Source of the DNA: a virus
Taxonomy: Duplodnaviria; Caudoviricetes
Virus record (IMG/VR): IMGVR_UViG_3300035208_002098
Location: 64,001-128,000 of that record
Strand: one strand, 5' to 3'
Length of the DNA: 64,000 nt
How positions within the stretch are numbered: the stretch's first letter is position 1; the number at the start of each line of letters is the position of its first letter. Both the position numbers and the translations under genes were made by a program. Positions 1 through 64,000 of this stretch are shown one piece after another. The notes beneath the pieces are model-generated. The model saw only the letters and a program-made list of their open reading frames with translations. It searched no databases and had not been told where the DNA came from.

Positions 1-61
1 ATTAATTTCTTTTACTATTAGTGTATACGCATGAACACCGGCTGTATCTCTTATATGATAT

Positions 62-595
62 TTACGTTTCATTTGATTCAATATTTAAAATTTTATAAAT
101 TTCTTTAGTTACTTCTTGATATGTATTATATTTTTTAATTAATAAACCCTCAAATAAGGTATACCAAGGTGAAACATTTTCACCAGTTGGATTATCACCA
201 TTCATTTCTGGTATTACCTCAAAATATGGGCTATCGTATAGTTTAACTATATTGATGGCCTTTTCTTCCATGTTATCCTCACAAATAAAAATACCCCACA
301 TTAAATCAGCATAACAATTGGGGTATGGTTGATGGTTTGGCACAAATTTAATTGTTTTAACTAAATTTATTTCTTTAACTTTGAACATTGCGTGTTCACC
401 AGATAAATCACCAAAAGCTTTTTTACTTCTCTCACACTTTAAAACTTCATATAAAACCTTCGTATCATCAGTCAATAAATGGTCCCCATTCATTATATCA
501 AAAATATATGGGTTATCATCTATATGGCCGGTAATAAGTATACCGTCAGATGTCGTATGGATAGTGTAATTTTTTATACGGTAGGTTTGCTTCAT
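62..595 (-). CDS. hypothetical protein
   Basis: 177-aa ORF in the dominant strand, stop/start overlap with neighbour; no motif recognised. Confidence 0.6.
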   Translation of the reverse strand: MKQTYRIKNYTIHTTSDGILITGHIDDNPYIFDIMNGDHLLTDDTKVLYEVLKCERSKKAFGDLSGEHAMFKVKEINLVKTIKFVPNHQPYPNCYADLMWGIFICEDNMEEKAINIVKLYDSPYFEVIPEMNGDNPTGENVSPWYTLFEGLLIKKYNTYQEVTKEIYKILNIESNET

Positions 596-777
596 AATGA
601 ATTTATATCATCAATAATCGAATTTATTTGTTCAAAACTAATAACATCACCAGTAATTAATGTGTATTTTAAAGATATTTCAATCGTATCAAGCCCATCA
701 ATATAACTATTATAAATTAGTTTATTGATATGAGTTTCAATCATAAATGCTGGTACAATAATTTCATTTCTTTTCAT
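592..777 (-). CDS. hypothetical protein
   Basis: short ORF directly after a TTTG...TATCTTTG promoter (781-808). Confidence 0.55.
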   Translation of the reverse strand: MKRNEIIVPAFMIETHINKLIYNSYIDGLDTIEISLKYTLITGDVISFEQINSIIDDINSL

Positions 778-780
778 TTA

Positions 781-808
781 ACAAAGATAAATAAAATATC
801 TGACAAAT
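781..808 (-). promoter_or_regulatory. Bacteroidota-type sigma-A promoter (-33 TTTG / -7 TAnnTTTG), representative copy
   Basis: minus strand reads TTTGtcagatattttattTATCTTTG; similar motifs near 1920, 7017, 11508, 13612, 15293, 17796, 21299, 27077, 29780, 31112, 38254, 43229, 46987, 47921, 48175, 49162, 53819, 56695, 58000, 60209, 63404. Confidence 0.8.
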
Positions 809-812
809 GCAA

Positions 813-1199
813 CTAAATACTATCTAAATATTTACAAATAGCATTATAAATTACATCAATTTGAGATTCATTCTCACCACTTTTATAAAATAAATTTCGA
901 ACTTCATTGTCTTTATAGTACCATATCTCACATATAAACCCAAACCGAGTCATATTTAAGCTAAAACCAGATATTTCTTTACTGGAAATAAAATTTAACA
1001 CTTCCATGCACCAAATTAAGTTTTTGTGGAACTCTAATTCCCGGCAAGTTAATTGCCCGTTAAATAATTCTCTAAATGGATTTTCTTTATCATGGAATAC
1101 CCAACGATATGAATTTATCGTTTTACATGGTTCAATTACAGCACCAACAAATTTGGCTATCCTTTCATTATATTTTTTCTTATCTATTTTCATTTTCAC
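813..1199 (-). CDS. hypothetical protein
   Basis: 128-aa ORF, TAG stop. Confidence 0.6.
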   Translation of the reverse strand: MKMKIDKKKYNERIAKFVGAVIEPCKTINSYRWVFHDKENPFRELFNGQLTCRELEFHKNLIWCMEVLNFISSKEISGFSLNMTRFGFICEIWYYKDNEVRNLFYKSGENESQIDVIYNAICKYLDSI

Positions 1200-1389
1200 A
1201 TATTTTTGTTATTAAAAAATCACGGTACTTTTTATTGTTAGTACCTAAGTAATACCAAAGTTTTTGTCCGTTATCTAATAATTCACAATTAAGACGGCAC
1301 AAAACTTTAATTTTTTTCTTAAGTTTTCTAGGTATTTTAGAATTACTAGGGAAAAATGGTGATATTATTTTTGGTGCTATAAAACTCAT
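1180..1389 (-). CDS. hypothetical protein
   Basis: 69-aa ORF tiling between neighbours. Confidence 0.5.
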   Translation of the reverse strand: MSFIAPKIISPFFPSNSKIPRKLKKKIKVLCRLNCELLDNGQKLWYYLGTNNKKYRDFLITKICENENR

Positions 1390-1896
1390 TTAATTAAACA
1401 TTTTAGTTAACATAGTTTCGAATTCTTCTAATGTATTTGGTAACATATTATATGTTTGTCTAGCATTATCACGATACCTAGATTTATAGATTGGTTGGTG
1501 TAGACGTTGGTCATAATTACTTACTTCATTATTTAAATAGTAATATAATTGTTTAGCGTATCTATCAGCTATTATTTCCTCATTTATAACATATTCGAAG
1601 AATACTTCAAAATCACCTTTCGAAAGTTTAACCAATTCCTCATCTATATTATATTTACGATTACGTTTGTTATGAGCTATTTCATGTAATATAATAAAAT
1701 AAAATTGTTTAGATGTTACATTTGATGTAATTCTTGAATCAATATATATTTTATTATTAAATGCCATACCAGCAGCTCTAAACGGGAAATTTTTTACTTG
1801 GATATTATATTCACTCATAATCTTTTCCAAACCAGCCCAATTTAAATTGTTTGGTACTTCATTATAATAATTAATGATATCTTTAATTGTTCCCAT
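1390..1896 (-). CDS. zinc metallopeptidase-like protein (ImmA/IrrE-type HExxH)
   Basis: ILHEIAH motif plus downstream EEIIADRYA. Confidence 0.7.
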   Translation of the reverse strand: MGTIKDIINYYNEVPNNLNWAGLEKIMSEYNIQVKNFPFRAAGMAFNNKIYIDSRITSNVTSKQFYFIILHEIAHNKRNRKYNIDEELVKLSKGDFEVFFEYVINEEIIADRYAKQLYYYLNNEVSNYDQRLHQPIYKSRYRDNARQTYNMLPNTLEEFETMLTKMFN

Positions 1897-1997
1897 ATTA
1901 AATAATTTTAATTAGAATACAAAGATACATAATAAAAGTGAGATAACCAAACTTTTAGACAAAAAAAAATGTAATATTTTCATATCACATTTAAATT

Positions 1998-2324
1998 TTA
2001 TTCTTCAGCTCTTTTACCTAGGTTTTTCCTAATAACTGATGAAGTATCCATCATTATTTGAGCTATTTTAATTAATTCTTCTTCATTGAATTCATATTTG
2101 GTGCCTTGATATTCTTCTCGATTTAATTTCTTTCTGAACAATGACCTTTGTGATGCATCATCTTTTTTACCTTTACCCCAAAGCTTATCAATAATTTCTG
2201 AATGATTAAATATATTATCACCTAATAATCTTTGAATTCTATCATATTGTGCCTTTACTTTTGATGAACTTTGTTCTTCATCCCCAGCAGCTTCTCTTAA
2301 TAATTTTCTAGTATCTGTTTTCAT
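1998..2324 (-). CDS. hypothetical protein with KLLRE N-terminus (possible virion-internal protein)
   Basis: MKTDTRKLLRE start; ATATTTATA motif upstream. Confidence 0.55.
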   Translation of the reverse strand: MKTDTRKLLREAAGDEEQSSSKVKAQYDRIQRLLGDNIFNHSEIIDKLWGKGKKDDASQRSLFRKKLNREEYQGTKYEFNEEELIKIAQIMMDTSSVIRKNLGKRAEE

Positions 2325-2366
2325 AGTATTCGTTTTACTATAAATATTACGTTTTTATTTAAAATA

Positions 2367-2753
2367 CTAGAAATTATACTTGGTTTCATCAGTTTCTTTA
2401 GAATATAATGGCAAGCTTAGGTAGTCCCAATATTTAACCACAGATTGGCTCATATTATTATATATAATCTTTTCTCGTTGCCACTCCATTAATATCATAT
2501 GAATCATATGATTATTTAATCCGTACACGGTAGATATCAACATATGTATATCTTCAGCTTTAACATATTTTTCATTAGTTAAAGTAAGATTATTATCTTT
2601 ATTAGGAAAGGTATAGAACCTACCATCCTTTATAACTGTACAAACATGTCTATCTAACAATTTACACACATTATAATATAGTTTCGGTTCTATACCTAAA
2701 CAATTAAGTTCAGCTAAACGTTTATCAATTAATATTTTAGTCTTAGCGTCCAA
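2367..2753 (-). CDS. hypothetical protein, YLxxH...FG...W family
   Basis: KLLDRH...STVYG...MEW resembles ORFs at 3666, 3905 and 62059-63399. Confidence 0.5.
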   Translation of the reverse strand: MDAKTKILIDKRLAELNCLGIEPKLYYNVCKLLDRHVCTVIKDGRFYTFPNKDNNLTLTNEKYVKAEDIHMLISTVYGLNNHMIHMILMEWQREKIIYNNMSQSVVKYWDYLSLPLYSKETDETKYNF

Positions 2754-3618
2754 TTGTTAATATATCGTTAAAATCCATAGTACTTTTACCCATGATTTTT
2801 TTCAATTTCACAAGAGATTTATCACGAATTAGTCTAACACCTTCACGGCTAATATCAAGCATTTCACCGATTTCTTGTAGGGTCATTGCTTTATTCTCAC
2901 TAAAACCGTATGATAGTTCAATAATTCGTCTTGCTCTATCATCAAGTTTAGCTAATAATTCAGTTATAATAAATTCTTTATCATCAATTAATAAAATACT
3001 ATCTGATAAAAAATTATCTTTAGATGGTATCACATCTAATAGTGAACAACCATCTTCATCAATTGGTTTATCCAATGAATTTATCGAATTTAATTCAAGT
3101 TGAATTAATTCATTAACATCACCTATTTCAATATCCATGAATTCGGCTATCTCCATATTAGTTGGCTGACGATTATATTGTTGTTCTAAACTATTAATAA
3201 CACCCTTAACTTTATTAAGTTGTGCTATTTTATTACCCGGAAGTCTAATAGTTCTAGAGTTTTGATTTTTATATTCATTAATTTTTTGACGAATCCACCA
3301 TACGGCATATGAAATTAATTTAAGGCCTCTAGTAGGTTCATATTTACCAATGGCAATTATTAAACCAATATTACCTTCATTAACTAAATCTTCTATAGTT
3401 GAAGATTTATCAACTGATTGTTTTGCAACTGATACAACAAAACGTAAATTAGATTCAACTAAGATTCTGAACGCATCCTTATCACCGTTTTTAGCCTTTA
3501 TAGCATATTCAAACTCTTCATTCTCATTAAGCAACGGGATTCTACTTATTTCAACTAGATACTGTTTGAATGTCATTGACCCCGAAGTCAATCTTTGTTC
3601 TTTGAAAAATGGTTTCAT
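2743..3618 (-). CDS. RNA polymerase sigma-70 factor (RpoD/SigA family, regions 1.2-4)
   Basis: NLRFVVSVAKQ, DLVNEGNIGL, SYAVWWIRQ, TLQEIGEMLDISREGVR HTH. Confidence 0.93.
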   Translation of the reverse strand: MKPFFKEQRLTSGSMTFKQYLVEISRIPLLNENEEFEYAIKAKNGDKDAFRILVESNLRFVVSVAKQSVDKSSTIEDLVNEGNIGLIIAIGKYEPTRGLKLISYAVWWIRQKINEYKNQNSRTIRLPGNKIAQLNKVKGVINSLEQQYNRQPTNMEIAEFMDIEIGDVNELIQLELNSINSLDKPIDEDGCSLLDVIPSKDNFLSDSILLIDDKEFIITELLAKLDDRARRIIELSYGFSENKAMTLQEIGEMLDISREGVRLIRDKSLVKLKKIMGKSTMDFNDILTIGR

Positions 3619-3665
3619 ATATTAATTTTAAAAGTTACACAATTATTTTGCGAAAGTAGTCTATT

Positions 3666-3902
3666 TTATTTAGTTATCCAAATTAATTCATAGGTTTTTT
3701 TAAGTTTTTTATTTTCGTTATACCACATATTTACAATCTCATTTATTTTATTATAATCAATACCAAAATATGTTGAAATTTCTCTAATTATATAAGGTAA
3801 ATAAACTACTGAAAGGTTATCAATAGAAATTATATTATAAACATCATTTTTAAATTCAAATGTGTAATGTTTATCTAAATATTTATATATTAAATCTTTC
3901 AT
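3666..3902 (-). CDS. hypothetical protein, YLxxH...FG...W family
   Basis: KYLDKHY...TYFG...NMWY. Confidence 0.55.
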   Translation of the reverse strand: MKDLIYKYLDKHYTFEFKNDVYNIISIDNLSVVYLPYIIREISTYFGIDYNKINEIVNMWYNENKKLKKTYELIWITK

Positions 3903-3904
3903 TA

Positions 3905-4315
3905 TTAATAAAAATCGTAATTTGTTTTTAAATATTCCTCTTGTTTACCTTCAAACCAATTATTAACGATTTTTTTACCCTCATCATAATTAGCTATCAC
4001 ACCAATTAATTTTTCTAAGGTAATCTTATCACCATATTTATCTATTACTACCCAATCAAACCTAGTCATTTCAACACGGCATTTATTTAAATACGATATT
4101 AAATCAAGTACAATTAACTGTTTATTACACGTGTACCAATATTCACATAGTAATCGTATTTTACTTATACCTACACCAAAAATATTTTTAATATGTTCTA
4201 TGAATTCTTCTAAAGTGAAACATATTCTTTCATCTAATTTATCAGATATCCGTATCCCATTTTTAATGGATAAGTAATAATGCTTATTTAAGTATTTGTT
4301 AATAATTTTTTTCAA
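3905..4315 (-). CDS. hypothetical protein, YLxxH...FG...W family
   Basis: KYLNKHY...NIFG...EYWY; TTG start. Confidence 0.55.
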   Translation of the reverse strand: MKKIINKYLNKHYYLSIKNGIRISDKLDERICFTLEEFIEHIKNIFGVGISKIRLLCEYWYTCNKQLIVLDLISYLNKCRVEMTRFDWVVIDKYGDKITLEKLIGVIANYDEGKKIVNNWFEGKQEEYLKTNYDFY

Positions 4316-4361
4316 AGTAATATTAAATTATCTACAAAGATATTAAATTAATTTTACTATT

Positions 4362-4721
4362 TCAAGTTAAAATTATAAATAATATACTTGTAATAACAAC
4401 ACCAATAAGTAAGTCCCTAATAGATATTCGTTTATATTTAGTTTCTTCAATTGAATTTAATATACAAGCTCCGAAAATCCTTTTACTGGCAGACCCAATG
4501 AACTCTTTAGTTATTGGACCATGTGCCGAGATACATTGACGTAAACCATTATTTATTCTCTCAACCTCAAATCTTCTAACTCTTTTAAGTTTTTCTAATG
4601 TTTTGGTATCAAGTTTTTCTTGTGATTTAAATATTTCAACTAAATTTTCAACATTTGGTTTAGGTTTATTTAATTCTTCAGTTATTTTTCTAACTAATTT
4701 TTCTTCTTTTGATTTTTTCAT
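4362..4721 (-). CDS. hypothetical protein with C-terminal TM helix
   Basis: hydrophobic C-terminus; ATATTTATT upstream. Confidence 0.55.
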   Translation of the reverse strand: MKKSKEEKLVRKITEELNKPKPNVENLVEIFKSQEKLDTKTLEKLKRVRRFEVERINNGLRQCISAHGPITKEFIGSASKRIFGACILNSIEETKYKRISIRDLLIGVVITSILFIILT

Positions 4722-4780
4722 AAAACTATTTACTAATAAATATTTGAGTATTTCTTTTATTATACCCGAATATCATTATA

Positions 4781-5242
4781 CTAGAAATACTTTGGGTTTG
4801 GTCTCCACTTAACTATATTATCGTTAGATAATACTATATCAGTACCATAAATGGTATAAATATTATTATCACCATCTGATGCTCTCCAAGCGTCAACTTT
4901 TTTACCATCTTTTAATTTAATTGATACAACCGAATAATAATCAGGTAATTCTTTTTCAATGTTAACCCAAGACATAGGAATTATTTTAACGATATCCTCA
5001 TCACTATCCATTCTATTATGCCTAAATACATGACCATCATTTGTTCGTGTACCACGACCTTTACGTTTATTTAGATATGCTACTTCATGGTCATAATATA
5101 ATATATTAGAATCTAATGGTTTAACGTACTTTAACTTAACACCTTGTTTTGATATTAATATATCACCCTTTTTACATGTATTTAAATCGACTTCTTTAAT
5201 TTCAAAATAAATATTAGTTGTTGTCATACCAGTTGAGCTCAT
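4781..5242 (-). CDS. hypothetical protein (C-terminal DUF551-like segment)
   Basis: WVNIEKELP...IVKWRP pattern. Confidence 0.5.
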   Translation of the reverse strand: MSSTGMTTTNIYFEIKEVDLNTCKKGDILISKQGVKLKYVKPLDSNILYYDHEVAYLNKRKGRGTRTNDGHVFRHNRMDSDEDIVKIIPMSWVNIEKELPDYYSVVSIKLKDGKKVDAWRASDGDNNIYTIYGTDIVLSNDNIVKWRPNPKYF

Positions 5243-5247
5243 ATAAT

Positions 5248-5721
5248 TTAAATTAATGGATTTCTAAAATTATTTTTGTTTATTATTTCTTCAATTGCAT
5301 CCAAGCAAGCCACTTGACTATGATGTAATACACTTCTAGCACTTACCAAATCAATCCAACGAAACCCATCCATTTCCGGGAACCCACCACAATGTGGTAA
5401 TACATTACTATTACATTTAAGTTCAAAACTTGTAAAGTCAATATGGTTTTCACATTCAAATACAACATACGGTGTTAAACGTTTTGCTTTATTTTTAAAA
5501 GTTTGCTTTGTTAACTTATAAAAATTAATTGGTTCATATCGTAAATCTACGTTAACTTCTTCCCAAGTTTCTCTTATGGCACCAGTTAAACTATCTTCAT
5601 CAGAATCAACTTTACCTTTTGGTATAGACCAAAAATTTTTATGATGTCGTGTTGGATGTGCAACTAATAATTCATTTTGATTATTAATCAAAAAAATACC
5701 ACTTGTTTTAATTATTCCCAT
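5248..5721 (-). CDS. NUDIX hydrolase
   Basis: Nudix box GKVDSDEDSLTGAIRETWEEVN. Confidence 0.88.
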   Translation of the reverse strand: MGIIKTSGIFLINNQNELLVAHPTRHHKNFWSIPKGKVDSDEDSLTGAIRETWEEVNVDLRYEPINFYKLTKQTFKNKAKRLTPYVVFECENHIDFTSFELKCNSNVLPHCGGFPEMDGFRWIDLVSARSVLHHSQVACLDAIEEIINKNNFRNPLI

Positions 5722-6118
5722 ATTCGTTTTCTTCTAATATTTCTAGAACTTCATTAGGTTCTAATAATTTATATTTTATTTTTATGTTTTCTTTACCAGT
5801 ACCACCCAAACTATTATACGCTGAGTCTGATAGCATGAAATGATATTTTGGTGTATCCATATGTTTTCCTGTTGAATCGACCTTATATGGGCCCCTATCG
5901 TTTATTTTAACTATTACACACGAATCATTATTGGGGTTAATTATTTTAACATACGTGTTAAACTCCATATATGGTGAAGCTGCAGTTAATTGATATCCAT
6001 TATATGTTTCACCACTACATGTTACTTTATCTTCAAAATTAGAATTATAACATGATGCTTTAGGTGCTATTGAATGTGAATTCAATATTATATGTACTAA
6101 TGCTATTAATTTAAACAT
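5708..6118 (-). CDS. RlpA-like double-psi beta-barrel lytic transglycosylase
   Basis: TAASPYMEFNTYVKIIN...VKINDRGPY. Confidence 0.8.
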   Translation of the reverse strand: MFKLIALVHIILNSHSIAPKASCYNSNFEDKVTCSGETYNGYQLTAASPYMEFNTYVKIINPNNDSCVIVKINDRGPYKVDSTGKHMDTPKYHFMLSDSAYNSLGGTGKENIKIKYKLLEPNEVLEILEENEYGNN

Positions 6119-6122
6119 AATT

Positions 6123-6785
6123 TTAAGATTTATAAGTTAATTCAACACCACATTCAGAAAGTAATTCATAGGATAATTTAAAACTATCACCCCATCTTTT
6201 ATCTTCAAAATCTGGTTTAGTACAAACAACTCGCTTTATACCAGACTGTATAATTGCTCTAGCACAATCTACACATGGAAACCATTTAAGATACATAGTA
6301 CAGCCTTTTACATGAGAACCATTTCTCGCAGCTGTATAAATACTATTTCTCTCAGCATGTTCAAAATATGCGTATTTTTGAGGTCTTTCATGGCGTGAAT
6401 CAATATTATCATTAAAACCAACCGGCATACCATTATACCCCAATGAAACTACTCGTTTATCTTCATCAACAATAACAGCACCTACTTTAGTGCTACGGTC
6501 TTTAGACCAATTACCAATATATTCAGCCAAATCGATAAATCTTTGGTCCCAATCTGTTTTGGTGGTTGTTTCAATTTCATTAAATTCTTCGAAATGAACT
6601 GTATTAAATTCATATCCGGGTAATTCTTCTAATTCAACCGTTGATGACCAGTTATGTACATTAATTTTTTTAACGATGTATGTAACACCAACTATTAAAT
6701 GCGTATCAGCATATTTTTTATCGTAATCAGTACCATTTTTACCGGTATAAATTATTTTAGTACCTTTTTCTGCGTATATATTCAT
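6123..6785 (-). CDS. dCMP deaminase with N-terminal extension
   Basis: SKDRSTKVGA, GYNG, HAERN, PCVDC. Confidence 0.92.
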   Translation of the reverse strand: MNIYAEKGTKIIYTGKNGTDYDKKYADTHLIVGVTYIVKKINVHNWSSTVELEELPGYEFNTVHFEEFNEIETTTKTDWDQRFIDLAEYIGNWSKDRSTKVGAVIVDEDKRVVSLGYNGMPVGFNDNIDSRHERPQKYAYFEHAERNSIYTAARNGSHVKGCTMYLKWFPCVDCARAIIQSGIKRVVCTKPDFEDKRWGDSFKLSYELLSECGVELTYKS

Positions 6786-6789
6786 ATTA

Positions 6790-6999
6790 TTATTGTTTTA
6801 TATAATTTCCGTTTTTATCAAAAAATGTTGGGTATTGTTTTTTGAAAGCATCGTTTGCTTCCTCTTCCGTTTTAAAACATAACCAATTCATCATATCACA
6901 ATTACAACAACCATTTGGTGATTCTTCATTTGGGAATGGTGTGTCACAAGCTACACATGGTACTACTAAACAAAAGTTAGATGATTTAAATTTACCCAT
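6790..6999 (-). CDS. small Cys-rich hypothetical protein
   Basis: CxxC pairs; promoter immediately upstream. Confidence 0.5.
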   Translation of the reverse strand: MGKFKSSNFCLVVPCVACDTPFPNEESPNGCCNCDMMNWLCFKTEEEANDAFKKQYPTFFDKNGNYIKQ

Positions 7000-7103
7000 A
7001 ATTATTTATTTTTTACAAAGATACAACAAATATTTAACATATGCAAAAAAAAAGCACCCTATTTTTAGAGTGCTTAGAAAAAAAACAATAAAATGAACAA
7101 ATA

Positions 7104-8804
7104 TTAAACTAAAGTTAATCTACCTTCTAATATAATACCGTTATCTTTAGGAACGATTTCAAAATCTACTGCAGCTTTGGTGTTACCAAAATTAGTATGA
7201 ATCCATTTAGAACTACCATATAACGAACTTACTTTTTTATAACGGAATCGTTTAGCATATCCTATACATGTTTGGTGTAAATCACCTGAAATAACATGTG
7301 TGTATTCAGAATTTATATTATTGTTGTGTAAATACTCATTAATATATACTTCAGTTTTATCATTTAAAGTTAATGGAAATCCATATGCTTTATCTTCTTT
7401 ATCTTTACCATGTGTTAAAATGAATGTATGAACACCATATTTAAAATATTCTATAAATTTATTGAATACTCTAGCATTCATTCCCGGATATCTCTGGTTT
7501 AAATATGTTTCAATTGTTTTATTTGCGGCCCAACCAAAATCACCATCATGATTTGAATCACCAACACAAATATAATCTATCGAGTTAGCAACATCTATAT
7601 TATGTAATGTTTCAAAAAAACTAAGCATACCTTTAACAAATATTTCGAATTGTTCTTTATTTGTCATATTTTGAGGTAATTTATGACCACCACGAGTTGT
7701 TTGTGCATTATAACCATCTAAAGAATCACCTAGATTACAAATGATTACTTTATCAAATCTACCAAATATTTCGTATTGTCTAGTTATTTCATCACAAGTT
7801 GCTCTAAGGCGTTTATTAAATTCTTCAGAATTATATGTGTTTTCATAAATTGACTCATCTAATGTTTGTGCACCAACATGCATATCAGATAAATAAACTA
7901 TTAGAGCATTATCAGATTTAGTTTCCTTTTTAGTAATTTCAAAAGGGATGATATCATTAAGAATTAATTGATTACCCATGGTTTCCCACCCATGAATTAA
8001 TTTTTTAAGTCTAAGGATTTCTTTTTGAGCATCAGAAAGATTTTTTGCCGTAACTTTTCCACTTTCTTGGTCAAGTTTTTTTAATACGTCATGCTCTTTA
8101 TTAGTATAAATTATTTTTGCTATTTCATCAGTAGAACTTTCTTCAATTGTATGCGGTGCTACTGGGTGTGATGTTTTTGTTATATTGAACGCTCTTAATA
8201 TACGAATGAAATCATCATAATCTATCGTTGGGAACATCCTAGAAACTGCTCGTCTTGTTAATCCAGCACCATAAAGATTAGAATATGAACGATAAATTGT
8301 TTCCATTTCTTCTCTAGATAATGAACCAATTAAGTCTGGTTTATTTCTAATTTTTATTCGGTATGAATATTCACTAATTTTATTCATAACAGTTTTACCA
8401 TCACTTAAAGTAAATTCTTCACCATTACGAACCATTTCACCTTTAAATAAATCATCATATGAATCATCAGTATATGCATCGTAATCAACTAAGAAACTGC
8501 TTTTATCTAAACGGTTTTCTTTTATTAATTCAGGTTTATCAAGTGATTTATGTTCATTACTTAAAGTTTGTTTTAAGCTTAAATATTTATCATAAATTGT
8601 TAAAAACGTTTGTATTAAAATTATATCATCCTGATTATCTGATGATGGTACTTCAGATTCCTTATATTCCCAAACCATATTAGCTATGAAATTTCTAACT
8701 CTACCTTTCTGAACACATAATTTATTAAGTGATGTTTTAGTATCAATGGCTTCATTGATTAAGCTTATTGCAGCCTCAATTAATTTTTTCTTGGTTTCTG
8801 TCAT
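7104..8804 (-). CDS. calcineurin-like metallophosphoesterase with long N-terminal domain
   Basis: SDMHVG, GDSLDG, SNHD, THG, GDLH motifs. Confidence 0.8.
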   Translation of the reverse strand: MTETKKKLIEAAISLINEAIDTKTSLNKLCVQKGRVRNFIANMVWEYKESEVPSSDNQDDIILIQTFLTIYDKYLSLKQTLSNEHKSLDKPELIKENRLDKSSFLVDYDAYTDDSYDDLFKGEMVRNGEEFTLSDGKTVMNKISEYSYRIKIRNKPDLIGSLSREEMETIYRSYSNLYGAGLTRRAVSRMFPTIDYDDFIRILRAFNITKTSHPVAPHTIEESSTDEIAKIIYTNKEHDVLKKLDQESGKVTAKNLSDAQKEILRLKKLIHGWETMGNQLILNDIIPFEITKKETKSDNALIVYLSDMHVGAQTLDESIYENTYNSEEFNKRLRATCDEITRQYEIFGRFDKVIICNLGDSLDGYNAQTTRGGHKLPQNMTNKEQFEIFVKGMLSFFETLHNIDVANSIDYICVGDSNHDGDFGWAANKTIETYLNQRYPGMNARVFNKFIEYFKYGVHTFILTHGKDKEDKAYGFPLTLNDKTEVYINEYLHNNNINSEYTHVISGDLHQTCIGYAKRFRYKKVSSLYGSSKWIHTNFGNTKAAVDFEIVPKDNGIILEGRLTLV

Positions 8805-8929
8805 ACGATTTTAATTTATTTAATTTTTTATTTCTTCAAAAGTATACAAATAAAATGCAGATGTCAAGTATTTTAATAAAAATTTCATAATATGTGAGAT
8901 ATTTATAGAAAACTAATATAAAGTATAGA

Positions 8930-9631
8930 ATGAAGTCATTTATAAAATCTAAATTAAGAGTATTATTAGAATCAGATATTAAAACTGTTTCTAACCCAAT
9001 GTCGGGCAATGAAAAACATAGTGCAACTTATAATGATTTAAGGGTGATTACAGCTAAAGTATCGTCTGTACAAAAACAATTTGGTAGTGATAAATATTTC
9101 CAAGATGCCAGAGAAGGTGATGGCGTTTATTTAATCATTATTAGTAAAAATGGTCGAGTAACTGTTAAAACACCTAACAGACAAATAAGTGACCGTGAAA
9201 TTGGTGGTGTTACAACAACTAGAGTATTTGATAATATTGAAGTTCCTATTAAAGCTTATTCTGGTAATGATGAACTATTACAAAAAGGTAGAGGTCAAGT
9301 AACCGGACAACCTAAAACTGAGAGTGGTGCGTCAGATGCACGAATTAAAGCTTATGTAATTTTTGGTGATATGATTATAGATAGAGTTAAACAAAATGTA
9401 GAAGGTGCTTACGATAAGTATACCGGTGATGATAATACATTTCAAGGTAATAATGAAAAACAAATCAATCGTAAAGAATTTATTAATCAACGTGAAAAAG
9501 AAAGGGAATTTAGACAAAAAACTAAAGCACCACTTAGTTTACCTGATGATGAAGAAAATGCAATACTACAACGTCAGGCTCAACTACAAGCAAAATATGA
9601 AAAAATGAAGGCACAAAAAAGGGGTTATTAG
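8930..9631 (+). CDS. hypothetical protein with KLRVLLE N-terminus (possible virion-internal protein)
   Basis: 233-aa plus-strand ORF, GATATTTATA upstream, convergent terminator. Confidence 0.65.
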   Translation: MKSFIKSKLRVLLESDIKTVSNPMSGNEKHSATYNDLRVITAKVSSVQKQFGSDKYFQDAREGDGVYLIIISKNGRVTVKTPNRQISDREIGGVTTTRVFDNIEVPIKAYSGNDELLQKGRGQVTGQPKTESGASDARIKAYVIFGDMIIDRVKQNVEGAYDKYTGDDNTFQGNNEKQINRKEFINQREKEREFRQKTKAPLSLPDDEENAILQRQAQLQAKYEKMKAQKRGY

Positions 9632-9642
9632 ACCCCTTTTTT
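9615..9642. terminator. bidirectional intrinsic terminator
   Basis: AAAAAAGGGGT-tattag-ACCCCTTTTTT between convergent genes. Confidence 0.75.
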
Positions 9643-10448
9643 TATACTATTGTTGAATTACAATCATTAAAAACTACATCAACCTTATTTTTAATCTTAT
9701 TAAAAATTGGTAAACTAATTACCGATATAATATTCCGTTCAATCGTTAAGTTAGGATTTTTACGAGCAGCATGTTTTTCTGGTAATGAATCTAATTCTTC
9801 TTTAGTAAATTCCTTAGATGTTTTAACACGTTTTACATATGTACCACGTTTAAATTTAACGGGTAAATCATTCCAATTAACATTTTTTTCAAGCATCATT
9901 TTATCTTGAAGTTCATTACCATTTAATTTTTGAAGTGAATTATGTGAAAATAAACTTTGTGCAAGCATAGAAATACTGTTCTTAGTTGCATCATTTTCAC
10001 GCCATAATAATTGTGCTGCAGCATCACTTAAAGTTGGTACCTGATAAATACGACAATCAAAATTAGCTAATTTATCGTATTCTGGTAAATATATTTTTCT
10101 ATTCTCATTAAAAAATGTAACACATTTACCTGTCAATTTAGATAAAATTTTTTGTTTTTTACCGTCTTGATAAATAGAACTTTCTTTATCACCAGAATAT
10201 AAAATAAGTGTTATTTCATCACTTTGTGTATACCCCATAACTGCATTAGTTTCCTTAACTAACATTTTGGTGGTTTCAACCATTAAATCCGTTAATCGTT
10301 CATCAAATGGTTTAACCAATCCTTTGGTCCAAGTTGAAAAATTGTTACCATCTAATCGGATGATAACAGGCAACGTTGGTATCATAACATCCGGTGAGAA
10401 ATTCTTTTCTAACCATTTACTCCATTCGGCCAATGTCTTAAAATTCAT
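9642..10448 (-). CDS. thg1: tRNA(His) guanylyltransferase / Thg1-like 3'-5' polymerase
   Basis: RLDGNNFS, YTQSDEI, FDCR, WRENDATKNS. Confidence 0.92.
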   Translation of the reverse strand: MNFKTLAEWSKWLEKNFSPDVMIPTLPVIIRLDGNNFSTWTKGLVKPFDERLTDLMVETTKMLVKETNAVMGYTQSDEITLILYSGDKESSIYQDGKKQKILSKLTGKCVTFFNENRKIYLPEYDKLANFDCRIYQVPTLSDAAAQLLWRENDATKNSISMLAQSLFSHNSLQKLNGNELQDKMMLEKNVNWNDLPVKFKRGTYVKRVKTSKEFTKEELDSLPEKHAARKNPNLTIERNIISVISLPIFNKIKNKVDVVFNDCNSTIV

Positions 10449-10449
10449 T

Positions 10450-11475
10450 TTATTTAGCTTTTAATAATTCTACACTTTTATTATTATTTATACCAATAAT
10501 AGCTCTTGAAATCTGGTCAGCTATACTGATAACCTTAACTATTGATTTAGTCTCAACCTCAATAATTTGTTGTTTTGTTGGATTCATCATTACCTTTTCC
10601 GGTATTTGTATACTATCAGATATAACTAATTCTTCTAATACAGATTCACTTATTCTTTCATAAGCCGGTCCAGATAACAATCCATGTGATGCAATTGCTC
10701 TAACCGATGCTGCACCACCATCTTTTAAATGTTGAGCTGCTTTACATAATGTTCCGGCTGTATCAACCATATCATCTATGATAACAACATGTTTACCATT
10801 AACATCACCAATTAAAACCATTTCATCAACTATATTAGCTTCTTTTCTAGTTTTATCGATAGTAACATAATATATCGGTTGTCCATATTTATTTGTGATA
10901 CGGTCTTTAAGATGTTTAACTCGTTTAACACCACCAGCATCAGGTGAACATAGAATTACATTATTGTCGTATTTCTTCATCAACTTAGATACATAATCAG
11001 CAAATAAATATTGACCTTCCATATGTGTTACTGGGATATCAAAAAACCCTTGAACTTGGTCGGCATGTAAGTCAAATAATATTACCGATGTTGCACCACG
11101 ATGTTCTAACATCTCAGCTATAATTTTAGCACCAATTGGTCCACGAATATCTTTTTTGTCTTGTCTTCCGTATGGGAAATACGGTACGATTGGTATAATT
11201 TCTTTAGCAGATGCTCGTTTAGCTGCATCAATTGCTAAATTAAGTGTCATAACTAAATCACTATTAGTTGGTGAACATAATAGATATACCCTTTTACCTC
11301 TAATACTATCAGCATATAATGTATTAATCTCACCATCTGAAAATGACTTGATACTAATCTCACCAATAGCTAACGTTTCATCGGATGTTGTATTTCTATT
11401 AAAATACTTAATTATATCGTTAACTAGTTTAGTCCTACCGTCTAAGGTAAAAATTACTGATTTCATACTTTCCAT
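10450..11475 (-). CDS. prs: ribose-phosphate pyrophosphokinase family protein
   Basis: FSDGE, PYFPYGRQDK, DLHADQ, SPDAGG, DDMVDTAGT. Confidence 0.93.
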   Translation of the reverse strand: MESMKSVIFTLDGRTKLVNDIIKYFNRNTTSDETLAIGEISIKSFSDGEINTLYADSIRGKRVYLLCSPTNSDLVMTLNLAIDAAKRASAKEIIPIVPYFPYGRQDKKDIRGPIGAKIIAEMLEHRGATSVILFDLHADQVQGFFDIPVTHMEGQYLFADYVSKLMKKYDNNVILCSPDAGGVKRVKHLKDRITNKYGQPIYYVTIDKTRKEANIVDEMVLIGDVNGKHVVIIDDMVDTAGTLCKAAQHLKDGGAASVRAIASHGLLSGPAYERISESVLEELVISDSIQIPEKVMMNPTKQQIIEVETKSIVKVISIADQISRAIIGINNNKSVELLKAK

Positions 11476-11543
11476 ATTAATTTAAGTTATTAGTTATTAT
11501 TTTGATGCAAATATATAACTTTATTTTGATACTACCAAATAAA

Positions 11544-11885
11544 TTAGGATAATTTTCTAACCCAATTTCTTTCATATGTTCGTTTAACGAAATTACCGGG
11601 TTCAAAACTACCAGTAAATAATACAATATCTAAAGCTGTTACAAGTTCCTGTAATAATGTATCCCATTCAGCTATTTGTTCATCTGAATAACCATCATCC
11701 CATTCAGAATCATGTTTAACTTCTTTAGTTTTACCATTAAGGATTAAATCTATATCTTCATATAAATCAGTATTACCAAAAAGTCTCTTTTCTTCAATTG
11801 ATGGTATACCGTTATTATTAACAATATAAATTTGTCTAATTAATTTAATATGGTCTTCAGTTAATTTGAATGTTTCTATTGACAT
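11544..11885 (-). CDS. hypothetical protein
   Basis: 113-aa ORF. Confidence 0.6.
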   Translation of the reverse strand: MSIETFKLTEDHIKLIRQIYIVNNNGIPSIEEKRLFGNTDLYEDIDLILNGKTKEVKHDSEWDDGYSDEQIAEWDTLLQELVTALDIVLFTGSFEPGNFVKRTYERNWVRKLS

Positions 11886-11889
11886 AGTA

Positions 11890-12234
11890 TTATATATTAT
11901 CTTTTATGTGATTGAGACGGTCTTCAACGCCTTTTATTATTTCTTCTTTAATTTTACTAGATTTCAAATCTCTAATAATTTCCTCAGTAACTTTAGCAAT
12001 TTTATTATTAACATGAATTCTAATACTATCAATCTCTTTATCAATTAATTCTTCTAATCTTTGACGTTCTTTGATAAAACCAAATTCAACAAATGGTCCT
12101 ATTTCACTTAATAGGAAATCCATCACTACTTTTTGAGCTTTTTCTGGTGTTACTGATTCACCATCTTCACTATATTTTACATCTTTGTGTGGTATAAATT
12201 TACCATCGTTTGGTTGCATTGCCATTTTTTTCAT
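11890..12234 (-). CDS. hypothetical protein
   Basis: probable start MKKMAMQ at 12234; the longer track start overlaps the endonuclease tail. Confidence 0.5.
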   Translation of the reverse strand: MKKMAMQPNDGKFIPHKDVKYSEDGESVTPEKAQKVVMDFLLSEIGPFVEFGFIKERQRLEELIDKEIDSIRIHVNNKIAKVTEEIIRDLKSSKIKEEIIKGVEDRLNHIKDNI

Positions 12235-12259
12235 ATTAATTTCTGTTGATAAATCAACA

Positions 12260-13172
12260 TTATTTTTGTTTTTTGATTGCTTCGAAGACCATACCCCAAC
12301 TATCGTTGTACTCAGTCTCTTTTTTAATAATTTCATAAATTTCATCCCATTCTATATTATATTTATACGATTTAATATTCCAACCAATACAGTTAATAGT
12401 TTTAATTTTATAATAATTATTTACCAACCTAATGTTATCACTGGTGATAATACCTTTATTAAGTGAACTTCTAAATTTACTAAAAGATAAATTATTCAAT
12501 ACAATAAACTCAATTAATTTAGTTTTACCTGTAAAACAATATAATTCATTGTTAGGTGATATTAATATATATTTATACAATCTATATTGTTTTTTTACGC
12601 TATTTATTTTTTTTTAAAAATAATCTTTGTTCTGAGGACATTTTATGTCCTTTATTCTTTAAACTAATTTTATGTTTAGTCTCATCAGAACGAATCATTT
12701 TTTTACTCAATAATATATTACTTATTTTACTACAAACATCCTTTGGTATTGGATTTACTTTATAATATTCTTTCATAATATTTGATTGTTTATTTCTAAA
12801 TTCATCTGTTATATACCTACCAGAATTATTATCACCACCATTAGTCAAATTAGTTAATGGGCCTGTATTAAAATTAATTCTACCAATTAAAGTTATTATT
12901 TCTTTTTCTAGTATTAACGCATCATCTTCAATTAAATCATATTTTAATTTATTAATTATAGGTGTTAAACCTTCATTTAATATTTTTTTTATAGTTTTTG
13001 TTTTAATTAATTTAACATTTTTAAGATTATATTCTTTAATATGGTCATCCAATCTATTACCTTTACCTTTACCAACATAAAATGGTTCATAATCAAATTT
13101 ATAATCACCATAAATATATTCACCGGGTTTTCTAGGGTCTAAATAAACATATACATAATATATATTTAACAT
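12260..13172 (-). pseudogene. GIY-YIG/NUMOD homing endonuclease split by a frameshift
   Basis: YYVYVYLDP...FYVGKG, LTNLTNGG, NUMOD3-like repeats; frame changes in the 9-T run at 12607-12615. Confidence 0.7.
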
Positions 13173-13591
13173 TTTTTTAAATAATTTAAAATATCCAACC
13201 AATCAACGTATGGGTCAAACGATGCTTTATCTTCGAAAAGAATGTTGAAATAAAATTTTTCTTCATAATAACCATGTTTAGTATCACCTGTTTTAACTTC
13301 TGGATTAGAATTTACGTAGTCGAATTCGATACCATGAAATCTAAATAATTGTCTGTATTGGTCTATCTCATCTGGATGTGAACACGTGTATAATATTAAT
13401 ACGATATCATCCCTTTGATTTAATTCGTATAGTACCTCAGTTGAGTGTTTATAAAATTCAGTACATATCCCATCAATTTCATAGTCTGGTTTTAATATCG
13501 TTCCATGAATATCAACAGCGACATATATTTTGTCCCAACCACGTTCTTTTTTAGCTTTAAATGCTTGTTCAATTGCTCTAACTATCGACAT
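13166..13591 (-). CDS. HAD-superfamily hydrolase-like protein
   Basis: AVDIHGTI, LYTCS, NSNPE, FEDKA. Confidence 0.7.
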   Translation of the reverse strand: MSIVRAIEQAFKAKKERGWDKIYVAVDIHGTILKPDYEIDGICTEFYKHSTEVLYELNQRDDIVLILYTCSHPDEIDQYRQLFRFHGIEFDYVNSNPEVKTGDTKHGYYEEKFYFNILFEDKASFDPYVDWLDILNYLKKC

Positions 13592-13623
13592 ATATTTCTT
13601 TTAATTTTATTGCAAATATATCA

Positions 13624-13657
13624 AAAAAAAAGGATAAACGCAACATTTATCCTTTTT
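13624..13657 (-). terminator. intrinsic terminator after NAMPT
   Basis: AAGGATAAA/TTTATCCTT stem with U tract. Confidence 0.65.
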
Positions 13658-13675
13658 ATTTTATTTATTTATATA

Positions 13676-15259
13676 TTAATATTTAGAGTAAGTATAGTTT
13701 TCAACTTCCTCTTCAGAAATTATTACCTTTTCACGAATTTCTTCATACGTATATTCTTTTAAAATAATACCATTTTCAAATACTGGAATCAATTCATCAA
13801 TTGCTTCTTGAAAACCGGCATCTTTTGAGGTTAATGTTATGTAACCACTTTCGGTTTTAACTAGTTTCATTCGACCAGATTTTGATTTTTTGAAACTTTT
13901 TTGCATTTCACCGTTAGCATCTATTTCAGTTGGTGATTTAGCAACATCTCTCTCAACACCATTAACAATTACAAAGGCTGCTTTAAAAGCGAAGTTAAGT
14001 GTATCACGGTTAATATCAGCTTGTAATAATTTACCACCCATACCAAAACACATGTTTTCAATTGATATTTTTTCTTCACGTAACATATCACAAACAGCTT
14101 GGATTGAATTTATATTTACACCATCACCTTGTATTACTCTAACCTGACTTGGTAATACTTTATAACCTTTAGCGTTAACTGTATATCCAAAATTTTCGAA
14201 TAATGATTTAAATATAGCTTTTAACGTTTCAATAACGTGACCTGAATCAGGTCTTATAACTAACGTACCTTCTCTAGCTAAAATTTTAGCTTTAAGGTCT
14301 TTACCCCAGTATTGATTAACAGCTCTAAGGATATTGTAACTATCAGATACACATGCAATAGTACCAGTAGGATATTTATCCACAACTCGTTCAAACATTT
14401 CTAATTCACCAGCCTCACCACGTAATGTCATGATACTATGTTCTGTTGCTGGGATTGATTTAATAAACACACCTTTTGTGTTGTATAAATCTTGTATTAA
14501 TGATTGTGCCGCTAAGTTATCTGAACCCAAGAAATTAATTGCGTGGGCAGAACCACCATTACGAGCAGATTGTACTGATGATACACCACGTAATCCAAAA
14601 TCGTTTAACGCATATTCAGTAACTATTTTAACAACATCATATGGTAAATTAGATGTATCTTTATATGCTTTAAGGATAATTTTTTTAACTTCTCTTGATA
14701 GGGTAGCAACGGTAATAGGAAACCAAACCTGAAGCATTACTGTTTCTAAGAAATTAACTAACCAAGTACATTCCGGGTCAGTTGACTCAATAGACATAAG
14801 AATATTTTTTGTTGTTACAACCGTACCTTCTGGTACTGCCATAATTCTAATTGGTAATTTACCGCCATGTTTTTCAACAATATAATCAAATTTACTTCTA
14901 TCAAAAACATCGTTACGTCCAAATACTCCTTCAGGACTATTAAGAACTGCTTCAGCTTCATCAACTTCTTCTTTAAGGATAGCAACACCTTCAATAAATT
15001 CTTTAAGGAAAATTTGTAAACCATAGAAACATGTAGTAACAAATACACCACCACGACTTTCAAGATAAGAATAAAACCCGGTAGTATTATCTTCATAAAA
15101 CTTATGATGCGAATATTTGTAAGCATCACCAAGTAATACTAAATTGTTAGGTTTATCTAATACTTTATTAATTAAGTATTGTACATCTGTTAGCCCAGCA
15201 AAATCTTTATTTTTTATCGCTTCAGCTAATCTTCGTTTAATTGTTCTCTGTAAACTCAT
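13676..15259 (-). CDS. nadV: nicotinamide phosphoribosyltransferase (NAMPT)
   Basis: DAYKYSH, YLESRGG, DFGLRGVSS, SIPATEHS, VSDSY, IRPDSG, IQGDG, FGMGG. Confidence 0.93.
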   Translation of the reverse strand: MSLQRTIKRRLAEAIKNKDFAGLTDVQYLINKVLDKPNNLVLLGDAYKYSHHKFYEDNTTGFYSYLESRGGVFVTTCFYGLQIFLKEFIEGVAILKEEVDEAEAVLNSPEGVFGRNDVFDRSKFDYIVEKHGGKLPIRIMAVPEGTVVTTKNILMSIESTDPECTWLVNFLETVMLQVWFPITVATLSREVKKIILKAYKDTSNLPYDVVKIVTEYALNDFGLRGVSSVQSARNGGSAHAINFLGSDNLAAQSLIQDLYNTKGVFIKSIPATEHSIMTLRGEAGELEMFERVVDKYPTGTIACVSDSYNILRAVNQYWGKDLKAKILAREGTLVIRPDSGHVIETLKAIFKSLFENFGYTVNAKGYKVLPSQVRVIQGDGVNINSIQAVCDMLREEKISIENMCFGMGGKLLQADINRDTLNFAFKAAFVIVNGVERDVAKSPTEIDANGEMQKSFKKSKSGRMKLVKTESGYITLTSKDAGFQEAIDELIPVFENGIILKEYTYEEIREKVIISEEEVENYTYSKY

Positions 15260-15312
15260 TTTATTTTATTTAAGTTAATAATTTAATTGATTGCAAATAT
15301 ATGAAATTTTTT

Positions 15313-16269
15313 CTAGTAATGCAAGTTAATAAATAACACATTTGGGTCATCGTCATATTTAGCACAACAAAATGCTGGATGATATTGTTCTAAACTTTCT
15401 TTTACGATAACACCATTTTCATCTTTAAATGTATTCTCACCTTCTTTTAGGTAAACACCCCATTGATGTTTTTCATAATAAACATCTTCGATTCTTTGGA
15501 TAACTACTTTAGAATCATTAGGTAAATTATGTTTATACAAAAACTCTTTCAAATCACCAACGGTTAAATAATATGAATAGTCATTTGTTAATTCGTCTTT
15601 TGTAATTTCTTTTATATTTTCTTCTAATATTTTACCTATATTTTCTGGTTTACCACAAACAACACATAATCTAGGATGTGGTTGATTCATAGCTTTACTA
15701 TAACGACAAATATGGTTTTCCTGTGTTATTGTTTGACAAAATAATGGTTCTGTATAGTCAAATAGTTCATCCAATTCGTCCCACATTGGTTTAAATTCTG
15801 TGATTACATTTAACGCTTTTTTAAATCTTGGGTATCGCAATTTATATTTTTTGTACATACCACTACCCTTACTTTTAGAATATGTTCCATTAGCCAATCT
15901 ATCACATAATTTACCAAAAATAGCTAATCTACCTTCTTCAACAATACCATCATAATATTTTTGATTTTCTCGTTCATCCGGTGTTTTACCCTTTTCGTTA
16001 TGTAATGCATAGGAAATATTAGCCACTATTTCACCACAAGTTTCTTTAACATCATTATATGTTTCTCTAGCGTCACTGATAATATCGTGGCACCATAAAC
16101 CACCTTCAGCGAATGGTTTTTCATATTCTGTTAATAAATAAGAATATTTGTGGAAGAAAGATATACCCATTTCTAAATGGAATGAATAAGGTTTACCATC
16201 ATAACTTTGATTCACAAATGCATGTCTTTCACAAGCATAATTTTTACATATTGTAACTAATTTTTCCAT
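15313..16269 (-). CDS. HD-domain protein (SpoT/Mesh1-like) fused to an unknown C-terminal domain
   Basis: PYSFHL, CHDIISD, KLCDRLAN. Confidence 0.7.
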   Translation of the reverse strand: MEKLVTICKNYACERHAFVNQSYDGKPYSFHLEMGISFFHKYSYLLTEYEKPFAEGGLWCHDIISDARETYNDVKETCGEIVANISYALHNEKGKTPDERENQKYYDGIVEEGRLAIFGKLCDRLANGTYSKSKGSGMYKKYKLRYPRFKKALNVITEFKPMWDELDELFDYTEPLFCQTITQENHICRYSKAMNQPHPRLCVVCGKPENIGKILEENIKEITKDELTNDYSYYLTVGDLKEFLYKHNLPNDSKVVIQRIEDVYYEKHQWGVYLKEGENTFKDENGVIVKESLEQYHPAFCCAKYDDDPNVLFINLHY

Positions 16270-16273
16270 TTTA

Positions 16274-16615
16274 TTATTTTTTAAATCCTTCTAACTCTTG
16301 ATGTAATACAACTAATTTTCTAAGACCACCACCATATAAGTTTTTCATATTCATTCTATATTGGCCCCTTACGAATAAAAACATAATGCATTCCATAATA
16401 AAATGTGGTGTGGCAAAAATATAGTGAAATATAGATATTATAGTAGATAATATAACACCACCTAATATTTTTGAAAATAAGGTATTAAAATTCTTAAACC
16501 CAATTTTCATTCTTGTCCAATGTATTTTTTCTTTAAGAATATACACTTGAATTAAATTTTTATTGTTATTTTTCATTTTCTTCTTTTTTAACCTTATCTC
16601 TATATTCATTAACAT
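16274..16615 (-). CDS. hypothetical membrane protein
   Basis: hydrophobic segment; true start probably later. Confidence 0.5.
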   Translation of the reverse strand: MLMNIEIRLKKKKMKNNNKNLIQVYILKEKIHWTRMKIGFKNFNTLFSKILGGVILSTIISIFHYIFATPHFIMECIMFLFVRGQYRMNMKNLYGGGLRKLVVLHQELEGFKK

Positions 16616-17186
16616 GTCTATAAAATTCAGTATATTGGACCTTATTAAGATATAAAATATCTTTTGTTTCTATTTTAGGTATACTCATATCAGTAACCCA
16701 CTTATTACCGTCAGTTATATATCTAGTTTTTTCAATGCCATACCAACTATTAGTATCTATTTGAACAATTGAAACATCATCCCAGATATATTTTTCTTCT
16801 TGAAACTCGGTATCATAATTCGTATGGTATGTAATTACACCAGTTTTATAATCCATATAAAAATAATCCGGTGTTGAATCACGAGTTATTACTGTATCAG
16901 CTTTGGTTGCACCAACCTTTTCACCTTTTTTTGTAACTGTTATAAATCTAACAGTAGTATCTTTATCAAAAAAATAATATGTAATTGGTAATAATTTAGA
17001 TTTCTCAGTGTAAATTCGTTCTGTTGGTAAATAATTCGTGAATACACTTGAAACTATTAATGTACCACCAAAAGTAAAACAAAGAACTGTTATAGCTACA
17101 GTAGCCAATTTTTCATTGAACTGTTTTCCGTATAAGCATTTTGAAATTATAACTCCAATTAATGCTGAAATAAAATATGTATACAT
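16566..17186 (-). CDS. hypothetical membrane protein
   Basis: two N-terminal TM segments. Confidence 0.6.
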   Translation of the reverse strand: MYTYFISALIGVIISKCLYGKQFNEKLATVAITVLCFTFGGTLIVSSVFTNYLPTERIYTEKSKLLPITYYFFDKDTTVRFITVTKKGEKVGATKADTVITRDSTPDYFYMDYKTGVITYHTNYDTEFQEEKYIWDDVSIVQIDTNSWYGIEKTRYITDGNKWVTDMSIPKIETKDILYLNKVQYTEFYRHVNEYRDKVKKEENEK

Positions 17187-17210
17187 AAATTCTATTTTTA
17201 AAGTTAATAA

Positions 17211-17759
17211 TTAAACAAGAAATATTGGTATACTGATTAATAATCCTATTATCAATATAGCAACACTACCAGCTGCAAATCCTTCATTTCCTTCTTGTAT
17301 TACCCATTCTCTATCGTATTTTTTTGTATCAGCGTTATAAGTTTCTTTTTTAAGTAAACGTTTATCTTTAGCATAATTTCTATGAACAAAATAACTAATA
17401 AATATTACTAATATAATCCATATAAAACCAAATGCTATTTGAATTATGTCTTCACCAATAACTTTATATATAACTAAAAACATAGTTATTTTACCCAATT
17501 TAGTTTCAGAAAAATCTGAAGCAGTTTTAGTTATTGCCGTTAATGCACCATCAAATGCATAACCAACTTCTTTACCTAGACCAACCCACTTGCCAATATT
17601 TTCAACTTGTGTGTCTGTTTCAGTTATAGTTTTAACTGATTTGATTTGATTCTGAACATCAATAGGTAATTTATTTAATTCCTCTTGACTTAAACTTGTT
17701 TGAGAATACGTTACTAATGAAAGTAATACGATAAACAAAAATGACACTAATTTTTTCAT
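17211..17759 (-). CDS. hypothetical membrane protein with signal peptide
   Basis: MKKLVSFLFIVLL signal and C-terminal TM helices. Confidence 0.65.
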   Translation of the reverse strand: MKKLVSFLFIVLLSLVTYSQTSLSQEELNKLPIDVQNQIKSVKTITETDTQVENIGKWVGLGKEVGYAFDGALTAITKTASDFSETKLGKITMFLVIYKVIGEDIIQIAFGFIWIILVIFISYFVHRNYAKDKRLLKKETYNADTKKYDREWVIQEGNEGFAAGSVAILIIGLLISIPIFLV

Positions 17760-17863
17760 AAAATAATTTTTAAGATTAATAATTTAATTACACTGCAAAT
17801 ATAAAACAAAAAAGTGAGACTACCAAATATAATCTCACTTTTTTTTAATTTATTTTAATATTA

Positions 17864-19003
17864 TTATTTTTTCCATGTAATACCCGGACAATAATCTTTT
17901 TTCGAAGCTGAAAAGTAATCACCAAATATACCAGTGAAATTCTTCATACCTTCCCAAAACCATAGACCAAACGATTTGAATACTTTAAGGCATAAAAATC
18001 TCCAGATGAAATGATTAAATATGAAATTTAATGGGATTAGAACTAACCAATATAATGGAGTGTATACAACATAATATAATGGTTTAACAATACCTAAATA
18101 TAATACTTGTATGTACCACACTGAACCACCATGTTTATATTTTGCCACAACATCTTCAATATGACCAGCAATTATTTGAAACAATTTATATAATAAGAAA
18201 ACTATTACAGTACCAATAACAATAGCTAAAATAACCTGTAAAATAATTTTCCATATCGACATTATAAATATACCACCAGCTATTAACCCTAATGTTAAAT
18301 AATTAACTATGAAGTATGTTACAAATAAGAATAATAATGTAATTAAAACACCAGTCACTTTTTTAGCTACTTTAATCATAGTAGTAAAATCTAACGATGA
18401 TAATTTTTCTAATGAAGATGTGATTGAATCCCAAGCATCACTAAGAAATCCTAATTTATTGTTAATTTTTCTAATTAACTCATCACGTTTTTCTTCTTTT
18501 AATTCAGCTTTACGTTGACGTTCATATCTAAGTTGTTCACGTTCATCTCTAACTTTTTTTAATTCAATTAAAATCTGTTCTCTATCAGACATATTATCCC
18601 AATCAAGATTTAAATTTTCTTTAGCCCAATCAGTTAATAGTTTTTCGCCACTAACATTTACCTTTTTAAATTTTTTAGGTATTCGTCCATATGAACCATA
18701 ATTATAAATCTCATACGCAGTATATGCATCTAGACTAATTACCCACTTCTCTAAACTTTTTAAAGTTTTTTGATAAATGTATTTGTCTACAAAATTACCA
18801 ATCGCATAGATTAATTTAAACAATAGTTTAAACGGACCAACAATAGGTACCATAATTACACATACGAACATTAGAATCCAAAAATACCGGCAGAAGTTGA
18901 AGGTATTACTTGGTTTTGGTGAGTTATCACCTAAGAACCATAACATTAATTTATAATGCCAAGAGTTCTCACTTAATTCAATCAATTTGATTTCATTTTC
19001 CAT
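17864..19003 (-). CDS. multi-pass membrane protein
   Basis: 379 aa, several TM segments. Confidence 0.65.
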   Translation of the reverse strand: MENEIKLIELSENSWHYKLMLWFLGDNSPKPSNTFNFCRYFWILMFVCVIMVPIVGPFKLLFKLIYAIGNFVDKYIYQKTLKSLEKWVISLDAYTAYEIYNYGSYGRIPKKFKKVNVSGEKLLTDWAKENLNLDWDNMSDREQILIELKKVRDEREQLRYERQRKAELKEEKRDELIRKINNKLGFLSDAWDSITSSLEKLSSLDFTTMIKVAKKVTGVLITLLFLFVTYFIVNYLTLGLIAGGIFIMSIWKIILQVILAIVIGTVIVFLLYKLFQIIAGHIEDVVAKYKHGGSVWYIQVLYLGIVKPLYYVVYTPLYWLVLIPLNFIFNHFIWRFLCLKVFKSFGLWFWEGMKNFTGIFGDYFSASKKDYCPGITWKK

Positions 19004-19053
19004 TTTTAACTTTTTTTAATTTATACTTATTTTACGTTATTTTTATTTTTATA

Positions 19054-19503
19054 TTACCAATCAATTTTTATTGCATATTCACCAGCTTCGATAAGACCTT
19101 TTTTATGTAAGTCATTAGCTACCGCTTGTACATTCGGGTAAAAATTTCTTTCCCAGAATAAACCAATATGACTTTTATCTTCACACCATGACTTTCTATC
19201 ACTTGTATCATAATAATAATTACAAGTTTTAAGTTCGGCATCAGATGGGTTTAAAGGTGCTTTAGGGTCTCTATTTAACCATACATCAAATTTAACACCC
19301 ATATTTCGTTCATCATTTATGATTTCAGGTATTTTATCATTCATATATTCATCAGAGTATTCTTCTGGTATGGTTATGTATATAAGGCCTCTACCTCTAC
19401 AACCATCTTGTTGTTGAATATGATATAGTCTACCATAAGTGTTTGAGACCAATTCATCCCAATCACAATCTTCAATCTTTTGTATGTTTTTAGTTTTAAT
19501 CAT
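19054..19503 (-). CDS. hypothetical protein
   Basis: 149-aa ORF. Confidence 0.6.
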   Translation of the reverse strand: MIKTKNIQKIEDCDWDELVSNTYGRLYHIQQQDGCRGRGLIYITIPEEYSDEYMNDKIPEIINDERNMGVKFDVWLNRDPKAPLNPSDAELKTCNYYYDTSDRKSWCEDKSHIGLFWERNFYPNVQAVANDLHKKGLIEAGEYAIKIDW

Positions 19504-19507
19504 AACT

Positions 19508-20443
19508 CTATAATTTAATACTATTTAAAAAATTTTCCATTAATTCAACATGTTCTTCCATAATAATATTATGTAATTCCAATTTATCACTAGCTTTTTT
19601 AAGGTCATTAATTAAAACCCATGAAAGTTCACAAATATCATCTGTTGGTATTGGTGAACCAAAAATAAATGTCCCTACAAATAATGTTGACATAATACCA
19701 TCTTTAGCCCTACGATATCTCCAATCATCAATCTTTTGACTGCAGACATATCTTAAATCACCTATTTCACAACCACCAGTTTCCTCACTAAATTCTCGTT
19801 TAGCAGCTCGTTCTTTACTATTATCACTTGGGTCAACAAACCCACCAATGAATCTCAATTTGTTTTCATTAGGTTTTTTGGCTAATAGAACTTTACCTTC
19901 ATTATTTACACATGCAACATCCACAGTATTATAAGCTGTTGGGTATCTGTCAGCCTTACCATATATAACACCAGCTCTAAAATCAGAAGAACCTAATATT
20001 TCTCTAGTAACTTCTTTTCTAACTTCAGTACCACTATAAAATGTATCTGTTATTAATTCAACTGTTTGGTGTTTACCGTGATAATGAGGTATAAACGAAT
20101 CCCTACTACCATATAATAAAGCTTTACCACCATTAAATGTCATATCGATTTGCTCATCGATATTTTTAGACCATTTATTGTCATCACGATTATCTTTAAC
20201 AGGTAATATAATTACGTTAGGATAATCATTTTGTAGCATAGCCTTACGAGTAGCAAAATCTAAAGGGTCTGTTTCTGGCCGATGTATTGGTGGTATACCT
20301 AAGAATAAAATCACTTTTTTATGATTTTTACACACATCTTCAACTAATTCTCTTTGTGATGGGTGTAATTTATGCACTTGGAAGCGAGCTATGATACATC
20401 CAATGCTATAATCATTTGGGTTAACAACTCTTTTTATCTCCAT
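19508..20443 (-). CDS. bifunctional NMN adenylyltransferase / ADP-ribose pyrophosphatase (NadM-Nudix)
   Basis: ARFQVHKLH, SGTEVR, DFRAGVIY, GGFVD...AAKREFSEETG. Confidence 0.88.
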   Translation of the reverse strand: MEIKRVVNPNDYSIGCIIARFQVHKLHPSQRELVEDVCKNHKKVILFLGIPPIHRPETDPLDFATRKAMLQNDYPNVIILPVKDNRDDNKWSKNIDEQIDMTFNGGKALLYGSRDSFIPHYHGKHQTVELITDTFYSGTEVRKEVTREILGSSDFRAGVIYGKADRYPTAYNTVDVACVNNEGKVLLAKKPNENKLRFIGGFVDPSDNSKERAAKREFSEETGGCEIGDLRYVCSQKIDDWRYRRAKDGIMSTLFVGTFIFGSPIPTDDICELSWVLINDLKKASDKLELHNIIMEEHVELMENFLNSIKL

Positions 20444-20447
20444 AATG

Positions 20448-21227
20448 TTATTTTTTTATTATCCATTTATAATTTTTATATTCACTTTTTTTCATTTTAA
20501 CAAGATGATAATGTAATTCTTTATAATAAAAACCATTCTCATTTTCTGCTTTAGCTATACTTGGGTATGTACTTATTAAATTACCTTCTAAATCATATTG
20601 TTCTATCTCAATAGAAATAGCACTTTGTAAGTTTTTACTCTTTAATGTATCACTTATTTGCTTTTTCATGTTATCAGTAATTATATAACCACCATTATTT
20701 AATCTACTATTCTTAACCTTTTCAATTCTATTAATTTTTACATTAAATTCAATATCACCCCAATAATTTTTTAATGACTCACCTCTTTTTTTTCTAGTTT
20801 CGTCACTTTGTATTAACCCAATATGACCTAACCTATTTGCCTCAACATGTTCGTCACTTAATTTTCTACCAGTTAATGATTCCGATATTTTCTTCTTAGT
20901 TTCATCACTTCGTTTCATACCAATATGAGAATTCAACCCAGCAATCAAAACCATATTTAATTCTGGTTTTTCATAATCTAACCATTTTTGTTCTGTTTCA
21001 ATTAATATATTAATATCTTCAACATACTCTAATATTTTAAATTCAAAACTATCACCACCATATTTATTCCAACTATTCTGTAGTTTTATTGAATGATGTT
21101 TATTATTATTCAATAATCCAGTATGTGTTCTTTTTCTTCTTATAAAATCAGTAGTACTACCGATATATTTTTTACCGTTTTGTTTATTAGTAATACAATA
21201 GATTACTTGTTCTTTTTTATATTTCAT
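20448..21227 (-). CDS. GIY-YIG homing endonuclease (NUMOD3/NUMOD1)
   Basis: VIYCITN...YIGS, HHSIKLQNSWNKYG, RSDETKKKIS. Confidence 0.88.
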   Translation of the reverse strand: MKYKKEQVIYCITNKQNGKKYIGSTTDFIRRKRTHTGLLNNNKHHSIKLQNSWNKYGGDSFEFKILEYVEDINILIETEQKWLDYEKPELNMVLIAGLNSHIGMKRSDETKKKISESLTGRKLSDEHVEANRLGHIGLIQSDETRKKRGESLKNYWGDIEFNVKINRIEKVKNSRLNNGGYIITDNMKKQISDTLKSKNLQSAISIEIEQYDLEGNLISTYPSIAKAENENGFYYKELHYHLVKMKKSEYKNYKWIIKK

Positions 21228-21331
21228 ATTAGTATTTTAATATAAATATAAAGCTAGCAATCAAAAACCCTACTTCATAATATTTTTATTTGAGAATACA
21301 AAGATATGGTAATTTTTTGATATATGCAAAT

Positions 21332-21880
21332 TTATTTTGATTTATTTTTAGATAAAAGTTCTCTAACCATATTATTAGCCATTTCTTCGGTTATATTTTC
21401 AGTTATAACATCAACTTTAACCCATTTACCACTTTCATTTTTCTCGTGGAAAGTCCAGTCATCTTTAGGTATATTAATAAAATCTTCGGTATAATTCCAA
21501 TCAGTACCTTCATTACAATTTATTTCAATTGTATTTTTTGTAGCATATTCTCTAATTTTACTAGTTTCAATCATAGCAAACTCAGAACATTCTAAATTCC
21601 ATATAATATACCAATCTGATTGATTGTTTGCTTTTCTAATAGGTATGTGAATTGTTTTGAAGTTATTTTTAATAGCTGAAAAAGGTCTTCTCATTTCTGT
21701 TTCGAAACTTACAACCGTACCATCTTTAATAAATTGTAAATCCCATTTTTTATAACTCTCTTCATCAATATCACCAACTAATAAATAACCTTTAGCTTCC
21801 ATCATTTCTTTTAGAGCTAGTTTAGATGGTTTATCCATACCATCATAAGCTTCCTTATTAAATGGTCGTACTTTTGTCAT
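21332..21880 (-). CDS. PD-(D/E)xK-like nuclease-fold protein
   Basis: WDLQF...FETEMR pattern. Confidence 0.4.
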   Translation of the reverse strand: MTKVRPFNKEAYDGMDKPSKLALKEMMEAKGYLLVGDIDEESYKKWDLQFIKDGTVVSFETEMRRPFSAIKNNFKTIHIPIRKANNQSDWYIIWNLECSEFAMIETSKIREYATKNTIEINCNEGTDWNYTEDFINIPKDDWTFHEKNESGKWVKVDVITENITEEMANNMVRELLSKNKSK

Positions 21881-22311
21881 ATTAAATATTTTTGTTGTAA
21901 TTCAACTGGTAATGATTTTATTCCAGAACTACTATAATGAAGATATTCTACATCACAAAATAATGAAACAATCCTAATATCCGGTTTTATATCTTTTAAA
22001 AAACTATAAAGGTTTTGTTCGTATGCTAAATCAGTTGCATTACGTAAACCTCTGACTAATACTACACTACCATATTCTTTTTCTAATAATGTTATAAAAT
22101 CGGTCAATAATGTCCTATAAGGCATTACAATATTATTAGGTAACTTTAGTCTTAATTCATTAGCGATAATAATATTTTGGCCTTTACAATCCTTTTGACT
22201 ATTTACACCAACACCAACAATAACTTCATCAAAAATATCCATTGCTTTACCTAGAATATCGTAATGTCCTTTATGAAATGGGTTAAAAGACCCAGCGTAT
22301 AATCCTACCAT
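21877..22311 (-). CDS. coaD: phosphopantetheine adenylyltransferase
   Basis: YAGSFNPFHKGH, RGLRNATDLAYE, YSSSGIK. Confidence 0.88.
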   Translation of the reverse strand: MVGLYAGSFNPFHKGHYDILGKAMDIFDEVIVGVGVNSQKDCKGQNIIIANELRLKLPNNIVMPYRTLLTDFITLLEKEYGSVVLVRGLRNATDLAYEQNLYSFLKDIKPDIRIVSLFCDVEYLHYSSSGIKSLPVELQQKYLI

Positions 22312-22319
22312 AATATTAA

Positions 22320-23573
22320 TTAATCTCTATTAAAACCAAGTCTTTTCTTTTCTTGAGCCAATTGGCTACCATAAAATCCACGATACGATTCTTTAATTAG
22401 TAATAATGTATCACTTAATGTCCAATCTTTTATGGATTCACTCATAGAATTTAAATTATGTGATAAATTAGCTATAAATGCACCAGTTACATTTATTTTA
22501 TTACCCAGTTCATCATTACCTCTTAAAGAATCATACACTTCTTTTATTTGCCATTTAGTCTCTAAATGTAAATTACAGACATCTTCTATTTGAGTACTAT
22601 CTAGATAACCAAAATCTAATATCATATTAAATCTACCCGGTCTTTCTGCAGCACTATCAACCATATCTTTAGAATTAGTACTGGCTAAAACACTAATTTT
22701 ATTTTTTTTAATACCATCAAAAAATTGAAGGAACGAATTTAATGCTGACATATTGCCATTACCACCGTTACCAGTTCTATTGGCTAAATAAATATCAACA
22801 TCATCAATTACAATAACACCGGGGTCAAATATCGCACACGATTCTAATATTTGTAATAAATCATTACTATTATAAAAATTAGGTATTACAAATGTTGCAT
22901 TACCTAATAATGAAAACATTATTTTACGAATACTTTCAGTCTTACCAGAACCGGGTTTTCCATTAAAAAGGAAACGACATGTATTATTATTCATAACTGA
23001 TGTTATAAAATGGTCAACAAATCTTTTTTGTGTCGCATTTAATATAATATTTTTATTAAAATCTGATGTATTTAAAATTTCAATACCCTCAAATCTACTT
23101 TCATATAAAGTTATTTTTAATACTTTACCTTTATATTCAGAATTATTATAAGCTAATCTTTTAAACTCATTGAAAATTGAGTCATATTGTTTTTCATTTA
23201 AACCATTTTTTGTTGTGATACCTAAAACATTACATAGTTTACCATAACCATTCAAATATTGTCTTGTTTGAATTATAGTCATATCATCTATTTTATCCCA
23301 AGAAACGCTAAACCACCATGGGTATATGTCTTTTCTTCCACCACCAAACGATATTCTTCCAGTATTTGCTTCTGATATACCATAAGTATGTACTTTAATA
23401 CCTAAATCATTATCATTTAAACATTTAAATAAAAAATTATTTATTATAGCAAATTCAATTATAGATATGTCACGTTCAGCTAATTTATCTGTTTCATAGT
23501 CTATACTTTCTACACTACCAACTAATTCTACTTTAATTGGTTCTTCTTCAGAACATTCATCTAATGTATGCAT
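22320..23573 (-). CDS. AAA+ ATPase
   Basis: GKPGSGKT, VIDDVD, STN, RPGRF. Confidence 0.85.
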   Translation of the reverse strand: MHTLDECSEEEPIKVELVGSVESIDYETDKLAERDISIIEFAIINNFLFKCLNDNDLGIKVHTYGISEANTGRISFGGGRKDIYPWWFSVSWDKIDDMTIIQTRQYLNGYGKLCNVLGITTKNGLNEKQYDSIFNEFKRLAYNNSEYKGKVLKITLYESRFEGIEILNTSDFNKNIILNATQKRFVDHFITSVMNNNTCRFLFNGKPGSGKTESIRKIMFSLLGNATFVIPNFYNSNDLLQILESCAIFDPGVIVIDDVDIYLANRTGNGGNGNMSALNSFLQFFDGIKKNKISVLASTNSKDMVDSAAERPGRFNMILDFGYLDSTQIEDVCNLHLETKWQIKEVYDSLRGNDELGNKINVTGAFIANLSHNLNSMSESIKDWTLSDTLLLIKESYRGFYGSQLAQEKKRLGFNRD

Positions 23574-24205
23574 TATATTTTATTTTTTTCAATTAATTCT
23601 AATTTTTGTTTCAATTCTTGTAATCCACCAAAATCACCTAATGTTGTTTTCGATGTAGATAATTTAGGAACTTTCTTTATGATTGGCATATCAATCGTTC
23701 TAGGCTTATTAAAGGCTTCTTTATTTTTGGGTGGTGTACTAACCACTTTTTTATTAAACATGTCTGTATTGGCTTGTTTAATAGCCCAATTAATATGTTT
23801 ATCACCTTTAAGAACTTTATCAACTAGCCATTCATAAAATATTTGATATACTGGCATAGCTATGAATGTATCAGTATCATTACTAGTAATTCCCATACGT
23901 TTATCACCAAACGCTTTTACTAACGGATGCTCAATTTGTTTTCCATCAGTGTTGAAACCACTTTTAATGTGTTCCATCATATTTTCAAAATAGTCATTAC
24001 TACGTGAAACCTCAAAAACTTCTTGAACTGATAATAAATGAATATCACTTATAGCACATTTAAATCTTCCTTTTGGTTTATCAAAAACTTTCTCAGCCTT
24101 TCCTACTGGAAAATAGGCTTTAATTAAATGTGTTAAAAATTTTCTTGATTTTTCACCACGATGCATTTCGTCTAATCGTTTATACACATCTTCTTTTGTA
24201 ATCAT
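23573..24205 (-). CDS. hypothetical protein
   Basis: 210-aa ORF coupled to neighbours. Confidence 0.6.
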   Translation of the reverse strand: MITKEDVYKRLDEMHRGEKSRKFLTHLIKAYFPVGKAEKVFDKPKGRFKCAISDIHLLSVQEVFEVSRSNDYFENMMEHIKSGFNTDGKQIEHPLVKAFGDKRMGITSNDTDTFIAMPVYQIFYEWLVDKVLKGDKHINWAIKQANTDMFNKKVVSTPPKNKEAFNKPRTIDMPIIKKVPKLSTSKTTLGDFGGLQELKQKLELIEKNKI

Positions 24206-24585
24206 TATATGAATATGTTAAAAGTTAATATTATTGTTGTTATATGTAATAGTTGGTCTAAACCTAAAACTCTAAAAAAACCACTATAATTCTTTTTAGC
24301 GTAAAATTTAGAAGATAATTGACTTGTGAAAAAATCAATAATAGTATGTATTACACCGTTTATAACTGAATATTTAATTACTAAAATTATTGGTAATATT
24401 TGCATAAACATCACAAGCGATAACGCAATTAACAAACCAAACGATAATGTATATTCGCTACCATGTATTAATAGATATTTAATGTTTTTACTTTTATTAT
24501 CGGCTATTTCACGACTTTGAAGTAAATAATCAGCTATATAATGTATAATAGCTAATATAACAAAATAATTTAATCCTACTGCCAT
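24205..24585 (-). CDS. DUF3307-like membrane protein
   Basis: HYIADYLLQ, HTIID, GLDQLLH. Confidence 0.75.
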   Translation of the reverse strand: MAVGLNYFVILAIIHYIADYLLQSREIADNKSKNIKYLLIHGSEYTLSFGLLIALSLVMFMQILPIILVIKYSVINGVIHTIIDFFTSQLSSKFYAKKNYSGFFRVLGLDQLLHITTIILTFNIFI

Positions 24586-25019
24586 TACGATAAAAATGTT
24601 TTAATTACTTCACTGGCCATTTTACCATCATATTCACCAGCATAATTTTCTGATAAGTATGACATAACTTTACCCATATCTTTCATAGTTGAATATGAAT
24701 TATCTTCAACAATCCTTTCAACAATACTAGTTAATTGTGTTAAACTCAATACTTTTGGTAAATAACACTCCAAGTAAACATTTTCATCAATTGTATTACA
24801 TTCAACATTCGATGAAATTAATTTCTTAATTATTGATATGGCCTCACCATCAGTTACCGGTGATGTTCTACCAACTTCTTTAGATTTTTTATCCATTTCA
24901 CCAATTAATGTAGATAAAACATTTTTTTGTGCTGTATTACCACTCTTTCTAGCTGACAACATATCGCCAGTAATTTTTTCTAATAACATATTTTTTAATT
25001 TATAGTTAATTTTTACCAA
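24585..25019 (-). CDS. GatB/YqeY domain protein
   Basis: YLPKVLS, MKDMGKVM, YDGKMASE. Confidence 0.8.
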   Translation of the reverse strand: MVKINYKLKNMLLEKITGDMLSARKSGNTAQKNVLSTLIGEMDKKSKEVGRTSPVTDGEAISIIKKLISSNVECNTIDENVYLECYLPKVLSLTQLTSIVERIVEDNSYSTMKDMGKVMSYLSENYAGEYDGKMASEVIKTFLS

Positions 25020-25055
25020 AAATACTAATAATAAATGACTATTTCAATTATATTA

Positions 25056-25607
25056 TCAATTATTTTCTAGCATAGACATAACTTGTTCAACAATTATTGG
25101 TACCGTACTTTCTTTACCTTCTAAAACAGTATATTGTATATTATGTTTTCGTAATAAATCAGTTATTTCTTTATCTTTAGCCTTAGCACCAGCTTCATCT
25201 TGCATCCTACCATCTGAAACATAATGTCTTACTCGTTTTATCAAATAATTTACATTAGTGACATCATTTCGATTGAATTCATCAACAACAAATTGTTCGA
25301 ATGATGGTGATATAACATCGAAATCAGCATATATAACACCCATTAAAAATGGACTATCTGTAATAACGACATCAACCTTATTCTTTAAATGAAACATTCT
25401 ATTATGCTGTTCACCTAAAATATGTACCTGATTAGTTAATAAATTAGTTGTTTCCGACCATACTAAATCCTTCGCATATTCCGTAACTAACTCACAATTA
25501 ACAAACTTCCTTTTTAATTCATAGAACACACCAGCTGCAGATGTACTTTTACCAGCTCCGGGTCCACCCCATAGATTAACAAATATAGTTTTTTTATTTT
25601 CTTTCAT
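25056..25607 (-). CDS. P-loop kinase (AAA_28/NadR-like)
   Basis: GGPGAGKST, EYAKDLVW, ITDSP. Confidence 0.75.
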   Translation of the reverse strand: MKENKKTIFVNLWGGPGAGKSTSAAGVFYELKRKFVNCELVTEYAKDLVWSETTNLLTNQVHILGEQHNRMFHLKNKVDVVITDSPFLMGVIYADFDVISPSFEQFVVDEFNRNDVTNVNYLIKRVRHYVSDGRMQDEAGAKAKDKEITDLLRKHNIQYTVLEGKESTVPIIVEQVMSMLENN

Positions 25608-25903
25608 ACCCTTGTTTTTTTAATTTTACCAGTTTGTTTCTTTATCCATTCAACATACTTAGCTATTTGTGGGTGTGATAATAATAATTCTTTTGTATTA
25701 TAATATCTCCCCATATCTTTCTCAGTAATATATTTATGTATTGTTGAATGACAATCATCCTTACATATTAATATCTTACGATTCTTCATATCTTCTTTGG
25801 TAAAGTTCTTTATAAACCATTTATTATTATGATTTATTTTAGGAATTAAATGATGTTCGTTTAATTCATTTTCCCTACCACATAATTCACAATTACCTAA
25901 CAT
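25604..25903 (-). CDS. small HNH-fold protein
   Basis: CELC...HHLIP...CKDDCH. Confidence 0.65.
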   Translation of the reverse strand: MLGNCELCGRENELNEHHLIPKINHNNKWFIKNFTKEDMKNRKILICKDDCHSTIHKYITEKDMGRYYNTKELLLSHPQIAKYVEWIKKQTGKIKKTRV

Positions 25904-25904
25904 G

Positions 25905-26228
25905 TTATTTTTTATTTATAATAGGTTCAATAATAAACCCAAGTTTATTATATCTGGGAATACCCCTAGTAACAAATTCATTATTAATGAAATTAGCTTT
26001 ATTATTAGCAACTACCACTCTTTCATCATTAGAATTAATGTAATCATATTGAATACCTTCTTCATCGTCACGATAATCCCACACACCACCAATATATTCG
26101 GTACCATCACTATCTTGCACTACTTCAAGTGCTAACCCAAGAGGATGTAGGAATTGTCTATTTAGTTCTTGAAGGTAACCATTCTCTCTAAATTCCTTAA
26201 TATCAATTTTTTTAATTTCATTTTCCAT
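25905..26228 (-). CDS. hypothetical phage protein
   Basis: 107-aa ORF (GYLQELNRQFLHPLGLAL). Confidence 0.6.
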   Translation of the reverse strand: MENEIKKIDIKEFRENGYLQELNRQFLHPLGLALEVVQDSDGTEYIGGVWDYRDDEEGIQYDYINSNDERVVVANNKANFINNEFVTRGIPRYNKLGFIIEPIINKK

Positions 26229-26229
26229 A

Positions 26230-26691
26230 TTATATCATGTATTTAATTGATTTTATTAAATCTTCAATGTTATCAACTTGTTTAATGTAATAACGTTGTG
26301 CTACAATATCTACATTACCTTGTCTCCAAAAACCATCAGGACAACAAATAATCATTTTATGGTCTTTAGCAAATAAACCTAATTCCAATAATGATATTGG
26401 TGACATTGTACCCGGTTGTAAATATAATACAATTAAATCAGCTGTTTCTAAACCTTCCAATTCCCATTGAACTTGCCATCTAAATTGGTTATTACTTATA
26501 TCTTGCTTCCAAGATGAATCCCAATCATTTCTACGTGGATTTAAAAATGTTATATTATCTTCATCATTAAATGAATTTATAATTTGTGTCTGCCAATCAA
26601 TAGCGACACCCATTTCAATTGAACCAGCTAAAAAAACGCTTTTATTACCTTTAGGTATTACTATCTCACTTGGTGGTTTAATTACATTCAT
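26230..26691 (-). CDS. nucleoside 2-deoxyribosyltransferase-like protein
   Basis: VFLAGSI, NPRR, QVQWEL, SPISLLELG. Confidence 0.8.
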   Translation of the reverse strand: MNVIKPPSEIVIPKGNKSVFLAGSIEMGVAIDWQTQIINSFNDEDNITFLNPRRNDWDSSWKQDISNNQFRWQVQWELEGLETADLIVLYLQPGTMSPISLLELGLFAKDHKMIICCPDGFWRQGNVDIVAQRYYIKQVDNIEDLIKSIKYMI

Positions 26692-27058
26692 TGTTTATAG
26701 TATTTAATTTTTCTTTTAATTTTAAGAATCTTTGAGCACAATCAATTTTTTTATTCTTTAATCTATATGCTCGTCTTATTTTTAGTCTTGTAAATGGCAT
26801 AAATAAACCATTGATAGTATCTATATGATTACCATCAATCATAACATCAACACCGTACCAAAATGTAATACTAAACGAATCTTCACACTTAAATTTAAAG
26901 CTAACTCCACTAATGTCATTAGATGTAAATTCAGTCCAATAATCATCATAATCATAACAAATTTTGGCTGTCCATGTTAGTTTATTTGTTTCTAATAAAT
27001 CATAAAACAATAACTTATATTCTCGAAGTATCTTCTTTTTTAATATTATAGCATTCAC
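26678..27058 (-). CDS. hypothetical protein
   Basis: 126-aa ORF after promoter at 27077. Confidence 0.55.
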   Translation of the reverse strand: MNAIILKKKILREYKLLFYDLLETNKLTWTAKICYDYDDYWTEFTSNDISGVSFKFKCEDSFSITFWYGVDVMIDGNHIDTINGLFMPFTRLKIRRAYRLKNKKIDCAQRFLKLKEKLNTINNECN

Positions 27059-27120
27059 ATTATCAATTTTAGATTACAAAGATATGTAAATTTTTTAATA
27101 TATGCAAGTAAATAAATAAA

Positions 27121-27149
27121 AAAAGCCCACCAGCGATAGTGGGCTTTTT
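27121..27149 (-). terminator. intrinsic terminator closing the suppressor-tRNA/Pth2 unit
   Basis: AAAAGCCCAC/GTGGGCTTTT stem with U tract. Confidence 0.8.
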
Positions 27150-27156
27150 ATTAATA

Positions 27157-27627
27157 TTAAGCTTTTGGCTTAATGTCCTTAAGAATCTCACCAATTTCAA
27201 CCTTAACTTTCGTTTCAGTTTCTTTTGTATAATTCACTTGAACGTAACTTATAACTTCAGACATCTTACTCTTCATCAATTTAAAGTTTGGTATAGATAT
27301 TTTAGTTCTTTCATATCCCGGAAACATATATGATTTCCATTCATGTACAGCTACTTTAGCAGCTGAAGTATACATACCCTTATCAACTAAATGTTTTACC
27401 ATTTGACTTAATTTAGTTAAATCATATATACTCACATTACATTTTTCACCATTAAATGTTAATTTAATTGCATGTGGTACACCACCAATTTTAACTGTTA
27501 ATACTTTATAAAAATAGTCAGTGTCTTTATTAATAAATAGATGTTGACTTGTTTTTTCGAAATATTTCATTATTTCTTGTCCAATTACTTGTGACTTGTT
27601 TTCTGTTGTTTTTACTATTGTTTCCAT
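27157..27627 (-). CDS. hypothetical protein downstream of the amber minigene
   Basis: probable start METIVKTT at 27627. Confidence 0.6.
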   Translation of the reverse strand: METIVKTTENKSQVIGQEIMKYFEKTSQHLFINKDTDYFYKVLTVKIGGVPHAIKLTFNGEKCNVSIYDLTKLSQMVKHLVDKGMYTSAAKVAVHEWKSYMFPGYERTKISIPNFKLMKSKMSEVISYVQVNYTKETETKVKVEIGEILKDIKPKA

Positions 27628-27744
27628 AATTTTTTTATATTTTAAGTTTTTTATTATTAATTGTGCTTTATATAGCACTTTTTATTGTTTTTATTATTTA
27701 TTTTTTACCATTTAATAGTGTAATTTATTACACATTCTAATGTT

Positions 27745-27771
27745 TTATGGTGGACGATATATCTATTTCAT
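27745..27771 (-). CDS. amber-containing minigene M-K-(TAG)-I-Y-R-P-P-stop
   Basis: ATG AAA TAG ATA TAT CGT CCA CCA TAA, 10 nt after the Pth2 stop. Confidence 0.5.
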
Positions 27772-27781
27772 ATTGGTAAAA

Positions 27782-28135
27782 TTAAAATAATTGTGATTCT
27801 TCTCTTAAAGCTAATGGTAAATTAGATAATAACTTCCTAGATGCTTCCGATGGTTCGAATGAAACAGCTGTAATTTCATTATCAATATCAGGTTCTCTGA
27901 AGATTGAAATGTTAATATTTCTTAAATTTGCTTTGAAAATCAAATCCTCTAAGTGAGATAAATCTCGTGCAGATAAATGTACTAAGTACTTGGATTTGTC
28001 ATGCCATTCTTTGGCGATTTCTGGATGTTCATGTTGGAATTGGATGCCAGCATGAGATAATTGTGGTGATTGATAGTTATATGGTAATGAACCATTAACA
28101 ACCACGTACAGCTTTTTAATCTATGTTTCTTTCAT
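27782..28135 (-). CDS. Pth2-family peptidyl-tRNA hydrolase with in-frame TAG at codon 5
   Basis: M-K-E-T-(TAG 28121-28123)-IKKLYVVV...QLSHA...W...FREPDIDNEITAV...LPLAL. Confidence 0.72.
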
Positions 28136-29140
28136 AATGTTTAATTTATTAATTATATTATCTTTATATGTTATTCTTATTAATTTAATACCGTTATCAT
28201 TACAGTAATCAGTCTTTATTTTATCTTTTTTAACCCTATCTTTTAAACCTTCTTCACCACCCCATTCATTAACTACCTCAAAATGTTGTCTACCATCATA
28301 TTCAATACATGTATTTAAATCCGGTAAATAAAAATCAAATGGTAGTACTCTTAAATCAACGCAATTTTCAAATATTTTATATTTTATGAAGTTAATATCA
28401 TTAGATATTAAAAATTTTTTTATTTGTTTTTCACCCTTTGATTCATTACATATTTGGCAGCCAGAACCTCTAAGATGGTAATCAGGTTTCTGTTCAAATT
28501 CACCATGTATTGGACAAATTATCTTAACAGGTATTCTCTTATTTATATAATTAACCAATGAATAATCATATTTATAACCATGGACTAATTCAGCTTTATC
28601 TATAAATGTTTTATTATTATGTTTACACCCACTACAATAAGGGCACCCCGAACCATTTATATGATGAGATGGACTTTGTTCAAATTCACCATGGATTGGA
28701 CATATAATAATAACTTTTTTATGAGTTGTTTGATAGTAAACTTTAGAATAGTCGTATTTAAATTTATGAATATTTTGACTATCAACTATAAATTTAAATA
28801 ATGACTTACGTAAAATATCATTTCTTATTATATTACCACATTTTGGGCAATTACAACCTTTTAAATGATTATTAGGTATCTGTTCAAATTCACCATGAAT
28901 AGGACAAATTATTTTTACCTTAGTACACCAATCGATGTAAGATACTTTAGAATAATCGTATTTGTTATTATGAATTAAATTAGCTTTTTCAATAAAATCG
29001 CACATATTAGAAAATTTATTTATATTAAATAAATATCTAGAATTTTTATAAAACACTGTTTGTACAGCTTCATATTGTTGACCTAAATCTTTTCGGTCTA
29101 CAACGTACAATTTTGATTCTTTTGTAATCTAGTGTTTCAT
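28121..29140 (-). CDS. homing endonuclease (zinc-ribbon repeats + Vsr/PD-(D/E)xK domain) fused behind a Pth2-like N-terminus with TAG at codon 4
   Basis: three KYDYS...ICPIHGEFEQ...GCxxC repeats, FDFY...IEYDGRQH; 5' end reads M-K-H-(TAG)-ITKESKLYVVDRKDLG...AVQ. Confidence 0.78.
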
Positions 29141-29270
29141 AACTTTTCTTTTTTAGTTTATATTAATAAATATGTTACAATTTTAAAAAATAATCCTCAA
29201 CTGCGTTTAACCTCTACAGCATAGTTTTGTATAACGTGGTATTATTTCAAATACCTTGTGAATTATTTCG

Positions 29271-29343
29271 TGTCCCTAATCGGGTTCGAACCGATGCACA
29301 CAGGCTTTTAGAGGGCCCGGCTCTGCCACTGAGCTATAAGGAC
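29271..29343 (-). tRNA. amber suppressor tRNA (anticodon CTA)
   Basis: GTCCTTA/TAGGGAC acceptor, GCTC/GAGC D arm, loop CTCTAAA, TTCGAAC T loop. Confidence 0.82.
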
Positions 29344-29828
29344 ATATTTGGGATAGTGGTTAGCAAGCCACATCTAGAACAATATTCAGTATCTGTTAAT
29401 CACGTGATTTGAACGCTATGCTAGTATCACACTAACCAAATTAACCCAAAATATTGGTGATTACCGCTATAGGCTCTCCCCTGACAACTTGTTTTCCCTA
29501 GTAAGGAATTCTTTAGGTTACTAGCCGGGGGTTCGAATCCTTCCTATTGTTCTAAAATGGTAAGATAACAACCATAGGCTTAATTTGGGAAACACTACAC
29601 TAGCTTTTACCTTTTATTAAGTTGCATCCACCAACCACCCCATCTAGAACTTAGGTCTTGGTCTATCGTATATGTAATTAAATTATGTCACCGATTAATC
29701 ACTTCGGCTAGGTTTTGTATTGACTTGCGGTCCGTCAGACCATTTACTGACACCTTGATTACATAATCTAATTACTCTACAAAGATAATTATAATTTTTG
29801 AAAAAAACAAGTGTTTTATCAATTATTT

Positions 29829-30092
29829 TTAAAAAATATTTTCATCTTCTAAATTAATTTCAATTTCATTATGTTTCCAACCTAATTCTAAGTCTCTACA
29901 ATTGGTTAAAGCACTGGTATAATCTTTATAATTCTTCCAATCACCACCACAATTATAAACCACTCTAACAGAATCTAAAGAATGTTCCGGTATTTCTTTA
30001 ATAATACCATTTTCAAACTTATTTTGTATCTTTAAATGCTCTGGTTGGTAACATACCTTATCACCTATATTTACTGTCGCTATATTAATCAT
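29829..30092 (-). CDS. hypothetical protein
   Basis: 87-aa ORF. Confidence 0.55.
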   Translation of the reverse strand: MINIATVNIGDKVCYQPEHLKIQNKFENGIIKEIPEHSLDSVRVVYNCGGDWKNYKDYTSALTNCRDLELGWKHNEIEINLEDENIF

Positions 30093-30096
30093 TTTA

Positions 30097-30846
30097 TTAT
30101 TTTAAAAGATTATCTAAATATTCCTTTGAATTTATCCACATCATGGTTTCAACATCATATACTTCTTCTACATTTTCAATAAATGTTTTTGAATGAGTTG
30201 AAATAATAATTGGTTTACCTGTTTCTTTTAATTTATTTAAATATTTCAATTGATTTCTTAAAGATAATCCTTGTTCTGGTTCATCTAAAAATAACATATC
30301 AAAATCTAAACTTAAAACACCTAATAAAACACCTTCTCTTGTTTCACCATGACTTTCAGCGGCCCACATAAAAATATTATTTACCTCTTGTGCACTATGT
30401 GTAAAACCTTTTTCTGGATTAGGTGTAGTTACTTTAGGGTTGGATTTTTCCATATCAACATTAAAAACCTTTAACCCCTTTAAATTTTCTTTATTAACTT
30501 TAATAAATTGCTTGATTAGAGTTGATTTACCACAACCATTATCACCAACCAATAAGTTTATACCATTTTTTAAAACAAACTCTGTATTCGCTTTATATAA
30601 GGTTTTATATTCACGTGTAATATAATCAAAACTTTCTTTTTTAGTTAACTTTGCTCTTTGAAAAGATTTTAAACCTAATTCTTTAGACTTTTCACTTATT
30701 TTTTTATTCAAACTTCTTTCATCTAACTTTTCATATTTCTTTTCAGTAAACGTATTTTTTCTAATTGGTGAATAATCCCAAGTAGTTTCAATAACATAAT
30801 CTTCTTCGAATTTAATATTTAAGTTTTTCATATTATTTTTTAACAA
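30097..30846 (-). CDS. ABC-type ATPase
   Basis: GDNGCGKST, SHGE, LDEPEQGLS, STHS. Confidence 0.85.
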   Translation of the reverse strand: MLKNNMKNLNIKFEEDYVIETTWDYSPIRKNTFTEKKYEKLDERSLNKKISEKSKELGLKSFQRAKLTKKESFDYITREYKTLYKANTEFVLKNGINLLVGDNGCGKSTLIKQFIKVNKENLKGLKVFNVDMEKSNPKVTTPNPEKGFTHSAQEVNNIFMWAAESHGETREGVLLGVLSLDFDMLFLDEPEQGLSLRNQLKYLNKLKETGKPIIISTHSKTFIENVEEVYDVETMMWINSKEYLDNLLK

Positions 30847-31087
30847 TATATTTATATTTTACTTCTGTAATTTGTTCCACTTCATCCATACTAAGGATTA
30901 TACTATTATCACTACCCCAAGGATTTTCATAAAGTATACGATAATGTTTATTTAATATATTATTAAAATATATACATTGTACTAAATCACAACCCGGTCT
31001 GGATTGTATAACATCTGTTGTTATTAATTTAAAGTCAAATTGTTTACCTTCGAATACTTCAATTGCAAATTCATTAGTTAATTCCAT
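30833..31087 (-). CDS. hypothetical protein
   Basis: 84-aa ORF after promoter at 31112. Confidence 0.55.
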   Translation of the reverse strand: MELTNEFAIEVFEGKQFDFKLITTDVIQSRPGCDLVQCIYFNNILNKHYRILYENPWGSDNSIILSMDEVEQITEVKYKYIVKK

Positions 31088-31184
31088 AATATATTATTTA
31101 TTAATACTTCTGCAAATATATAACAAATAAATGAGACTACCAAATAATTTTAGGATTTTTTTAATATATTGGAAATAAATTTTG

Positions 31185-31255
31185 AGCTACTAACAAGAAT
31201 TGAACTTGCATCTCACCCATACCAAGGGCGAATTCTACCGTTAAACTATAATAGC
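31185..31255 (-). tRNA. tRNA-Thr(GGT)
   Basis: cloverleaf, loop TTGGTAT. Confidence 0.8.
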
Positions 31256-31256
31256 A

Positions 31257-31673
31257 TTATTTGAGAACATTTTTTACAACACCTGTAATTTGAAACCTTT
31301 CAATTTCTACCCAATTAGTTATATCATTACTCATTACTGGTTTACCACCATCATTTACATTAACTGCGACTGTTATGTGTGGTATTTTATTGTTTGAATG
31401 ATAACCTTCAACTCTAACAGCTAAAGCTTTATTACTTACCCCTCTGTGAGTTACGGTTAATGTAACATTTTTAAATTCATCATCATTGATATTTAAATCT
31501 GCCAAACTTTTACCGAATTGTATTGTCATGTGATGAGCAAATGGTTTCCAACCTTCTGGAACACCAATTTTACTTAATAATATATTATGACTTTCTTCAT
31601 CTAAAACAACAGCACAATATAAGATATTGTTATCATACGATTCCCTTAACTTCTGTTTTATTAGATTTTTCAT
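31257..31673 (-). CDS. 2H phosphoesterase (tRNA-ligase CPDase-like or Acb1-like)
   Basis: two HxT motifs (HHMTI, PHITV); KLRE N-terminus. Confidence 0.72.
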   Translation of the reverse strand: MKNLIKQKLRESYDNNILYCAVVLDEESHNILLSKIGVPEGWKPFAHHMTIQFGKSLADLNINDDEFKNVTLTVTHRGVSNKALAVRVEGYHSNNKIPHITVAVNVNDGGKPVMSNDITNWVEIERFQITGVVKNVLK

Positions 31674-31736
31674 AGTATAAACTTTATTTTAATATAAATA
31701 TATCTAAAAATAAAAACATATTGGAAATAAATTTTG

Positions 31737-31808
31737 AGCAATAGAAGAATTTTGAAATCTCGACCTTGACATTGGCAATGTCACGCTCTGCCTCTGAGCT
31801 ACTACTGC
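31737..31808 (-). tRNA. tRNA-Gly(GCC)
   Basis: loop TTGCCAA, U73. Confidence 0.82.
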
Positions 31809-31852
31809 ATGGAGCCGGCACTGCGATTTAACAGTGAATCACCCGGCATTTG

Positions 31853-31999
31853 TGGGCTAGAGGGGATTTAAACCCGTTAGTTAATCACATACTTTTTATA
31901 GCTAATTATTATATGTAATTCTAACCTAATTAACCTTAGTCATTATAGACAGCCACCTTTATAACGATGACCCGAATTCATCACATTCGTAGCTAACCC
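31853..31999 (-). ncRNA. tRNA-like RNA (acceptor + T arm, long non-canonical interior)
   Basis: GGGTTAG/CTAGCCC-A ends and T-arm-like hairpin; no anticodon arm. Confidence 0.4.
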
Positions 32000-32004
32000 T
32001 TTTG

Positions 32005-32076
32005 AGTCGATAATCAGAATCGAACTGACATCCTCAGTTTGGTAAACTGACGCACTAACCGTTGTGCTATATCGAC
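32005..32076 (-). tRNA. tRNA-Gly(ACC)
   Basis: TCAGT-TTACCAA-ACTGA arm, U73. Confidence 0.82.
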
Positions 32077-32078
32077 AT

Positions 32079-32264
32079 TTATTTTAAACCATCTTTTATT
32101 AAAAATTTTAATTTTAATTTAGCTTTATCGTATTTAGCTTTAGTCTTTTCAAACTCTTCAGATGATACATTATCTTTAAAGTTTTTACTATCTAAACGTT
32201 TCTTTAGAAATTCAACATATTTCTCTTCTTGACCTATTAAATCAATTTTTTTATTTTTACCCAT
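32079..32264 (-). CDS. small hypothetical protein
   Basis: 61-aa ORF filling the gap between tRNAs. Confidence 0.55.
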   Translation of the reverse strand: MGKNKKIDLIGQEEKYVEFLKKRLDSKNFKDNVSSEEFEKTKAKYDKAKLKLKFLIKDGLK

Positions 32265-32281
32265 AATTAAAAATTTTATTG

Positions 32282-32366
32282 AGCCTTCTGTCAGATTCGA
32301 ACTGACGTGTCATTTGCATGAACCGGGTTACAAATCCGGTATAATCGACCACTATATGAAGAAGGC
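32282..32366 (-). tRNA. tRNA-Thr(TGT) with long variable arm
   Basis: GCCTTCT acceptor, loop TTTGTAA, extra arm TCATGCAAATGA. Confidence 0.72.
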
Positions 32367-32434
32367 ATGGTCGGAGGTAGCTTTTCCCATTCGTTCCGCT
32401 TCAAAAGCTTACGGTTAACAATGGTACCCCCGTT

Positions 32435-32511
32435 TGGAGCCACAAGAGGGACTCGAACCCCCAACACCCTGATTACAAGTCAGGTACTCTACCAATTAAA
32501 GCTATTGTGGC
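32435..32511 (-). tRNA. tRNA-Thr(TGT)
   Basis: CCTGA-CTTGTAA-TCAGG, encoded CCA. Confidence 0.88.
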
Positions 32512-32671
32512 AATTATTTTACATCTATAAATTCAATAGATGTTATTTCAGAATTGTTTTGAATAGATTCAAAACTCTCATGTAATGTTTTATTTTTACA
32601 CGATTCTAATATTTCACTTAACCAATGAAATGCTGATTTGTCTACTATTATTTTCATATTATGTTTTTTAG

Positions 32672-32743
32672 TGCAGTAATTCGGACTTGAACCGAAAACC
32701 CTCTCATTGGAAGTGAGACGCTCTTCATTGGAGCTATTACTGC
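32672..32743 (-). tRNA. tRNA-Gly(TCC)
   Basis: TCTCA-CTTCCAA-TGAGA. Confidence 0.8.
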
Positions 32744-32799
32744 GTTATTTATTCTAAATCCTATGACATATATTCAATATCATGTTATTATTAATAATT

Positions 32800-33063
32800 A
32801 AATAGATGACCGTAGCCAAGGTTCTGTTTTAATCTAACATTTATCTATATATCATATGATATATCCGGTTTTTCATTCCGGTGCCACTACCTGTCTATCA
32901 TCGCAATCTGAGGACCCTTGCTAAGACTAATTTGTGTTGCATCCCATGTTGCAGTGGTATAACGTATAAATTAATATACTTCCACTTCTCAGAGAGATGC
33001 CTTGAACTTCCTCTTCACCACATTTAGTATTATGTGATAAAGCGTTAGAATGCCTGTCTATTT
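32800..33063 (-). ncRNA. rnpB: compact RNase P RNA
   Basis: GAGGAAGTTCAAGGC and AGATAAATG...AACAGAACCTTGGCTA signatures with complementary P4; P1, P2, P3, P5, P6 and P18 pairings are traceable. Confidence 0.82.
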
Positions 33064-33064
33064 A

Positions 33065-33552
33065 TTATTTATTATTTTTTAATTGTTCTTTAATTTTATT
33101 ATCCCATAAATTAGTATCACGTAATTTAGTTAATCGTTTACAAAATTCTGATTCAGTTAATACTGTTTCACTTTGTTTATTTTTACCTATTGAATGTGTG
33201 AATACAGCATCATTAGTTGATAACAAATCTTTCTTAAAATTTTCATTAGTAAATAAAGCTTCGTATGCTCTATTTAATAATTCTTGGTATTCTTTAGATT
33301 TTCTCTGGAATGCTTCACCTTTCCACCATAATGTTTGTCCTGTTTTCCAAGCTTTATTACGACCACTACCTCGTTTCTTAGCACCAAACCCAACCAATTT
33401 ACAAACCTCAGCTTGAATAACTCATTCTCGAATTTAAAGGATTGTAATAACCCTTCCATTGATGCACATTCAACACCATCAAATATAAATTGTCTAGCCG
33501 TAAAATTACTTAGTCTACCAGCAACACCTTTATTATTTCCACCTATATCCAT
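33065..33552 (-). pseudogene. NADAR-family protein (T4 gp30.3-like), frameshifted near 33420
   Basis: LSNF...DGVECASMEGLLQSFK then, in another frame, QAEVCKLVGFGAK...LWWKG...HSIG...TVLTESEF. Confidence 0.72.
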
Positions 33553-33618
33553 ATCATTATATTTTAATCAAAGTTACTACTTTTTATCTATTAAAACAAG
33601 TAATTAATACTATTTTTG

Positions 33619-33750
33619 TGACCCACGTTTGGAATCGAACCTAACACTTTTAATAAACTCATAAATGATATTTATTAAATTACCGAAGTCTTTTATTTGC
33701 TAGTAATACTCTTCCGAGCCCGTAACGATACCAACAGCAAGACGCAGACC
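33619..33750 (-). ncRNA. tRNA-like RNA without canonical D/anticodon arms
   Basis: G:U-rich acceptor and GGTTCGATTCC T arm. Confidence 0.4.
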
Positions 33751-33760
33751 AATTTATTTG

Positions 33761-33857
33761 TGGGTCACAGGGGTATCGAACCCCACGTCATCTTATTCAC
33801 ATAAGATTTACCATGTATGTTATACTTTAACTCAACGTCAATCTCAATACGCAGCCC
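33761..33857 (-). ncRNA. mini tmRNA-TLD-like RNA
   Basis: 5' GGGCTGCGTATTGAGATTGACG and 3' GACGTGGGGTTCGATACCCC...CCCA. Confidence 0.4.
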
Positions 33858-33863
33858 ATATTG

Positions 33864-33945
33864 TCCATCCGGTTGGATTCGAACCAACGCAACCCATATT
33901 AAAAGTATGGTGCCTCTCGCTTACGCTCCACTCGGCCACGGATGG
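33864..33945 (-). tRNA. tRNA-Lys(TTT) with enlarged D loop
   Basis: CCATA-CTTTTAA-TATGG; extra CGTAAGCG in D loop. Confidence 0.75.
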
Positions 33946-33954
33946 AAATTTTTG

Positions 33955-34039
33955 TGTATCCGGTGGGGCTCGAACCCACGTTGAACATACTGTTCCTACA
34001 TTAAAAGTGTAGAGCCTAAACCAACTCGGCCACAGATAC
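33955..34039 (-). tRNA. tRNA-Lys(TTT) with long variable arm
   Basis: CTACA-CTTTTAA-TGTAG; extra arm GAACAGTATGTTC. Confidence 0.78.
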
Positions 34040-34041
34040 AT

Positions 34042-34485
34042 TTATATTATGTCTTTATACCAATTAAATTGTTTAGCAGTTCTTCTCCTATGACAATTGG
34101 CACATCTAACATCACATTTTTTAATTTCTTCTAATATCACACCCCAAGAATACCCAGCATTAACCATATTACCAACACCATCTATTTTATCAACATTATC
34201 TTTATGGTCAAATTCTAATACAATAGGGTCTTTTTCACCACAATCAATACAATATGATTGTGATAGAACATCGAAATATTTTCTTTGGTTTTCTTTTCTA
34301 ATTCGTTTATTTCGTTCACCAATAATTATTTTATGTTTTTCTCTATTATCATTATAATATTCTTTAGATTTAAGATTACTACATTCACGACAAATATTAC
34401 TATGTCCATCTTTACGAGTTTTATTTTTATTAAAATCAGTTAATATCTTGATTTCTTTACATTTAGTACATATTTTAGTTTCCAT
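34042..34485 (-). CDS. HNH homing endonuclease
   Basis: CTKC, CIDC...LEFDH...CANCHRRRT. Confidence 0.85.
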   Translation of the reverse strand: METKICTKCKEIKILTDFNKNKTRKDGHSNICRECSNLKSKEYYNDNREKHKIIIGERNKRIRKENQRKYFDVLSQSYCIDCGEKDPIVLEFDHKDNVDKIDGVGNMVNAGYSWGVILEEIKKCDVRCANCHRRRTAKQFNWYKDII

Positions 34486-34544
34486 ATTTTTTCATTTAAT
34501 ATAATAAACTTTTAAACAAAAGTAAATGTTAAAAGCTATTGTTG

Positions 34545-34617
34545 TCACCCCAAAGAGACTTGAACTCTTGACTCCGATATTAAAAGTATCGTACTCTACC
34601 AACTGAGTTATGAGGTG
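34545..34617 (-). tRNA. tRNA-Lys(TTT)
   Basis: CGATA-CTTTTAA-TATCG. Confidence 0.85.
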
Positions 34618-34705
34618 AAAAAGAAAGATGAATTTAAAGGAGGGATTAAGTTAGAAAAAATCCATCTCTCAAAGGATAACATTATCAGCACAATAATGTC
34701 AAGTG

Positions 34706-34791
34706 TATCGTATGTGGGATTCGAACCCACGAATCGATTACTCGAAGCCAGCTTGAAAAGCTGGTGACCTAGGCCGCTAGTCTAATACGAC
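34706..34791 (-). tRNA. tRNA-Glu(TTC) with long variable arm
   Basis: CCAGC-TTTTCAA-GCTGG; extra arm TCGAGTAATCGA. Confidence 0.78.
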
Positions 34792-34800
34792 ATAATATTG

Positions 34801-34872
34801 TAGCCCGTAGGGGAATCGAACCCCTGATTCTAGGTTGAAAACCTAACGACTTAACCGTTTGTCCAACGGGCC
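34801..34872 (-). tRNA. tRNA-Glu(TTC)
   Basis: TTAGG-TTTTCAA-CCTAG. Confidence 0.85.
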
Positions 34873-34896
34873 ATTTAATAAAATTTATTTGATTTG

Positions 34897-34970
34897 TCAC
34901 ACATACCGGATTCGAACCGGTGATTTTTTGGTTGAAAACCAAACGTCCTAGGCCTCTAGACGAATGTGCG
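34897..34970 (-). tRNA. tRNA-Glu(TTC)
   Basis: TTTGG-TTTTCAA-CCAAA. Confidence 0.85.
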
Positions 34971-35027
34971 AAATTGCGAGATAAACTCGCATTATTAAAG
35001 GGCAACCGGGTAGGTCGACATGTATAA

Positions 35028-35378
35028 TTACCCTTTAAAATAAGATGAATTAGCAAATTTAGCTTCTCTTGCAAAATCAGTATCATCGTGAACGTATTGA
35101 TTGAATTCTCTAGATTCTAATTGAACAATTGTTTCAACTTCCATAGTAAACATTAGAATTAATTTATCGTATTCTTCTGTTTTATCTACTGGTTGTATTA
35201 AATTTAAACGAATGTTTGTATCACCGTTATTAGCTTTTTTTAATAAGAATTTTAATTGTTTTAAAGCCTCTTCTTTATAATCGATTAATGCTTGTTGATA
35301 ATCAATTATATGTTGTTGTTTATTAGCTTTAATTTTTTCAATTAAGTCACTTTTGTTTACATTGATAATTCTACTCAT
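35028..35378 (-). CDS. hypothetical phage protein
   Basis: 116-aa ORF within the tRNA array. Confidence 0.6.
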   Translation of the reverse strand: MSRIINVNKSDLIEKIKANKQQHIIDYQQALIDYKEEALKQLKFLLKKANNGDTNIRLNLIQPVDKTEEYDKLILMFTMEVETIVQLESREFNQYVHDDTDFAREAKFANSSYFKG

Positions 35379-35445
35379 AATTTTTATTTTTAATTTATGT
35401 TATTTTAAGAATAACAAAAATATATAATAAATTAAAAGATATCAA

Positions 35446-35844
35446 CTAAAAATTCACTTTTCTTTTATCAGTAACTAAAATATCATCATTTCTATCTAAT
35501 GTAATATATTCTAAATTTACTAATTCAAATTCTTTAAGATGTTCTATAACTTCATTAGCTGTAAATTCACTACAAGAATATATATCAAACTGAAATTTTT
35601 GTGGTGTTTCTGAGTCCCACACATGCATACTGGCATGTGATGTAGCTAAAGTAACAGTACCGGTTACACCTTCATTACCTAAATCATCAACATATACTGA
35701 TGTTGGTCCGGCCACAACTTTCATTCGTACTTTTTCAACTAATATACTTAACCATAAATTTAATTCTTTAACTGTTTTAGGTGCTTTTTTACATTCACCC
35801 TTACAAATAAAGTGTAGGTGATTTGGCTTGAAAATTTCATTCAT
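35446..35844 (-). CDS. speD: S-adenosylmethionine decarboxylase proenzyme
   Basis: GVTGTVTLATSHASMHVW, DIYSC. Confidence 0.82.
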   Translation of the reverse strand: MNEIFKPNHLHFICKGECKKAPKTVKELNLWLSILVEKVRMKVVAGPTSVYVDDLGNEGVTGTVTLATSHASMHVWDSETPQKFQFDIYSCSEFTANEVIEHLKEFELVNLEYITLDRNDDILVTDKRKVNF

Positions 35845-35906
35845 TTATTAAAATTATTACGATAATATTATTTAATAAATAAATATCAAGAAAACCATTA
35901 AAATTG

Positions 35907-35979
35907 TTGCGATAAAAGGATTCGAACCTTTGTTTGCGGTCTCCACGACCACCGTCCTGAACCACTAGACGATACCGCT
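35907..35979 (-). tRNA. atypical tRNA, anticodon TGG or undetermined
   Basis: good D and T arms; loop CGTGGAG lacks U33. Confidence 0.5.
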
Positions 35980-36076
35980 GAAACTCATTAAAATTTAGAC
36001 TGCATTCTTAACTTTTTTGAGATTGCTTAATATAATTCCGATATTTGCAGTTACGGTTTCATATCAAGTAATTTTG

Positions 36077-36157
36077 TGGGGCTGATGGGATTCGAACCCA
36101 CTAAGCGTAGCAGCGGTTTTACAGACCGCCTCAACTCTCCAACGTTGACGCATCCCC
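36077..36157 (-). tRNA. tRNA-Tyr(GTA), atypical D arm
   Basis: GCGGT-CTGTAAA-ACCGC. Confidence 0.78.
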
Positions 36158-36165
36158 AAATAGAG

Positions 36166-36247
36166 TGGGAGTAGTTGGACTCGAACCAACGAAGACCGAA
36201 GTCGAGGGATTTACAGTCCCTTGCAATTGCCGCTATGCGATACTCCC
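36166..36247 (-). tRNA. tRNA-Tyr(GTA)
   Basis: AGGGA-CTGTAAA-TCCCT, class II arm. Confidence 0.88.
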
Positions 36248-36255
36248 AAGTTAGA

Positions 36256-36390
36256 ACAGGTTTGTCTTTTTGCGTTCTATTGCTCTACCAACTGAGCTAT
36301 ACCCCCAATATTAATATTTGTGGGGGCAATGGGATTCGAACCACATGACCCATAGATTTACCTAGCTTTTTATTTGCTGAATCAAACCTT
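36256..36390 (-). ncRNA. YrlA-like Y RNA (circularly permuted tRNA module)
   Basis: AGGTTTG..CAGCAA...CAAACCT closing stem; T arm precedes a looped acceptor stem and then the D arm. Confidence 0.68.
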
Positions 36391-36397
36391 TATCTAG

Positions 36398-36470
36398 TCG
36401 AGTATGCTGGCATCGAACCGACCAAGCGATGCCTCCAATGCACCGCTGCCTAAACCTTGGTCAATACTCG
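36398..36470 (-). tRNA. tRNA-Pro(TGG), atypical
   Basis: C1-G72, A73, GGTGC-ATTGGAG-GCATC. Confidence 0.6.
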
Positions 36471-36476
36471 TTAAAG

Positions 36477-36547
36477 TTGTCCTACTAAGATTCGAACTTA
36501 GAACAACGGTATCAAAAACCGTTGTGTTACCATTACACCATAGGACA
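36477..36547 (-). tRNA. tRNA-Gln(TTG)
   Basis: TGTCCTA acceptor, ACGGT-TTTTGAT-ACCGT. Confidence 0.85.
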
Positions 36548-36562
36548 ATGTTTATTTTTTTG

Positions 36563-36647
36563 CAGACCCCGTAAGACTCGAACTTACAAACCAATTAAAG
36601 GCATTAGATTCAAAATCTAACGTGTTTACCAATTCCACCAGAGGTCT
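36563..36647 (-). tRNA. tRNA-Gln(TTG) with Leu-like D arm and long variable arm
   Basis: TTAGA-TTTTGAA-TCTAA, G73. Confidence 0.75.
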
Positions 36648-36724
36648 AAAATATTTTTTTTATTTTATAATTATATTAAATACCGTATTACTAAATGATA
36701 TTTATTAGTATAATACTTAAAACA

Positions 36725-36895
36725 ATGAAATTAAATTATTCTGATAAAGTTAAATTCCTTAGTGGTGAATACCAAGATAAAATTGGTACTTATGTTGACG
36801 AAAATTCTAGTGCTTTTTTAATTAAACTAGATACCCAATCTATTATTATAATAGTAAGTAAATATAATACTGAAACAATTATAGAAAAAATATAG
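36725..36895 (+). CDS. small hypothetical protein antisense to the tRNA array
   Basis: MKLNYSDK start after GATATTTATT motif. Confidence 0.5.
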   Translation: MKLNYSDKVKFLSGEYQDKIGTYVDENSSAFLIKLDTQSIIIIVSKYNTETIIEKI

Positions 36896-36897
36896 AA

Positions 36898-36955
36898 ACA
36901 GGATTGACGTTGTTTCAATTAAAATTTGATTTTGTTTATTGCTGAACCAATCCTT
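36898..36955 (-). ncRNA. short Y-RNA-like CAGCAA stem element
   Basis: AGGATTG..CAGCAA...CAATCCTGT. Confidence 0.5.
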
Positions 36956-36965
36956 TATTCTATTG

Positions 36966-37050
36966 TCGAACTAGAGGGATTTGAACCCACAAACTAAGTT
37001 AATTACTCTTAGTACCACCTATGTACAGTATCACCGTAACAGTTAGCTCG
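36966..37050 (-). ncRNA. tRNA-like RNA without recognisable anticodon
   Basis: CGAGCTA/TAGTTCG-A acceptor and GGGTTCAAATCCC T arm. Confidence 0.45.
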
Positions 37051-37056
37051 TTATTG

Positions 37057-37131
37057 TCGGGATGGTGAGATTCGAACTCACGAACCGAAGCTTCCAAGGC
37101 CCCGTTGTATAACCATCTGCATAACATCCCG
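37057..37131 (-). tRNA. tRNA-Pro(TGG)
   Basis: CGGGATG acceptor, GGGGC-CTTGGAA-GCTTC. Confidence 0.78.
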
Positions 37132-37136
37132 TTTAG

Positions 37137-37207
37137 TCGAGTGATTTGGCATTCCACCAAATATACTAGGTCCCGATGACCACTGCACTATACTTGTGCT
37201 ACACTCG
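37137..37207 (-). tRNA. degenerate tRNA-Pro(CGG)-like
   Basis: Pro-type acceptor end; weak anticodon stem around ATCGGGA; non-canonical T loop. Confidence 0.4.
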
Positions 37208-37218
37208 TTATTTTATTC

Positions 37219-37996
37219 CCAATATGTCAATGAAAATTGGTTTTTGTAAAATATCTAGATATTTATAGATATATACAAATTATTATGATACCATTATACA
37301 CTGAAGAAGAATTTAAAACCGCCAAATCATTTGATGAATTATCATGCCAATGTTTAATTTGTGGTAAAACATTTAAACAAAAAAAATACATTGTAAAAAT
37401 GGCTTTAAGTCCAAAATATGAAAGGACTGGTGATTTTTGTTCACTTACATGTCAACAAAAATCTAATATAAAAAAAGATACATTTAAAATATTTAATTGT
37501 TGTAATTGCAATAAAGAAATTATAAAACAATCGTCAGCCAGTAAACGTCATAAAAATACTTTCTGTTCACATTCATGCTCTACAAAATATTTAAATTCAC
37601 ATAAAACTACCGGTACAAGACGTTCTAAATTAGAAATGTATGTTGAAGAACAACTTACATTACTTTACCCTAATCTAGATATTAAATATAATGATAAATC
37701 AGTTATTAATTCTGAATTAGATATCCACATACCATCACTTAACTTAGCATTCGAACTTAATGGTATATTCCATTATGAACCAATATTCGGTGTTAATAAA
37801 TTAGACCAAATACAAACTAATGATATATCTAAATCAAAAGCCTGTATAGATGCAAAGATTGATTTATGTATAATAGATACATCTGGTCATAAATATGTTA
37901 AACCTAAAACTAGTGAAAAATATCTTAATATTATAATTAAAATTATTAACACTAGATTAGCCTAACTTTTTAAAATTTATCCAATATGTCAATGAA
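37219..37996 (+). mobile_element. endonuclease cassette bounded by a 16-bp direct repeat
   Basis: CCAATATGTCAATGAA at 37219-37234 and 37981-37996. Confidence 0.7.
37285..37965 (+). CDS. zinc-ribbon + PD-(D/E)xK homing endonuclease
   Basis: CxxC...FCSxxC repeats, ELDIHIP...AFELNGIFH. Confidence 0.78.
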   Translation: MIPLYTEEEFKTAKSFDELSCQCLICGKTFKQKKYIVKMALSPKYERTGDFCSLTCQQKSNIKKDTFKIFNCCNCNKEIIKQSSASKRHKNTFCSHSCSTKYLNSHKTTGTRRSKLEMYVEEQLTLLYPNLDIKYNDKSVINSELDIHIPSLNLAFELNGIFHYEPIFGVNKLDQIQTNDISKSKACIDAKIDLCIIDTSGHKYVKPKTSEKYLNIIIKIINTRLA

Positions 37997-37998
37997 CT
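37981..37998 (-). promoter_or_regulatory. boxA-like antitermination element
   Basis: AGTTCATTGACATATTGG; related copies at 46956-46967 and 53342-53359. Confidence 0.6.
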
Positions 37999-38042
37999 TG
38001 TTTTTTTAATTCTATGTTTAGTCTATGAATTAATAACGGTCT

Positions 38043-38081
38043 AAAAACAAAAAACCCAATCTACATTTCTGAGGATTGGGT
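38043..38081 (-). terminator. attenuator terminator of tRNA operon A
   Basis: ACCCAATC-loop-GATTGGGT followed by a U-rich tract; 5' arm also complementary to GGATTGGGT (38136-38144) in the leader ORF. Confidence 0.85.
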
Positions 38082-38114
38082 CTTTATATTATTTTGAAAG
38101 AATACTCTAATTCT

Positions 38115-38201
38115 TTACATAAAATTATATAACATACCCAATCCGTTTTGGCCCTCGCCTTTCGGTTGTTTCGTTCCTTGATATGTTGTATACGTTTTCA
38201 T
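38115..38201 (-). CDS. leader peptide MKTYTTYQGTKQPKGEGQNGLGMLYNFM
   Basis: 28-codon ORF between promoter and terminator, A-rich initiation region. Confidence 0.8.
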   Translation of the reverse strand: MKTYTTYQGTKQPKGEGQNGLGMLYNFM

Positions 38202-38231
38202 TGTTTTAATTTTTATATTTTTAATATTCTA

Positions 38232-38314
38232 TTGTTTGTTTATAAATATACTGCAAAGATATGAAAAGTTTCAATACGAGTCAAGTATTTTCGCATTTAT
38301 TTTCAAATTATTTT
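38232..38314 (-). promoter_or_regulatory. tandem promoter of tRNA operon A (83-bp repeat, copy 1)
   Basis: CTTG...TATCTTTG followed by TATATTTATA; 3 mismatches versus 53797-53879. Confidence 0.8.
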
Positions 38315-38333
38315 TTAATGTGTTGATTTATAG

Positions 38334-38975
38334 CTATTTAATTTCTTTCATTTTATCTCTTAATATACAAGCTAATTCATATTCTTCATTTTTAACAGCG
38401 TCATCAAGTTGTTCTTGTAGAGATTTTTCTTTAATTGGTTCGATATCTGTTCTACTATCATTAAAATTAAGAATAAATTCTGTTGGGTTATCTAATATTA
38501 ATTCTTCAATAACTAAACCCTTATTTTCTTCTTCTTTCGTTAATTCTCTATGTCTAATTAAAACACCCTCACCAAGCACCCAAGTTTTTTCTTCAAATAA
38601 ACTTTCATCTTTTAAAACAATTTTAACACTTATTGGTTGACCTAATACATTACTTATTTTAGCATCTAATTCCCCATGTGTTATATTTTCTGTTGACCAA
38701 GCTTCAATTTGATTTTGTATTGATAATATCTCTGGTGGTGTCGTATTAAATTGCGACCCGTAGAATTCCATAAGTTTATTTATATATTCTTTATATTTAC
38801 TAGATATATGCTCATCGGTATCACCAGCATCACCACGAAATTTGTTTATATCATCTGGATTTTGGTTATTTGGTGTTTCACCTCGTTTACCAAAATCATG
38901 GAATAAAGGATTTGTATCATCATTACCTTTACCAAAAAACATATTACCAAATAAATCGAAAAAATTTTCATTCAT
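38334..38975 (-). CDS. protein with C-terminal UVR (UvrB/UvrC) motif
   Basis: LQEQLDDAVKNEEYELACILRDKM. Confidence 0.7.
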   Translation of the reverse strand: MNENFFDLFGNMFFGKGNDDTNPLFHDFGKRGETPNNQNPDDINKFRGDAGDTDEHISSKYKEYINKLMEFYGSQFNTTPPEILSIQNQIEAWSTENITHGELDAKISNVLGQPISVKIVLKDESLFEEKTWVLGEGVLIRHRELTKEEENKGLVIEELILDNPTEFILNFNDSRTDIEPIKEKSLQEQLDDAVKNEEYELACILRDKMKEIK

Positions 38976-39034
38976 AATCTATATTTTTAATTATACACAA
39001 ATTTAACACTTTTTTTTTAATTAAACAAGTAAAA

Positions 39035-39175
39035 CTATAGGTTTTTTATAATACCCTCAATAATTTTTTTTGCTTCATCATCAACATCAGACCCCTTTTT
39101 AATATTTTTTCTGTGTGGTATAAACCTCAAATTTTTAATATTCCCAATTGCTTCTGGTGGAATTTGATTCTTAAA
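39035..39175 (-). pseudogene. orphan 3' end paralogous to the 40124-40612 gene
   Basis: FKNQIPPEAIGNIKNLRFIPHRKNIKKG versus FKNQIPPEAIAHIDNLRFIYHTKNIKKG. Confidence 0.75.
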
Positions 39176-39932
39176 CTAAGTGTTTCCAACTTTTATATGT
39201 TACAATATTAAATACACTACTTTGTGAAATATTAAACATTTTAACTAACTCTTTTCTACTATAAGTCTTATCGATGTAATATTTTCTCATTAATATTACA
39301 TCACTATCAGTCAATTTTGACATTGAATGATTTTCACCGGTTGAGGCTTCCTTTATTTTATTAATAATATCGTCATTATGTTTTTTACCATACATACCAT
39401 TATTACTACCACTATTTTTATCGCTTATTTTTTCCTTAGTTATTGAATTATGATTCTTCCCTGACATACCAACATGATTAATTTTCATTAACTCAATAGT
39501 ATATTCACTTGCCTTTTTACCATAACATGGGTTTTTTGTACCTGAATATTTTAAACTTAAATCACGTTTGTATTCATCAGAATGAATATGATAACCACTA
39601 ATATATTTATTCCATGGTATAGAACCACATGAAAATCCATCGCCACCATGAGTCATATTTGTTAAATAAAAACCCCATGTTTTAAATTGAGATATCCAAT
39701 ATGTTTCCCAAAATTGCCATTCATTAATATCTACAACATCTATAACTTCTATTATTGGTTCTTTATTTTTATTTAATAATGAATTTACCCAAGCTTTTTT
39801 ATGTGATAAGGTAGAGTTTTTAGATTCGTTAATATGTCTTTCAAATCTAGTTTTAATATCACCGGTTTTACCAACATACCTAACCTGTTTTGTATTTGGG
39901 TCGGTTAAAGTATATATAAATATTTTATTCAT
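39171..39932 (-). CDS. GIY-YIG/NUMOD3 homing endonuclease
   Basis: FIYTLTDP...RYVGKT, LTNMTHGGDG, NPCYGKK and NGMYGKKH repeats. Confidence 0.85.
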   Translation of the reverse strand: MNKIFIYTLTDPNTKQVRYVGKTGDIKTRFERHINESKNSTLSHKKAWVNSLLNKNKEPIIEVIDVVDINEWQFWETYWISQFKTWGFYLTNMTHGGDGFSCGSIPWNKYISGYHIHSDEYKRDLSLKYSGTKNPCYGKKASEYTIELMKINHVGMSGKNHNSITKEKISDKNSGSNNGMYGKKHNDDIINKIKEASTGENHSMSKLTDSDVILMRKYYIDKTYSRKELVKMFNISQSSVFNIVTYKSWKHLV

Positions 39933-40123
39933 TTGTACTTAACATTTTTATTTCAGAATTTATAAAATTCCTTATTCTCTGACTCATATTAAAACCATTT
40001 TTATTACAAATGGTTTTATACGTTTTATGGGTTTCGTCATCTAACTTCACCAATATTCTTTTATCATTCCTCATCGTATATACGTTTATATATAAATATA
40101 TACTAAATAATAAAAAGGGATGG

Positions 40124-40612
40124 TTAAATTATTTTTTTGATTATATTATTTATCAGATTAATTGATTCTTCGGTTATTTCACCACCTTTCTTAATATTCT
40201 TTGTATGATATATGAATCTAAGATTATCGATATGTGCTATAGCTTCAGGTGGTATTTGATTCTTAAACCCGGAATGGATTGGGTATATATGGTCTAAATG
40301 ATATTTTCTAAAACCTCTTTTTTCATGATTCCTTAATATTGTTAAATCGTTTGCCTCTGTCAATAACCATACTTTAATATAATATATTTTTTTAGGTATA
40401 TTTTTAATTGATTTAACTCGATTCTTAATATAAGGGTTTTTCTTTAGTAATATCTGTAATTCCTTTTTTTGTTCTAATTCTTCGGGATTTACTATTATTA
40501 CACTAGCTTCTTTTACAAATTCATTATTACGTCTTACCCAAGTTCCTTTAGGGTCCCATACATATTCACGTTTCCCCTTATAATTTATTGCTCTATATTT
40601 AGTATTATCCAT
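40124..40612 (-). CDS. HNH-like protein
   Basis: YHLDHIYP...NLRFI...NIKK. Confidence 0.6.
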   Translation of the reverse strand: MDNTKYRAINYKGKREYVWDPKGTWVRRNNEFVKEASVIIVNPEELEQKKELQILLKKNPYIKNRVKSIKNIPKKIYYIKVWLLTEANDLTILRNHEKRGFRKYHLDHIYPIHSGFKNQIPPEAIAHIDNLRFIYHTKNIKKGGEITEESINLINNIIKKII

Positions 40613-40814
40613 ACTTATAAATATAGTGTTATTAATTATAATATCAAGGTTTTATCTTATTAGGGTAATCCACTATTACAATATAATCATTTAATGGTTC
40701 AGACCATAGTTTAGTTGCTGGGCAACCATTTATATGACCAGCATTAATTGCTGGGTGCAAACTATTTTTATCTATAATTTTTTTAATTTCAGAAATAGTT
40801 AAATTTTTCATATT

Positions 40815-41507
40815 CTATTTGATTAAATTAGTGATAGCTTCAGCAATTTCAGGTTTACCAATTAATCTTTCAATTGGGTCAGTATCACCATATGTTCGAA
40901 ATAAGTTTAGATTTGTTTTTTCTAATAAATACCCAATGTGTTGATTTTCACGAACCATTTCAACATTATCATTAGCTATAACGGCATCGGAACCACTTTT
41001 ATCCATTGATTCAATAGCTATTGTAAATAATTCATTTAATGTTAAACCAACTTCATATTTAAAACTAACTAAATAAACATTGGGATTCCATTGCTTAATC
41101 ATAGGTAAAACCTTTGGGTTAACTTTAATAGTTTCTCTCATATATTCTATAAAACCTTCTGGGTCATTACTTTTAAGTTTAACCGGTTTAGTTCTATCAA
41201 AACCAAAATCACTAACGGCCATTGCGTGAATAACCACATCCATATTTGGTACTAACTCACTCATTATGGCTACTAGTGAGTTTACATCACTAATCTCATG
41301 ATATCTAATATTTCTATGATTACCATATAAGTTGTATAGTGTTGGTTTACGACTACCCGTTGCATAAACATAATATACTTCATAACCTAACTCATCAAAT
41401 TGTTGTGCTATTTCAGTACTTAAATTACCAGTACTAATATTAGTTAAAACACGAACATCATCAATATGTTCTTTAGTACCACCAGCTGTTATTAAAACTT
41501 TTTTCAT
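40815..41507 (-). CDS. coaB: phosphopantothenate-cysteine ligase
   Basis: LITAGGTKEHIDDVRVLTNISTG, HAMAVSDF, SFKYE, IAND. Confidence 0.88.
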   Translation of the reverse strand: MKKVLITAGGTKEHIDDVRVLTNISTGNLSTEIAQQFDELGYEVYYVYATGSRKPTLYNLYGNHRNIRYHEISDVNSLVAIMSELVPNMDVVIHAMAVSDFGFDRTKPVKLKSNDPEGFIEYMRETIKVNPKVLPMIKQWNPNVYLVSFKYEVGLTLNELFTIAIESMDKSGSDAVIANDNVEMVRENQHIGYLLEKTNLNLFRTYGDTDPIERLIGKPEIAEAITNLIK

Positions 41508-41508
41508 A

Positions 41509-42597
41509 TTATATTTCTTTTGAATTAATTAAATATTGTGTTGGGTCTAATAACCCTTTAGGTTTTGATTCACCTATAAGCCAATCACCATTGTGTAGTG
41601 TATCTTTATCATGTAAAGCTAAATGTAACATACTCATTGGCCTACCTTTATCATGTTTTATTACTGTTCTAACTAAACCAATGGAATCACCAGCTTTAAT
41701 TATATTACCAACTTCTAAATCCTTAAATACCTCAATTTCACCATACACAACAATACCGGAATTACCTCTTGCATAAATAGCTTGTGTGTCATTCCACCAT
41801 GGATAACCAGCAGATGGACCGGTGAAAGCACATATTTCAAGTATTTCACCATCTTCAACTGCTTTAACGATAGCACCATCCGGAGCATATAAATCAACAC
41901 CTTTATGATGGTCGTGTCTTCTACGTACACCTAACGAACCAACGTGTGGGTATATTGGAATATCACATACTTTAGATAAATCAATTTGTCTATTTTCATC
42001 TAAATAATCCAAAAATGAATAAGAGTCATTTGTTGCTATTCGTTTTTTCGAATTTAATGGCCATACCCATTGTTTACTATTATTATATATTTCAAGTGAT
42101 TTACTAACAATATACTCTGGGTCGGGTAATTTACCAATCCCAATAACACCACAAGCTAATAAACCCTCTGTCGCACCAATTATATGATACCCATATGATA
42201 TTAACCCATTAATATTACTTTGAACTATGGGGTTATTATACATCTCAGTATTCATTGCCGGACAAATAATTTTAATTGTATTTTTTGGTATAGCTAAATT
42301 AATTGTTGATACTAAATCATCTGCAATACCATGATAATATTTACCAATAATATTTGCTGTAGCTGGTACAGTTAAAAATATATCACACGATTGAGCTTCT
42401 TCAATATGTGAAATATCGTGTACATTTTCAACAATAAATTTATTAGCTAGTACCCCTACTACAGTTGGTGTTATAAATTTAGTAGCGTTATCCGTCATAA
42501 CAACATGAACTGTGTGGTCACAACCTTTAAATATATTGATAATACTAGCTACTTTATATGCTGCTATACCGCCAGATATGGCAATTAAAACTTTCAT
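41509..42597 (-). CDS. coaC: phosphopantothenoylcysteine decarboxylase fused to an M23-peptidase-like domain
   Basis: ISGGIAAYK, PATANIIGK, PAMNTEM, LACG; then HKGVDLYAP...YGE...MLHL. Confidence 0.82.
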   Translation of the reverse strand: MKVLIAISGGIAAYKVASIINIFKGCDHTVHVVMTDNATKFITPTVVGVLANKFIVENVHDISHIEEAQSCDIFLTVPATANIIGKYYHGIADDLVSTINLAIPKNTIKIICPAMNTEMYNNPIVQSNINGLISYGYHIIGATEGLLACGVIGIGKLPDPEYIVSKSLEIYNNSKQWVWPLNSKKRIATNDSYSFLDYLDENRQIDLSKVCDIPIYPHVGSLGVRRRHDHHKGVDLYAPDGAIVKAVEDGEILEICAFTGPSAGYPWWNDTQAIYARGNSGIVVYGEIEVFKDLEVGNIIKAGDSIGLVRTVIKHDKGRPMSMLHLALHDKDTLHNGDWLIGESKPKGLLDPTQYLINSKEI

Positions 42598-42602
42598 AAT
42601 TA

Positions 42603-43055
42603 TTACATTAAATAATTTAACACTGACTCCCAATCGGGAAATTTTTCTGTTCCAAAATGAATATGTTCCCATTCAGGGATAAAATGACCTGATTGTGGTA
42701 CATCATCAATAAGATAATTACCCCTAGCAATTGTTTTATCTGGGCATAATATAAGACTATGACACATTTCAAAACCTAAATGTTTCTCAATCCAAACCCG
42801 TTTTTCGGTGTATGATAATGGATTAAGAACTGATGGTTTAGTTAATATATAAACTCTATATTTTGTTTTAAGTTTATTTACACCATCTATGGCACCCGGA
42901 ATAGGTTCTAGATTTTCAAAAAATTTATATTGGCTCTGAGGCAATTTATTTCCGGGATTTTCGTGTAATGCTTTCCAAGCAGCATCTCTAAATTTACATA
43001 TGGTATCGTCCATATCTACATATACAACTTCCCGATTATCAACTTCTTCAATCAT
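42603..43055 (-). CDS. 5'(3')-deoxyribonucleotidase (NT5C, HAD)
   Basis: VDMDDTI, EKRVWIEKH, YLIDD. Confidence 0.85.
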   Translation of the reverse strand: MIEEVDNREVVYVDMDDTICKFRDAAWKALHENPGNKLPQSQYKFFENLEPIPGAIDGVNKLKTKYRVYILTKPSVLNPLSYTEKRVWIEKHLGFEMCHSLILCPDKTIARGNYLIDDVPQSGHFIPEWEHIHFGTEKFPDWESVLNYLM

Positions 43056-43269
43056 ATTACGATTTTAATTTTGGAATACCTAATTTATCTCGTAGTTTAA
43101 TTAATTCTCTACGTTCTTTTGCACTAATAGCCATTGCTATTTTTTCTTCATTTGTAGGTTTATCTACGAAGCCTAGATAAGTAAGCATTACTTTATTCAT
43201 AGTTTTTAAATAATTATTTATTATTAAACAAAGATAATAAAAATATTTGAATAAAACAAATATTTACAC

Positions 43270-43500
43270 TTAATTTTTTGTGGAGTATGGTGTTTTATCA
43301 CCGTTTCGTTCTCTATTTAAAATAGCATATTGTCTTTCAGATGCCCAACCATTTTGTTTTTGCATAATTGTATTAAGTATATCTAGTGCATATTTACTAC
43401 TTAATACTTGCCTCCAATATTTTTCAGATTTAATCTCTTTAGAATAAATTGGATTATCAACTAAACCTTCTCTTAATCTATTTTTTATAAATTCTTTCAT
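43270..43500 (-). CDS. hypothetical protein with RLRE N-terminus
   Basis: MKEFIKNRLRE; ATATTTATA upstream. Confidence 0.55.
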   Translation of the reverse strand: MKEFIKNRLREGLVDNPIYSKEIKSEKYWRQVLSSKYALDILNTIMQKQNGWASERQYAILNRERNGDKTPYSTKN

Positions 43501-43759
43501 ATACTATAAATATAATTTAATATAATAAAATAACCTAATAACTAGATTTAATTCCAATTATTAGGCATAATAAATAGATTTTTTTTATTTTTAATCTAAA
43601 TATAAATCAAAATTGTAGATACAAAATGAATCAAACCAAATTCCCCGGTTATACCAAAGATTTAAATCTTCTTTACTACATAATTCCATTTGATTTAAAA
43701 TGAAATCACCTACTTTTTGTAAAATTTTATTTCTTATTTTTATCATAATATTTTATTTA

Positions 43760-44815
43760 TTAATATCCGTAAGTTAATTGTTTTATTTGTGCTTTTTTAA
43801 GTTTAAATTCAACATCTTTAAATGTAAATTTAAAACCATTTTCGATTATACTAAAATTAGTGCATTCGTTATACATATAATATTCATCAAAGTCATCCAA
43901 AACGTCTTTATTATCTTCATTTTTAATTGTGCCACCCCAATAAAAATCTAAATTAAAACTACAATTAATATCTAAAGGGTTAAAGTCATTAAAAATACCA
44001 GAAGTTGTTTTATTTGTTATTAAATGTCTTGCTGTAAAATCAAATGATATAGCTTCACTTTCTAAATTTAAATAAAAGAATAACTCATTAACATTACTTG
44101 AATCATTAAAATTAATTTCTTCTATTATAGCATTTAATACGTCCATATTAACATTACCAAGTATAGTACAAGCTTTTATAGCATTATCGATATGTATTTT
44201 ATTTATTAATTTATCATTTAATATTAAACCAATTTCATCTAATGATAAATCTTTAAAATCTATTTTATAATAAATTCTAGATGGTCTATTTTTTAAAAAA
44301 TAATTAACTCGATTATCAGCATTTGAGGTCATTAAAACTAAAATTTTATTACGCCCCCACCCATCTAATAACGGTAATAAAACTTCCTGATGTTCATTAT
44401 CATAAACTTTCTCAAATTCATCAATAAATAATATAAATTTTTGGCTTATTTCACTAATGAAACCAACAAAATCACCTTCATCATATGCTTTATTCAATAT
44501 AATTATAGGTAATTTAGCTTCATTACATATTAATTTAGCTGTTAATGATTTACCAGAACCTTTTTTACCATTAAGTAAAACACCTAAGTTTTTATCTCTT
44601 TCATAATACCTTTTTAATACTTTATCACAAATTATTTGGCAATTACCATATATTTTAGTAGGCATTTCAAATGTACTAATATCATTCATCATAAGAGAAA
44701 ATTGTTTAGTTAATGGATTTTGTATTACAGTATATATACCTAATGGTAACCCTTTAATAAACTCAGCATCTGCTGAATGTAAACTATAATTTGTACCTTG
44801 TCTTAAAATCTTCAT
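43760..44815 (-). CDS. AAA+ ATPase
   Basis: GKKGSGKS, FIDEFEK, NRPSRI; start MKILRQG. Confidence 0.85.
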   Translation of the reverse strand: MKILRQGTNYSLHSADAEFIKGLPLGIYTVIQNPLTKQFSLMMNDISTFEMPTKIYGNCQIICDKVLKRYYERDKNLGVLLNGKKGSGKSLTAKLICNEAKLPIIILNKAYDEGDFVGFISEISQKFILFIDEFEKVYDNEHQEVLLPLLDGWGRNKILVLMTSNADNRVNYFLKNRPSRIYYKIDFKDLSLDEIGLILNDKLINKIHIDNAIKACTILGNVNMDVLNAIIEEINFNDSSNVNELFFYLNLESEAISFDFTARHLITNKTTSGIFNDFNPLDINCSFNLDFYWGGTIKNEDNKDVLDDFDEYYMYNECTNFSIIENGFKFTFKDVEFKLKKAQIKQLTYGY

Positions 44816-44841
44816 ACATTTGTTTTTAAAATTAATAAAAG

Positions 44842-44925
44842 TGATGGTAATGGGATTCGAACCAACATACGTCATGACCTTCCGATTAAATGTCGGGTGC
44901 TCTAACCAGACTGAGCTATACCATC
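44842..44925 (-). tRNA. atypical tRNA (TTT anticodon, A33, long variable region)
   Basis: canonical D/T arms; CCGA-CATTTAA-TCGG. Confidence 0.55.
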
Positions 44926-45062
44926 ATAAGTTTTTTAGTTGGTCAGGGCCAACATAGAACCGTATTTACCAAACTAAAAGCCCCACATGTGTCGGATGTG
45001 AACCGGTGGTTTATATTCTTGATTATCGAGCATTTAAAACAACCTAAAACTTTCGCTACGTG

Positions 45063-45189
45063 TGGTGATAATAGGATTTGAACCTATGCCATTATAAAGT
45101 TAATAGAAATCTCAATTAACCATTCAATTTCATCTTTATAACCTAACCTAACTATCGTTAGTGCTCTCACCGGACTGAGCTATACCATC
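45063..45189 (-). ncRNA. tRNA-like RNA with tetraloop in place of the anticodon loop and a giant variable arm
   Basis: GCTC/GAGC D arm, CTAAC-GATA-GTTAG, about 55-nt extra arm, T arm. Confidence 0.6.
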
Positions 45190-45381
45190 ATTTTTGCCCT
45201 TAAGTTGAACACATGAGAGTTCAGTTATTGCCTTGGGACTTTTGGCTATTTAATACTAAATAAATACCCTCATGGACTTAACTACATTACCACTACTCTC
45301 TTTATCTCCTACTTATTTTTAGCTCTTTACCTTTGTAGTAGACTCAAGCCTTATTAAAGTGTACGTTCAACGAACAACCTG

Positions 45382-45476
45382 TGATACTAGATGGACTCGA
45401 ACCAACAACCCCTTGACCTACTTTACACATCATGTATTTCGTTGCAAGTCCTCTACCAATTAAGAGATATAGTACC
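45382..45476 (-). ncRNA. tRNA-like RNA with extended anticodon-position hairpin
   Basis: GGTACTA/TAGTATC acceptor, D and T arms, CTTG...CAAG enclosing about 29 nt. Confidence 0.55.
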
Positions 45477-45518
45477 AAATTAATTTTTTATCTATTCAAT
45501 ATTCCATAATGTCTAAAG

Positions 45519-45590
45519 TGGTGATGGGTGGAATTGAACCACCGACACATGGATTTTCAGTCCATTGCTCTACCCCTGAGCTACATCACC
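45519..45590 (-). tRNA. tRNA-Phe(GAA)
   Basis: ATGGA-CTGAAAA-TCCAT, canonical. Confidence 0.9.
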
Positions 45591-45672
45591 ATATTTACCT
45601 CGGTTACAAACCGAGGGTTTTTTCCACGACCAATTATATTATTAATTAACCTTAGAATTTTATTACATCCAG

Positions 45673-45834
45673 TAGAAATGATTGGATTCGAACCAATGAC
45701 CTTCTCACTTATGAGGTGAGTCGTTCTGATTAATATTTCTGACTTCCCTAGAAGTGTTTTACTCTATTAACCCCAAGTTGTGAATCCCATCCCTATTTTA
45801 CTAGAGCCAACTTAGCCACTCAACGTACATTTCT
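45673..45834 (-). tRNA. tRNA(CAT) (Met or Ile2) with about 90-nt D-loop insertion
   Basis: AGAAATG/CATTTCT acceptor, CGTT/AACG D stem, CTCAC-CTCATAA-GTGAG, T arm. Confidence 0.62.
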
Positions 45835-45836
45835 AG

Positions 45837-45912
45837 TGGCGATTTACTGAATCGAACAGCAACGGGTATATCTACCAAAGGATTCATGAGGTCCTCGTTT
45901 CCACATATCGCC
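45837..45912 (-). tRNA. degenerate tRNA(CAT)-like, truncated D arm
   Basis: GGCGAT/ATCGCC acceptor, loop CTCATGA. Confidence 0.4.
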
Positions 45913-46010
45913 AAATTTAACAATCTCTTACTTAAAGACAATCCACGAATTCCTAAACTCGCTTCTAAGCCCCTACTACTTCTTAAATTGTTTAATATTA
46001 AAAAATTAAT

Positions 46011-46135
46011 AACAATATTGATTTTTTTACGTGCTCTACCAACTGAGCTATATTATCAATTACTTGATAATAGGTGGGTTCGAACCACCGACCACGAGCT
46101 TAACAGGCTGATTTTAAATTGCTGAAACAATATTT
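46011..46135 (-). ncRNA. YrlA-like Y RNA (circularly permuted tRNA module)
   Basis: AATATTG..CAGCAA...CAATATT closing stem; T arm, GTAA-capped acceptor stem, then D arm. Confidence 0.68.
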
Positions 46136-46243
46136 TATATTAATTTAGTTCTATATTGAGGACTCGAACCCACATGTACTCCACTAATAGTAATATTAGT
46201 CAGTATTATAGTACCGTGAGATTTTACCCTCACAGCTTAATTA

Positions 46244-46372
46244 ATTAAATGATAGGACTCGAACCTATACTAGACGGGAAACCGGGTTGGGACCTATTAG
46301 GCTGTTCTGATTACCGTGTACATACTATTTTAACCCTCGACCAGCGTGTATTCCAATTCCACCACACTTTAA
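46244..46372 (-). ncRNA. tRNA-like RNA with Leu-type D arm and about 75-nt anticodon-position insert
   Basis: GGTGGAATTGGAATACAC and ATAGGTTCGAGTCCTAT. Confidence 0.5.
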
Positions 46373-46392
46373 TTAATTGTTTTTTTTTGATT

Positions 46393-46673
46393 ACAGATTC
46401 ATGACTAGTAGTAGACGAAACTACTGTATGTCTTTACGGCTGCCGTAAAACGTGCTTTCGGGCACAAGAGTCTATCCTTGCTAACCAACCCATTGTTTAC
46501 TAAACCCATGTGGTAAAACGAATATTTCTATTCTCCCACTGATTATTCAACCACATCGCCACCGGGCACTACATGCTTTTCTTTTACCGTACTAACATGA
46601 GTATATCGCTATCATATTTCTATGCTTCGCTACCTTAGAACCATTATTTTTTTATATTGCAGTAATGAATCTT
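46393..46673 (-). ncRNA. long Y-RNA-like element
   Basis: AGATTCAT..CTGCAA...ATGAATCTGT closing stem around about 240 nt of GC-richer sequence. Confidence 0.4.
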
Positions 46674-47036
46674 TAAATCATTTTAAGTAATTATTACGAG
46701 GTGAAGAAGCATATTCTCTTTGAACTATTACCATTCGAGAACCACACGGGTAGCGTGGTGACCAATATTAAACATCATCAGACATTTATTTATATATAGT
46801 CTATTCCTTAATTCTTTCTAAAGCGTGTACCTTAATTACTTATTTCTTTTAATTAATCACCAATGGATACTTCTTCTCGCTGCGGTCTTGTCTAAACAAA
46901 ACTAGTGGATACTGAAGATATTACACCATGGTATTGATTAATTATATTTTTATTCTGTCAATGAACTTTGTATTTTTAATTACACTGCAAAGATAAATAT
47001 TATATTTGACATGTGCAAGTAAAATCGTATTTATTT

Positions 47037-47894
47037 TTATAAAATGTTAAAATTATAATCAGATACTTTTTCAGGTAATGTTAATCTTTTACATTTTTCA
47101 CCACATCTAAATTTATTCCAAGCCATTACGATATAAGCGTTTACTGATGTTTGGGTTAAATCAAACTCTTTATCCATTTTTTTTCTTATCAATTTATTTC
47201 GTAAAATTGCTATTGGTGAATTAGCCTCTAACATTTCACCTGAAGATAATTTATGGATAAATATATCAGCATCTTCTTTATTAATAAGACTAAATAAATA
47301 ATGAAAACTACTTAAAGTTGTTGCATTACATATAGCATATTTTTTATAATAATGTAAACCAAATGTTATACTACCATCTATATTACCCTCTTCACCTAAT
47401 AAATCATAATATTCTAATATATCTGCATTTGATAAAGTTCTTATAGTACTTCTATTATGTGAGAATAAATTTTTTCGAAAACCAAATATAGTTTTAATTA
47501 CTGCAGCTGTTTGACAATAATTCTTAACACCAGCTATTGCTAACATATCAGCACCGTCACGTTTATCACCAGTATCCATTACTTTAAACGACTCATTATC
47601 TAAACCACGAATAACCGAAAATTTATAAGTTTTATTAGCTTTTACTAATGCAGTTAATCTATGTCGGCCATCAATTAATTCATTATTTTGATTAAATCTA
47701 ATTGGTGAACCATCAAATAACCAATTACCTATTTCCATTTCTTTCACCAAAAAATTAACATTAGTTTTTGATAACGGCCTATTATTATAAGTGTCCGCAT
47801 CTAATATTTCTTTAGCCATTTCTGGTGTTATATCTATTTCTTCATAAATACGCTTTTGGTCATTACTACCTTCTAAAATTTCATTTACTATCAT
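47037..47894 (-). CDS. ParB/Srx-like N-terminal domain protein
   Basis: NNRPL, LIDGRHRLTA, MDTGDKR. Confidence 0.7.
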   Translation of the reverse strand: MIVNEILEGSNDQKRIYEEIDITPEMAKEILDADTYNNRPLSKTNVNFLVKEMEIGNWLFDGSPIRFNQNNELIDGRHRLTALVKANKTYKFSVIRGLDNESFKVMDTGDKRDGADMLAIAGVKNYCQTAAVIKTIFGFRKNLFSHNRSTIRTLSNADILEYYDLLGEEGNIDGSITFGLHYYKKYAICNATTLSSFHYLFSLINKEDADIFIHKLSSGEMLEANSPIAILRNKLIRKKMDKEFDLTQTSVNAYIVMAWNKFRCGEKCKRLTLPEKVSDYNFNIL

Positions 47895-47960
47895 ATTACA
47901 TTATTTAATTATTTAATAATGCAAAGATAAAAAAAGAATTTGATATATTCAAGTTTTTTA

Positions 47961-48149
47961 CTAAAAATTAAAATAATTTTTAAATAAAATAAAAAGCATT
48001 ACTGTTGTAGCTAATGTTTCCAAAGCATTAACCCATTTCCAAAATAAACCCATATCAGTATTAAATGCTGACCGTACTCCTATTATTAATCTAATATTTA
48101 GGTAAATTAAATTAATAACACCTAGAAAAATTAAAACATTTATTATCAT
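47961..48149 (-). CDS. small membrane protein
   Basis: two hydrophobic helices; promoter upstream. Confidence 0.5.
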   Translation of the reverse strand: MIINVLIFLGVINLIYLNIRLIIGVRSAFNTDMGLFWKWVNALETLATTVMLFILFKNYFNF

Positions 48150-48218
48150 CTTATAAAATTTAAATTAATACTATGCAAATATAAATAAAATAATTAACAT
48201 TACCAAATAATTTAAGAA

Positions 48219-48861
48219 TTATTTCATAACACCTAAAAATTCCTTAGTTTTATTGAACCCTATTAAATTTGCTATATTTTTAAGGATACCAGTTCTACTG
48301 GCTACATTATGTGATTGATACTGACTTATTAAATTAACTATATCAGCTTCCTTATCTCTATTTAAAGCCATTTTATAATCTACTATATCACCAAGACTCA
48401 TAAATAATGACCATTTATAAATGTTGAATCTATTAATATTGAACTAGTTGGTCTAACTTTAACTGTGGCATAATCACCACCAGCCTTCGAAGGGTCCCAA
48501 ATATTAAAAGCTTCTATTATATTTGTTGGCCTGTATGGTACACCACTTTGATATTCTTTGGTTAATCCAGCATATTCCCAATACTTTTGTTCTGGTATTA
48601 CAATGTCTAAATCACCAATAGTAGAGTTTAAATTGAAGAATTCTCTTAATTTAGGGTATAAATATAATCTAGCTGAACCAGCTATAAAATAATTACGTTG
48701 TTTAGGGTCAATACCAAATTTATTGAATACTAATTCATCCGCTTGTTGTAATAACGAATTTAAATTTACATCACCAGATACTTCCTCTTCTAACGTGTTT
48801 AAAAAATCTTTTATTATTATATCTTTATTATATCTTTAGTGTATAACTCAAATAATCTCAT
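48219..48861 (-). pseudogene. Pol-beta-type nucleotidyltransferase-like gene with two lesions
   Basis: IAGSARL...GDLDIV; 11-nt tandem duplication (TAAAGATATAA x2) near 48817-48838 and a 1-nt loss near 48402. Confidence 0.62.
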
Positions 48862-49144
48862 ATTTCCTAATTTTATCTACTTTATCTTTATTATAAATAT
48901 TATCAAAAGTTAATATCTTAAAAGATAACAAAATAAAAAATGGGTGTGGACCTTTTAAAAATAAAAAATTATATGCTGACCATTTAGCTTTTAAATAATA
49001 TTTTTCTTGTAACATATCAGGTAATAAATCTTCATTCTCATCAACATACTTCCAGTCATAGGTCATACATACATTATTAACCCTTTTCATGAAGAAGTAG
49101 AATTCGAATATTCTTACTAATATTATTATAACTAAAATTATCAT
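48848..49144 (-). CDS. hypothetical protein
   Basis: 98-aa ORF with hydrophobic N-terminus. Confidence 0.5.
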   Translation of the reverse strand: MIILVIIILVRIFEFYFFMKRVNNVCMTYDWKYVDENEDLLPDMLQEKYYLKAKWSAYNFLFLKGPHPFFILLSFKILTFDNIYNKDKVDKIRKYEII

Positions 49145-49276
49145 ATCTATAAATATTTAATACAAATATACAAATAATATTTTAATAAACAAAATAAATA
49201 CCATAAAAAAGCTCATTAGAGCTCATATTAAATCTTTTATGAGCTCTAATAGGTGAGAAAATGAGCTTAATTTGTG

Positions 49277-49351
49277 TGGAAGTCATGGGTATCGAACCCA
49301 CCTCACTCTGATTGCAAATCAAAATCGCCTTGCCTTGGTTCATGCACCCCC
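49277..49351 (-). tRNA. tRNA-Ala(TGC), atypical D arm
   Basis: G3:U70, TTTGA-TTTGCAA-TCAGA. Confidence 0.65.
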
Positions 49352-49355
49352 AGTT

Positions 49356-49448
49356 ACAGGTTAGTTATTTTTTGACGGATTTGAACCGTCTAGCATTTGA
49401 GTTTGAATCAATTGTTTTAACCATTTAGTTTTTGCTGAAACTAACCTT
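49356..49448 (-). ncRNA. Y-RNA-like element with T arm
   Basis: AGGTTAGTT.CAGCAA...GACGGTTCAAATCCGTC...AACTAACCTGT. Confidence 0.55.
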
Positions 49449-49520
49449 TAGTTTAATTATTATTTTGTATACATATATGTTTACTTATTTACATTTTTGT
49501 AAACATATGTGATGACTTTG

Positions 49521-49594
49521 TGGAGCCAATGGGACTTGAACCCACAACCTCTTCCGTGCAAGGGAAGTATTCTAGCCAATTGAAATATGACCCC
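49521..49594 (-). tRNA. tRNA-Ala(TGC)
   Basis: G3:U70, CTTCC-CTTGCAC-GGAAG. Confidence 0.88.
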
Positions 49595-49599
49595 ATTAT

Positions 49600-50253
49600 T
49601 TATTTTCTACCTTTTACCCAACCTTCGTTTTCCCAATTAGGTAAATCGTCTTTTTTAATTTTTTTATTGTTATTATCTTTAGTAATCCAACAAGTACCAT
49701 ATTGTGAATTAGTTTCACCAACACCAGTACCACTTTTAATTTTAGACATTTTAACTTTAGTTTCATTTGAATGGATTTTACCTGTCCAATCAGGTATTAC
49801 TATTTTACCATCTTTATGCGTGTTTTTAGCTAAATTAGAAACCCTAAGACGATGTATTTCTCGATAATCACTATCGTTCTTTAATCTATTACCGTGTGCC
49901 TCACCACCTTTTTTACATTGATTCGCTTTATTATTTAAACCATTTTCATTTATAATGTAAAAACTACCACTACCACCGACAACTAAATTCATACATTCTT
50001 TCTTAGCTATTTCACTTAATGTAACTACTTCTTCCTCACGTTTCTTTAATTCATCTCTACTTTCACAGAATTCTAATATTTCTCTATTAAAATTAGTTTT
50101 ACCATGTTTCTTAATTGCTCTACTTAATCTAGTTCCACTACCTAGATAACCATCTTCTAGGTTATTGGTACTATGCATTCCTATATAATATCTACCACTT
50201 AATAGGTTAGTAGTTTTATAGATAAAATGATATTGTTTTTCTTTTCTCGCCAT
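49600..50253 (-). CDS. Seg-like GIY-YIG homing endonuclease
   Basis: FIYKTTN...YYIGMHST...YLGSG. Confidence 0.88.
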   Translation of the reverse strand: MARKEKQYHFIYKTTNLLSGRYYIGMHSTNNLEDGYLGSGTRLSRAIKKHGKTNFNREILEFCESRDELKKREEEVVTLSEIAKKECMNLVVGGSGSFYIINENGLNNKANQCKKGGEAHGNRLKNDSDYREIHRLRVSNLAKNTHKDGKIVIPDWTGKIHSNETKVKMSKIKSGTGVGETNSQYGTCWITKDNNNKKIKKDDLPNWENEGWVKGRK

Positions 50254-50319
50254 AATATTCGTACTTTATTATATAAATATCATGTCATATTCAAAAAGTA
50301 CAAAAACATGACATTTGTG

Positions 50320-50391
50320 CGGCTTATCCGGGACTCGAACCCGGTTCTCCAGCGTGACAAGCTGGAAGGATAACCCATACCCTAATAAGCC
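50320..50391 (-). tRNA. tRNA-Asp(GTC)
   Basis: CCAGC-TTGTCAC-GCTGG, G73. Confidence 0.8.
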
Positions 50392-50396
50392 AAGTG

Positions 50397-50474
50397 CGGA
50401 CTAGAGGGAATTCGAATCCCTGTTTTAGAGGAGTGACAGTCCAATTCTCACACGCCAGTTGAGCACCCTAGTCC
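50397..50474 (-). tRNA. tRNA-Asp(GTC), atypical
   Basis: GGA-CTGTCAC-TCC, G73. Confidence 0.62.
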
Positions 50475-50475
50475 A

Positions 50476-51075
50476 TTATTTAATATTTTTACCACCATGT
50501 GTATCCAATGTTGCATTACAATTCGGACATACAATACGTAAATTTTCTATTCTATTATCATCATTAATACCATTTATATGGTCTAATATTAATGACATAT
50601 GTTTACCATCCCATTCTTCACCTTGACCACATAATTCACATTTACGTTCTTTTAAACCTTCTTTATATAATCTTTCTTTAAGGTTGGTAGTATAAATATA
50701 TGTAGAATTTTCAACTAATATTTCACTTAAATTTTTTTTAGCTGACGGTGTTTTCATACCATTCCTAAAATGAGAAATATCACATTTATATATTTTTATA
50801 TATTTTTTAATTGTTTGTCTATTACCCATTGTTGTAGATAGTTTTAAATTTCTACAAACATCTACATAATTAATAGAGTTTTTAATAATTTCAGTGAAAT
50901 ATAATTCTTCATATCTTTTATTAGGTAATCGTTTAATACCAAGTTTATCTATTTTTTGTTTAACATTTTTAATGTTTCTACCAGATAATAGTTCAAAGCA
51001 GTATTTACAACCATATTCTGGGTAATTGTTATATAAAATATCAATCTCATCCTTAGTCCATAATTTTCCAACCAT
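50476..51075 (-). CDS. HNH homing endonuclease
   Basis: CELC...LDHING...NLRIVCPNC. Confidence 0.88.
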   Translation of the reverse strand: MVGKLWTKDEIDILYNNYPEYGCKYCFELLSGRNIKNVKQKIDKLGIKRLPNKRYEELYFTEIIKNSINYVDVCRNLKLSTTMGNRQTIKKYIKIYKCDISHFRNGMKTPSAKKNLSEILVENSTYIYTTNLKERLYKEGLKERKCELCGQGEEWDGKHMSLILDHINGINDDNRIENLRIVCPNCNATLDTHGGKNIK

Positions 51076-51099
51076 ATATATTTATTTTTTAATTATTTG

Positions 51100-51171
51100 T
51101 GCCTAGAGTTGGAATTGAACCAACGACACCCGGCTCTTCAAACCGGTGCTCTACCCCTGAGCTACCTAGGC
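51100..51171 (-). tRNA. tRNA-Phe(GAA)
   Basis: CCGGT-TTGAAGA-GCCGG. Confidence 0.88.
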
Positions 51172-51259
51172 TTTTTAAGGTTTTACCCTTATATTTTAAT
51201 TAATTTATAAGGTTATAAGCTTATAAACATACTTTATAAGCCTTTAAGCTTATATTTTG

Positions 51260-51290
51260 TGGAACCAATCGGAGTTGACCCGATGTCTAA
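51260..51290 (-). pseudogene. 3' remnant of a tRNA-Ala or tmRNA
   Basis: GAC-ATCGG-GTCAACT-CCGAT-TGGTTCC-A abutting the HNH stop; no 5' half seen. Confidence 0.45.
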
Positions 51291-51788
51291 CTAATGATTT
51301 CTTATATACTCTAATAACTTTTCATCATTATGTTTATTATGTTCCTCACTATGACAATTACCACATAATAATATACACTTATCTAATTCATTTTTTAACA
51401 CATCCCAACTTTTATTAGATGAACTAGAAATTGTGAATTCTTTTTCATTTTGTGATAAATGATGAAATTGTAGTCCTGATAAAGATTTATTATACCCACA
51501 TATTTGACAACAACCACCTTTATAGTCAATTGCTCTTACTTTAAATTTATATCTTCTCACCCTAATAGCACATGCACCACACGTTGACCGGTTTTTAAAA
51601 TTATTTTCAATTTCATGCCCACAAATAACACAATTATAATTTTTTACTTTTTCATTAGACTTAGTTAAACCTAATTTTTTTAATAATCTACCAACTGTTG
51701 TATCGTGACAATTTAAAATTGCACCTATTTTAACATTAGATAAACCACTTTCATACAGCCTTATTAACTCTTTTTCATCAACACCCAT
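51291..51788 (-). CDS. HNH homing endonuclease
   Basis: KGGCCQICGY...LQFHH...LCGNCHSEEH. Confidence 0.88.
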   Translation of the reverse strand: MGVDEKELIRLYESGLSNVKIGAILNCHDTTVGRLLKKLGLTKSNEKVKNYNCVICGHEIENNFKNRSTCGACAIRVRRYKFKVRAIDYKGGCCQICGYNKSLSGLQFHHLSQNEKEFTISSSSNKSWDVLKNELDKCILLCGNCHSEEHNKHNDEKLLEYIRNH

Positions 51789-51820
51789 ATTTTTATATTT
51801 AATAATTTAATTATATTTTG

Positions 51821-51901
51821 TACTCTCGATGAGATTTGAACTCACACATCTTTCGATACCGGGTTTTGAATCCAGCTTGTCTACCGTTCCAGCACGAGAG
51901 C
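51821..51901 (-). tRNA. tRNA-Leu(CAA)
   Basis: loop TTCAAAA, class II arm, A73. Confidence 0.85.
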
Positions 51902-52003
51902 TTAATAAACCTATTTTTGCATGATAAACCAACCTAGTTTATTGTGCATAATAACATCGTTTTTACATAATATCATAATACATGTTATTATGCACGATTT
52001 ATG

Positions 52004-52660
52004 TTATTGTATAATATTTATTTTTCTACCTTTACACCACCCATTAGATTCATATTCAACTAATAATTCTACCTTAATCTTTTTATTACTATCTTCTTTG
52101 GTAATCCAACAAGTACCATAAGATGGGTTTTTATCACCATCATATTTACCTTTCATAGAATTAGATAAATTACTTTTAGTTTCATTAGTATGTTTTTTAT
52201 TTTTAAAGTTAGCGTGATTAAAATTAATCCGTTTATGACTATCACTTATTTTTTTACAATATTCTTTATACCAATCTTCATCATTTTCTCTCAACCATTT
52301 TATAATTTTATGTGATGCTTCATAATTAACCGTTTCAAAAAATTTTTTTCTATGTTCCTCACTACTAAAACCACCACCACCACCAACTTGTAAATTCATA
52401 CATTCTTTCTTAGCTATTTCACTTAATGTAACTATTTCAGATTCACGTTTCTTTAATTCTTCTCGTGAAGAACAGAATTCTAATATCACCCTACTAAAGT
52501 TCTCTTTACCGTGTTTCTTAATTGCTCTACTAATTAAATAACCACTACCTAGATAACCATCTTCTAAGTTATCTGTGCTATGCATTCCTATATAATATCT
52601 ACCACTTAATAAATTAGTAGTCTTATAGATGAAATGATATAATTTTTGTTTTCTTGCCAT
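52004..52660 (-). CDS. Seg-like GIY-YIG homing endonuclease (paralog of 49600-50253)
   Basis: near-identical N-terminal 95 aa and YGTCWITK tail. Confidence 0.88.
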   Translation of the reverse strand: MARKQKLYHFIYKTTNLLSGRYYIGMHSTDNLEDGYLGSGYLISRAIKKHGKENFSRVILEFCSSREELKKRESEIVTLSEIAKKECMNLQVGGGGGFSSEEHRKKFFETVNYEASHKIIKWLRENDEDWYKEYCKKISDSHKRINFNHANFKNKKHTNETKSNLSNSMKGKYDGDKNPSYGTCWITKEDSNKKIKVELLVEYESNGWCKGRKINIIQ

Positions 52661-52723
52661 GATATTTGTACTTTATTATAAATATCTAGTATTTACCAAA
52701 AAGTACAAAAACATGACATCGGG

Positions 52724-52806
52724 TGACCAAGGTGAGAGTCGAACTCACACGTCCTTTCAGACAGTAGCTTCTTAGACTACCGGGTCTGCCATTCCCCCAC
52801 TCGGCC
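52724..52806 (-). tRNA. tRNA-Leu(AAG)
   Basis: GTAGT-CTAAGAA-GCTAC, class II arm. Confidence 0.82.
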
Positions 52807-52814
52807 AATAAAAG

Positions 52815-52886
52815 CGGTCCGGAAGGGACTCGAACCCTCAACCATCTCGCAGACAACGAGTTATACCACCATTGTACTACCGGACC
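52815..52886 (-). tRNA. tRNA-Asp(GTC)
   Basis: CTCG-TTGTCTG-CGAG, G73. Confidence 0.72.
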
Positions 52887-53024
52887 ATTAATAAAAGTTT
52901 CTTATATCATCACATTGGCCAGATGTGACCTTCCTATCAATATATGTTTGTCGACCAACATAAATAATAAGTGATTTATCTCCCTCACTCACGGAGGGCC
53001 TTACATCATAAAGATTCTTTTCTG

Positions 53025-53107
53025 TGACCTCAATGGGAGTCGAACCCATACGCTCTTAGAGCATTGCCTTTTAAGGACAACGTGTCTACCAATTCCACCA
53101 TGAGGCC
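53025..53107 (-). tRNA. tRNA-Leu(TAA)
   Basis: TTGTC-CTTAAAA-GGCAA. Confidence 0.88.
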
Positions 53108-53112
53108 ATTTG

Positions 53113-53187
53113 CAGTATAGGTAGGATTTGAACCTACAACCATAGGAAGGCCGTTCCCGTGCTCACCCATCTTCTCGCTTCTATACT
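53113..53187 (-). tRNA. atypical tRNA-like RNA, anticodon undetermined
   Basis: AGTATAG/CTATACT acceptor and T arm; 5-nt loop CGGCC. Confidence 0.45.
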
Positions 53188-53253
53188 AACACCTAAATCT
53201 TATTACGTAATTATATAAATAGGTGTGGTGATTACCTTCAAAGTAACCATTTG

Positions 53254-53335
53254 TCCCCCAAGAGAGATTCGAACTCTCACGCATTTTCAGCCACGGCTTC
53301 TAAGACCGCTGTGTCTACCGTTCCACCATCGGGGG
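53254..53335 (-). tRNA. tRNA-Leu(TAG)
   Basis: GCGGT-CTTAGAA-GCCGT. Confidence 0.88.
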
Positions 53336-53367
53336 ATATTACCAATATTTCAATGAACTAAATCCAG

Positions 53368-53452
53368 TACGACCTGTAGGATTCGAACCTACGTTATACT
53401 ATTCGCCTCTACTGTGTAAAAGTAGTGCTCTTACCAACTGAGCTAAGGTCGC
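53368..53452 (-). tRNA. tRNA-Val(TAC) with long variable region
   Basis: CTACT-TTTACAC-AGTAG. Confidence 0.78.
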
Positions 53453-53459
53453 ATTTTTG

Positions 53460-53547
53460 AGTACCCGGTCAGATTTGAACTGACGATGAAGCTTTCGCTT
53501 TGGTGGTTTTGCAGACCACCCCCTTCGACCACTCGGAGCACAGATAC
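53460..53547 (-). tRNA. tRNA-Cys(GCA) with long variable arm
   Basis: GTGGT-CTGCAAA-ACCAC, U73, arm AAGCGAAAGCTT. Confidence 0.8.
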
Positions 53548-53591
53548 ATTTTTATTTCAATTTTTAAACTTTAACTCTTTAAAGTATATGC

Positions 53592-53627
53592 AAAAAAAAA
53601 GTCCAATTCTTTTGTAGAACCGGACTT
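53592..53627 (-). terminator. attenuator terminator of tRNA operon B
   Basis: AAGTCCGGTTCT-ACAAA-AGAATTGGACTT then U tract; 5' arm also pairs with AGAGGTCGGACT (about 53686-53697) in the leader ORF. Confidence 0.85.
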
Positions 53628-53662
53628 AGTTTTTTATGTTTTTAAAAATTTGTTTTACCAAA

Positions 53663-53770
53663 TTATTTATATAACTTATTAACGTAGTCCGACCTCTTTA
53701 ACGCATCAAATGCATCAAATAAGACTGCTGTACAATCTAGAAGGGCTAATATGTTAAAAGTTGTTATCAT
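53663..53770 (-). CDS. leader peptide MITTFNILALLDCTAVLFDAFDALKRSDYVNKLYK
   Basis: 35-codon ORF between promoter and terminator. Confidence 0.8.
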   Translation of the reverse strand: MITTFNILALLDCTAVLFDAFDALKRSDYVNKLYK

Positions 53771-53796
53771 TTTTATATTTTTTGTTTTATTACTAC

Positions 53797-53879
53797 TTGT
53801 TTGTTTATAAATATACTGCAAATATACGAAAAGTTTCAATACGAGTCAAGTATTTTCGCATTTATTTTTAAATTATTTT
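53797..53879 (-). promoter_or_regulatory. tandem promoter of tRNA operon B (83-bp repeat, copy 2)
   Basis: near-identical to 38232-38314. Confidence 0.8.
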
Positions 53880-53913
53880 ACATTTATTTTTTAAAATGTT
53901 GATTACTAATACG

Positions 53914-54300
53914 TTAATTTACTCTAATAACCTTATAAAAAATATTATTACTACCGTATGGAATACAGTTTACTGATTTACCAACTTCAAGATTTGACAT
54001 TTCCACTATTTTTTTATCTCTAGTATACGACAGAACTCTTTTTTCATCTAATATATTTATGATATTATCTAATGTTTGATTTTCAGCTAATGTTTTATGA
54101 TTTGGTTTTGGTTCTTTATTATTAATAGGATTAAATATCGGATTACCCATATTACTACCCATTGATGTATCTATTAATATTAAATTATATAATTTATTAC
54201 CATCTATATCTTCTTTAACTATACTTCTATTAGAATTTTGTCTTTGTTCGGTTAACAGATTAACCTTTTTAATATTTTTTATTTTATCCGATTTTCTCAT
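53914..54300 (-). CDS. hypothetical protein (LLTE N-terminal motif)
   Basis: ATATTTATA upstream. Confidence 0.55.
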   Translation of the reverse strand: MRKSDKIKNIKKVNLLTEQRQNSNRSIVKEDIDGNKLYNLILIDTSMGSNMGNPIFNPINNKEPKPNHKTLAENQTLDNIINILDEKRVLSYTRDKKIVEMSNLEVGKSVNCIPYGSNNIFYKVIRVN

Positions 54301-54358
54301 AATATAAATGTTTATTATAAATATTTGACTTTTAATAAAAATTAGGTATATTATATGT

Positions 54359-54682
54359 ATGGGGTATGTTTATTTATTACATAATTGGGATTCAGAATGT
54401 GACTTATATAAGATAGGTGTAAGTAAACATGAAGATATAATTAAAAAACGTATTAATGGTTTGCAGACCGGTAACCCACATGAGATATTATTAGTTAATA
54501 AATATGAATGTGAAAATTACTATAGAGTTGAAACCATGTTACATAATTATTATTTTGGTAATCATAAACGTGGTGAATGGTTTACGTTAGAATTTGAACA
54601 AGTGAAAGAGTTTACGGATAAATGTAAATACTTTGACGATATGATTATATTATTGAAGAAAGAAAACCCATTTTATAAATAG
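54359..54682 (+). CDS. T5orf172/GIY-YIG domain protein
   Basis: GYVY...YKIGVS...RINGLQTGNP...GEWF. Confidence 0.82.
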   Translation: MGYVYLLHNWDSECDLYKIGVSKHEDIIKKRINGLQTGNPHEILLVNKYECENYYRVETMLHNYYFGNHKRGEWFTLEFEQVKEFTDKCKYFDDMIILLKKENPFYK

Positions 54683-54925
54683 TTACATAACAATAAAACA
54701 AGCAATATAACTTAATGTAGCTAATATTATAAATAATATAAACCCAGATTTACAAGTATAATACAAACAACCATATTTTGAATTTTTCAACCAAAAATTG
54801 TAATTCCAGATAGTATCTTCTTTTTTATATGCTGTTTTTAATCCTAATTTAAGTATAATGATAACTACCAACCAAACACCGAAAAAGCTGTATATTTTAA
54901 TACCCATTTCTATTTTTTCATTCAT
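54683..54925 (-). CDS. small membrane protein
   Basis: two TM segments. Confidence 0.5.
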   Translation of the reverse strand: MNEKIEMGIKIYSFFGVWLVVIIILKLGLKTAYKKEDTIWNYNFWLKNSKYGCLYYTCKSGFILFIILATLSYIACFIVM

Positions 54926-54952
54926 AATAAAATCATTTATATTAAATAAGTT

Positions 54953-55234
54953 TTACTTTTTTGTAATTACAATTCTATGAACTTCTTCTATCCCATCACG
55001 TTCTAACTCACGCTTAACTTCTATATCAAACAGTTCTTCAATAGTTTTTACCTTTTTATAAATTTCGGGGCACATATATTTCTTTCCTAAAGAATAACCG
55101 TGTGTCCAAACCCAATTAAATCTATCTTCAAGATACCATTGGTACCACTTATTTATATTACTTAACTTGTATACCTTGAGTTCGTAACAATTACTTATTT
55201 GATTATCTATTATTTCTATTTTATATTTATCCAT
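54953..55234 (-). CDS. hypothetical protein
   Basis: 93-aa ORF. Confidence 0.5.
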   Translation of the reverse strand: MDKYKIEIIDNQISNCYELKVYKLSNINKWYQWYLEDRFNWVWTHGYSLGKKYMCPEIYKKVKTIEELFDIEVKRELERDGIEEVHRIVITKK

Positions 55235-55432
55235 TATGATTTAAGTTTTAAAACATCATTAATATAATTATCTACAATCACCCCAATACCAATGACCTTT
55301 ACTAACCCAAGTTACGGTTCCATCATAATAAGGATATTTCATACCATTATTAGAAACACTTATTTTTAATTTAGTATTTTCTTTTTCTAATTTATTAATC
55401 CTTTCTTCGAGTTTTTTTAAATCGTCCATAAC

Positions 55433-56440
55433 TTATAGTTTATTATTTAACATTTCTTCAAAATCATTATAAATAATCTGTTTTGGTGCACCTAATATAT
55501 ATTCTTCGAATGTATCATAAGTTAAGGCGTATTTATAAGTTATTTGTTCTTTAAAATCATTTAATGAATCACCAAGTTCTTTGCCTTGTAAACCAAATCT
55601 TCTCATAACTTCCCCACCATTGAATTTAGATTTAATATAAAGCCCTTTACAATATTCATATTCTAATCGTCTAATATTCTCTATTAGGTTAGCTTCCGGA
55701 AATGCTTTATCAATAACGTCAACATAATTTTCAACAGTATCAAATGTATATTCTTTTTTAGGTTGTTTATCCATCCATTCTAGGAATGACATATATGATT
55801 TGCGTTTAGCATTTCTGTCTCGGTTAATTTTATTAAGTTGACTTAATTGAAAGTTATCTTGATTGAAAAACTTTGATTGGTAGATAAATTCAAATATTTC
55901 TTCTAAACTATCAAAACCTTTTTCCCATTTAGAGAAATCTAAATCAAAAAAATTATAGATTCTATCATAATCTTTAGATATTGAGATTGAACCTATGTAT
56001 GACCCCTTAAATTTATGTTTATACCATAAACCTTCTTGACCATATTTAAGTCCAAATGATTGTGCTAATCTGCCAATAAAATTACCTAAATCATTATATG
56101 AAAGATACATTTGGTTTGTGTAGAAATCGTCTGGTGATGTTTTAATAAAATCAACTTGTATTTCTTTATAATCGAATGACCAACAATTTCCGTTATGAAA
56201 TATTTCATTAGGTGAAAATAATTTAGTTATTAAATCACCAATATTTGTGTTTGAATCTTTGTCTACACAACAAATAAGGTCAATATCACCAAAAGAATCC
56301 TTACTTTTGAAGAATAATGGTATTGCAGTGTCCATTACATGACCAACTAATTTACTACGAATTTCACTAGAAAATAAATCAAATTCTTCTCTAGTACAAC
56401 GTCTCGTATGCGTATTTTTTAATGCTAATCCTCCTAACAT
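55433..56440 (-). CDS. nucleotidyltransferase-like protein
   Basis: KDSFGDIDL and QVDF motifs of the Pol-beta fold. Confidence 0.6.
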   Translation of the reverse strand: MLGGLALKNTHTRRCTREEFDLFSSEIRSKLVGHVMDTAIPLFFKSKDSFGDIDLICCVDKDSNTNIGDLITKLFSPNEIFHNGNCWSFDYKEIQVDFIKTSPDDFYTNQMYLSYNDLGNFIGRLAQSFGLKYGQEGLWYKHKFKGSYIGSISISKDYDRIYNFFDLDFSKWEKGFDSLEEIFEFIYQSKFFNQDNFQLSQLNKINRDRNAKRKSYMSFLEWMDKQPKKEYTFDTVENYVDVIDKAFPEANLIENIRRLEYEYCKGLYIKSKFNGGEVMRRFGLQGKELGDSLNDFKEQITYKYALTYDTFEEYILGAPKQIIYNDFEEMLNNKL

Positions 56441-56454
56441 GATATTTCAATTTT

Positions 56455-56667
56455 TTATTTATTATTTTCCAATATATCTAAACCAGATAATAGAATATCC
56501 AATTTAGCACCACAGTCAAAATCAACGGCTACAAACCTATCTTGACTACCCCATATTGACAATTTAGTGTGAGGTATTGTCTTACCTTCTTGACCAACAG
56601 TTAATCTACTGTCATATTTAGTTAAATCACACGTTAATTTAACTCTTCTTGAATTACCATATTCCAT
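56455..56667 (-). CDS. hypothetical protein
   Basis: 70-aa ORF after promoter at 56695. Confidence 0.5.
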   Translation of the reverse strand: MEYGNSRRVKLTCDLTKYDSRLTVGQEGKTIPHTKLSIWGSQDRFVAVDFDCGAKLDILLSGLDILENNK

Positions 56668-56744
56668 GTTATATTATTTTTTATTTATTATAACGCAAAG
56701 ATAAAACAAAAAAACGAGACTTACAAATAAATCTCGTTTTAATT

Positions 56745-57056
56745 TTATTTTTTTAATATTTCCCTAGTATATGGATTAAAATGTTCTGTTACATGACAAG
56801 GTAAAATATCGTCTTTAGTTAATGGATGTCCCAACCTATCTTCAATACAATTCATACATAACATCCCTTCACCGACACCATATTTAGCCCATAAATCATG
56901 TTGTAACATATAAAAATCACGGTCATCAATAAAACAATCAGTACCACAATCACAACAAATCCATTTACTTACCGGTGTAAGACGATTAGTTTTAGTGTAT
57001 AACGGTTTACCATTCTTTATCGTTCTAAGAGTTTTTTTAAACATTATTGGTTCCAT
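56745..57056 (-). CDS. small zinc-binding protein
   Basis: CCDC...LCMNCIEDRLG. Confidence 0.6.
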   Translation of the reverse strand: MEPIMFKKTLRTIKNGKPLYTKTNRLTPVSKWICCDCGTDCFIDDRDFYMLQHDLWAKYGVGEGMLCMNCIEDRLGHPLTKDDILPCHVTEHFNPYTREILKK

Positions 57057-57058
57057 AT

Positions 57059-57964
57059 TTAAACCAATTCAACTTTATTTAATGAAAAACTGCTATTATG
57101 TAATTCCATTTTATCTAATGAAAGGAATTTAGACATGATTTCAGGCTCATATAAGCTAACCTTAATATTATGCTTACCTTCTAATAGATAAGGGTAGAAA
57201 TTAGCTCCAAACGCTAATTTTGATTGGTCTTCCGGTAGTTTTGATACTAAATATTCCCAATCAATAGTTTTGTTAGCACCTTCTGCTCTACCTTGGTTAC
57301 CATGTGGTAATAATACGAAATAATCTACTTTATCTTCCCACGTATCGTATATCTCAATAAATGTATCAATTGATTTTCTATCTGAGATTATATTATGGAA
57401 ATTTAATTTGATACCGGCATTGTAAAAGAAATCCGCTGCATCACCCCAAGAGTCATTTAAATGTGGGTGACAACTTACTGCTACACCACCACAAAATTCT
57501 TGTGTTGCACTTAAAATTTTCTTAATTCTTGGTAATGCATCACTGATTGTCTCATTTGGTAAAGTTTGTGAGAACATACCATTTGTTGTATAATTAGGTA
57601 CAATACCTAAATCATGGAATGCTTTTAATATGTTATACCAATCAGGGTGTTCAAACAACTCACCAGAGCCGGGTATTGCAACTTGAAATGGTCTTTGATT
57701 TTCAGTCATTTGACCAAAATAATTAGTTATTCTTTGTGCAGCATCTTCAACACATTTACCATTAACATTACCTTTTAAATAACACCATGGGCAGTTAGCA
57801 CGACATAAACCATTCATTGTTTCAAATATATCCACATCGTAAAATTCAGGATATTTTAGTTCAGTAATAGGTTTTGTTGGGTCTAACGCAATTCTTAACG
57901 TTTTGTGATTATGGTATATACCCTTATAATTTGATTCAGGAAATACTCTAGTTTTAATATTCAT
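57059..57964 (-). CDS. radical SAM enzyme
   Basis: CRANCPWC (CxxxCxxC), SGE..HP, YTTNG. Confidence 0.88.
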   Translation of the reverse strand: MNIKTRVFPESNYKGIYHNHKTLRIALDPTKPITELKYPEFYDVDIFETMNGLCRANCPWCYLKGNVNGKCVEDAAQRITNYFGQMTENQRPFQVAIPGSGELFEHPDWYNILKAFHDLGIVPNYTTNGMFSQTLPNETISDALPRIKKILSATQEFCGGVAVSCHPHLNDSWGDAADFFYNAGIKLNFHNIISDRKSIDTFIEIYDTWEDKVDYFVLLPHGNQGRAEGANKTIDWEYLVSKLPEDQSKLAFGANFYPYLLEGKHNIKVSLYEPEIMSKFLSLDKMELHNSSFSLNKVELV

Positions 57965-58054
57965 ATTATTTTTTTATTGATTAAACATTTAATTATAACG
58001 CAAAGATAAAACAAAAAAACGAGACTACCAAATATAATCTCGTTTTTTTATTAA

Positions 58055-58549
58055 TTAGTTACTACCTTCTTCTGAGTGAAATAAACTATTTAAATTACTT
58101 AATAGTTCTGCAGCTATTTTAGTGTTTTCATTATCTAGTTTACTAGTAACCTTAATTTCCGTTGTACACTCATGACCACCATAATTACTACCGTAACCAT
58201 AAGCCCACCATTCAGGTTTTGGGTATTCACCGGATTGTATTTTATCAAAAAGTTCTTGTATCTTTTCGTTATAATCATTATCTCGATAAGATATTTCACG
58301 GCCAAGATATTCACTCAAAATACCTTCATCTCCCAATTTTTCCGTTCTTTGTTCATCTAATTGTTCCGATGTAATTTCGAATGTAAATAAATCATCGGCT
58401 GTTAATTCTGACCCACCAATTTTTAAGATACTATTGATAATACCTTTAACCGTTTCTATACCACCTTCAGAAACTTGTGTGTAAATAGTTGTTGAACTAT
58501 TAGTTATAACGTCAACTTCACTGTGTAATGTAATTTTTAAACTTTCCAT
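58055..58549 (-). CDS. HSxxDVITNSS family protein 1
   Basis: HSEVDVITNSSTTIY. Confidence 0.7.
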   Translation of the reverse strand: MESLKITLHSEVDVITNSSTTIYTQVSEGGIETVKGIINSILKIGGSELTADDLFTFEITSEQLDEQRTEKLGDEGILSEYLGREISYRDNDYNEKIQELFDKIQSGEYPKPEWWAYGYGSNYGGHECTTEIKVTSKLDNENTKIAAELLSNLNSLFHSEEGSN

Positions 58550-58571
58550 TTTTTATATTTAATTTAATTTA

Positions 58572-58898
58572 TTATGAATCATATTGTGCGTCATGGTTAA
58601 ATAAATCATTTAATCCGTTTAGAATTCTACTTGCTACAATAGCATGTTCATTATCTGATATACAAGTAACAACCAAATCTACATCTGTGTAGCCGTAATC
58701 ACTTTCATCGTCACCACCCACTAAACTGAATGTAAATAAATCATCAGCTGTTAATTCTGAACCACCAATTTTTAATAAGGCATTAACCATATCTTTCACT
58801 GATGATATAGTACCCTCGTCAGCTTGTGTATAAATAGTCGTTGAACTATTGGTTATAACATCCACTACACTATGGATTTTAATTTTTAATGTTTTCAT
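58572..58898 (-). CDS. HSxxDVITNSS family protein 2
   Basis: HSVVDVITNSSTTIY; shares KIGGSELTADDLFTF with protein 1. Confidence 0.7.
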   Translation of the reverse strand: MKTLKIKIHSVVDVITNSSTTIYTQADEGTISSVKDMVNALLKIGGSELTADDLFTFSLVGGDDESDYGYTDVDLVVTCISDNEHAIVASRILNGLNDLFNHDAQYDS

Positions 58899-58921
58899 TC
58901 TTTTTTAATTATATTATGTTA

Positions 58922-59215
58922 TTAATTATCTGTTTTATAATTGAATATATCAGACACTGCATTACATGTGTTTTCCATTGACCAATCTATCATAAGAATA
59001 ACTCTATCATCATCATCCTCTGGTCCGTAAACTTCAACACACCCACCATTACCGGAAGAGTTACCTTCTTCTCTATCCATTTGTATAAATGGTTCTAAGA
59101 TTTCTAATATTTCTTTTTCTGTTTTACCATCATCAACAACATAAATCATTTCTGAACTATTTGTTATCACAGATGATACACTATGTATATTTAATACAAA
59201 TTTTCTTTTTTCCAT
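58922..59215 (-). CDS. HSxxDVITNSS family protein 3
   Basis: HSVSSVITNSSEMIY. Confidence 0.7.
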   Translation of the reverse strand: MEKRKFVLNIHSVSSVITNSSEMIYVVDDGKTEKEILEILEPFIQMDREEGNSSGNGGCVEVYGPEDDDDRVILMIDWSMENTCNAVSDIFNYKTDN

Positions 59216-59227
59216 AACTATTATTTT

Positions 59228-59710
59228 TTAACCCATATGTATTCTATGTGAATTTTTTTCAAAAAGACTTTCGATAGCATCAAATAGTTCGTAAGGTATA
59301 CTATTATCACCAGTACCGATAATAACAACCATACCTAAAACACCTTCTTTGATTACATCAAAGTTTCTACGAACCCATTCTTTATCGGCTTTGTCGTATA
59401 AATCCCAATCTTTAAAGTCATTATATTCCGGTTATTCTGAATCAGTATTAATCCAATAAGGTAAATCCCAACCAGTTAAAGTATCAACCCACTCATCTAT
59501 ATTAGTTTCATTTATAACTTCAACTTTACAAATAGATTCTAATGAATCAATTGATGTGTTATTACTTTTATTATAAACTTCTAAATAATTTAATAAAAGT
59601 TCCTCAATAAATGAGATATTTTTATCTGTATTTCCAACAAATAATTCAGTTGAAGAATTAGTTATAACATCAACAAATGAATGCGGTTTTATTAATACAA
59701 TTTTTTTCAT
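59228..59710 (-). pseudogene. HSxxDVITNSS family protein 4 with in-frame TAA at 59432-59434
   Basis: HSFVDVITNSSTELF; frame stays open 67 codons past the TAA (…DNSIPYELFDAIESLF…RIHMG). Confidence 0.68.
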
Positions 59711-59713
59711 TTT

Positions 59714-60205
59714 TTATAATTTAAATTCAGTTAACATTGAATCAGCTCGGCTAAATATAACTAATTTATCCCACATAGTCAATGCTTTCATAGCATCAAC
59801 CTTTGATTTATTCATATCATCTAATTGTTTCATACGCATATGGTTTGAAACAATAATTTCAACATTATCAACATTAGCACCAACACTTTTAATAAATTCA
59901 GCATCTTTAATAACCCATTTAGCACCAATATGTTCATGACCAAAGGCCCTAAATTTACCTTCTTTCTCTAATGTCTTTTCAGCAGCCAATAATTTACCAA
60001 TATCATGGTATAATCCAGCCATAATCAAATCAATATCACCAGTTGTAATTAATCTATTAACTACAATTTTAATATGTTCAAAAACGTTAGCTTCTGGATG
60101 CCATTTACTTTCTTCCTCATAAGTTTTAAGACGTTCTAATTCATCTTTAACATGTTGAGGTGCTAAAGCTACTAATTCTTCAAATATTTTAAATTCTTTT
60201 TCCAT
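59714..60205 (-). CDS. HD-domain phosphohydrolase (CCA-enzyme-associated type)
   Basis: WHPEANVFEH, YHDIGK, GHE, NHM. Confidence 0.78.
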   Translation of the reverse strand: MEKEFKIFEELVALAPQHVKDELERLKTYEEESKWHPEANVFEHIKIVVNRLITTGDIDLIMAGLYHDIGKLLAAEKTLEKEGKFRAFGHEHIGAKWVIKDAEFIKSVGANVDNVEIIVSNHMRMKQLDDMNKSKVDAMKALTMWDKLVIFSRADSMLTEFKL

Positions 60206-60247
60206 TTTGCAAAGATATAAAATTTTTATTTAATAAACCAATTTAAA

Positions 60248-60685
60248 TTAAAGTATTTTACGAATAATTAATAATTCCTCAACTTTAACCCAATCAACAT
60301 ATGTATGACGGCCATCACTTGTAAGTGGAATACCTAACCCAATATCATCAATTATTAACTGACCATATGCTTTAGGGCTAGTTGTCCATGTTCTTTGTTC
60401 TGGATTTGTATTTATACCAAATAATGGTATATTATTACTTTTAAACCAATTAACAGCATCAGTTAAATAGTTACACGTTTCTTCGATAATTTCTTTACCA
60501 TTAGTTTTTTTAATAATAACATCACTACGCATTGTAAATAATATTAATCTATGACCTTTGTCAACTAATTTTCTCAAAACAGGTTGAGCACCTATATCAC
60601 TACCAACTATTGGGAATTCATGTCTCACACAAGTCCCGTCAAAATCTACAAGTATCGTAATACTTACATTGTTTTTCTTTTCCAT
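60248..60685 (-). CDS. HAD-superfamily phosphatase-like protein
   Basis: VDFDGT, LFTMR, IIDD. Confidence 0.78.
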   Translation of the reverse strand: MEKKNNVSITILVDFDGTCVRHEFPIVGSDIGAQPVLRKLVDKGHRLILFTMRSDVIIKKTNGKEIIEETCNYLTDAVNWFKSNNIPLFGINTNPEQRTWTTSPKAYGQLIIDDIGLGIPLTSDGRHTYVDWVKVEELLIIRKIL

Positions 60686-61374
60686 ATAAATTTTTTATGT
60701 GTTTTACGTTTATTTAAACAACATTGTACAATATGTGATGGGTTAAAACCACATAATGAAGCTTCGGTAGCACTTTTCCATTCTTTAACAAATACCTCAT
60801 CTAATGTATATTGAATTACTACCTTACTGATTTTATTAATTAAATTTTCAATTTGTTCTTTATTTTTTTTACACCCCTTATTTGGATTTGTATAACCATT
60901 TTCATACAATTTTTTATGTGTTTCACTCATTTTAGTCTTACTTTCAATACTAAAATTTTTAGTTTTAGTCCAATGATTTTCACCTGATTGTGATTCACCC
61001 TTTATTTTATTTCTCCATTCTGGATGTTTCAAACCTAAATTAGCCTGTCTTATTCTTTCTTTGGTTTCATCGCTACGTTTAGTACCTAATGATGAATTTG
61101 CTATCTTACATATATTAAAATACGGGTTTAATTTATCTATATAATATTGTTCTCTAGTAATTAAATTATTTAAATCCCCAACCTCTTCTAAAACATAAAA
61201 TATAAAAATGTCCTTACCATATTTATCATAAGACTTTTGTAATTTTATATTACCATGGTTTTTACGTTCCAATTCGTAAAAATGGGTACGTTTACGTTTT
61301 TCAATATTATTAGATGAACCAATATATTTTTTATTATTTAGTAAATTTTCTATACAATAAATACCACTTAACAT
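60664..61374 (-). CDS. GIY-YIG homing endonuclease (NUMOD3/NUMOD1)
   Basis: SGIYCIEN...YIGSS, RSDETKERI. Confidence 0.88.
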   Translation of the reverse strand: MLSGIYCIENLLNNKKYIGSSNNIEKRKRTHFYELERKNHGNIKLQKSYDKYGKDIFIFYVLEEVGDLNNLITREQYYIDKLNPYFNICKIANSSLGTKRSDETKERIRQANLGLKHPEWRNKIKGESQSGENHWTKTKNFSIESKTKMSETHKKLYENGYTNPNKGCKKNKEQIENLINKISKVVIQYTLDEVFVKEWKSATEASLCGFNPSHIVQCCLNKRKTHKKFIWKRKTM

Positions 61375-61456
61375 TTCTTTATTTGATTAATATAACGTTA
61401 TATTAATAAATATATTAATAAATATTTTTACCCATCAAAATCTATTAATATATCCA

Positions 61457-61969
61457 TTATTCTGTTATTAACCCTTTTTTTATTAATCTATGTATGTATT
61501 TACTATGTTCCATATTTTTCTCATTTGCATACCCAATAGTTAAATGTAACCCCCAATGTGGTCTACCAAGTCCTAATTCAGCTCTAATAGCATGTAATTC
61601 ATCTCTATTTTCTTCTGGTATATTTAACCACCAATGACCTGAACTATATTTATCGTCAGAATCAGTTCTTGGTGATACATATAATATTATATCAATTTCT
61701 TTACCATCCCATTTAGATTTAACCTCATTCCAATTATCACTCATATCAGATGTTTTATCGTTGATGAAAGTAACGTGGGCATTTCTTAATGGTTTATTTA
61801 ATACTAAACCATAACGTTTTTCAATAAACCAACCATAGTAATATGTTATATCACCATCAATTTGAATCATAGCAGTTCTTTTCCAAGTGGATTGTGATTT
61901 ATGTTTATTAGTCACATCCACCGGGTCAAATACTATCTTACCTCTTTGTTTTATTATATTTGCTTCCAT
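61457..61969 (-). CDS. 2H phosphoesterase-like protein
   Basis: AHVTF and LHLTIG. Confidence 0.65.
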   Translation of the reverse strand: MEANIIKQRGKIVFDPVDVTNKHKSQSTWKRTAMIQIDGDITYYYGWFIEKRYGLVLNKPLRNAHVTFINDKTSDMSDNWNEVKSKWDGKEIDIILYVSPRTDSDDKYSSGHWWLNIPEENRDELHAIRAELGLGRPHWGLHLTIGYANEKNMEHSKYIHRLIKKGLITE

Positions 61970-62058
61970 TATCTAGTAATTCAGTAATAATTTCATGTAT
62001 TATTTCATCATATTGTCTTTTTGACATATAAACTATAAATTTATTTTTATTTTTCATA

Positions 62059-62421
62059 TTATCTAAGTCTATTCATTAATCCAGCTAAAATATTTTGTCT
62101 TCTACGAGTATCCGCATCATCTTGGTCTTCTTCTCCTTCATCTTCTTCCACCTCACCATACCAACCATCATCATATCCAAGACCATCGTCATCGTAACAT
62201 TCGAGTGGGTTTGGGTTTAGTTTAACTTTAGTTTCGAACCAATCATCTTCAAGTTTATGACACTTACTAAACCATTGTCTAATAACATATTTTGATAATT
62301 GCTCATTATAACCAAAAACAGTCATAATATCTTCAAGCATTTTATAACCGATTAATTCGTGTAATGGTTTGGTCCAATGCCTTGAAAGATATCTAAATTC
62401 TAATTTATTCGAGTTCTTCAT
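62059..62421 (-). CDS. YLxxHW...FG...WF family protein with acidic tail
   Basis: RYLSRHW...TVFG...RQWF. Confidence 0.6.
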   Translation of the reverse strand: MKNSNKLEFRYLSRHWTKPLHELIGYKMLEDIMTVFGYNEQLSKYVIRQWFSKCHKLEDDWFETKVKLNPNPLECYDDDGLGYDDGWYGEVEEDEGEEDQDDADTRRRQNILAGLMNRLR

Positions 62422-62843
62422 AATTGCCCATAGCTATAATATCAGTACTTACCATTCTTATACCTACATTTCTTATAATAGGAAATGTAATACTTTCAAA
62501 CACATTTGGTTCTTTAAACCACTCATCATTTAGTATTTGGTTATAGTTGATTTCAAATAAAGTAGAAATATTGTTAGTACGTCCTCGTAACCCATCTAAA
62601 AAACCCGTTGCACTCCATTTTTCGGTTAATTCATCACGTAAATCTTCTTTTGTTGGAACAAAAGATATTTCACTTAAATGTTTCCCCCTTAAACCATTCA
62701 ATTATAACATGTTTAGCTATCTTATCATCATAGCCAAATACATTTTTGATATCATTTAATATTTTATAACCACTTATCTCATCAAATGGTTTATCCCAAT
62801 ATCTAGATATGTATTTATTAACTAATTTATGTTCGTGTTTCAT
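62405..62843 (-). pseudogene. YLxxHW family protein with capsid-like C-terminal segment, frameshift in a G run near 62684-62688
   Basis: MKHEHKLVNKYISRYW...NVFG...IEWFKG then EKWSATGFLDGL...FPIIRNV. Confidence 0.55.
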
Positions 62844-62865
62844 ATTATAATTTTTAATTACTTAA

Positions 62866-63399
62866 TTATACATCGAAATTACTTCTTGGTACACCTGACA
62901 TGGTAAACACATAATCCCTTAAATTATCTATATTAGTCATAGTATCTAAATAACCAACATCATCCTCAACAGGTAAATCTATAACGTTAAAATTACCATT
63001 ATGATTCATTTCACCAATCACATAATTATTTCTATCAGGTCCATTTGCAACATCAACACTAATGAACATTTGATTAATAATATTTCTATTTATGTTATTA
63101 GATAACTCAATAGCTAACATTGTTGTAAGTTGAGCCTCAACATCAATACCATGGAATGCTTGTAAATCCTGTAGCATTTCTGTTGACCAAACAAACTTAT
63201 ATGTTATTACTTCATCAAACCATTTGTCTTCAATTTCAAATTCAAAAAACCATTCTCTAATGATATCTTTTGCAACATCACAATTAACCCCAAAAACTAA
63301 TGTTATATCATATAGAATTTCATACCCTTCGATATCAATAAATTCTTTATCCCAATGTTTTGTTAGGTATTTCGATATAATATAAAAATCGTCATTCAT
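62866..63399 (-). CDS. YLxxHW family protein with gp23-like internal segment
   Basis: WSTEMLQDLQAFHGIDVEAQLTTMLAIELSNNINRNII. Confidence 0.6.
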   Translation of the reverse strand: MNDDFYIISKYLTKHWDKEFIDIEGYEILYDITLVFGVNCDVAKDIIREWFFEFEIEDKWFDEVITYKFVWSTEMLQDLQAFHGIDVEAQLTTMLAIELSNNINRNIINQMFISVDVANGPDRNNYVIGEMNHNGNFNVIDLPVEDDVGYLDTMTNIDNLRDYVFTMSGVPRSNFDV

Positions 63400-63451
63400 A
63401 CCACAAAGATATATAATGACGATTAATATTTCAAGTATTTTATTAGATTAT

Positions 63452-63874
63452 TTATCTAAGTTCTATCGAACCACGTAATCTACTAGCCATAGCTTCTAAC
63501 GAATCTTCTGGTACATTGTGAGCATCTTTACCACCATGACGATTTTCAACAACTAGATAAAAAACTGTATAACCATAAAAGTTGGCCATTTCGGCATATG
63601 GTTTCATTTCTTTATTAGTTGTGTTTGTATTAGCAATTATAATTCTAGGACTATTAGCTTTCATCAAAAACTCACATTTATTTTGACATGCTTTATGAGC
63701 ATATCCTTGGTTTTCAGCTTTCCATTTGTATTCACCATCAACCATATGGTAATCATCGGCACAACAGATAACATCACCAGTTGCGGTGAAATGTTTTTTA
63801 GCTATTTCTTGTGCAACTGTTGATTTACCGCATCCCGGTACACCTCTTAATATGAATAATACTTTTTCTTCCAT
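63452..63874 (-). CDS. P-loop kinase (AAA_33, polynucleotide-kinase-like)
   Basis: LRGVPGCGKST, CADDY, NTNT, HNVP. Confidence 0.8.
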   Translation of the reverse strand: MEEKVLFILRGVPGCGKSTVAQEIAKKHFTATGDVICCADDYHMVDGEYKWKAENQGYAHKACQNKCEFLMKANSPRIIIANTNTTNKEMKPYAEMANFYGYTVFYLVVENRHGGKDAHNVPEDSLEAMASRLRGSIELR

Positions 63875-64000
63875 TATTTCACTACGTTTAAATATGTATT
63901 TGTATAATATTCGCTAATTAAATGTCGACCATTTTTTTCGTAAAATATTAAAATTTTATCTTTAGAATATTGTAAATTTGAAGGATTATAAATGTCTCCA

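What the first reader, a model, noticed from the sequence alone, without database searches (positions are those of the whole stretch)
27121..29343. Amber-gated unit: suppressor tRNA(CUA) upstream of a Pth2 gene with an in-frame TAG
Seen: tRNA with loop CTCTAAA at 29271-29343. Downstream on the same strand, three starts are each interrupted by TAG followed by an Ile codon: ATG AAA CAC TAG ATT (29140, a Pth2-like N-terminus now fused to an endonuclease), ATG AAA GAA ACA TAG ATT (28135, full Pth2-like ORF) and ATG AAA TAG ATA (27771). TAG elsewhere in the window behaves as a normal stop (813, 2367, 4781, 15313, 19508, 35446, 40815), so this is not global recoding. The TAG is kept in two diverged copies of the Pth2 5' end, which argues against sequencing error. 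Established: very short ORFs cause peptidyl-tRNA drop-off that Pth recycles, and RF1 reads UAG. Inference: a feedback switch in which Pth2 is made only when the suppressor outcompetes RF1.
Basis: partly seen in the sequence, partly recalled or inferred. Interest (0 to 1): 0.85.

Follow-up and report, generated by a model that had tools for sequence, protein, structure and literature searches.

The report
Amber-gated phage Pth2 operon, endonuclease-invaded
A large phage that uses the normal genetic code carries its own UAG-reading tRNA in one operon with a small tRNA-hydrolase-like gene and a tiny leader gene that each hold an early UAG stop, so they are probably made only while that tRNA overrides the stop; here a selfish nuclease gene has also split the hydrolase gene.

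Summary
A tRNA(CUA) lies at 29271-29343 (- strand). Three starts downstream on the same strand are followed by an in-frame TAG, at 29131, 28123 and 27765. TAG is otherwise an ordinary stop in this 248-kb, 27.7% GC genome.

The pattern is not chance. In 72 of 79 distinct Pth2-like loci from other phages, the gene starts with ATG, 1-5 codons, then TAG (once TAA), then an Ile or Val codon. No start codon lies before the first conserved strand. In 63 of 79 loci a tRNA(CUA) sits within 4 kb. The one TAA-gated phage carries tRNA(UUA) and no tRNA(CUA).

The third site is a conserved amber-gated mini-ORF (MK-UAG-IYRPP-stop). It is found in 45 of 79 loci, against 0-1 in controls.

The two Pth2 5' ends have a simple cause. 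A DUF723/Vsr-type homing-endonuclease cassette (about 29055-28076) inserted at the conserved GYQAVQ..HA motif. It left the old gated start fused to the nuclease and brought a replacement gated start.

Gating by the suppressor is well supported. Its purpose, feedback or otherwise, is untested.

This scan has already found the tRNA(CUA)/Pth2 cassette on other DNA. I found no published description.

The parts
29780..29811 (-). Promoter-like motif (CTTG, about 20 nt, TATCTTTG) that opens the unit
   Evidence: The motif occurs 7 times in the window, all on the - strand, against 0.11 expected. The same motif at 27077-27108 opens the next unit. It is conserved in L015 and L016. Assigning it to a Bacteroidota-type promoter is an inference.
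29344..29779 (-). Conserved non-coding stretch ahead of the tRNA, holding a 58-nt segment (29523-29580) that is inverted relative to the close relative L015
   Evidence: 92% identical to L015 5257-5758. The 58-nt segment is 100% identical in reverse orientation. No Rfam match at E<=1. Function unknown.
29271..29343 (-). tRNA with anticodon CUA (amber suppressor type); no encoded CCA; discriminator A
   Evidence: The anticodon stem shows compensatory changes against the L015 copy (G-C to A-U, C-G to G-C; sequences).
29056..29140 (-). Old amber-gated Pth2 5' end (ATG 29140, TAG 29131-29129), now fused in frame to the endonuclease ORF
   Evidence: 84% identical to L015 5748-6055, where it is the start of an intact Pth2 gene. 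The protein P0004 N-terminus matches it.
28076..29055 (-). Inserted homing-endonuclease cassette. It holds three DUF723/DUF4379 zinc-ribbon repeats, a Vsr-like nuclease domain and the first 20 codons of a replacement Pth2 5' end. The endonuclease ORF may start at ATG 29005 or by read-through from ATG 29140. It ends at the TAG 28123-28121.
   Evidence: Absent from the close relatives L015 and L016. Pfam DUF4379 and DUF723. PHROG 559 at E 1e-77 and PHROG 9084 'homing endonuclease'. Three 81-nt repeats. 992 phage records hold homologues.
27782..28135 (-). Pth2-like gene with an amber gate: ATG 28135, TAG as codon 5 (28123-28121), stop TAA 27784-27782
   Evidence: PF01981 scores 20.5 bits, just under the cut-off of 23. 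The family profile matches solved Pth2 2zv3 at E 9.8e-9. Homologues align from the residue after the TAG.
27745..27771 (-). Amber-gated mini-ORF: M K UAG I Y R P P stop
   Evidence: Conserved as M-x-UAG-(I/V)-x-(R/K)-(A/G)-P-P/T-stop in 45 of 79 loci. Controls with TGA or TAA as the inner stop, or on the other strand, give 0-1.
27663..27733 (-). Two small hairpins (27733-27718 and 27678-27663) between the mini-ORF and the next gene
   Evidence: Fold. Relatives have a hairpin of different sequence at the same distance upstream of the homologous gene. A regulatory role is an inference.
27157..27627 (-). Conserved 156-aa gene of unknown function that follows the mini-ORF
   Evidence: Homologues lie downstream of Pth2 in at least 13 loci. 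The start context is in the 97th percentile. The model is confident (pLDDT 86.8) but has no convincing fold match.
27120..27149 (-). Intrinsic terminator closing the unit
   Evidence: 13-pair stem followed by a T-run on the - strand.

Best explanation
The stretch 29811-27120 (- strand) is one operon built around a phage amber-suppressor tRNA. Its order is: promoter, a conserved untranslated RNA stretch, tRNA(CUA), a Pth2-like gene, an 8-codon mini-ORF, a conserved 156-aa gene, and a terminator.

The Pth2-like gene and the mini-ORF each begin with a good ATG start, followed within 2-4 codons by UAG. UAG is a normal stop in this phage. A ribosome therefore ends there after a di- to tetrapeptide unless charged tRNA(CUA) beats release factor 1. 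When it does, the full Pth2-like protein is made, and the mini-ORF is read on to its Arg-Pro-Pro-stop end. Output of the operon's proteins is thereby tied to the activity of the suppressor tRNA.

In this phage a DUF723/Vsr-type homing-endonuclease cassette has inserted into the Pth2 gene at the conserved GYQAVQ..HA motif. The old gated 5' end now runs in frame into the nuclease gene. The cassette supplies a diverged, again amber-gated, replacement 5' end, whose TAG also serves as the nuclease's stop codon.

Shown: the anatomy, its conservation and the linkage. Inferred: actual read-through, which residue is inserted, and the purpose. My preferred purpose is to couple a tRNA-recycling or clean-up enzyme, or a brake on the suppressor, to the level of suppression.
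For: (1) The tRNA is real: 50.7 bits in Rfam, with compensatory stem changes.

(2) 72 of 79 distinct homologous loci have ATG, 1-5 codons, a stop (71 TAG, 1 TAA), and no ATG/GTG/TTG before the conserved K-L-Y/I-V strand. The next codon encodes Ile (50) or Val (13) through several synonymous codons. The base after the stop is always a purine. None of the 72 has CAA or CAG at that position.

(3) Codons after the TAG vary synonymously between relatives (GGC/GGT/GGA, GAC/GAT, AAA/AAG, TCT/TCA/TCC), so they are translated in this frame.

(4) 63 of 79 loci hold a tRNA(CUA) within 4 kb, all but one on the same strand and often under 200 nt away. This includes the close relatives L014-L016 and the cultured mycobacteriophage Alice.

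(5) Gate codon and anticodon change together. The one phage with TAA at the Pth2 gate (L007) also has TAA in its mini-ORF. It carries a tRNA(UUA) and no tRNA(CUA) among its 40 tRNAs.

(6) Within this genome, start-context scores put ATG 28135 in the 90th percentile of real starts, GTG 28105 in the 1st, and TTG 29110 in the 3rd.

(7) The genome is not recoded.

(8) Database proteins that show 'Q' at this position are TAG translated with code 15.

(9) For the cassette: it is absent from L015 and L016, with junctions at 29056 and 28075. The same layout recurs with the same nuclease family in L017, L022 and L023, and with a NUMOD3-type nuclease in L047 and L051.
Against: - Nothing is experimental.
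- The window's Pth2 copy has Asn and Ser where at least 90% of relatives have Arg and Asp. The copy in this phage may therefore be impaired.
- Against solved Pth2, the family lacks the Gly-Lys loop, so hydrolase activity is not assured.
- A suppressor also reads through the TAG stops of 26 phage genes, although the extensions are short.
- The same genome encodes an RF1-type factor that would oppose suppression.
- In actinophages such as Alice and Myrna, a GTG with a well-placed Shine-Dalgarno sequence directly follows the TAG. The gate can therefore be bypassed in some lineages.
- 16 of 79 loci show no tRNA(CUA) within 4 kb.
Confidence: 0.75

Rival explanations
1. The TAGs are true stops. M-K-x-stop minigenes act as upstream ORFs, and Pth2 is made by re-initiation or internal initiation downstream (ATT, CTG, GTG 28105 or TTG 29110), without any suppressor.
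For: Short ORFs next to a peptidyl-tRNA hydrolase gene recall the lambda bar minigenes (from established knowledge). In Alice and Myrna a GTG start with a fitting Shine-Dalgarno sequence follows the TAG. In the window, GTG and TTG lie 5-6 codons after the TAGs.
Against: - 72 loci have no canonical start between the stop and the conserved strand.
- The codon after the stop is conserved at the amino-acid level (Ile/Val through five codons). It is often GTA or GTT, which are not start codons.
- The Leu anchor codon is TTG in only 8 of 72 loci, no more than elsewhere in the gene.
- The start context of GTG 28105 is no better than random.
- This view explains neither the linked tRNA(CUA) nor the TAA/UUA switch.
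Confidence: 0.1
2. In this particular phage the Pth2 locus is decaying after endonuclease invasion. The TAGs are inherited baggage of a mobile tRNA-Pth2 cassette and no longer regulate anything useful.
For: The replacement 5' end has Asn and Ser at two near-invariant positions (Arg, Asp). The Pfam score falls under the cut-off. The old 5' end is a fragment.
Against: - The frame is intact over 117 codons.
- The 3' 91 codons are 93% identical in DNA to L015. They show 7 synonymous and 7 non-synonymous codon differences, 4 of the latter in the six cassette-derived codons before the invariant His.
- The start context is excellent.
- The gate, mini-ORF and downstream gene are all kept as in relatives.
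Confidence: 0.1
3. The phage uses partial TAG-to-amino-acid recoding (code 15-like) for a block of genes, and the Pth2 TAG is just one of many sense TAGs.
For: The suppressor tRNA is present. Some relatives (L001, L025, L066, L083) have a further TAG inside Pth2, and some loci gain ORF cover under code 15.
Against: In the whole 248-kb genome, reading TAG as sense adds less ORF length than the TGA control. Every other candidate has an ordinary ATG start after the TAG. 26 long ORFs on the coding strand end in TAG with short extensions.
Confidence: 0.03
4. The UAG is passed without the tRNA, by ribosome hopping or by near-cognate read-through programmed by the local sequence. The neighbouring tRNA(CUA) serves another purpose.
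For: The purine after the stop is a known leaky context (from established knowledge).
Against: No take-off and landing codon pair and no downstream structure is conserved around the gate. The gate codon tracks the suppressor anticodon in the TAA/UUA phage. The physical linkage is tight.
Confidence: 0.05

Closest known systems
Stop-codon-recoded phages with phage-encoded suppressor tRNAs (TAG read as Gln, code 15; crAss-like, Lak and jumbo phages; PMC9523058, PMC13037316, PMC10879173)
   Same: A phage tRNA(CUA) competes with host RF1. Genes carrying in-frame TAG are made only when it wins. The arrangement is thought to time gene expression.
   Different: Here the genome keeps the standard code. 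Only one operon (two or three sites) carries in-frame TAG. The TAG sits at codons 3-5 next to the tRNA gene, and the gated gene is a translation-quality enzyme rather than a structural or lysis gene.
prfB (RF2) autoregulation through an early in-frame UGA, and this phage's own RF1-type gene with CUU-UAG-C
   Same: An early in-frame stop codon acts as a sensor of how that stop is being decoded.
   Different: prfB needs a +1 frameshift and senses release-factor shortage. The Pth2 gate stays in frame and needs a suppressor tRNA.
Archaeal/eukaryotic peptidyl-tRNA hydrolase Pth2 (PF01981; PDB 2zv3, 1rzw/3erj, 1q7s). Its presence in jumbo phages is noted in PMC7824862 and in XacN1 (PMC5852040).
   Same: Same fold family by profile (E 9.8e-9). 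The R-x-D-L strand, the Q..H.A helix start and the acidic/Thr motif are shared by the family.
   Different: The Gly-Lys loop of solved Pth2 is absent. The window copy also lacks the Arg and Asp. No paper I could search mentions the early TAG or the tRNA linkage. The XacN1 authors state that they could not find targets for its two CUA tRNAs.
Free-standing homing endonucleases of T4-like and jumbo phages that carry flanking replacement sequence (seg and mob genes; the MobA/gene 60 cassette)
   Same: The nuclease gene sits in a conserved motif of a host gene. It shows presence/absence polymorphism between close relatives. The diverged sequence it carries restores the gene and probably protects the site.
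   Different: The old 5' end is kept in frame with the nuclease. The nuclease ORF ends on the amber gate of the restored gene, so suppression would yield fusion products.
RAPP/RGPP/RAGP ribosome-arrest peptides (SecM, ApdA, ApdP; PMC7897499, PMC10951233, PMC12992588)
   Same: Small ORFs upstream of a regulated gene that end in Arg-(Ala/Gly)-Pro-Pro or similar.
   Different: The peptides are only 8-13 residues long. The window's ends in Y-R-P-P. An amber codon precedes the motif. Arrest is untested, and the papers report that the motif alone is not sufficient.

Membership tests
tRNA (Rfam RF00005), amber-suppressor type | Cloverleaf scoring above the family cut-off, with anticodon CUA | tested here: met
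   50.7 bits against 29. ARAGORN gives anticodon cta.
tRNA (Rfam RF00005), amber-suppressor type | Transcribed, processed, aminoacylated and active at UAG | not testable with these tools
The linked tRNAs of relatives have varied acceptor stems and discriminators, so the inserted residue may differ between phages.
Peptidyl-tRNA hydrolase 2 (PF01981) | Sequence match above Pfam's gathering score | tested here: inconclusive
   The window protein scores 20.5 bits against a cut-off of 23. Most relatives carry a precomputed PF01981 hit. The family profile hits solved Pth2 chains at E 1e-8 to 1e-4.
Peptidyl-tRNA hydrolase 2 (PF01981) | Conserved active-site residues of solved Pth2 (the Lys of the Gly-Lys loop and the Asp of the D-A-G motif; identities recalled from the literature, not checked here) | tested here: not met
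   In the profile alignment to 2zv3 the Gly-Lys loop is a gap, and the Asp column holds Glu of the invariant E-P-D. The window copy also has Asn and Ser at the family's Arg and Asp. I therefore call it Pth2-like.
Peptidyl-tRNA hydrolase 2 (PF01981) | Hydrolysis of peptidyl-tRNA | not testable with these tools
   Needs an enzyme assay.
Code-15 (TAG-recoded) phage | Many genes interrupted by in-frame TAG; a clear gain in coding density when TAG is read as sense | tested here: not met
Code-15 (TAG-recoded) phage | Phage-encoded tRNA(CUA) | tested here: met
DUF723/Vsr-type homing endonuclease cassette | Nuclease gene of a known homing family, present or absent at the same conserved site in close relatives | tested here: met
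   DUF4379 and DUF723. PHROG 559 and 9084. Absent in L015 and L016 with clean junctions. The same site is invaded in L017, L022, L023, L047 and L051.
DUF723/Vsr-type homing endonuclease cassette | Cleavage of the uninterrupted target site | not testable with these tools
   Needs an in vitro cleavage assay.
RAPP-like arrest peptide | C-terminal R-(A/G)-P-P core | tested here: inconclusive
   The window has Y-R-P-P. Relatives have RAPP, KAPP, RGPT, RGP, RPP or KPP.
RAPP-like arrest peptide | Ribosome arrest that controls the downstream gene | not testable with these tools
   Needs toeprinting or a reporter. PMC12992588 reports that the motif alone is insufficient.
prfB-type programmed frameshift | +1 shift at the in-frame stop | tested here: not met
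   Pth2 continues in frame 0 through the TAG. The phage's RF1-type gene does show CUU-UAG-C with the GGQ part in +1.

The most novel reading that the evidence does not exclude
The phage carries a self-contained circuit that sets and senses how UAG is decoded in the infected cell. It has four parts:
- a suppressor tRNA(CUA);
- an RF1-type factor made only by a +1 shift at UAG;
- a Pth2-like enzyme made only by read-through of UAG;
- a UAG-gated Pro-Pro leader that switches on a conserved unknown gene.

Together these would act as a homeostat or timer for stop-codon suppression. The Pth2-like enzyme would act on the suppressor's own acylated or peptidyl form.
Probability: 0.2. Interest if true: 0.9.

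Novelty: new variant of a known kind. Interest (0 to 1): 0.8.

Why it matters
Many large phages with the standard code carry CUA tRNAs whose targets have not been found. The XacN1 paper says so outright (PMC5852040). This locus, and about 70 relatives, give those tRNAs a concrete, conserved target.

It shows stop-codon suppression used as a gene-specific switch rather than a genome-wide code change. It links suppression to a translation clean-up enzyme and to a Pro-Pro leader peptide.

It also offers compact natural parts (tRNA, gate, leader) for testing how phages tune termination. The endonuclease invasion shows that the gate is copied along with mobile DNA.

Tried and rejected
- Close relatives in GenBank phages: megablast of 12 kb found none.
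- Function of the 156-aa downstream gene: no Pfam or PHROG family. The ESM Atlas search gave only weak unnamed hits. The AlphaFold model is confident, but Foldseek against the PDB found nothing at E<=0.001 and VIA-align gave at best Z 4.6. No fold was assigned.
- Solved relatives of the endonuclease: none by sequence.
- RNA families for the 430-nt stretch ahead of the tRNA and for the tRNA's 3' flank, including HDV-like ribozymes: no Rfam match at E<=1. The theta-ribozyme descriptor of PMC10879173 was not available to test. ARAGORN at lowered threshold called a permuted tmRNA there with a nonsense tag, which I discount.
- A long-range helix around the mini-ORF, predicted for the window, is not kept in L014 or L016 by eye. 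I dropped it.
- Consensus fold of the tRNA 3' flank: only one invariant 6-bp hairpin and no covariation.
- Other genome-wide candidates for early in-frame TAG (10 places): all have ordinary ATG starts just after the TAG.
- TTG enrichment at the Leu anchor as a hidden start: not found.
- Complex prediction and the large profile search were not used, because no claim here depends on them.
Full report
**What is there**

The window is part of a 248,412-bp phage genome with 27.7% GC. The genome carries 48 tRNA genes and a tmRNA.

ARAGORN and Rfam both find a tRNA with anticodon CUA at 29271-29343 on the - strand, scoring 50.7 bits against a cut-off of 29. Downstream on the same strand, the sequence shows three ATG starts followed shortly by TAG:
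- ATG 29140, with TAG at 29131-29129.
- ATG 28135, with TAG at 28123-28121.
- ATG 27771, with TAG at 27765-27763.

From 29140 to 27782 the frame is open if the two TAGs are read through.

**TAG is otherwise a stop in this phage**

On the coding strand, 255 ORFs of at least 80 aa end in TAA, 26 in TAG and 18 in TGA. After a TAG stop the next in-frame stop comes after a median of 4.5 codons. Reading TAG as sense adds less ORF length than reading TGA as sense.

I listed every long ORF that has an ATG and then a TAG shortly upstream in frame. All except the two at this locus have an ordinary ATG start just after the TAG. The locus is therefore a local exception, not part of a recoded genome.

**The gate is a hallmark of the gene family**

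The 112 residues after the second TAG belong to a phage Pth2-like family:
- Pfam PF01981 scores 20.5 bits for this copy, just under the cut-off.
- Relatives carry PF01981.
- A profile of 29 members matches solved Pth2 structures at E 9.8e-9.

I collected 79 distinct loci from IMG/VR, GenBank and metagenome assemblies. In 72 of them the gene reads ATG, 1-5 sense codons, a stop codon (TAG 71 times, TAA once), then 1-9 codons up to the conserved K-L-Y/I-V first strand. No ATG, GTG or TTG lies in between.

- The codon after the stop encodes Ile in 50 loci and Val in 13, through ATT, ATC, ATA, GTA and GTT.
- The following codons differ between relatives mainly at synonymous positions.
- The base after the stop is always A or G.
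- No member has CAA or CAG at the gate position.
- Database proteins that show Q there are TAG translated with code 15.
- The Leu anchor codon is TTG no more often than elsewhere in the gene.

These points show that the codons after the TAG are translated in frame, and that the stop codon itself is under selection.

**Linkage to the suppressor, and a co-variation test**

A tRNA(CUA) lies within 4 kb of the gene in 63 of 79 loci. All but one are on the same strand, and often less than 200 nt away. These include the close relatives L014, L015 and L016. In the cultured mycobacteriophage Alice, the record itself annotates a suppressor tRNA (cta) 250 nt after the hydrolase gene.

One locus, L007, from a 675-kb phage, has TAA instead of TAG at the gate. 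I predicted an ochre-type suppressor and searched that record. Among its 40 tRNAs there is one with anticodon UUA and none with CUA. Its downstream mini-ORF also uses TAA as the inner stop. This is a single case, but it is what decoding by the phage's own suppressor predicts.

**Where translation starts in the window**

I built a position weight matrix of start contexts from 164 long genes of this genome. Percentiles are relative to real starts:

| Candidate start | Percentile |
|---|---|
| ATG 28135 | 90th |
| ATG 29140 | 26th |
| ATG 27771 | 30th |
| GTG 28105 | 1st |
| TTG 29110 | 3rd |

The last two are no better than random positions.

**Why there are two Pth2 5' ends**

The closest relatives are L015 (Pth2 85% identical) and L016 (78%). 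Both have tRNA(CUA), then one gated Pth2 gene, and no nuclease. The window aligns to L015 as follows:
- 29350-29056 to L015 5748-6055.
- 28075-27803 to L015 6037-6309.
- 27772-27100 to L015 6694-7373.

The stretch of about 29055-28076 is therefore an insertion. It encodes a nuclease with three DUF723/DUF4379 zinc-ribbon repeats and a Vsr-like C-terminal domain. It also holds the first 20 codons of a diverged replacement 5' end of Pth2.

The break lies in the codons for the invariant Q..Q..H.A motif. The old 5' end (29140-29056) now continues in frame into the nuclease. The nuclease could also start at ATG 29005. The nuclease ORF ends on the TAG that is codon 5 of the restored gene.

The same layout recurs in other phages. 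The old gated start is fused in frame to a nuclease inserted within five codons of the same motif:
- with the same nuclease family in L017, L022 and L023;
- with a NUMOD3-type nuclease in L047 and L051.

I did not re-examine that one.

The replacement 5' end has Asn and Ser where at least 90% of relatives have Arg and Asp. The window's enzyme may therefore be weakened. The rest of the gene is 93% identical in DNA to L015, with an intact frame.

**The third site**

ATG 27771 opens an 8-codon mini-ORF, M-K-UAG-I-Y-R-P-P-stop, ten bases after the Pth2 stop.

Mini-ORFs of the form M, 1-6 residues, UAG, Ile/Val, a few residues, then Arg/Lys-(Ala/Gly)-Pro-Pro or Arg-Gly-Pro-Thr, then TAA, occur in 45 of 79 loci, mostly just downstream of Pth2. 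Examples are MK*IDKPP, MM*IYRAPP, MN*IKAPP and MEYT*VVIRGPT. The same search with TGA or TAA as the inner stop, or on the opposite strand, finds 0-1.

The mini-ORF is followed by a small hairpin and a conserved gene of 122-156 aa. In the window this gene is at 27627-27157, and it is found downstream of Pth2 in at least 13 loci.

The endings resemble the RAPP/RGPP/RAGP cores of ribosome-arrest peptides (PMC7897499, PMC10951233, PMC12992588). Those papers also report that the core alone is not sufficient. I therefore treat a stall-based switch as an inference.

The downstream protein folds confidently (pLDDT 86.8) but has no recognisable relative.

**The unit as a whole**

A promoter-like motif (CTTG, about 20 nt, TATCTTTG) occurs 7 times in the window, all on the - strand, against 0.11 expected. 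It sits at 29811-29780 and again at 27108-27077. A strong terminator lies at 27149-27120. The tRNA, nuclease, Pth2, mini-ORF and 156-aa gene thus form one delimited unit.

A short conserved A/T-rich element also precedes the gated ATG and could be a second promoter.

There is also a tmRNA. The phage therefore has several devices that touch UAG decoding and ribosome rescue.

**How it most likely works**

Ribosomes start at the good ATG sites and meet UAG after two to four codons. Without suppression they release a tiny peptide. With charged tRNA(CUA) they continue, making the Pth2-like protein and reading the mini-ORF to its Pro-Pro end.

- The gate sits in a non-conserved N-terminal tail.
- The linked tRNAs of different phages have different acceptor stems and discriminators.
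- So the inserted residue probably does not matter. What matters is whether the stop is overridden.

I give about 0.75 to gating by the suppressor. The purpose is open. It could couple a tRNA clean-up enzyme to the cost of read-through, act as a brake on the suppressor, or act as a timer.

Against a strong claim:
- Nothing is experimental.
- The family lacks the Gly-Lys loop of solved Pth2.
- Actinophage members can start at a GTG right after the TAG.
- The phage's own RF1-type factor would oppose suppression.

**Novelty**

Phage suppressor tRNAs and genome-wide TAG recoding are known (PMC9523058, PMC13037316, PMC10879173). Pth2 in jumbo phages is known (PMC7824862). My seven literature searches (one search concerned arrest peptides only) found no description of an early conserved TAG in phage Pth2 or of its linkage to CUA tRNAs. 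The XacN1 paper reports two CUA tRNAs with no identifiable target, and a Pth gene, without connecting them.

This scan has noted the same cassette before in many other genomes. My conclusions rest on the tests above, not on those notes.

Specific to this window and report:
- the endonuclease invasion that duplicated the gate;
- the TAA/UUA co-variation test;
- the control-backed count of the Pro-Pro mini-ORF;
- the operon boundaries;
- the start-context test.

Noticed in passing
window 29523-29580 (within 29344-29779): A 58-nt segment is 100% identical to the reverse complement of L015 5518-5575, while the surrounding 500 nt are colinear at 92%. It holds a T-arm-like GGTTCGAATCC. It could be an invertible segment or an assembly difference. 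No Rfam family matches the region.
   Followed up: partly
whole genome; in the window e.g. 32281-32366, 33954-34039, 34705-34791, 36562-36647, 53367-53452, 53459-53547: Many tRNA isoacceptors come in pairs. One has normal length and one is 83-90 nt with a long variable arm, for amino acids that normally have class I tRNAs (Thr, Lys, Glu, Gln, Val, Cys, Arg, Asn, Ile, Trp, Met).
   Followed up: no
   Followed up: partly
window, 7 sites: 4335, 27077, 29780, 38254, 46988, 47922, 63404: A promoter-like motif (CTTG, about 20 nt, TATCTTTG) lies on the - strand, 7 found against 0.11 expected. It fits the Bacteroidota -33/-7 type (from general knowledge).
   Followed up: partly
L037, L041, L048, L059, L067, L070, L075, L076, L085, about 600 nt upstream of Pth2: In one subfamily of phages, a ~190-aa gene with a weak HD-domain match also starts M-S-(L)-UAG. 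It would be a further amber-gated gene of the cassette.
   Followed up: partly
L128 (Mycobacterium phage Alice) 1470-1480 and 2101-2173; L003 (Myrna) 590-600: Cultured cluster C mycobacteriophages have ATG (or GTG)-TAG-GTG at the start of their peptidyl-tRNA hydrolase gene and an annotated suppressor tRNA (cta) nearby. Here a Shine-Dalgarno sequence fits the GTG after the TAG.
   Followed up: partly
window 40811-40817: The TAG stop of a 230-aa gene is followed one codon later by the in-frame ATG of a 55-aa ORF. A suppressor would fuse the two products.
   Followed up: no
L015 6310-6693 against window 27803-27772: The close relative has an extra 119-aa Cys-rich gene between Pth2 and the mini-ORF. 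It is absent from the window.
   Followed up: no
window 29141-29190: An A/T-rich element of about 45 nt directly before the gated ATG is conserved in L014, L015 and L016, even where the rest of the spacer is missing. It may be a second promoter or a translation signal.
   Followed up: no

Follow-up and report, generated by a model that had tools for sequence, protein, structure and literature searches.

New tRNAs are trimmed by RNase P RNA, a ribozyme considered to belong to cells and organelles. Its active site and its grip on the acceptor end are built by the bulged U of P4, the J5/15 adenines (which read N(-1)), CR-IV, CR-V and the GGU of L15 (which reads the tRNA 3′ end), and a specificity domain (S-domain, P7–P14) reads the tRNA elbow. 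Reduced organellar RNase P RNAs such as yeast mitochondrial RPM1 are AT-rich and keep P1, P4 and the CR-I/CR-V core, with much of the periphery of the catalytic domain (C-domain) lost and with a dependence on dedicated proteins. In archaeal type T RNAs (Thermoproteaceae; RF02357), the catalytic domain is kept and most of the S-domain is gone, P2 is 3 bp long, P15 is shortened, P5 and P15 are joined by a 2-nt linker, and the proteins are archaeal (PMC3579882). The E. coli C-domain alone (the engineered Eco CP RPR) is catalytic whether or not the C5 protein is present, with P6-type pairing mattering for efficiency and P18 being dispensable (PMC5839562).

The RNA described here lies in a 64,000-nt stretch of phage DNA (the window, meaning the whole stretch analysed), and has the C-domain architecture of class A RNA (E. 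coli M1 RNA, rnpB; RF00010), with the same order of elements from P1 to CR-V, the P15–P17/P6 module that is a class A hallmark, and a P2 of 7 bp, as in bacterial class A. It departs from class A in that P7–P14 (~140 model positions) are reduced to a ~45-nt stub, two P4 pairs are swapped (phage GAGGAAGUUC versus class A GAGGAAAGUCC), an extra hairpin follows P18, the gene is phage-encoded inside a tRNA array, and the phage RNAs score under the Rfam threshold, with the window copy undetected. Retention of the catalytic domain and loss of most of the S-domain are shared with type T (PMC3579882), from which the window RNA is distinguished by its 7-bp P2, a 3-nt P5/P15 linker (CAA), the bacterial P15–P17/P6 module and the lack of a match to RF02357; the phage RNA and type T are separate families and a case of parallel reduction. 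As in Eco CP RPR (PMC5839562), a class A C-domain stands without an S-domain, and P6 pairing is kept in the phage family by covariation; those are laboratory constructs, whereas the phage RNAs occur in nature and retain both P18 and a conserved stub (RAG ... CGUU-NNN-A). The window RNA is AT-rich and strongly reduced, like the RPM1-type organellar RNAs, but retains a complete bacterial C-domain. Full-text literature, with most subscription journals outside the coverage, yielded no account of an RNase P RNA encoded by a virus, and an S-domain-less, bacterial-type, phage-encoded RNase P RNA would be new against published knowledge. The catalytic-domain-only phage family would provide a natural experiment on the purpose of the specificity domain, in parallel with type T and the laboratory C-domain constructs.

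Identification of the RNA gene

The original prediction, made from the letters of the window, had proposed that the phage encodes, within a tRNA operon, an RNase P RNA of ~264 nt that has lost nearly all of its S-domain, and homology, covarying structure and context agree with it. The 264-nt gene runs from 33063 to 32800 on the minus strand, at the coordinates first proposed, for which no strand had been given. All family searches used one covariance model (R1), seeded with two viral sequences only (L265 and L209), with a nested structure derived by hand and the window sequence excluded. R1 matched the window RNA over model positions 1–260 at 60.2 bits (E 2.7e-19 in a 976-kb search; E 1.8e-20 within the 64-kb window alone), producing the sole match in the window and the only one in the whole 248-kb phage record. 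Since an independent covariance model picks exactly this stretch alone in 64 kb, the match is beyond chance. GC content is 36.7% in the RNA and 28.3% in the window, and the minimum free energy (MFE) z-score of the RNA is -2.3, which is modest taken alone.

Three core-like motifs follow one another in the 5′ to 3′ direction, namely GAGGAAGUUCAAGGC (CR-I), AGAUAAAUG (CR-IV), and ACAGAAC followed by CCUUGGCU (CR-V and the P4 3′ strand). All proposed helices were found fully paired when checked by script, and the catalytic-domain elements present comprise P1–P5, P15–P18, the P4 and P6 pseudoknots, CR-I, CR-IV and CR-V, the bulged U, the J5/15 adenines and the GGU of L15. At the level of sequence and comparative structure, the locus is confirmed as encoding a bacterial-type RNase P RNA with a full catalytic domain, in which P7–P14 are replaced by ~45 nt.

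Rfam, by itself, does not report the gene. With curated gathering thresholds, the window region gave no RNase P match, and none appeared in a 700-nt region at E ≤ 10 with permissive filters, RF02357 included; a search of the entire 248-kb virus record with RF00010 found nothing. The RNaseP_bact_a covariance search proposed as a check on the original prediction thus left the window RNA without a match even at E ≤ 10. A missing covariance-model hit was, read literally, one half of what the prediction had named as speaking against it (the other being missing cleavage activity), and independent evidence was therefore required. Relatives of the window RNA scored 33–63 bits against RNaseP_bact_a, under its gathering threshold of 100 bits, because ~140 RF00010 model positions are missing from them, and the absence of a match is a property of the model and not of the RNA. 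Archaeal type T RNAs were overlooked by earlier Rfam models from the same cause, a missing S-domain (PMC3579882). Blastn in distant mode against GenBank phages returned nothing similar to the window RNA, and nhmmer with sequence-only profiles of S-domain-deleted bacterial RNAs gave its best window match at CR-IV/CR-V with an E of 0.33, and no match for the 5′ half of the C-domain. Since the sequence-only profile is weak, the case for RNase P rests on structure and on a transitive chain from the R1 family to Rfam. Rfam-based annotation systematically overlooks such phage genes.

Secondary structure

The elements of the RNA, with the two neighbouring genes, are given in Table 1.

Table 1. Elements of the window RNA and its flanking genes, in window coordinates
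Feature	Coordinates	Strand	Evidence
Whole RNA gene, compact bacterial-type RNase P RNA	32800..33063	-	R1 match 33060..32803, plus P1 extension of 3 bp to 33063/32800
P1 5′ strand, 7 bp + 3 bp (partner 32800-32810)	33052..33063	-	10/10 pairs; helix 1 covaries at every pair in the family
P2 5′ strand (partner 32833-32839)	33043..33049	-	7/7 pairs; 100% paired in the family, 5/6 pairs covary
P3 hairpin, 10 bp	33014..33041	-	10/10 pairs; recovered by the MFE fold; covaries in the family
CR-I and P4 5′ strand (AGU, bulged U at 33005, CAAGG)	32999..33013	-	GAGGAAGUUC common to the family; bulged U in 37/37
P5 5′ strand, 4 bp (partner 32940-32943)	32996..32999	-	4/4 pairs; 4/4 covary
P6 5′ strand, 6 bp, pseudoknot with P17 loop (32907-32912)	32988..32993	-	6/6 pairs
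S-domain stub: P7-like 4-bp helix (GUGG/CCAC), AAG, 5-bp hairpin, CGUUAUA	32954..32985	-	Family plan
J5/15 GCAAC, two conserved adenines (E. coli A248 region)	32936..32940	-	Kept in the family consensus; aligns to RF00010 GCAA in L216
P15 (CAC/GUG), P16 (GUCU/AGAC), P17 (GCAA/UUGC); 3, 4 and 4 bp	32885..32936	-	All pairs formed; helices 10-12 covary
L15 AGGUA	32888-32892	-	GGU conserved in the family
P18 (CCGG/CCGG, 4 bp, 9-nt loop) and second 7-bp hairpin	32847..32881	-	Two-hairpin layout kept; helices 13-14 covary
CR-IV AGAUAAAUG (J18/2)	32838..32846	-	(Near-)invariant in the family; CR-IV AGAURAAUG at its Rfam position in L216
CR-V (ACAGAAC, 32827-32821) and P4 3′ strand (CCUUG-GCU)	32814..32827	-	8/8 P4 pairs in the window
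tRNA-Gly(UCC)	32671..32743	-	56 nt past the RNA 3′ end
gp30.3-like gene (T4; PF08010), upstream of the RNA	33065..33552	-	PF08010, E 2e-34 and 2.5e-12

Two of the helices named at the outset, P2 (UCUAACG/UGUUAGA, with a final G·U pair) and P6 (UCUGAG/CUCAGA), form in full. The 5-bp P5 (GCAUC/GAUGC) stands as CAUC/GAUG with 4 bp, the fifth G–C pair reusing a G that belongs to P4. For P4, full pairing holds but the proposed register AG(U)UCAAGG does not, covariation favouring AGU-(U)-CAAGG/CCUUG-GCU, in which the bulge is shifted by one base. The ~45 nt assigned to the place of P7–P14 agree with the map, in which the P5 strands are 52 nt apart, with 6 nt of this interval taken by the P6 strand. 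The stub conforms to the plan of the family (helix, RAG, variable hairpin, CGUU-NNN-A, helix), and its conserved part (RAG ... CGUU-NNN-A) is similar to what immediately precedes, on the 5′ side, the P7 3′ strand of genuine class A RNAs. Many relatives carry GNRA loops on P18 and on the next hairpin, which the window RNA does not.

A family of compact RNAs in viral contigs

Exact 14–15-mer scans of viral contigs with the CR-I and CR-V of the window yielded ~200 loci, all by chance, with none having both motifs and a complementary P4. Viral contigs were also scanned with a gapped pattern over the universal 3′ core (CR-IV, short gap, CR-V), producing two classes, one of full-length bacterial RNase P RNAs, and a compact one with ~150–190 nt from CR-I to CR-IV. 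RNAs of the compact class have the unusual CR-I of the window, the conserved stub motif, GCAAC, GGGU...GGCA, and two hairpins ahead of CR-IV. A second scan, anchored on CR-I and CR-IV, added 32 further loci confirmed by R1 (E 1e-8 to 1e-57). After removal of duplicates, ~40 distinct RNAs of 217–323 nt remained, many of them on contigs of 150–530 kb, complete genomes with terminal repeats among them. The window RNA agrees with the family at 46 of the 47 columns with at least 90% conservation. Over the core, it shares 69% identity with the closest relative collected (L347), and is thus a divergent member, not a copy. That ~40 divergent copies have the same derived CR-I and stub argues that purifying selection has acted on them in phages for a long time.

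Among non-viral sequences, 185,579 species genomes were scanned and one family member emerged (L406:5562-5797, minus strand, equivalent to G001:C90:77562-77797; 74.9 bits), on a 546 kb contig binned with a Bacteriovoracaceae metagenome-assembled genome (MAG). This MAG shows no canonical RNase P RNA, and the 8 kb locus has no tRNA by ARAGORN. A cellular origin by way of this contig was considered and rejected, since all 40 sampled relatives of the MAG have the canonical RNase P RNA and none the compact type; the contig is probably a mis-binned phage or prophage.

Two variant loci were also seen. At L273:8087-8178 (plus strand), a compact RNase P RNA is reduced to its 3′ half (P18 to P1), with an ORF directly before it; truncation of the gene, or its interruption by an insertion, may explain this. 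The RNAs at L213:1487-1835 (plus strand) and L265:7128-7372 (minus strand) are near-identical but for an insertion of ~104 nt in the stub hairpin of the former, which indicates that this hairpin tolerates, or attracts, insertions.

Relation to known RNase P RNAs

Members of the compact family were assessed for identity with Rfam in permissive mode. RNaseP_bact_a matched L216 over the full model (61.8 bits, E 1e-16 to 1e-18), L316 (62.5 bits, E 9e-17) and L235 (E 1e-6), and RNaseP_arch matched L228 (E 8e-8) and L355, which is of the same subgroup as the window RNA (E 2e-3); no competing Rfam family was reported for the compact RNAs in this mode. The Rfam alignment of L216 places P1, P2, P3, CR-I/P4, P5, J5/15, P15–P17, L15, P18, CR-IV and CR-V on the class A model, with ~33 nt standing for ~140 model positions of the S-domain, and with the CR-IV and CR-V (ACAGAA) joining regions at the same Rfam model positions. 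In the same tRNA array of that phage, the compact RNase P RNA is preceded, ~4 kb upstream, by a GOLLD RNA (L216:1003-1462, plus strand, 191 bits).

Conversely, R1 recovers one bona fide RNase P RNA of archaeal type (L426, E 3e-4). Three archaeal RNase P RNAs (L409:521-789, L426:1229-1479 and L512:1299-1553; RF00373, 112–137 bits), two of which come from DPANN-like or uncultured archaeal MAGs, share the GAGGAAGUUC variant of CR-I with the phage family, and the variant is therefore compatible with a working enzyme.

Covariation

Because a MAFFT-only alignment of the family misaligned helices, a model-guided alignment was used, in a 37-sequence version and a 12-sequence version, both of which were scored. 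With 37 sequences, 95.8% of cells are paired, compared with 60.7% in shuffles and 32–47% in slid controls, and in 57 of 61 pairs both partners vary. The nested helices were fitted by R1, and their pairing counts are for this reason biased upward, whereas P4 was left out of R1 and is an unbiased test. P4 is 99.3% paired in the family, with 6 of 8 pairs covarying, 25 sequence versions, and a bulged U invariant in all 37 sequences. Its register of 3 bp, bulged U and 5 bp was fixed by two members (L260 and L216), and corresponds to the E. coli geometry after a swap of two pairs. P6 is not significant in the window alone (shuffle p 0.26); across members, the same two segments are complementary in 8 different sequences, and support for P6 comes from this family covariation only.

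Genomic context and phage tRNAs

The window contains genes typical of a large phage (an NAD-salvage pair, an exonuclease, a DNA polymerase, a clamp-loader-like ATPase and HNH endonucleases), and the record, which is ~70% complete, is classed as viral by IMG/VR; the genome that hosts the RNA gene is that of a jumbo phage. The window has 32 tRNA genes, all sharing the minus strand with the RNA gene, and 13 same-strand tRNAs lie within 3 kb of the latter. The nearest one downstream, tRNA-Gly(UCC), is likely a co-transcribed, putative substrate of the RNA, and no terminator-like site was found on either side of the RNA, including the gap to this tRNA. Upstream, the TAA stop of the gp30.3-like gene (33065-33067) ends 1 nt before P1. 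This gene is split into two overlapping frames, with profile positions 3–50 in 33274-33552 and 46–138 in 33065-33397, which could reflect a frameshift, a sequencing error or a programmed shift.

Over 37 family loci, ARAGORN placed 161 tRNA genes on the same strand as the RNA and 0 on the opposite strand, at distances of up to 3 kb. At least one tRNA lies within this distance at 22 of the loci and none at the other 15, and about a quarter of family loci have a same-strand tRNA ≤20 nt from the RNA. The tRNA genes of the phage have U(-1) in 24 of 31 cases (P 5e-7, against a base frequency of 33%) and G(+1) in 22 of 31, which, as read from the genes, is the signature of bacterial RNase P substrates. 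An encoded CCA is absent from 31 of the 32 tRNA genes, though the GGU of L15 is kept. The D-loop GG is present in 31 of the 32 tRNAs and the TTCRA T-loop in all 32. With elbows this canonical, the suggestion that loss of the S-domain confers tolerance of odd tRNA-like substrates, which accompanied the original prediction, lacks support.

For a protein partner, RnpA (PF00825) was searched for and was absent from this phage record, at its ~70% completeness, and from 15 other phage records with the RNA, four of which are 98–100% complete; no gene recurs beside the RNA as a possible cofactor in more than 4 of the 37 loci. With neither RnpA nor a recurrent neighbour protein encoded, the simplest model is that the RNA subunit borrows host RnpA.

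Proposed function

The reading that is probably correct is a working RNase P RNA, predicted to use host RnpA to mature the phage tRNAs. The RNA would be transcribed within the phage tRNA operon and freed by processing of the flanking transcript, and would then assemble with the host RnpA protein, giving a holoenzyme that removes the 5′ leaders of the many pre-tRNAs of the phage. The benefit would be a supply of RNase P activity owned by the phage during infection. The homology, the covarying structure, the family and the tRNA co-orientation are observed, and from them the RNA is predicted to be catalytic, to have host RnpA as its partner and to benefit the phage. Such an RNA would add to the translation-related functions of huge phages (tRNAs, synthetases, tmRNA), and raises the testable question of the need of a jumbo phage for its own tRNA 5′-processing and of its dependence on a host protein. 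A stronger form, in which the phage RNase P is independent of protein or of host RnpA, acts co-transcriptionally on its own tRNA array, and sustains maturation in infected cells whose own RNase P has been silenced, degraded or targeted, is considered doubtful; were it true, no viral RNase P, and no natural RNase P RNA of bacterial type able to function without a specificity domain, would have come before it.

The RNA could instead be a self-sufficient or cis-acting ribozyme that does without the host protein (by itself, or helped by a phage protein that has escaped recognition) and acts chiefly on the tRNAs of the transcript that contains it, which is unlikely. Tethering would stand in for the substrate affinity of the S-domain, the window tRNA is 56 nt downstream with no terminator between, same-strand tRNAs lie within 20 nt in about a quarter of the loci, and the C-domain alone is active without protein (PMC5839562). 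Against cis action, 15 of the 37 loci have no tRNA within 3 kb, and a dedicated phage protein is opposed by the finding that no neighbour gene occurs in more than 4 of 37 loci. Protein-free activity of the C-domain, in addition, requires non-physiological salt.

Quite unlikely is a decoy or regulator, in which the C-domain, where RnpA and the acceptor end of the pre-tRNA bind, is kept to soak up host RnpA or to compete with host RNase P, throttling or redirecting tRNA maturation. Such a role would fit a phage without RnpA, in which any protein engaged must be that of the host, and an RNA whose loss of the S-domain reduces catalytic efficiency in vitro (PMC5839562). However, the strictest conservation is at the active site (the bulged U in 37/37, CR-I, CR-IV, CR-V and J5/15) and not only at protein-binding surfaces, and a decoy has no need for a P4/P6 geometry kept through 25 sequence versions; these conserved catalytic-core nucleotides and pseudoknot geometry argue against a decoy and a relic alike. 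The U(-1)/G(+1) signature further implies that the phage tRNAs need RNase P.

An RNase P-derived ribozyme for other substrates (phage mRNAs, operon leaders or tRNA-like structures) is highly improbable. Recognition without an S-domain would be independent of the tRNA elbow, bacterial RNase P has non-tRNA substrates, and some family loci are away from tRNAs, but the same-strand association with tRNAs, at 161 to 0, is exclusive and argues against it, as do the conservation of L15 GGU and J5/15 (readers of the tRNA 3′ end and of N(-1), respectively) and the canonical elbows and leaders of the phage tRNAs. A decaying relic of a captured host rnpB, or a chance resemblance, is barely credible: this copy has no Rfam match, is AT-rich, and lacks on P18 and the next hairpin the GNRA loops of its relatives, yet it matches an independent model at E 3e-19, agrees at 46 of 47 conserved columns, shares in family-wide covariation, and has ~40 divergent relatives with the same derived CR-I and stub.

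Other features of the tRNA array

Seven tRNAs of the window (all minus strand; 32281-32366, 33954-34039, 34705-34791, 36562-36647, 44841-44925, 53367-53452 and 53459-53547) are 85–89 nt long and belong to Thr, Lys, Glu, Gln, Val and Cys types, which normally measure ~73–76 nt; their D- and T-loops are canonical, and most of them adjoin an isoacceptor of normal length. Rfam called a further tRNA of 127 nt at 45063-45189 (minus strand, 39.6 bits) that ARAGORN did not list, and which may carry an intron or insertion. The 32-nt core of an IscB CRISPR repeat, sought as a lone CRISPR repeat inside the RNA, has no copy in the window (1–64000) at ≤8 mismatches; the reference locus is at genome positions 27027-27519, with diverged copies (5–8 mismatches) at 32053, 52263, 52519 and 53499, all before the window. 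Between tRNA genes, at 31257-31673 (minus strand), a 138-aa ORF has HxT-like motifs and a sub-threshold match (E 2.6e-4) to PF08302, the cyclic phosphodiesterase domain of tRNA ligase, and could encode a 2H-type RNA repair enzyme.

Follow-up and report, generated by a model that had tools for sequence, protein, structure and literature searches.

A candidate multivalent transcription attenuator with tRNA genes as its output in a phage genome

Introduction

In transcription attenuators such as thrL and ilvL of Escherichia coli, and likewise hisL, trpL, pheL and leuL, a leader open reading frame (ORF) with control codons is combined with 1:2, 2:3 and 3:4 RNA helices and an intrinsic terminator. 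The attenuator of the E. coli phenylalanyl-tRNA synthetase operon, pheST, monitors charged tRNA and regulates a component of the translation machinery; it differs from the phage cassettes described here in that it responds to one amino acid, has a protein output and is cellular. T-box riboswitches also sense tRNA via codon-like specifiers and control a terminator, but they do so without translation, with one specifier codon and with a conserved structure. Signs of leader-peptide attenuation have been described in flavobacteria (PMC9723704).

A tRNA array that is inducible upon impaired translation is known from Anabaena, in which the trn operon (the cyanobacterial tRNA L-array) is supernumerary and is induced when translation is impaired (PMC8421152). 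Unlike the phage system it is a single, cellular array, and its report mentions no attenuation, leader or terminator. Why phages carry tRNAs has been an open question for decades, and the work so far has dealt with which tRNAs they carry, not with when these are made. A reason to need replacement tRNAs comes from counter-defence, as in the case of PARIS/AriB and a virally encoded tRNA (PMC11464382) or of evasion through the anticodon loop (PMC10264068), although the abstracts of these studies do not mention that tRNA transcription is controlled by sensing demand. A preliminary description of the locus analysed here knew of no such control in phage tRNA operons, and the literature we searched, which covered few subscription journals, likewise contained no description of attenuation of phage tRNA genes.

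Results

Genome and host

The window, a stretch of 64,000 nucleotides, comprises positions 64001-128000 of a virus contig of 248,412 bases with a GC content of 27.7%, which contains about 50 tRNA genes and one tmRNA. The nearest matches in protein searches were to uncultured huge phages at 45-48% identity, and no close cultured relative was recovered by blastn or tblastn. The phage gave no match to Terminase_6N, and a search for relatives via the upstream UVR-motif protein also recovered none. Its promoters fit TTG...TAnnTTTG, the consensus of Bacteroidota sigmaA (PMC9723704), and from this consensus, the sole basis of the assignment, the host is putatively placed in the Bacteroidota. A CRISPR-like repeat array is located behind a Bacteroidota promoter at genome positions ~27300-27500 (minus strand). 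A second, independent strain from a different study spans the whole of the cassette described next at about 96% identity, and the cassette is thus not an assembly artefact.

Promoter, leader and terminator of cassette A

The promoter, leader ORF and terminator named in the preliminary description were all recovered where it had placed them, on the minus strand. Promoter A (38250..38290) has a -33 element TTG at 38284-38282 and a -7 element TAnnTTTG at 38261-38254, with a predicted transcription start near 38249. Since these elements are of the Bacteroidota sigmaA type, a sigma70-type identity was rejected, and a scan for promoters and terminators of the sigma70 kind overlooked both elements of the cassette because it used the wrong consensus. 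The 5' UTR (38202..38249) is A-rich and without a Shine-Dalgarno sequence, as in a Bacteroidota-style initiation region. An A at -3, -6 and -12 of the start was found in 76-85% of 34 cassettes (see below), a figure to which the cassette detector contributed by partly selecting for A-rich UTRs.

The leader ORF (38115..38201, start at 38201) is a short ORF between the promoter and the tRNA genes and encodes 28 amino acids; homologues of 28-35 amino acids were found in 10 other contigs. Codons 2-18 (38148..38198) are the control codons and specify K, T, Y, Q, G, P or E only, while codon 19 (Asn), not among these seven amino acids, is a spacer. Segment 2, the antiterminator strand (GGATTGGGT, 38136..38144), covers codons 20-22 and had been noted to be complementary to segment 3, the 5' arm of the terminator (ACCCAATCC, 38073..38081). 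Positions and duplex energy agree with this, the duplex having a predicted energy of -16.5 to -18.6 kcal/mol that was equalled by 0 of 300 codon shuffles. Segment 1, the protector (38163..38185), is the predicted partner of segment 2 before segment 3 has been made. Segment 4, the 3' arm of the terminator, occupies 38043..38061 together with the U tract, which reaches 38043. The resulting 3:4 hairpin is a predicted intrinsic terminator (-16.9 kcal/mol, z -5.1), and 0 of 200 shuffles were as stable.

Rfam families, amino-acid leaders and T-box included, were not found at leader A. The cassette was accordingly not assigned to the amino-acid biosynthetic attenuator family (thrL, hisL, trpL, ilvL), as tRNA genes lie downstream and the leader has no Rfam match, nor to the T-box riboswitches, which are defined by a T-box motif and a specifier loop in Stem I.

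Downstream of the terminator, at 37987..37998 (minus strand), is a motif that we take to be boxA-like; such a motif is likewise located downstream in cassettes B and C and could assist read-through over long distances while leaving the switch in control. Between the attenuator and the first tRNA gene lies a Cys-rich ORF of 242 amino acids on the plus strand (37237..37965), which looks endonuclease-like by eye and has no Pfam match. The boxA-like motif and the bases that come after it are duplicated on the two flanks of this inserted, opposite-strand ORF (37219-37237 and 37980-37998, minus strand). Further upstream, at 40815-42672 (minus strand), CoaB-like and CoaC-M23 fusion genes were observed.

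Leader A and its tRNA array

It had been claimed that the leader lists the amino acids of the downstream tRNAs. All 17 of codons 2-18 indeed fall within K/T/Y/Q/G/P/E, and all seven are present. These amino acids constitute 38.6% of the phage proteome (background 0.386), which gives a p value of about 1e-7 for a 17/17 match, and among the other 3,247 ATG-started, stop-free stretches of 18 codons in the genome none scored above 13/17. Array A (31184..37207, minus strand) contains tRNA genes for Pro, Gln, Tyr, Glu, Lys, Gly and Thr, as well as interspersed ORFs and degenerate Pro-like tRNAs. ARAGORN identified 18 tRNA genes in it between 37131 and 31184, among them a Trp(CCA) at 33863-33945 (minus strand) that we rejected, because its anticodon arm CCATA-CTTTTAA-TATGG is that of a tRNA-Lys(UUU). 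With this correction the inventory is the same seven amino acids, and the control codons are cognate to the product, which consists of tRNAs and not of biosynthetic enzymes. The caveat that internal promoters may separately serve the distal genes stands, since promoter matches at 35445, 33599 and 31143 may drive distal genes of the array.

Three Pro-like tRNA genes in this region (37140-37207, 36966-37050 and 36400-36469, minus strand) were missed by both ARAGORN and Rfam and have irregular anticodon arms that are CGG-, AGG- and TGG-like. Also located within the array are an AdoMet decarboxylase and a tRNA-ligase phosphodiesterase-like ORF (35446-35844 and 31257-31673, minus strand). Circularly permuted tRNA-like modules, with the 3' half first, occur at 36250-36392 and 46005-46129 (minus strand) in elements that open with a short strand plus CAGCAA, and a suppressor-type tRNA(CUA) with its own promoter matches lies past the array at 29270-29343 (minus strand).

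Cassettes B and C and the partition of the code

The promoter is present in three near-identical copies, the other two of which belong to cassette B in the window and cassette C outside it. In cassette B (minus strand), the promoter (53815..53856) is followed by a leader ORF of 35 amino acids (53663..53770) with its antiterminator strand at 53694-53686, a terminator (53592..53626) and an array of tRNA genes for Cys, Val, Leu, Asp, Phe and Ala (49520..53547); codons 8-24 of this leader specify L, A, D, C, V or F with the exception of one Thr. Cassette C (genome positions 150400-150660, minus strand) consists of a promoter, a 30-codon leader (150562), a terminator and tRNA genes. Its leader contains 21 consecutive R/N/I/H/S/W codons and its array comprises Asn, Trp, Ser, His, Ile, CAU and Arg tRNAs, the CAU tRNA being putatively Ile2-like, judging from the acceptor stem.

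The fractions of codons 2-18 that matched arrays A, B and C were 1.00, 0.00 and 0.00 for leader A, 0.18, 0.65 and 0.18 for leader B, and 0.00, 0.00 and 1.00 for leader C. The three cassettes split 19 amino acids among them without overlap. The other three CAU tRNAs are located in a separate Met cluster without a leader cassette and are initiator-like by eye (unpaired first pair or G-C-rich anticodon stem); we infer that a shortage of initiator tRNA could not trigger a switch of this kind. The Met cluster also contains a release-factor-like ORF (genome positions 159480-160155 and 162504-162870, minus strand) that by eye has a CTT TAG break like the RF2 frameshift, and the tmRNA is nearby. The detector found no cassette at the Phe/Lys tRNAs in window positions 44841-45590, nor at the tRNA array in W02:60-68 kb (L217), and some phage tRNAs are therefore ungated.

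Concordance of leaders and arrays in relatives

Relatives were sought by promoter pattern, leader pattern and neighbouring protein, which yielded 34 cassettes in about 18 related contigs, picked by eye from the detector output; the sole match in a genome-contig search was examined and is not a cassette. Several of the arrays are cut by contig ends, and ARAGORN tRNA calls were accepted as given, with one exception. The amino-acid groupings vary among relatives and include Q/F/T/V/L/M, E/R, C/V/L, D/E/F and G/P/A/Q/T, among others.

We compared the leader-array concordance with that of permuted pairs, a check proposed in the preliminary description, and it held both in sample and out of sample. 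For 33 cassettes, the match of the whole ORF to its own array was 0.54, as compared to 0.26 for permuted pairs (maximum 0.38 in 20,000 permutations, whose p values overstate independence since many cassettes are kin), and the coverage of the array by its own leader was 0.99 versus 0.64. The own pairing ranked first in 10/10 phages with at least 2 cassettes. Fourteen further cassettes with new groupings, from the GenBank huge phages LR745206, LR756501 and LR756500 that were reached through unrelated queries, yielded a match of 0.45 versus 0.20 (0/50,000 permutations; ranks 1/5040, 1/120 and 1/2), and in the two sets combined the own pairing came first in 13/13 phages. The match is confined to frame 0 of the leader (0.74 versus 0.29 and 0.22 in the shifted frames), and the ATG, the open frame and the stop codon are retained in 48 cassettes.

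Leaders and arrays also change together. Among 10 A-type homologues, a Glu control codon is present only in this phage, which is alone in having Glu tRNAs in this array, and Ala, Asp and Cys codons appear where Ala, Asp and Cys tRNAs join the array; leftover Thr and Gln codons persist in the common TYQ start. Control codons ending in G or C exceed the expectation from the codon usage of this genome (105 versus 44 in all cassettes, 6 versus 1.9 in A), an excess that may be due to RNA structure or to the sensing of minor isoacceptors. In the clade of L011, L012, L020, L022 and L042, the promoter is separated from the start of the A-type leader by a structured RNA of about 90 nt.

By inspection, two candidate cassettes were identified in the cultured Caulobacter phage phiCbK (L225:3041-3270 and ~4840-5003). 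In the first, the 45-codon CbK_gp083, rich in S/A/L/P/K/T, precedes a block of Pro/Lys/Leu/Ala/Ser tRNAs; in the second, an unannotated 32-codon ORF rich in F/V/Q/I/R precedes a Phe/Val/Ile/Gln block. Each of the two ORFs is followed by an annotated terminator.

Alternative folds and ribosome geometry

A terminator was present in every scored cassette. In 21 of the 34 cassettes, the stretch of the ORF with complementarity to the 5' arm of the terminator was better than at least 90% of codon shuffles; its median position is 57 nt ahead of the arm and 9 codons ahead of the leader stop. The sequence of the terminator arm varies, and its best pairing is with the ORF of the same cassette (mean -11.8 versus -7.7 kcal/mol), the own pairing being better than the mean of foreign pairs in 32/34 cassettes, and in A, B and C the best partner of each ORF is its own terminator arm. 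The antiterminator strand co-varies with the terminator arm between cassettes, and the complementarity of ORF and terminator has a combined p value of about 4e-18 over 34 non-independent cassettes. The 2:3 antiterminator is predicted to exclude the 3:4 terminator. This complementarity, together with the concordance statistics and the joint changes of leader and array, strongly disfavours the reading that the ORF encodes a functional peptide or arose by chance, that the terminator is a fixed dampener and that the tRNAs are made from internal promoters; internal promoter-like sites do exist, yet we consider this very unlikely.

The codon profile has the geometry expected of a stalled-ribosome switch. 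From -8 to -4 codons relative to segment 2 the match between codons and array reaches 0.86-1.0, from -3 onwards it is 0.57 at most, and the break at about 4 codons before segment 2 thus corresponds to one ribosome footprint, as such a switch predicts. We also used a ribosome-position model in which the footprint was blocked in silico and the nascent RNA then folded. In this model a ribosome on the control codons leaves segment 2 free and one that has moved past them covers it: for leader A, 2:3 pairing was possible with the A site at codons 2-16, lost at codons 18-27 and regained at the stop codon. The last codon that freed 2:3 was E16/G17 in A, A23 in B and S19 in C, and the predicted switch points of B and C fall at the ends of their matched codon runs. 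Applied to E. coli thrL and hisL, the same model gave an antiterminator that was open over the control codons and closed right after them, while the pattern for ilvL was less clean.

T-box riboswitches, too, combine a terminator/antiterminator pair with a correspondence of codons and anticodons, and one could imagine that uncharged tRNAs pair with the leader codons, or that a protein flips the terminator, with no translation involved. We regard this as extremely improbable, given that no Rfam family was found at the leader, that 48 cassettes retain the ATG, the reading frame and the stop codon, that only the leader's own frame matches, with the matching codons ending short of segment 2 by the footprint of one ribosome, and that as many as 11 amino acids occur in one leader.

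In leader A, codons 6-13 are the predicted partner of segment 2 until segment 3 has been made, with a 1:2 probability of 0.97 without a ribosome and 0.90 with a ribosome at the stop codon. Across cassettes the predicted 1:2 helix ranges from 0.9-0.97 in A and 0.68 in B to 0.03-0.31 in C. The ribosome-free full transcript of A is predicted to fold as 1:2 plus 3:4, which is the classical off state. At equilibrium, the full transcript prefers the terminator at almost every ribosome position, and the switch must therefore be kinetic. The thrL and hisL controls likewise fold to the terminator, so that nothing can be learned about the switch from folding the full transcript at equilibrium. In contrast to thrL and hisL, segment 2 is here re-exposed once the ribosome reaches the stop codon in the model, and shut-off would thus rely on timing or on refolding of 1:2, which is weak in C (P 0.03).

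Discussion

The locus is, in all likelihood, a multivalent ribosome-mediated transcription attenuator with tRNA genes as its output. It works like attenuation of the thrL/ilvL type in its testable defining features, with the exception of a uniformly strong 1:2 helix. It differs from that type in that the output consists of phage-encoded tRNA genes instead of biosynthetic enzymes, in that 1 to about 11 amino acids are represented per leader, often by 1-2 codons each and not by runs, in that several cassettes split the code, and in the position of segment 2 relative to the stop codon.

The following sequence of events is proposed. Host sigmaA polymerase would initiate at promoter A and a ribosome would load on the 28-codon leader, which is presumably translated. 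With plentiful supply of the seven aminoacyl-tRNAs, codons 2-16 would be crossed fast and segment 2 covered (A site at codons 17-27); segment 2 would then refold with segment 1, 3:4 would form and transcription would stop at about 38045. If any of the seven tRNAs were missing, cleaved or uncharged, the ribosome would linger at codons 2-16, leaving segment 2 free as segment 3 emerges, and formation of 2:3 would permit read-through into array A. The switch would thus be a race in which slow decoding of any control codon leads to read-through, presumably in this folding order and direction also in vivo. New tRNAs would speed up decoding of the leader and turn the array off again, a negative feedback. 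Cassettes B and C would do likewise for the remaining amino acids, so that decoding would be monitored in three channels. The phage, then, probably makes a set of tRNAs only when ribosomes read the matching codons slowly.

According to the Elf-Ehrenberg model, a single codon per amino acid gives low sensitivity to mild limitation (PMC1183508). Pro and Glu are represented by one codon each in leader A, and their sensitivity to mild limitation is thus expected to be low. In this model-based view the switch should respond weakly to mild starvation and strongly to severe loss of a single tRNA, which fits nuclease attack and plain homeostasis alike.

What purpose such a switch would serve may be read in two ways. 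As a sub-case of ribosome-mediated attenuation, it may act specifically in counter-defence by sensing host tRNA cleavage by anticodon nucleases and supplying replacements, a tentative reading to which we give slightly less than an even chance. Host defences are reported to cleave tRNAs, with phage tRNAs rescuing infection (PMC11464382, PMC10264068); with 1-2 codons per amino acid, a good response is expected only to a severe slowdown (PMC1183508); and an extra tRNA would be no cure for amino-acid starvation. Attack by host anticodon nucleases is plausible as a signal, but the cassettes span 19 amino acids, not just the few usual nuclease targets, and loss of one member would induce the whole array. 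The same switch could alternatively be homeostatic, an autoregulation that caps the output of phage tRNAs and matches supply to the codon load of the phage mRNAs, regardless of what slowed decoding. The near-identical promoters, the division of the code without overlap and the feedback that follows from the anatomy speak for this possible, if rather doubtful, purpose; the control codons, rich in G/C-ending triplets, are however not those that dominate phage mRNA, for which RNA structure is an alternative cause.

Attenuation by ribosome position, whatever its purpose, would be extended by these cassettes to tRNA genes and to viruses, with highly multivalent leaders, and a built-in demand sensor would make tRNA arrays conditional. 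Such a sensor would be a direct reporter of the tRNAs that run short during infection, and could separate codon compensation from replacement after nuclease attack. The design is testable in the cultured phage phiCbK. Leaders can also help to annotate odd phage tRNAs, as leader A does by exposing the mis-called Trp gene. It is conceivable, with the odds perhaps marginally against it, that many large phages, among them Bacteroidota jumbo phages as well as phiCbK, use modular sets of attenuators to sample nearly every aminoacyl-tRNA and to induce the matching block of replacements when a part of the tRNA pool is destroyed by host defence or by the phage. If so, this would be an inducible counter-defence with ribosome speed as its readout, and each leader would spell out the tRNAs that form a single unit of supply for the phage.

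Follow-up and report, generated by a model that had tools for sequence, protein, structure and literature searches.

Introduction

Classical attenuators such as trpL, hisL and pheL consist of a short leader ORF with regulatory codons and of transcript regions I to IV, whose II:III and III:IV helices are mutually exclusive, and slow decoding of the leader results in read-through (PMC1183508). The same layout is found in the locus described here. Multivalent attenuators are exemplified by the thrL and ilvGMEDA leaders. In E. coli, the leader peptide of pheM-pheST senses the supply of charged tRNA and exerts negative feedback on a component of the translation apparatus. T-box riboswitches likewise let the status of a tRNA set the choice between terminator and antiterminator. 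The trn operon of Anabaena, which is controlled by TrcR, is likewise a mobile tRNA array with homing endonucleases and stays silent until translational stress (PMC8421152, PMC10272220).

Why phages carry large tRNA sets has been an open question for more than 50 years (PMC10264068). Phage tRNAs have been found to counter the depletion of host tRNAs, which is the likely purpose of the arrays, and no sensing or regulation was described in that work (PMC10264068). Here we analyze leader region B, which precedes a phage tRNA operon in a window of 64,000 nucleotides (G000:C1:64001-128000; positions refer to this window unless given as genome positions). The record is a linear virus of 248,412 bp with 27.7% GC and is about 70% complete, and relatives with complete records measure about 290-370 kb. 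Region B is very likely a trp-type ribosome-mediated transcription attenuator that switches on the matching tRNA block upon slow decoding, although translation, direction of control and purpose are inferred and no RNA or ribosome data are available.

Results

Anatomy of leader region B

An earlier note, made from the sequence alone, had described a promoter, an ORF, a pairing segment and a terminator in region B, and a check of the sequence confirmed all four, positions included. All lie on the minus strand. The 83-bp promoter repeat (53797-53879) contains TTG at 53849 and a TAnnTTTG -7 box at 53826-53819, a combination which we take to be of the Bacteroidota primary-sigma type; a Bacteroidota host is inferred from this promoter type and not shown. 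A ATATTTATA motif, common before phage genes, lies 3' of the -7 box at 53814. The claim that region B uses the same 83-bp promoter as its sister unit also held, as the repeat is 96% identical to 38232-38314, and the genome holds three near-identical copies of it.

The leader ORF of 35 codons (53770-53663) is preceded by an A-rich region without a Shine-Dalgarno sequence. Segment 1, the putative protector strand (53743-53759, codons 4-10), includes the conserved Asn-Ile codons and is predicted to pair with the antiterminator region when the ribosome is absent. It overlaps the sensor core (53699-53749, codons 8-24), in which 16 of 17 codons specify L, A, D, C, V or F, and the core is followed by segment 2, the antiterminator strand (53686-53697, codons 25-29). 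Segment 2 is complementary to the 5' arm of the terminator, with a pairing energy of about -12 kcal/mol. The intrinsic terminator (53592-53627) is formed by a 5' arm (53627-53616) and a 3' arm (53610-53599), giving a 12-bp stem (53627-53599) with nine T (T tract 53600-53592). The entire leader region folds with z = -3.1. The leader has homologues in P0121 (79%) and L148-L152, and its peptide has no Pfam match.

The tRNA operon B

The list of downstream tRNAs in the earlier note held as well: Cys, Val, Leu(TAG, TAA, AAG, CAA), three Asp, Phe and two Ala. The first block (52721-53547, minus) comprises Cys(GCA), Val(TAC), Leu(TAG), an atypical tRNA-like gene, Leu(TAA), Asp(GTC) and Leu(AAG), while the rest of the operon (49277-51901, minus) carries Leu(CAA), Phe(GAA), two Asp and two Ala(TGC), interleaved with GIY-YIG/HNH endonuclease ORFs. 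The second Ala tRNA (49277-49349) did not reach the Rfam cut-off and was identified by eye. On reading, two calls were rejected in favor of others: Glu in operon B of L149 in favor of Phe, and the ARAGORN call of Trp at 33863 in favor of Lys(TTT). The atypical gene (53113-53187, minus) lies just under the Rfam cut-off at 28.7 bits, and GGC in its putative anticodon loop is kept in L149; it might be an Ala(GGC) tRNA, which would decode the GCC codon of leader B.

A putative boxA-like element (53348-53358, minus) lies near the operon start and recurs near the starts of operons A and C and of an unattenuated cluster. A terminator-like hairpin (49209-49224, minus) closes the operon, and no further host-type promoter was found within it from 53849 to 49192. 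However, ATATTTATA motifs precede internal endonuclease genes (52685, 50280), and these could drive the distal tRNAs independently of leader B.

Codon match between leaders and operons

The count of 16 matches in 17 codons is correct, but that core (codons 8-24) had been picked post hoc. We therefore counted every codon from codon 2 up to the computed antiterminator (codons 2-24). Leader B matched its own operon in 17/23 codons and each sister operon in 3/23; the former has a binomial p of 1.3e-5 against genome amino-acid frequencies, and six codons remain outside the set. This codon matching is shown directly. Sister attenuator A (38043-38314, minus) consists of the promoter, a 28-codon leader (38201-38115) and a terminator, precedes the Pro/Gln/Tyr/Glu/Lys/Gly/Thr operon, and matches it in 17/18 codons versus 1 and 0 for the other two operons.

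The earlier note had predicted a further operon with a matching leader for Arg, Ser, His, Ile, Asn, Met and Trp. The prediction held for all of these except Met. A BLAST search with the promoter located a third copy outside the window (genome 150592-150674), which is followed by a 30-codon ORF, leader C. Codons 2-21 of leader C specify R, N, I, H, S or W without exception (20/20, versus 0 and 0 for the sister operons), and on its 3' side come a terminator and, further on, tRNAs for Asn, Trp, Ser, His, Ile and Arg. Leaders A, B and C jointly cover 19 amino acids without overlap. The three-gene Met tRNA cluster has a weaker promoter copy without leader or terminator; it probably holds the initiator tRNA, which a leader switch of this kind cannot sense. 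The amino-acid sets had been claimed not to overlap between operons, and this held only among the three attenuated ones, since extra Phe and Lys tRNAs occur in an unattenuated cluster (44841-46400).

A chance composition in AT-rich DNA, combined with a core chosen post hoc, was considered as an explanation. In its favor, the 16/17 count had left out codons 2-7, and short ORFs of low complexity are frequent at 28% GC. Against it stand the p value of the objectively defined core of B, the out-of-window prediction met in 20/20 codons and a layout common to 77 leaders from related phages. This explanation is already refuted and can be all but excluded.

At the codon level the evidence is weaker. 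The Leu codons TTA, CTT and CTA do match anticodons TAA, AAG and TAG as had been claimed, but this is not significant alone: TTA makes up 74% of the phage Leu codons, and TTG is absent from leader B despite the encoded Leu(CAA). Leader B has 14 distinct codons versus 13.8 expected, and its codon-level match does not exceed chance, so a codon-level proof from leader B alone was rejected. Across the relatives, distinct codons exceeded expectation in 72/77 leaders. The cores are rich in codons that are rare in the phage (GTC, GTG, ACG, CCG, TCG, GGC, GAG), with a GC3 of 0.31 versus 0.11 for the phage. Such rare and diverse codons fit a sampling of separate isoacceptors, but RNA structure could also drive the pattern.

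Leader-operon co-variation across related phages

Related phage contigs and their tRNA clusters were gathered via the CCA-adding enzyme that adjoins operon C; an alignment query retrieved the relatives, whereas a single-protein query gave no matches. One uniform script then yielded 77 distinct leaders, all of which have a terminator and tRNA genes on their 3' side. For the 73 leaders with at least three isotypes, the mean match to the own operon was 0.70, as compared with 0.31 +/- 0.03 when pairings were permuted, where the highest of 10,000 values was 0.42. When leaders were pooled by type, the set of the type accounted for 86-99% of their core codons and for 97-98% of the tRNA genes in their operons. 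The permutation test is inflated by relatedness, as the genomes are not independent, and the operons that have been re-partitioned provide the stronger evidence.

Close homologues of the fused leader B (L148-L152) precede the same C/V/L/F/D/A operon. In most relatives operon B is split in two: the Cys, Val and Leu genes are preceded by a C/V/L leader, and the Phe, Glu, Asp and Ala genes by a F/E/D/A leader of their own; in these split relatives there is neither a Glu codon in the core of leader A nor a Glu tRNA in operon A. G000 and G005 have the fused B, and Glu is present in both leader A and operon A. The two genomes cluster in the CCA tree with support of 90/88, below the starred threshold, so the fusion of B was probably one event. 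The two-way partition of G019, a genome nested among the split phages, is a different one, and the leaders of G019 match their own operons in 21/26 and 23/23 codons (cross matches 5/26 and 2/23). Yet another partition is present in G001, with a leader match of 15/20. The co-variation of leader and operon is thus shown.

A 35-gene array of nearly all isotypes in G002 is preceded by one ORF of some 45 codons, very mixed in amino acids, and by a weak hairpin (L026:6260-6410); this is possibly a one-leader version of the design.

Elsewhere, exact promoter patterns had no match in viral_contigs, and BLAST with region B and leader C found no cultured-phage match. A leader-C profile scan of 185,579 prokaryotic genomes gave one match, a 3-kb phage-like contig in a metagenome bin; the scan was limited to a single pattern and a single leader family and is no proof that hosts lack such leaders.

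Predicted RNA switch and stall geometry

Pairing was evaluated by comparing own-versus-other duplex energies instead of consensus folding; RNAalifold on a plain MAFFT alignment gave no consensus structure, the arms being out of register. In 73/77 cases, pairing of the antiterminator is stronger with the own terminator arm than with the arms of same-type leaders, and members of the B family show joint changes in the ORF segment and in both terminator arms. Complementarity beyond synonymous recoding was moderate for B (p = 0.035) and not significant for C (p = 0.10).

The layout is also constrained in distance. Of the 77 leaders, 63 have an antiterminator that begins at codon 19-23 (in leader B it begins at codon 25), and 46-60 nt separate the stop codon from the T tract in 90% of the 77 leaders. 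Counted relative to the antiterminator, the fraction of matching codons is 0.77-0.93 from -13 to -4 codons (0.85-0.89 at -5/-4) and then drops to 0.70, 0.48 and 0.33 at -3, -2 and -1. The availability of the antiterminator under a ribosome footprint, a folding prediction, is 0.76 at -4 and then 0.54, 0.20 and 0.03. As the matching fraction and the predicted availability fall together, the sensing codons end where a stall stops being useful.

Helices and footprint geometry are model predictions throughout. Before the terminator is made, segment 2 is predicted to form a 1:2 helix with codons 4-10, which exceeded codon-order shuffles in 69/77 leaders. A preference for the own partner in this helix was seen in C, A and C/V/L leaders and not in F/E/D/A leaders (5/12). 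Such a protector helix might explain the conserved off-set Asn-Ile codons at the start of B. In equilibrium folding the terminator of B prevails wherever the ribosome is placed (P 0.89-0.98), and the B antiterminator is present only as long as the 3' arm has not been transcribed (P 0.5-0.8). Hence control in B must be kinetic, that is, co-transcriptional.

Four features of a ribosome-mediated attenuator are present: leader codons matched to the operon, an intrinsic terminator, an exclusive 2:3 helix and a codon placement that leaves segment 2 free. Support for the 1:2 protector helix is mixed, and translation of the leader is inferred. The attenuator interpretation of the earlier note is supported by the third leader, by the co-variation of leader with operon and of antiterminator with terminator, and by the stall geometry.

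Functional small peptides followed by an ordinary constitutive terminator, with the tRNAs expressed by leak-through or from other promoters, would be another explanation. Leader B and the C/V/L leaders are indeed hydrophobic, B resembles a signal or membrane peptide, its core is conserved at the protein level, and internal phage promoters are possible in the operon. However, the A, C and F/E/D/A leaders are not hydrophobic, and the composition follows the downstream tRNAs in every partition. Conservation stops at the antiterminator, tails and stop positions vary, and no Pfam match exists. Moreover, the ORF bases that co-vary with the terminator would remain unexplained. We rejected this explanation as very unlikely.

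Other RNA elements and genes nearby

Several further observations were made around these units. A 242-aa ORF on the opposite strand (37237-37965, plus) is inserted between terminator A and the first tRNA, and similar insertions occur in tRNA operons of L024 and G005. The fourth cluster (44841-47018, minus) has a promoter and a boxA-like site without a leader, and contains Phe, Lys and degenerate tRNA-like genes together with long unexplained non-coding stretches. Near operon C (genome 140943-152351 and 162500-162870, L001) lie genes for a CCA-adding enzyme, a 2'-phosphotransferase (PTS_2-RNA in relatives), a likely RNA ligase and a tmRNA. Directly 3' of an endonuclease-like ORF in operon B, an orphan 3' half of a tRNA- or tmRNA-like gene (T arm and acceptor strand; 51246-51310, minus) was noticed.

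tRNA-like RNAs inside a closing stem with a shared TTCAGCAA motif occur at 36250-36385, 46015-46140, 49352-49450 and 36900-36960 (minus). Two of them look circularly permuted, the acceptor stem being closed by a loop, and the copy at 49352-49450 folds with z = -3.9. Such permuted tRNA-like RNAs resemble bacterial Y RNAs, and a DUF2828/DUF7788 protein (genome 168471-169904) may be their partner. Two tRNAs have A34 anticodons, Leu(AAG) at 52721-52807 and Gly(ACC) at 32004-32076, which is unusual in bacteria and recurs in relatives. A tRNA with a CTA anticodon (amber suppressor-like; 29270-29343, minus) is also present in many relatives, and the next gene start after it has an early in-frame TAG. 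At genome position G000:C1 27200-27660 (L004), an array of a 36-nt CRISPR-like repeat is located behind a promoter of the same type and upstream of a 472-aa ORF.

A similar arrangement in the cultured phage phiCbK

The Caulobacter phage phiCbK has two matching leaders, at record positions 49540 and 51341. One is a 45-codon ORF, annotated as hypothetical gp335, with 41/44 codons matching its Pro/Thr/Lys/Leu/His/Ala/Ser block; the other is an unannotated ORF of 32 codons, with 13/16 codons matching its Tyr/Phe/Val/Ile/Gln/Asn/Arg block. Both precede an annotated terminator. The design varies within phiCbK, as the best pairing segment of the 45-codon leader lies 3' of its stop codon and the match of a third small ORF is poor (1/8). 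The phiCbK genome paper does not mention attenuation.

Discussion

We propose that the host RNA polymerase starts at the 83-bp promoter and that a host ribosome translates the leader. Upon fast decoding of the Leu, Ala, Asp, Cys, Val and Phe codons, the ribosome would cover segment 2, the terminator would form, and no tRNAs would be made. When a cognate charged tRNA is scarce, the ribosome would stall in codons ~8-21, the 1:2 helix would be melted and segment 2 set free. The free segment 2 would then capture the 5' arm of the terminator before synthesis of the 3' arm, and the polymerase would enter the matching tRNA genes. The newly made tRNA would restore decoding and close the loop. With 19 amino acids divided among units A, B and C, only the block containing the short tRNA would be switched on. 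The label "tRNA-sensing" used in the earlier note has to be taken as sensing of the decoding rate, by which the switch cannot separate tRNA loss from amino-acid starvation.

The same switch could instead serve as a general translation-stress or timing device, in which any slowdown opens all operons and codon matching merely fine-tunes. All three units have one common promoter, and the tRNA operon of Anabaena is induced by general translational stress (PMC10272220). In equilibrium folds of the unfinished transcript, the 2:3 helix remains possible even when no ribosome is present (0.52-0.89, three leaders). However, the predicted 1:2 helix hides segment 2 when the ribosome is absent, and a stress device would not need leaders that are rewritten whenever tRNA genes move between operons. 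We therefore regard the stress device as unlikely and retain the block-specific attenuator.

As to the purpose of this attenuator, which is inferred, the replacement of host tRNAs lost or inactivated in infection is the most plausible, because more tRNA does not cure amino-acid starvation. A bolder reading, towards which we incline by a narrow margin, is that of a code-wide phage tRNA homeostat. Its leaders would sample the codons of their own block down to isoacceptors, detect a host tRNA destroyed by a defence nuclease or toxin, replace only that class, and be rewritten when tRNA genes change operon.

A sensor tied to the decoding speed of the codons that precisely these tRNAs read implies on-demand tRNA replacement and not a constitutive codon-bias supplement. 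It would extend attenuation to tRNA genes and offer a read-out of which tRNAs fail during infection, and the design can be tested in the cultured phage phiCbK. No report of leader-peptide attenuation of tRNA genes was found in the literature searched, from which subscription journals were mostly missing. With no published case found, tRNA genes as the output of an attenuator appear to be new, while the attenuator mechanism itself is known.

Membership in the named leader families (trpL, hisL, thrL, leuL, ilvL, pheL/pheM) was rejected, because the downstream genes are tRNAs and the Rfam scores are far below cut-off; none of the Rfam leader families gave a sequence match (Thr_leader 19.8 bits versus a cut-off of 55). 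A T-box was rejected likewise, as neither the gathering score nor a limit of E up to 10 gave a match. In T-boxes, uncharged tRNA is bound without mediation through a specifier loop and no ORF is needed, whereas the phage units use a leader ORF. The Anabaena trn operon, the closest regulated tRNA array found, is a single unit controlled at initiation by a protein repressor (PMC10272220), with no attenuation or leader mentioned (PMC8421152), and the leader-terminator layout of the phage needs no repressor of the TrcR type. Compared with E. coli pheM-pheST, which serves one synthetase and one amino acid, the product of the phage units is the tRNA itself. Finally, the phage units differ from the classical attenuators in that their output is tRNA genes and not enzymes, one leader samples 6-7 amino acids, and several phage-borne leaders partition nearly the whole code.
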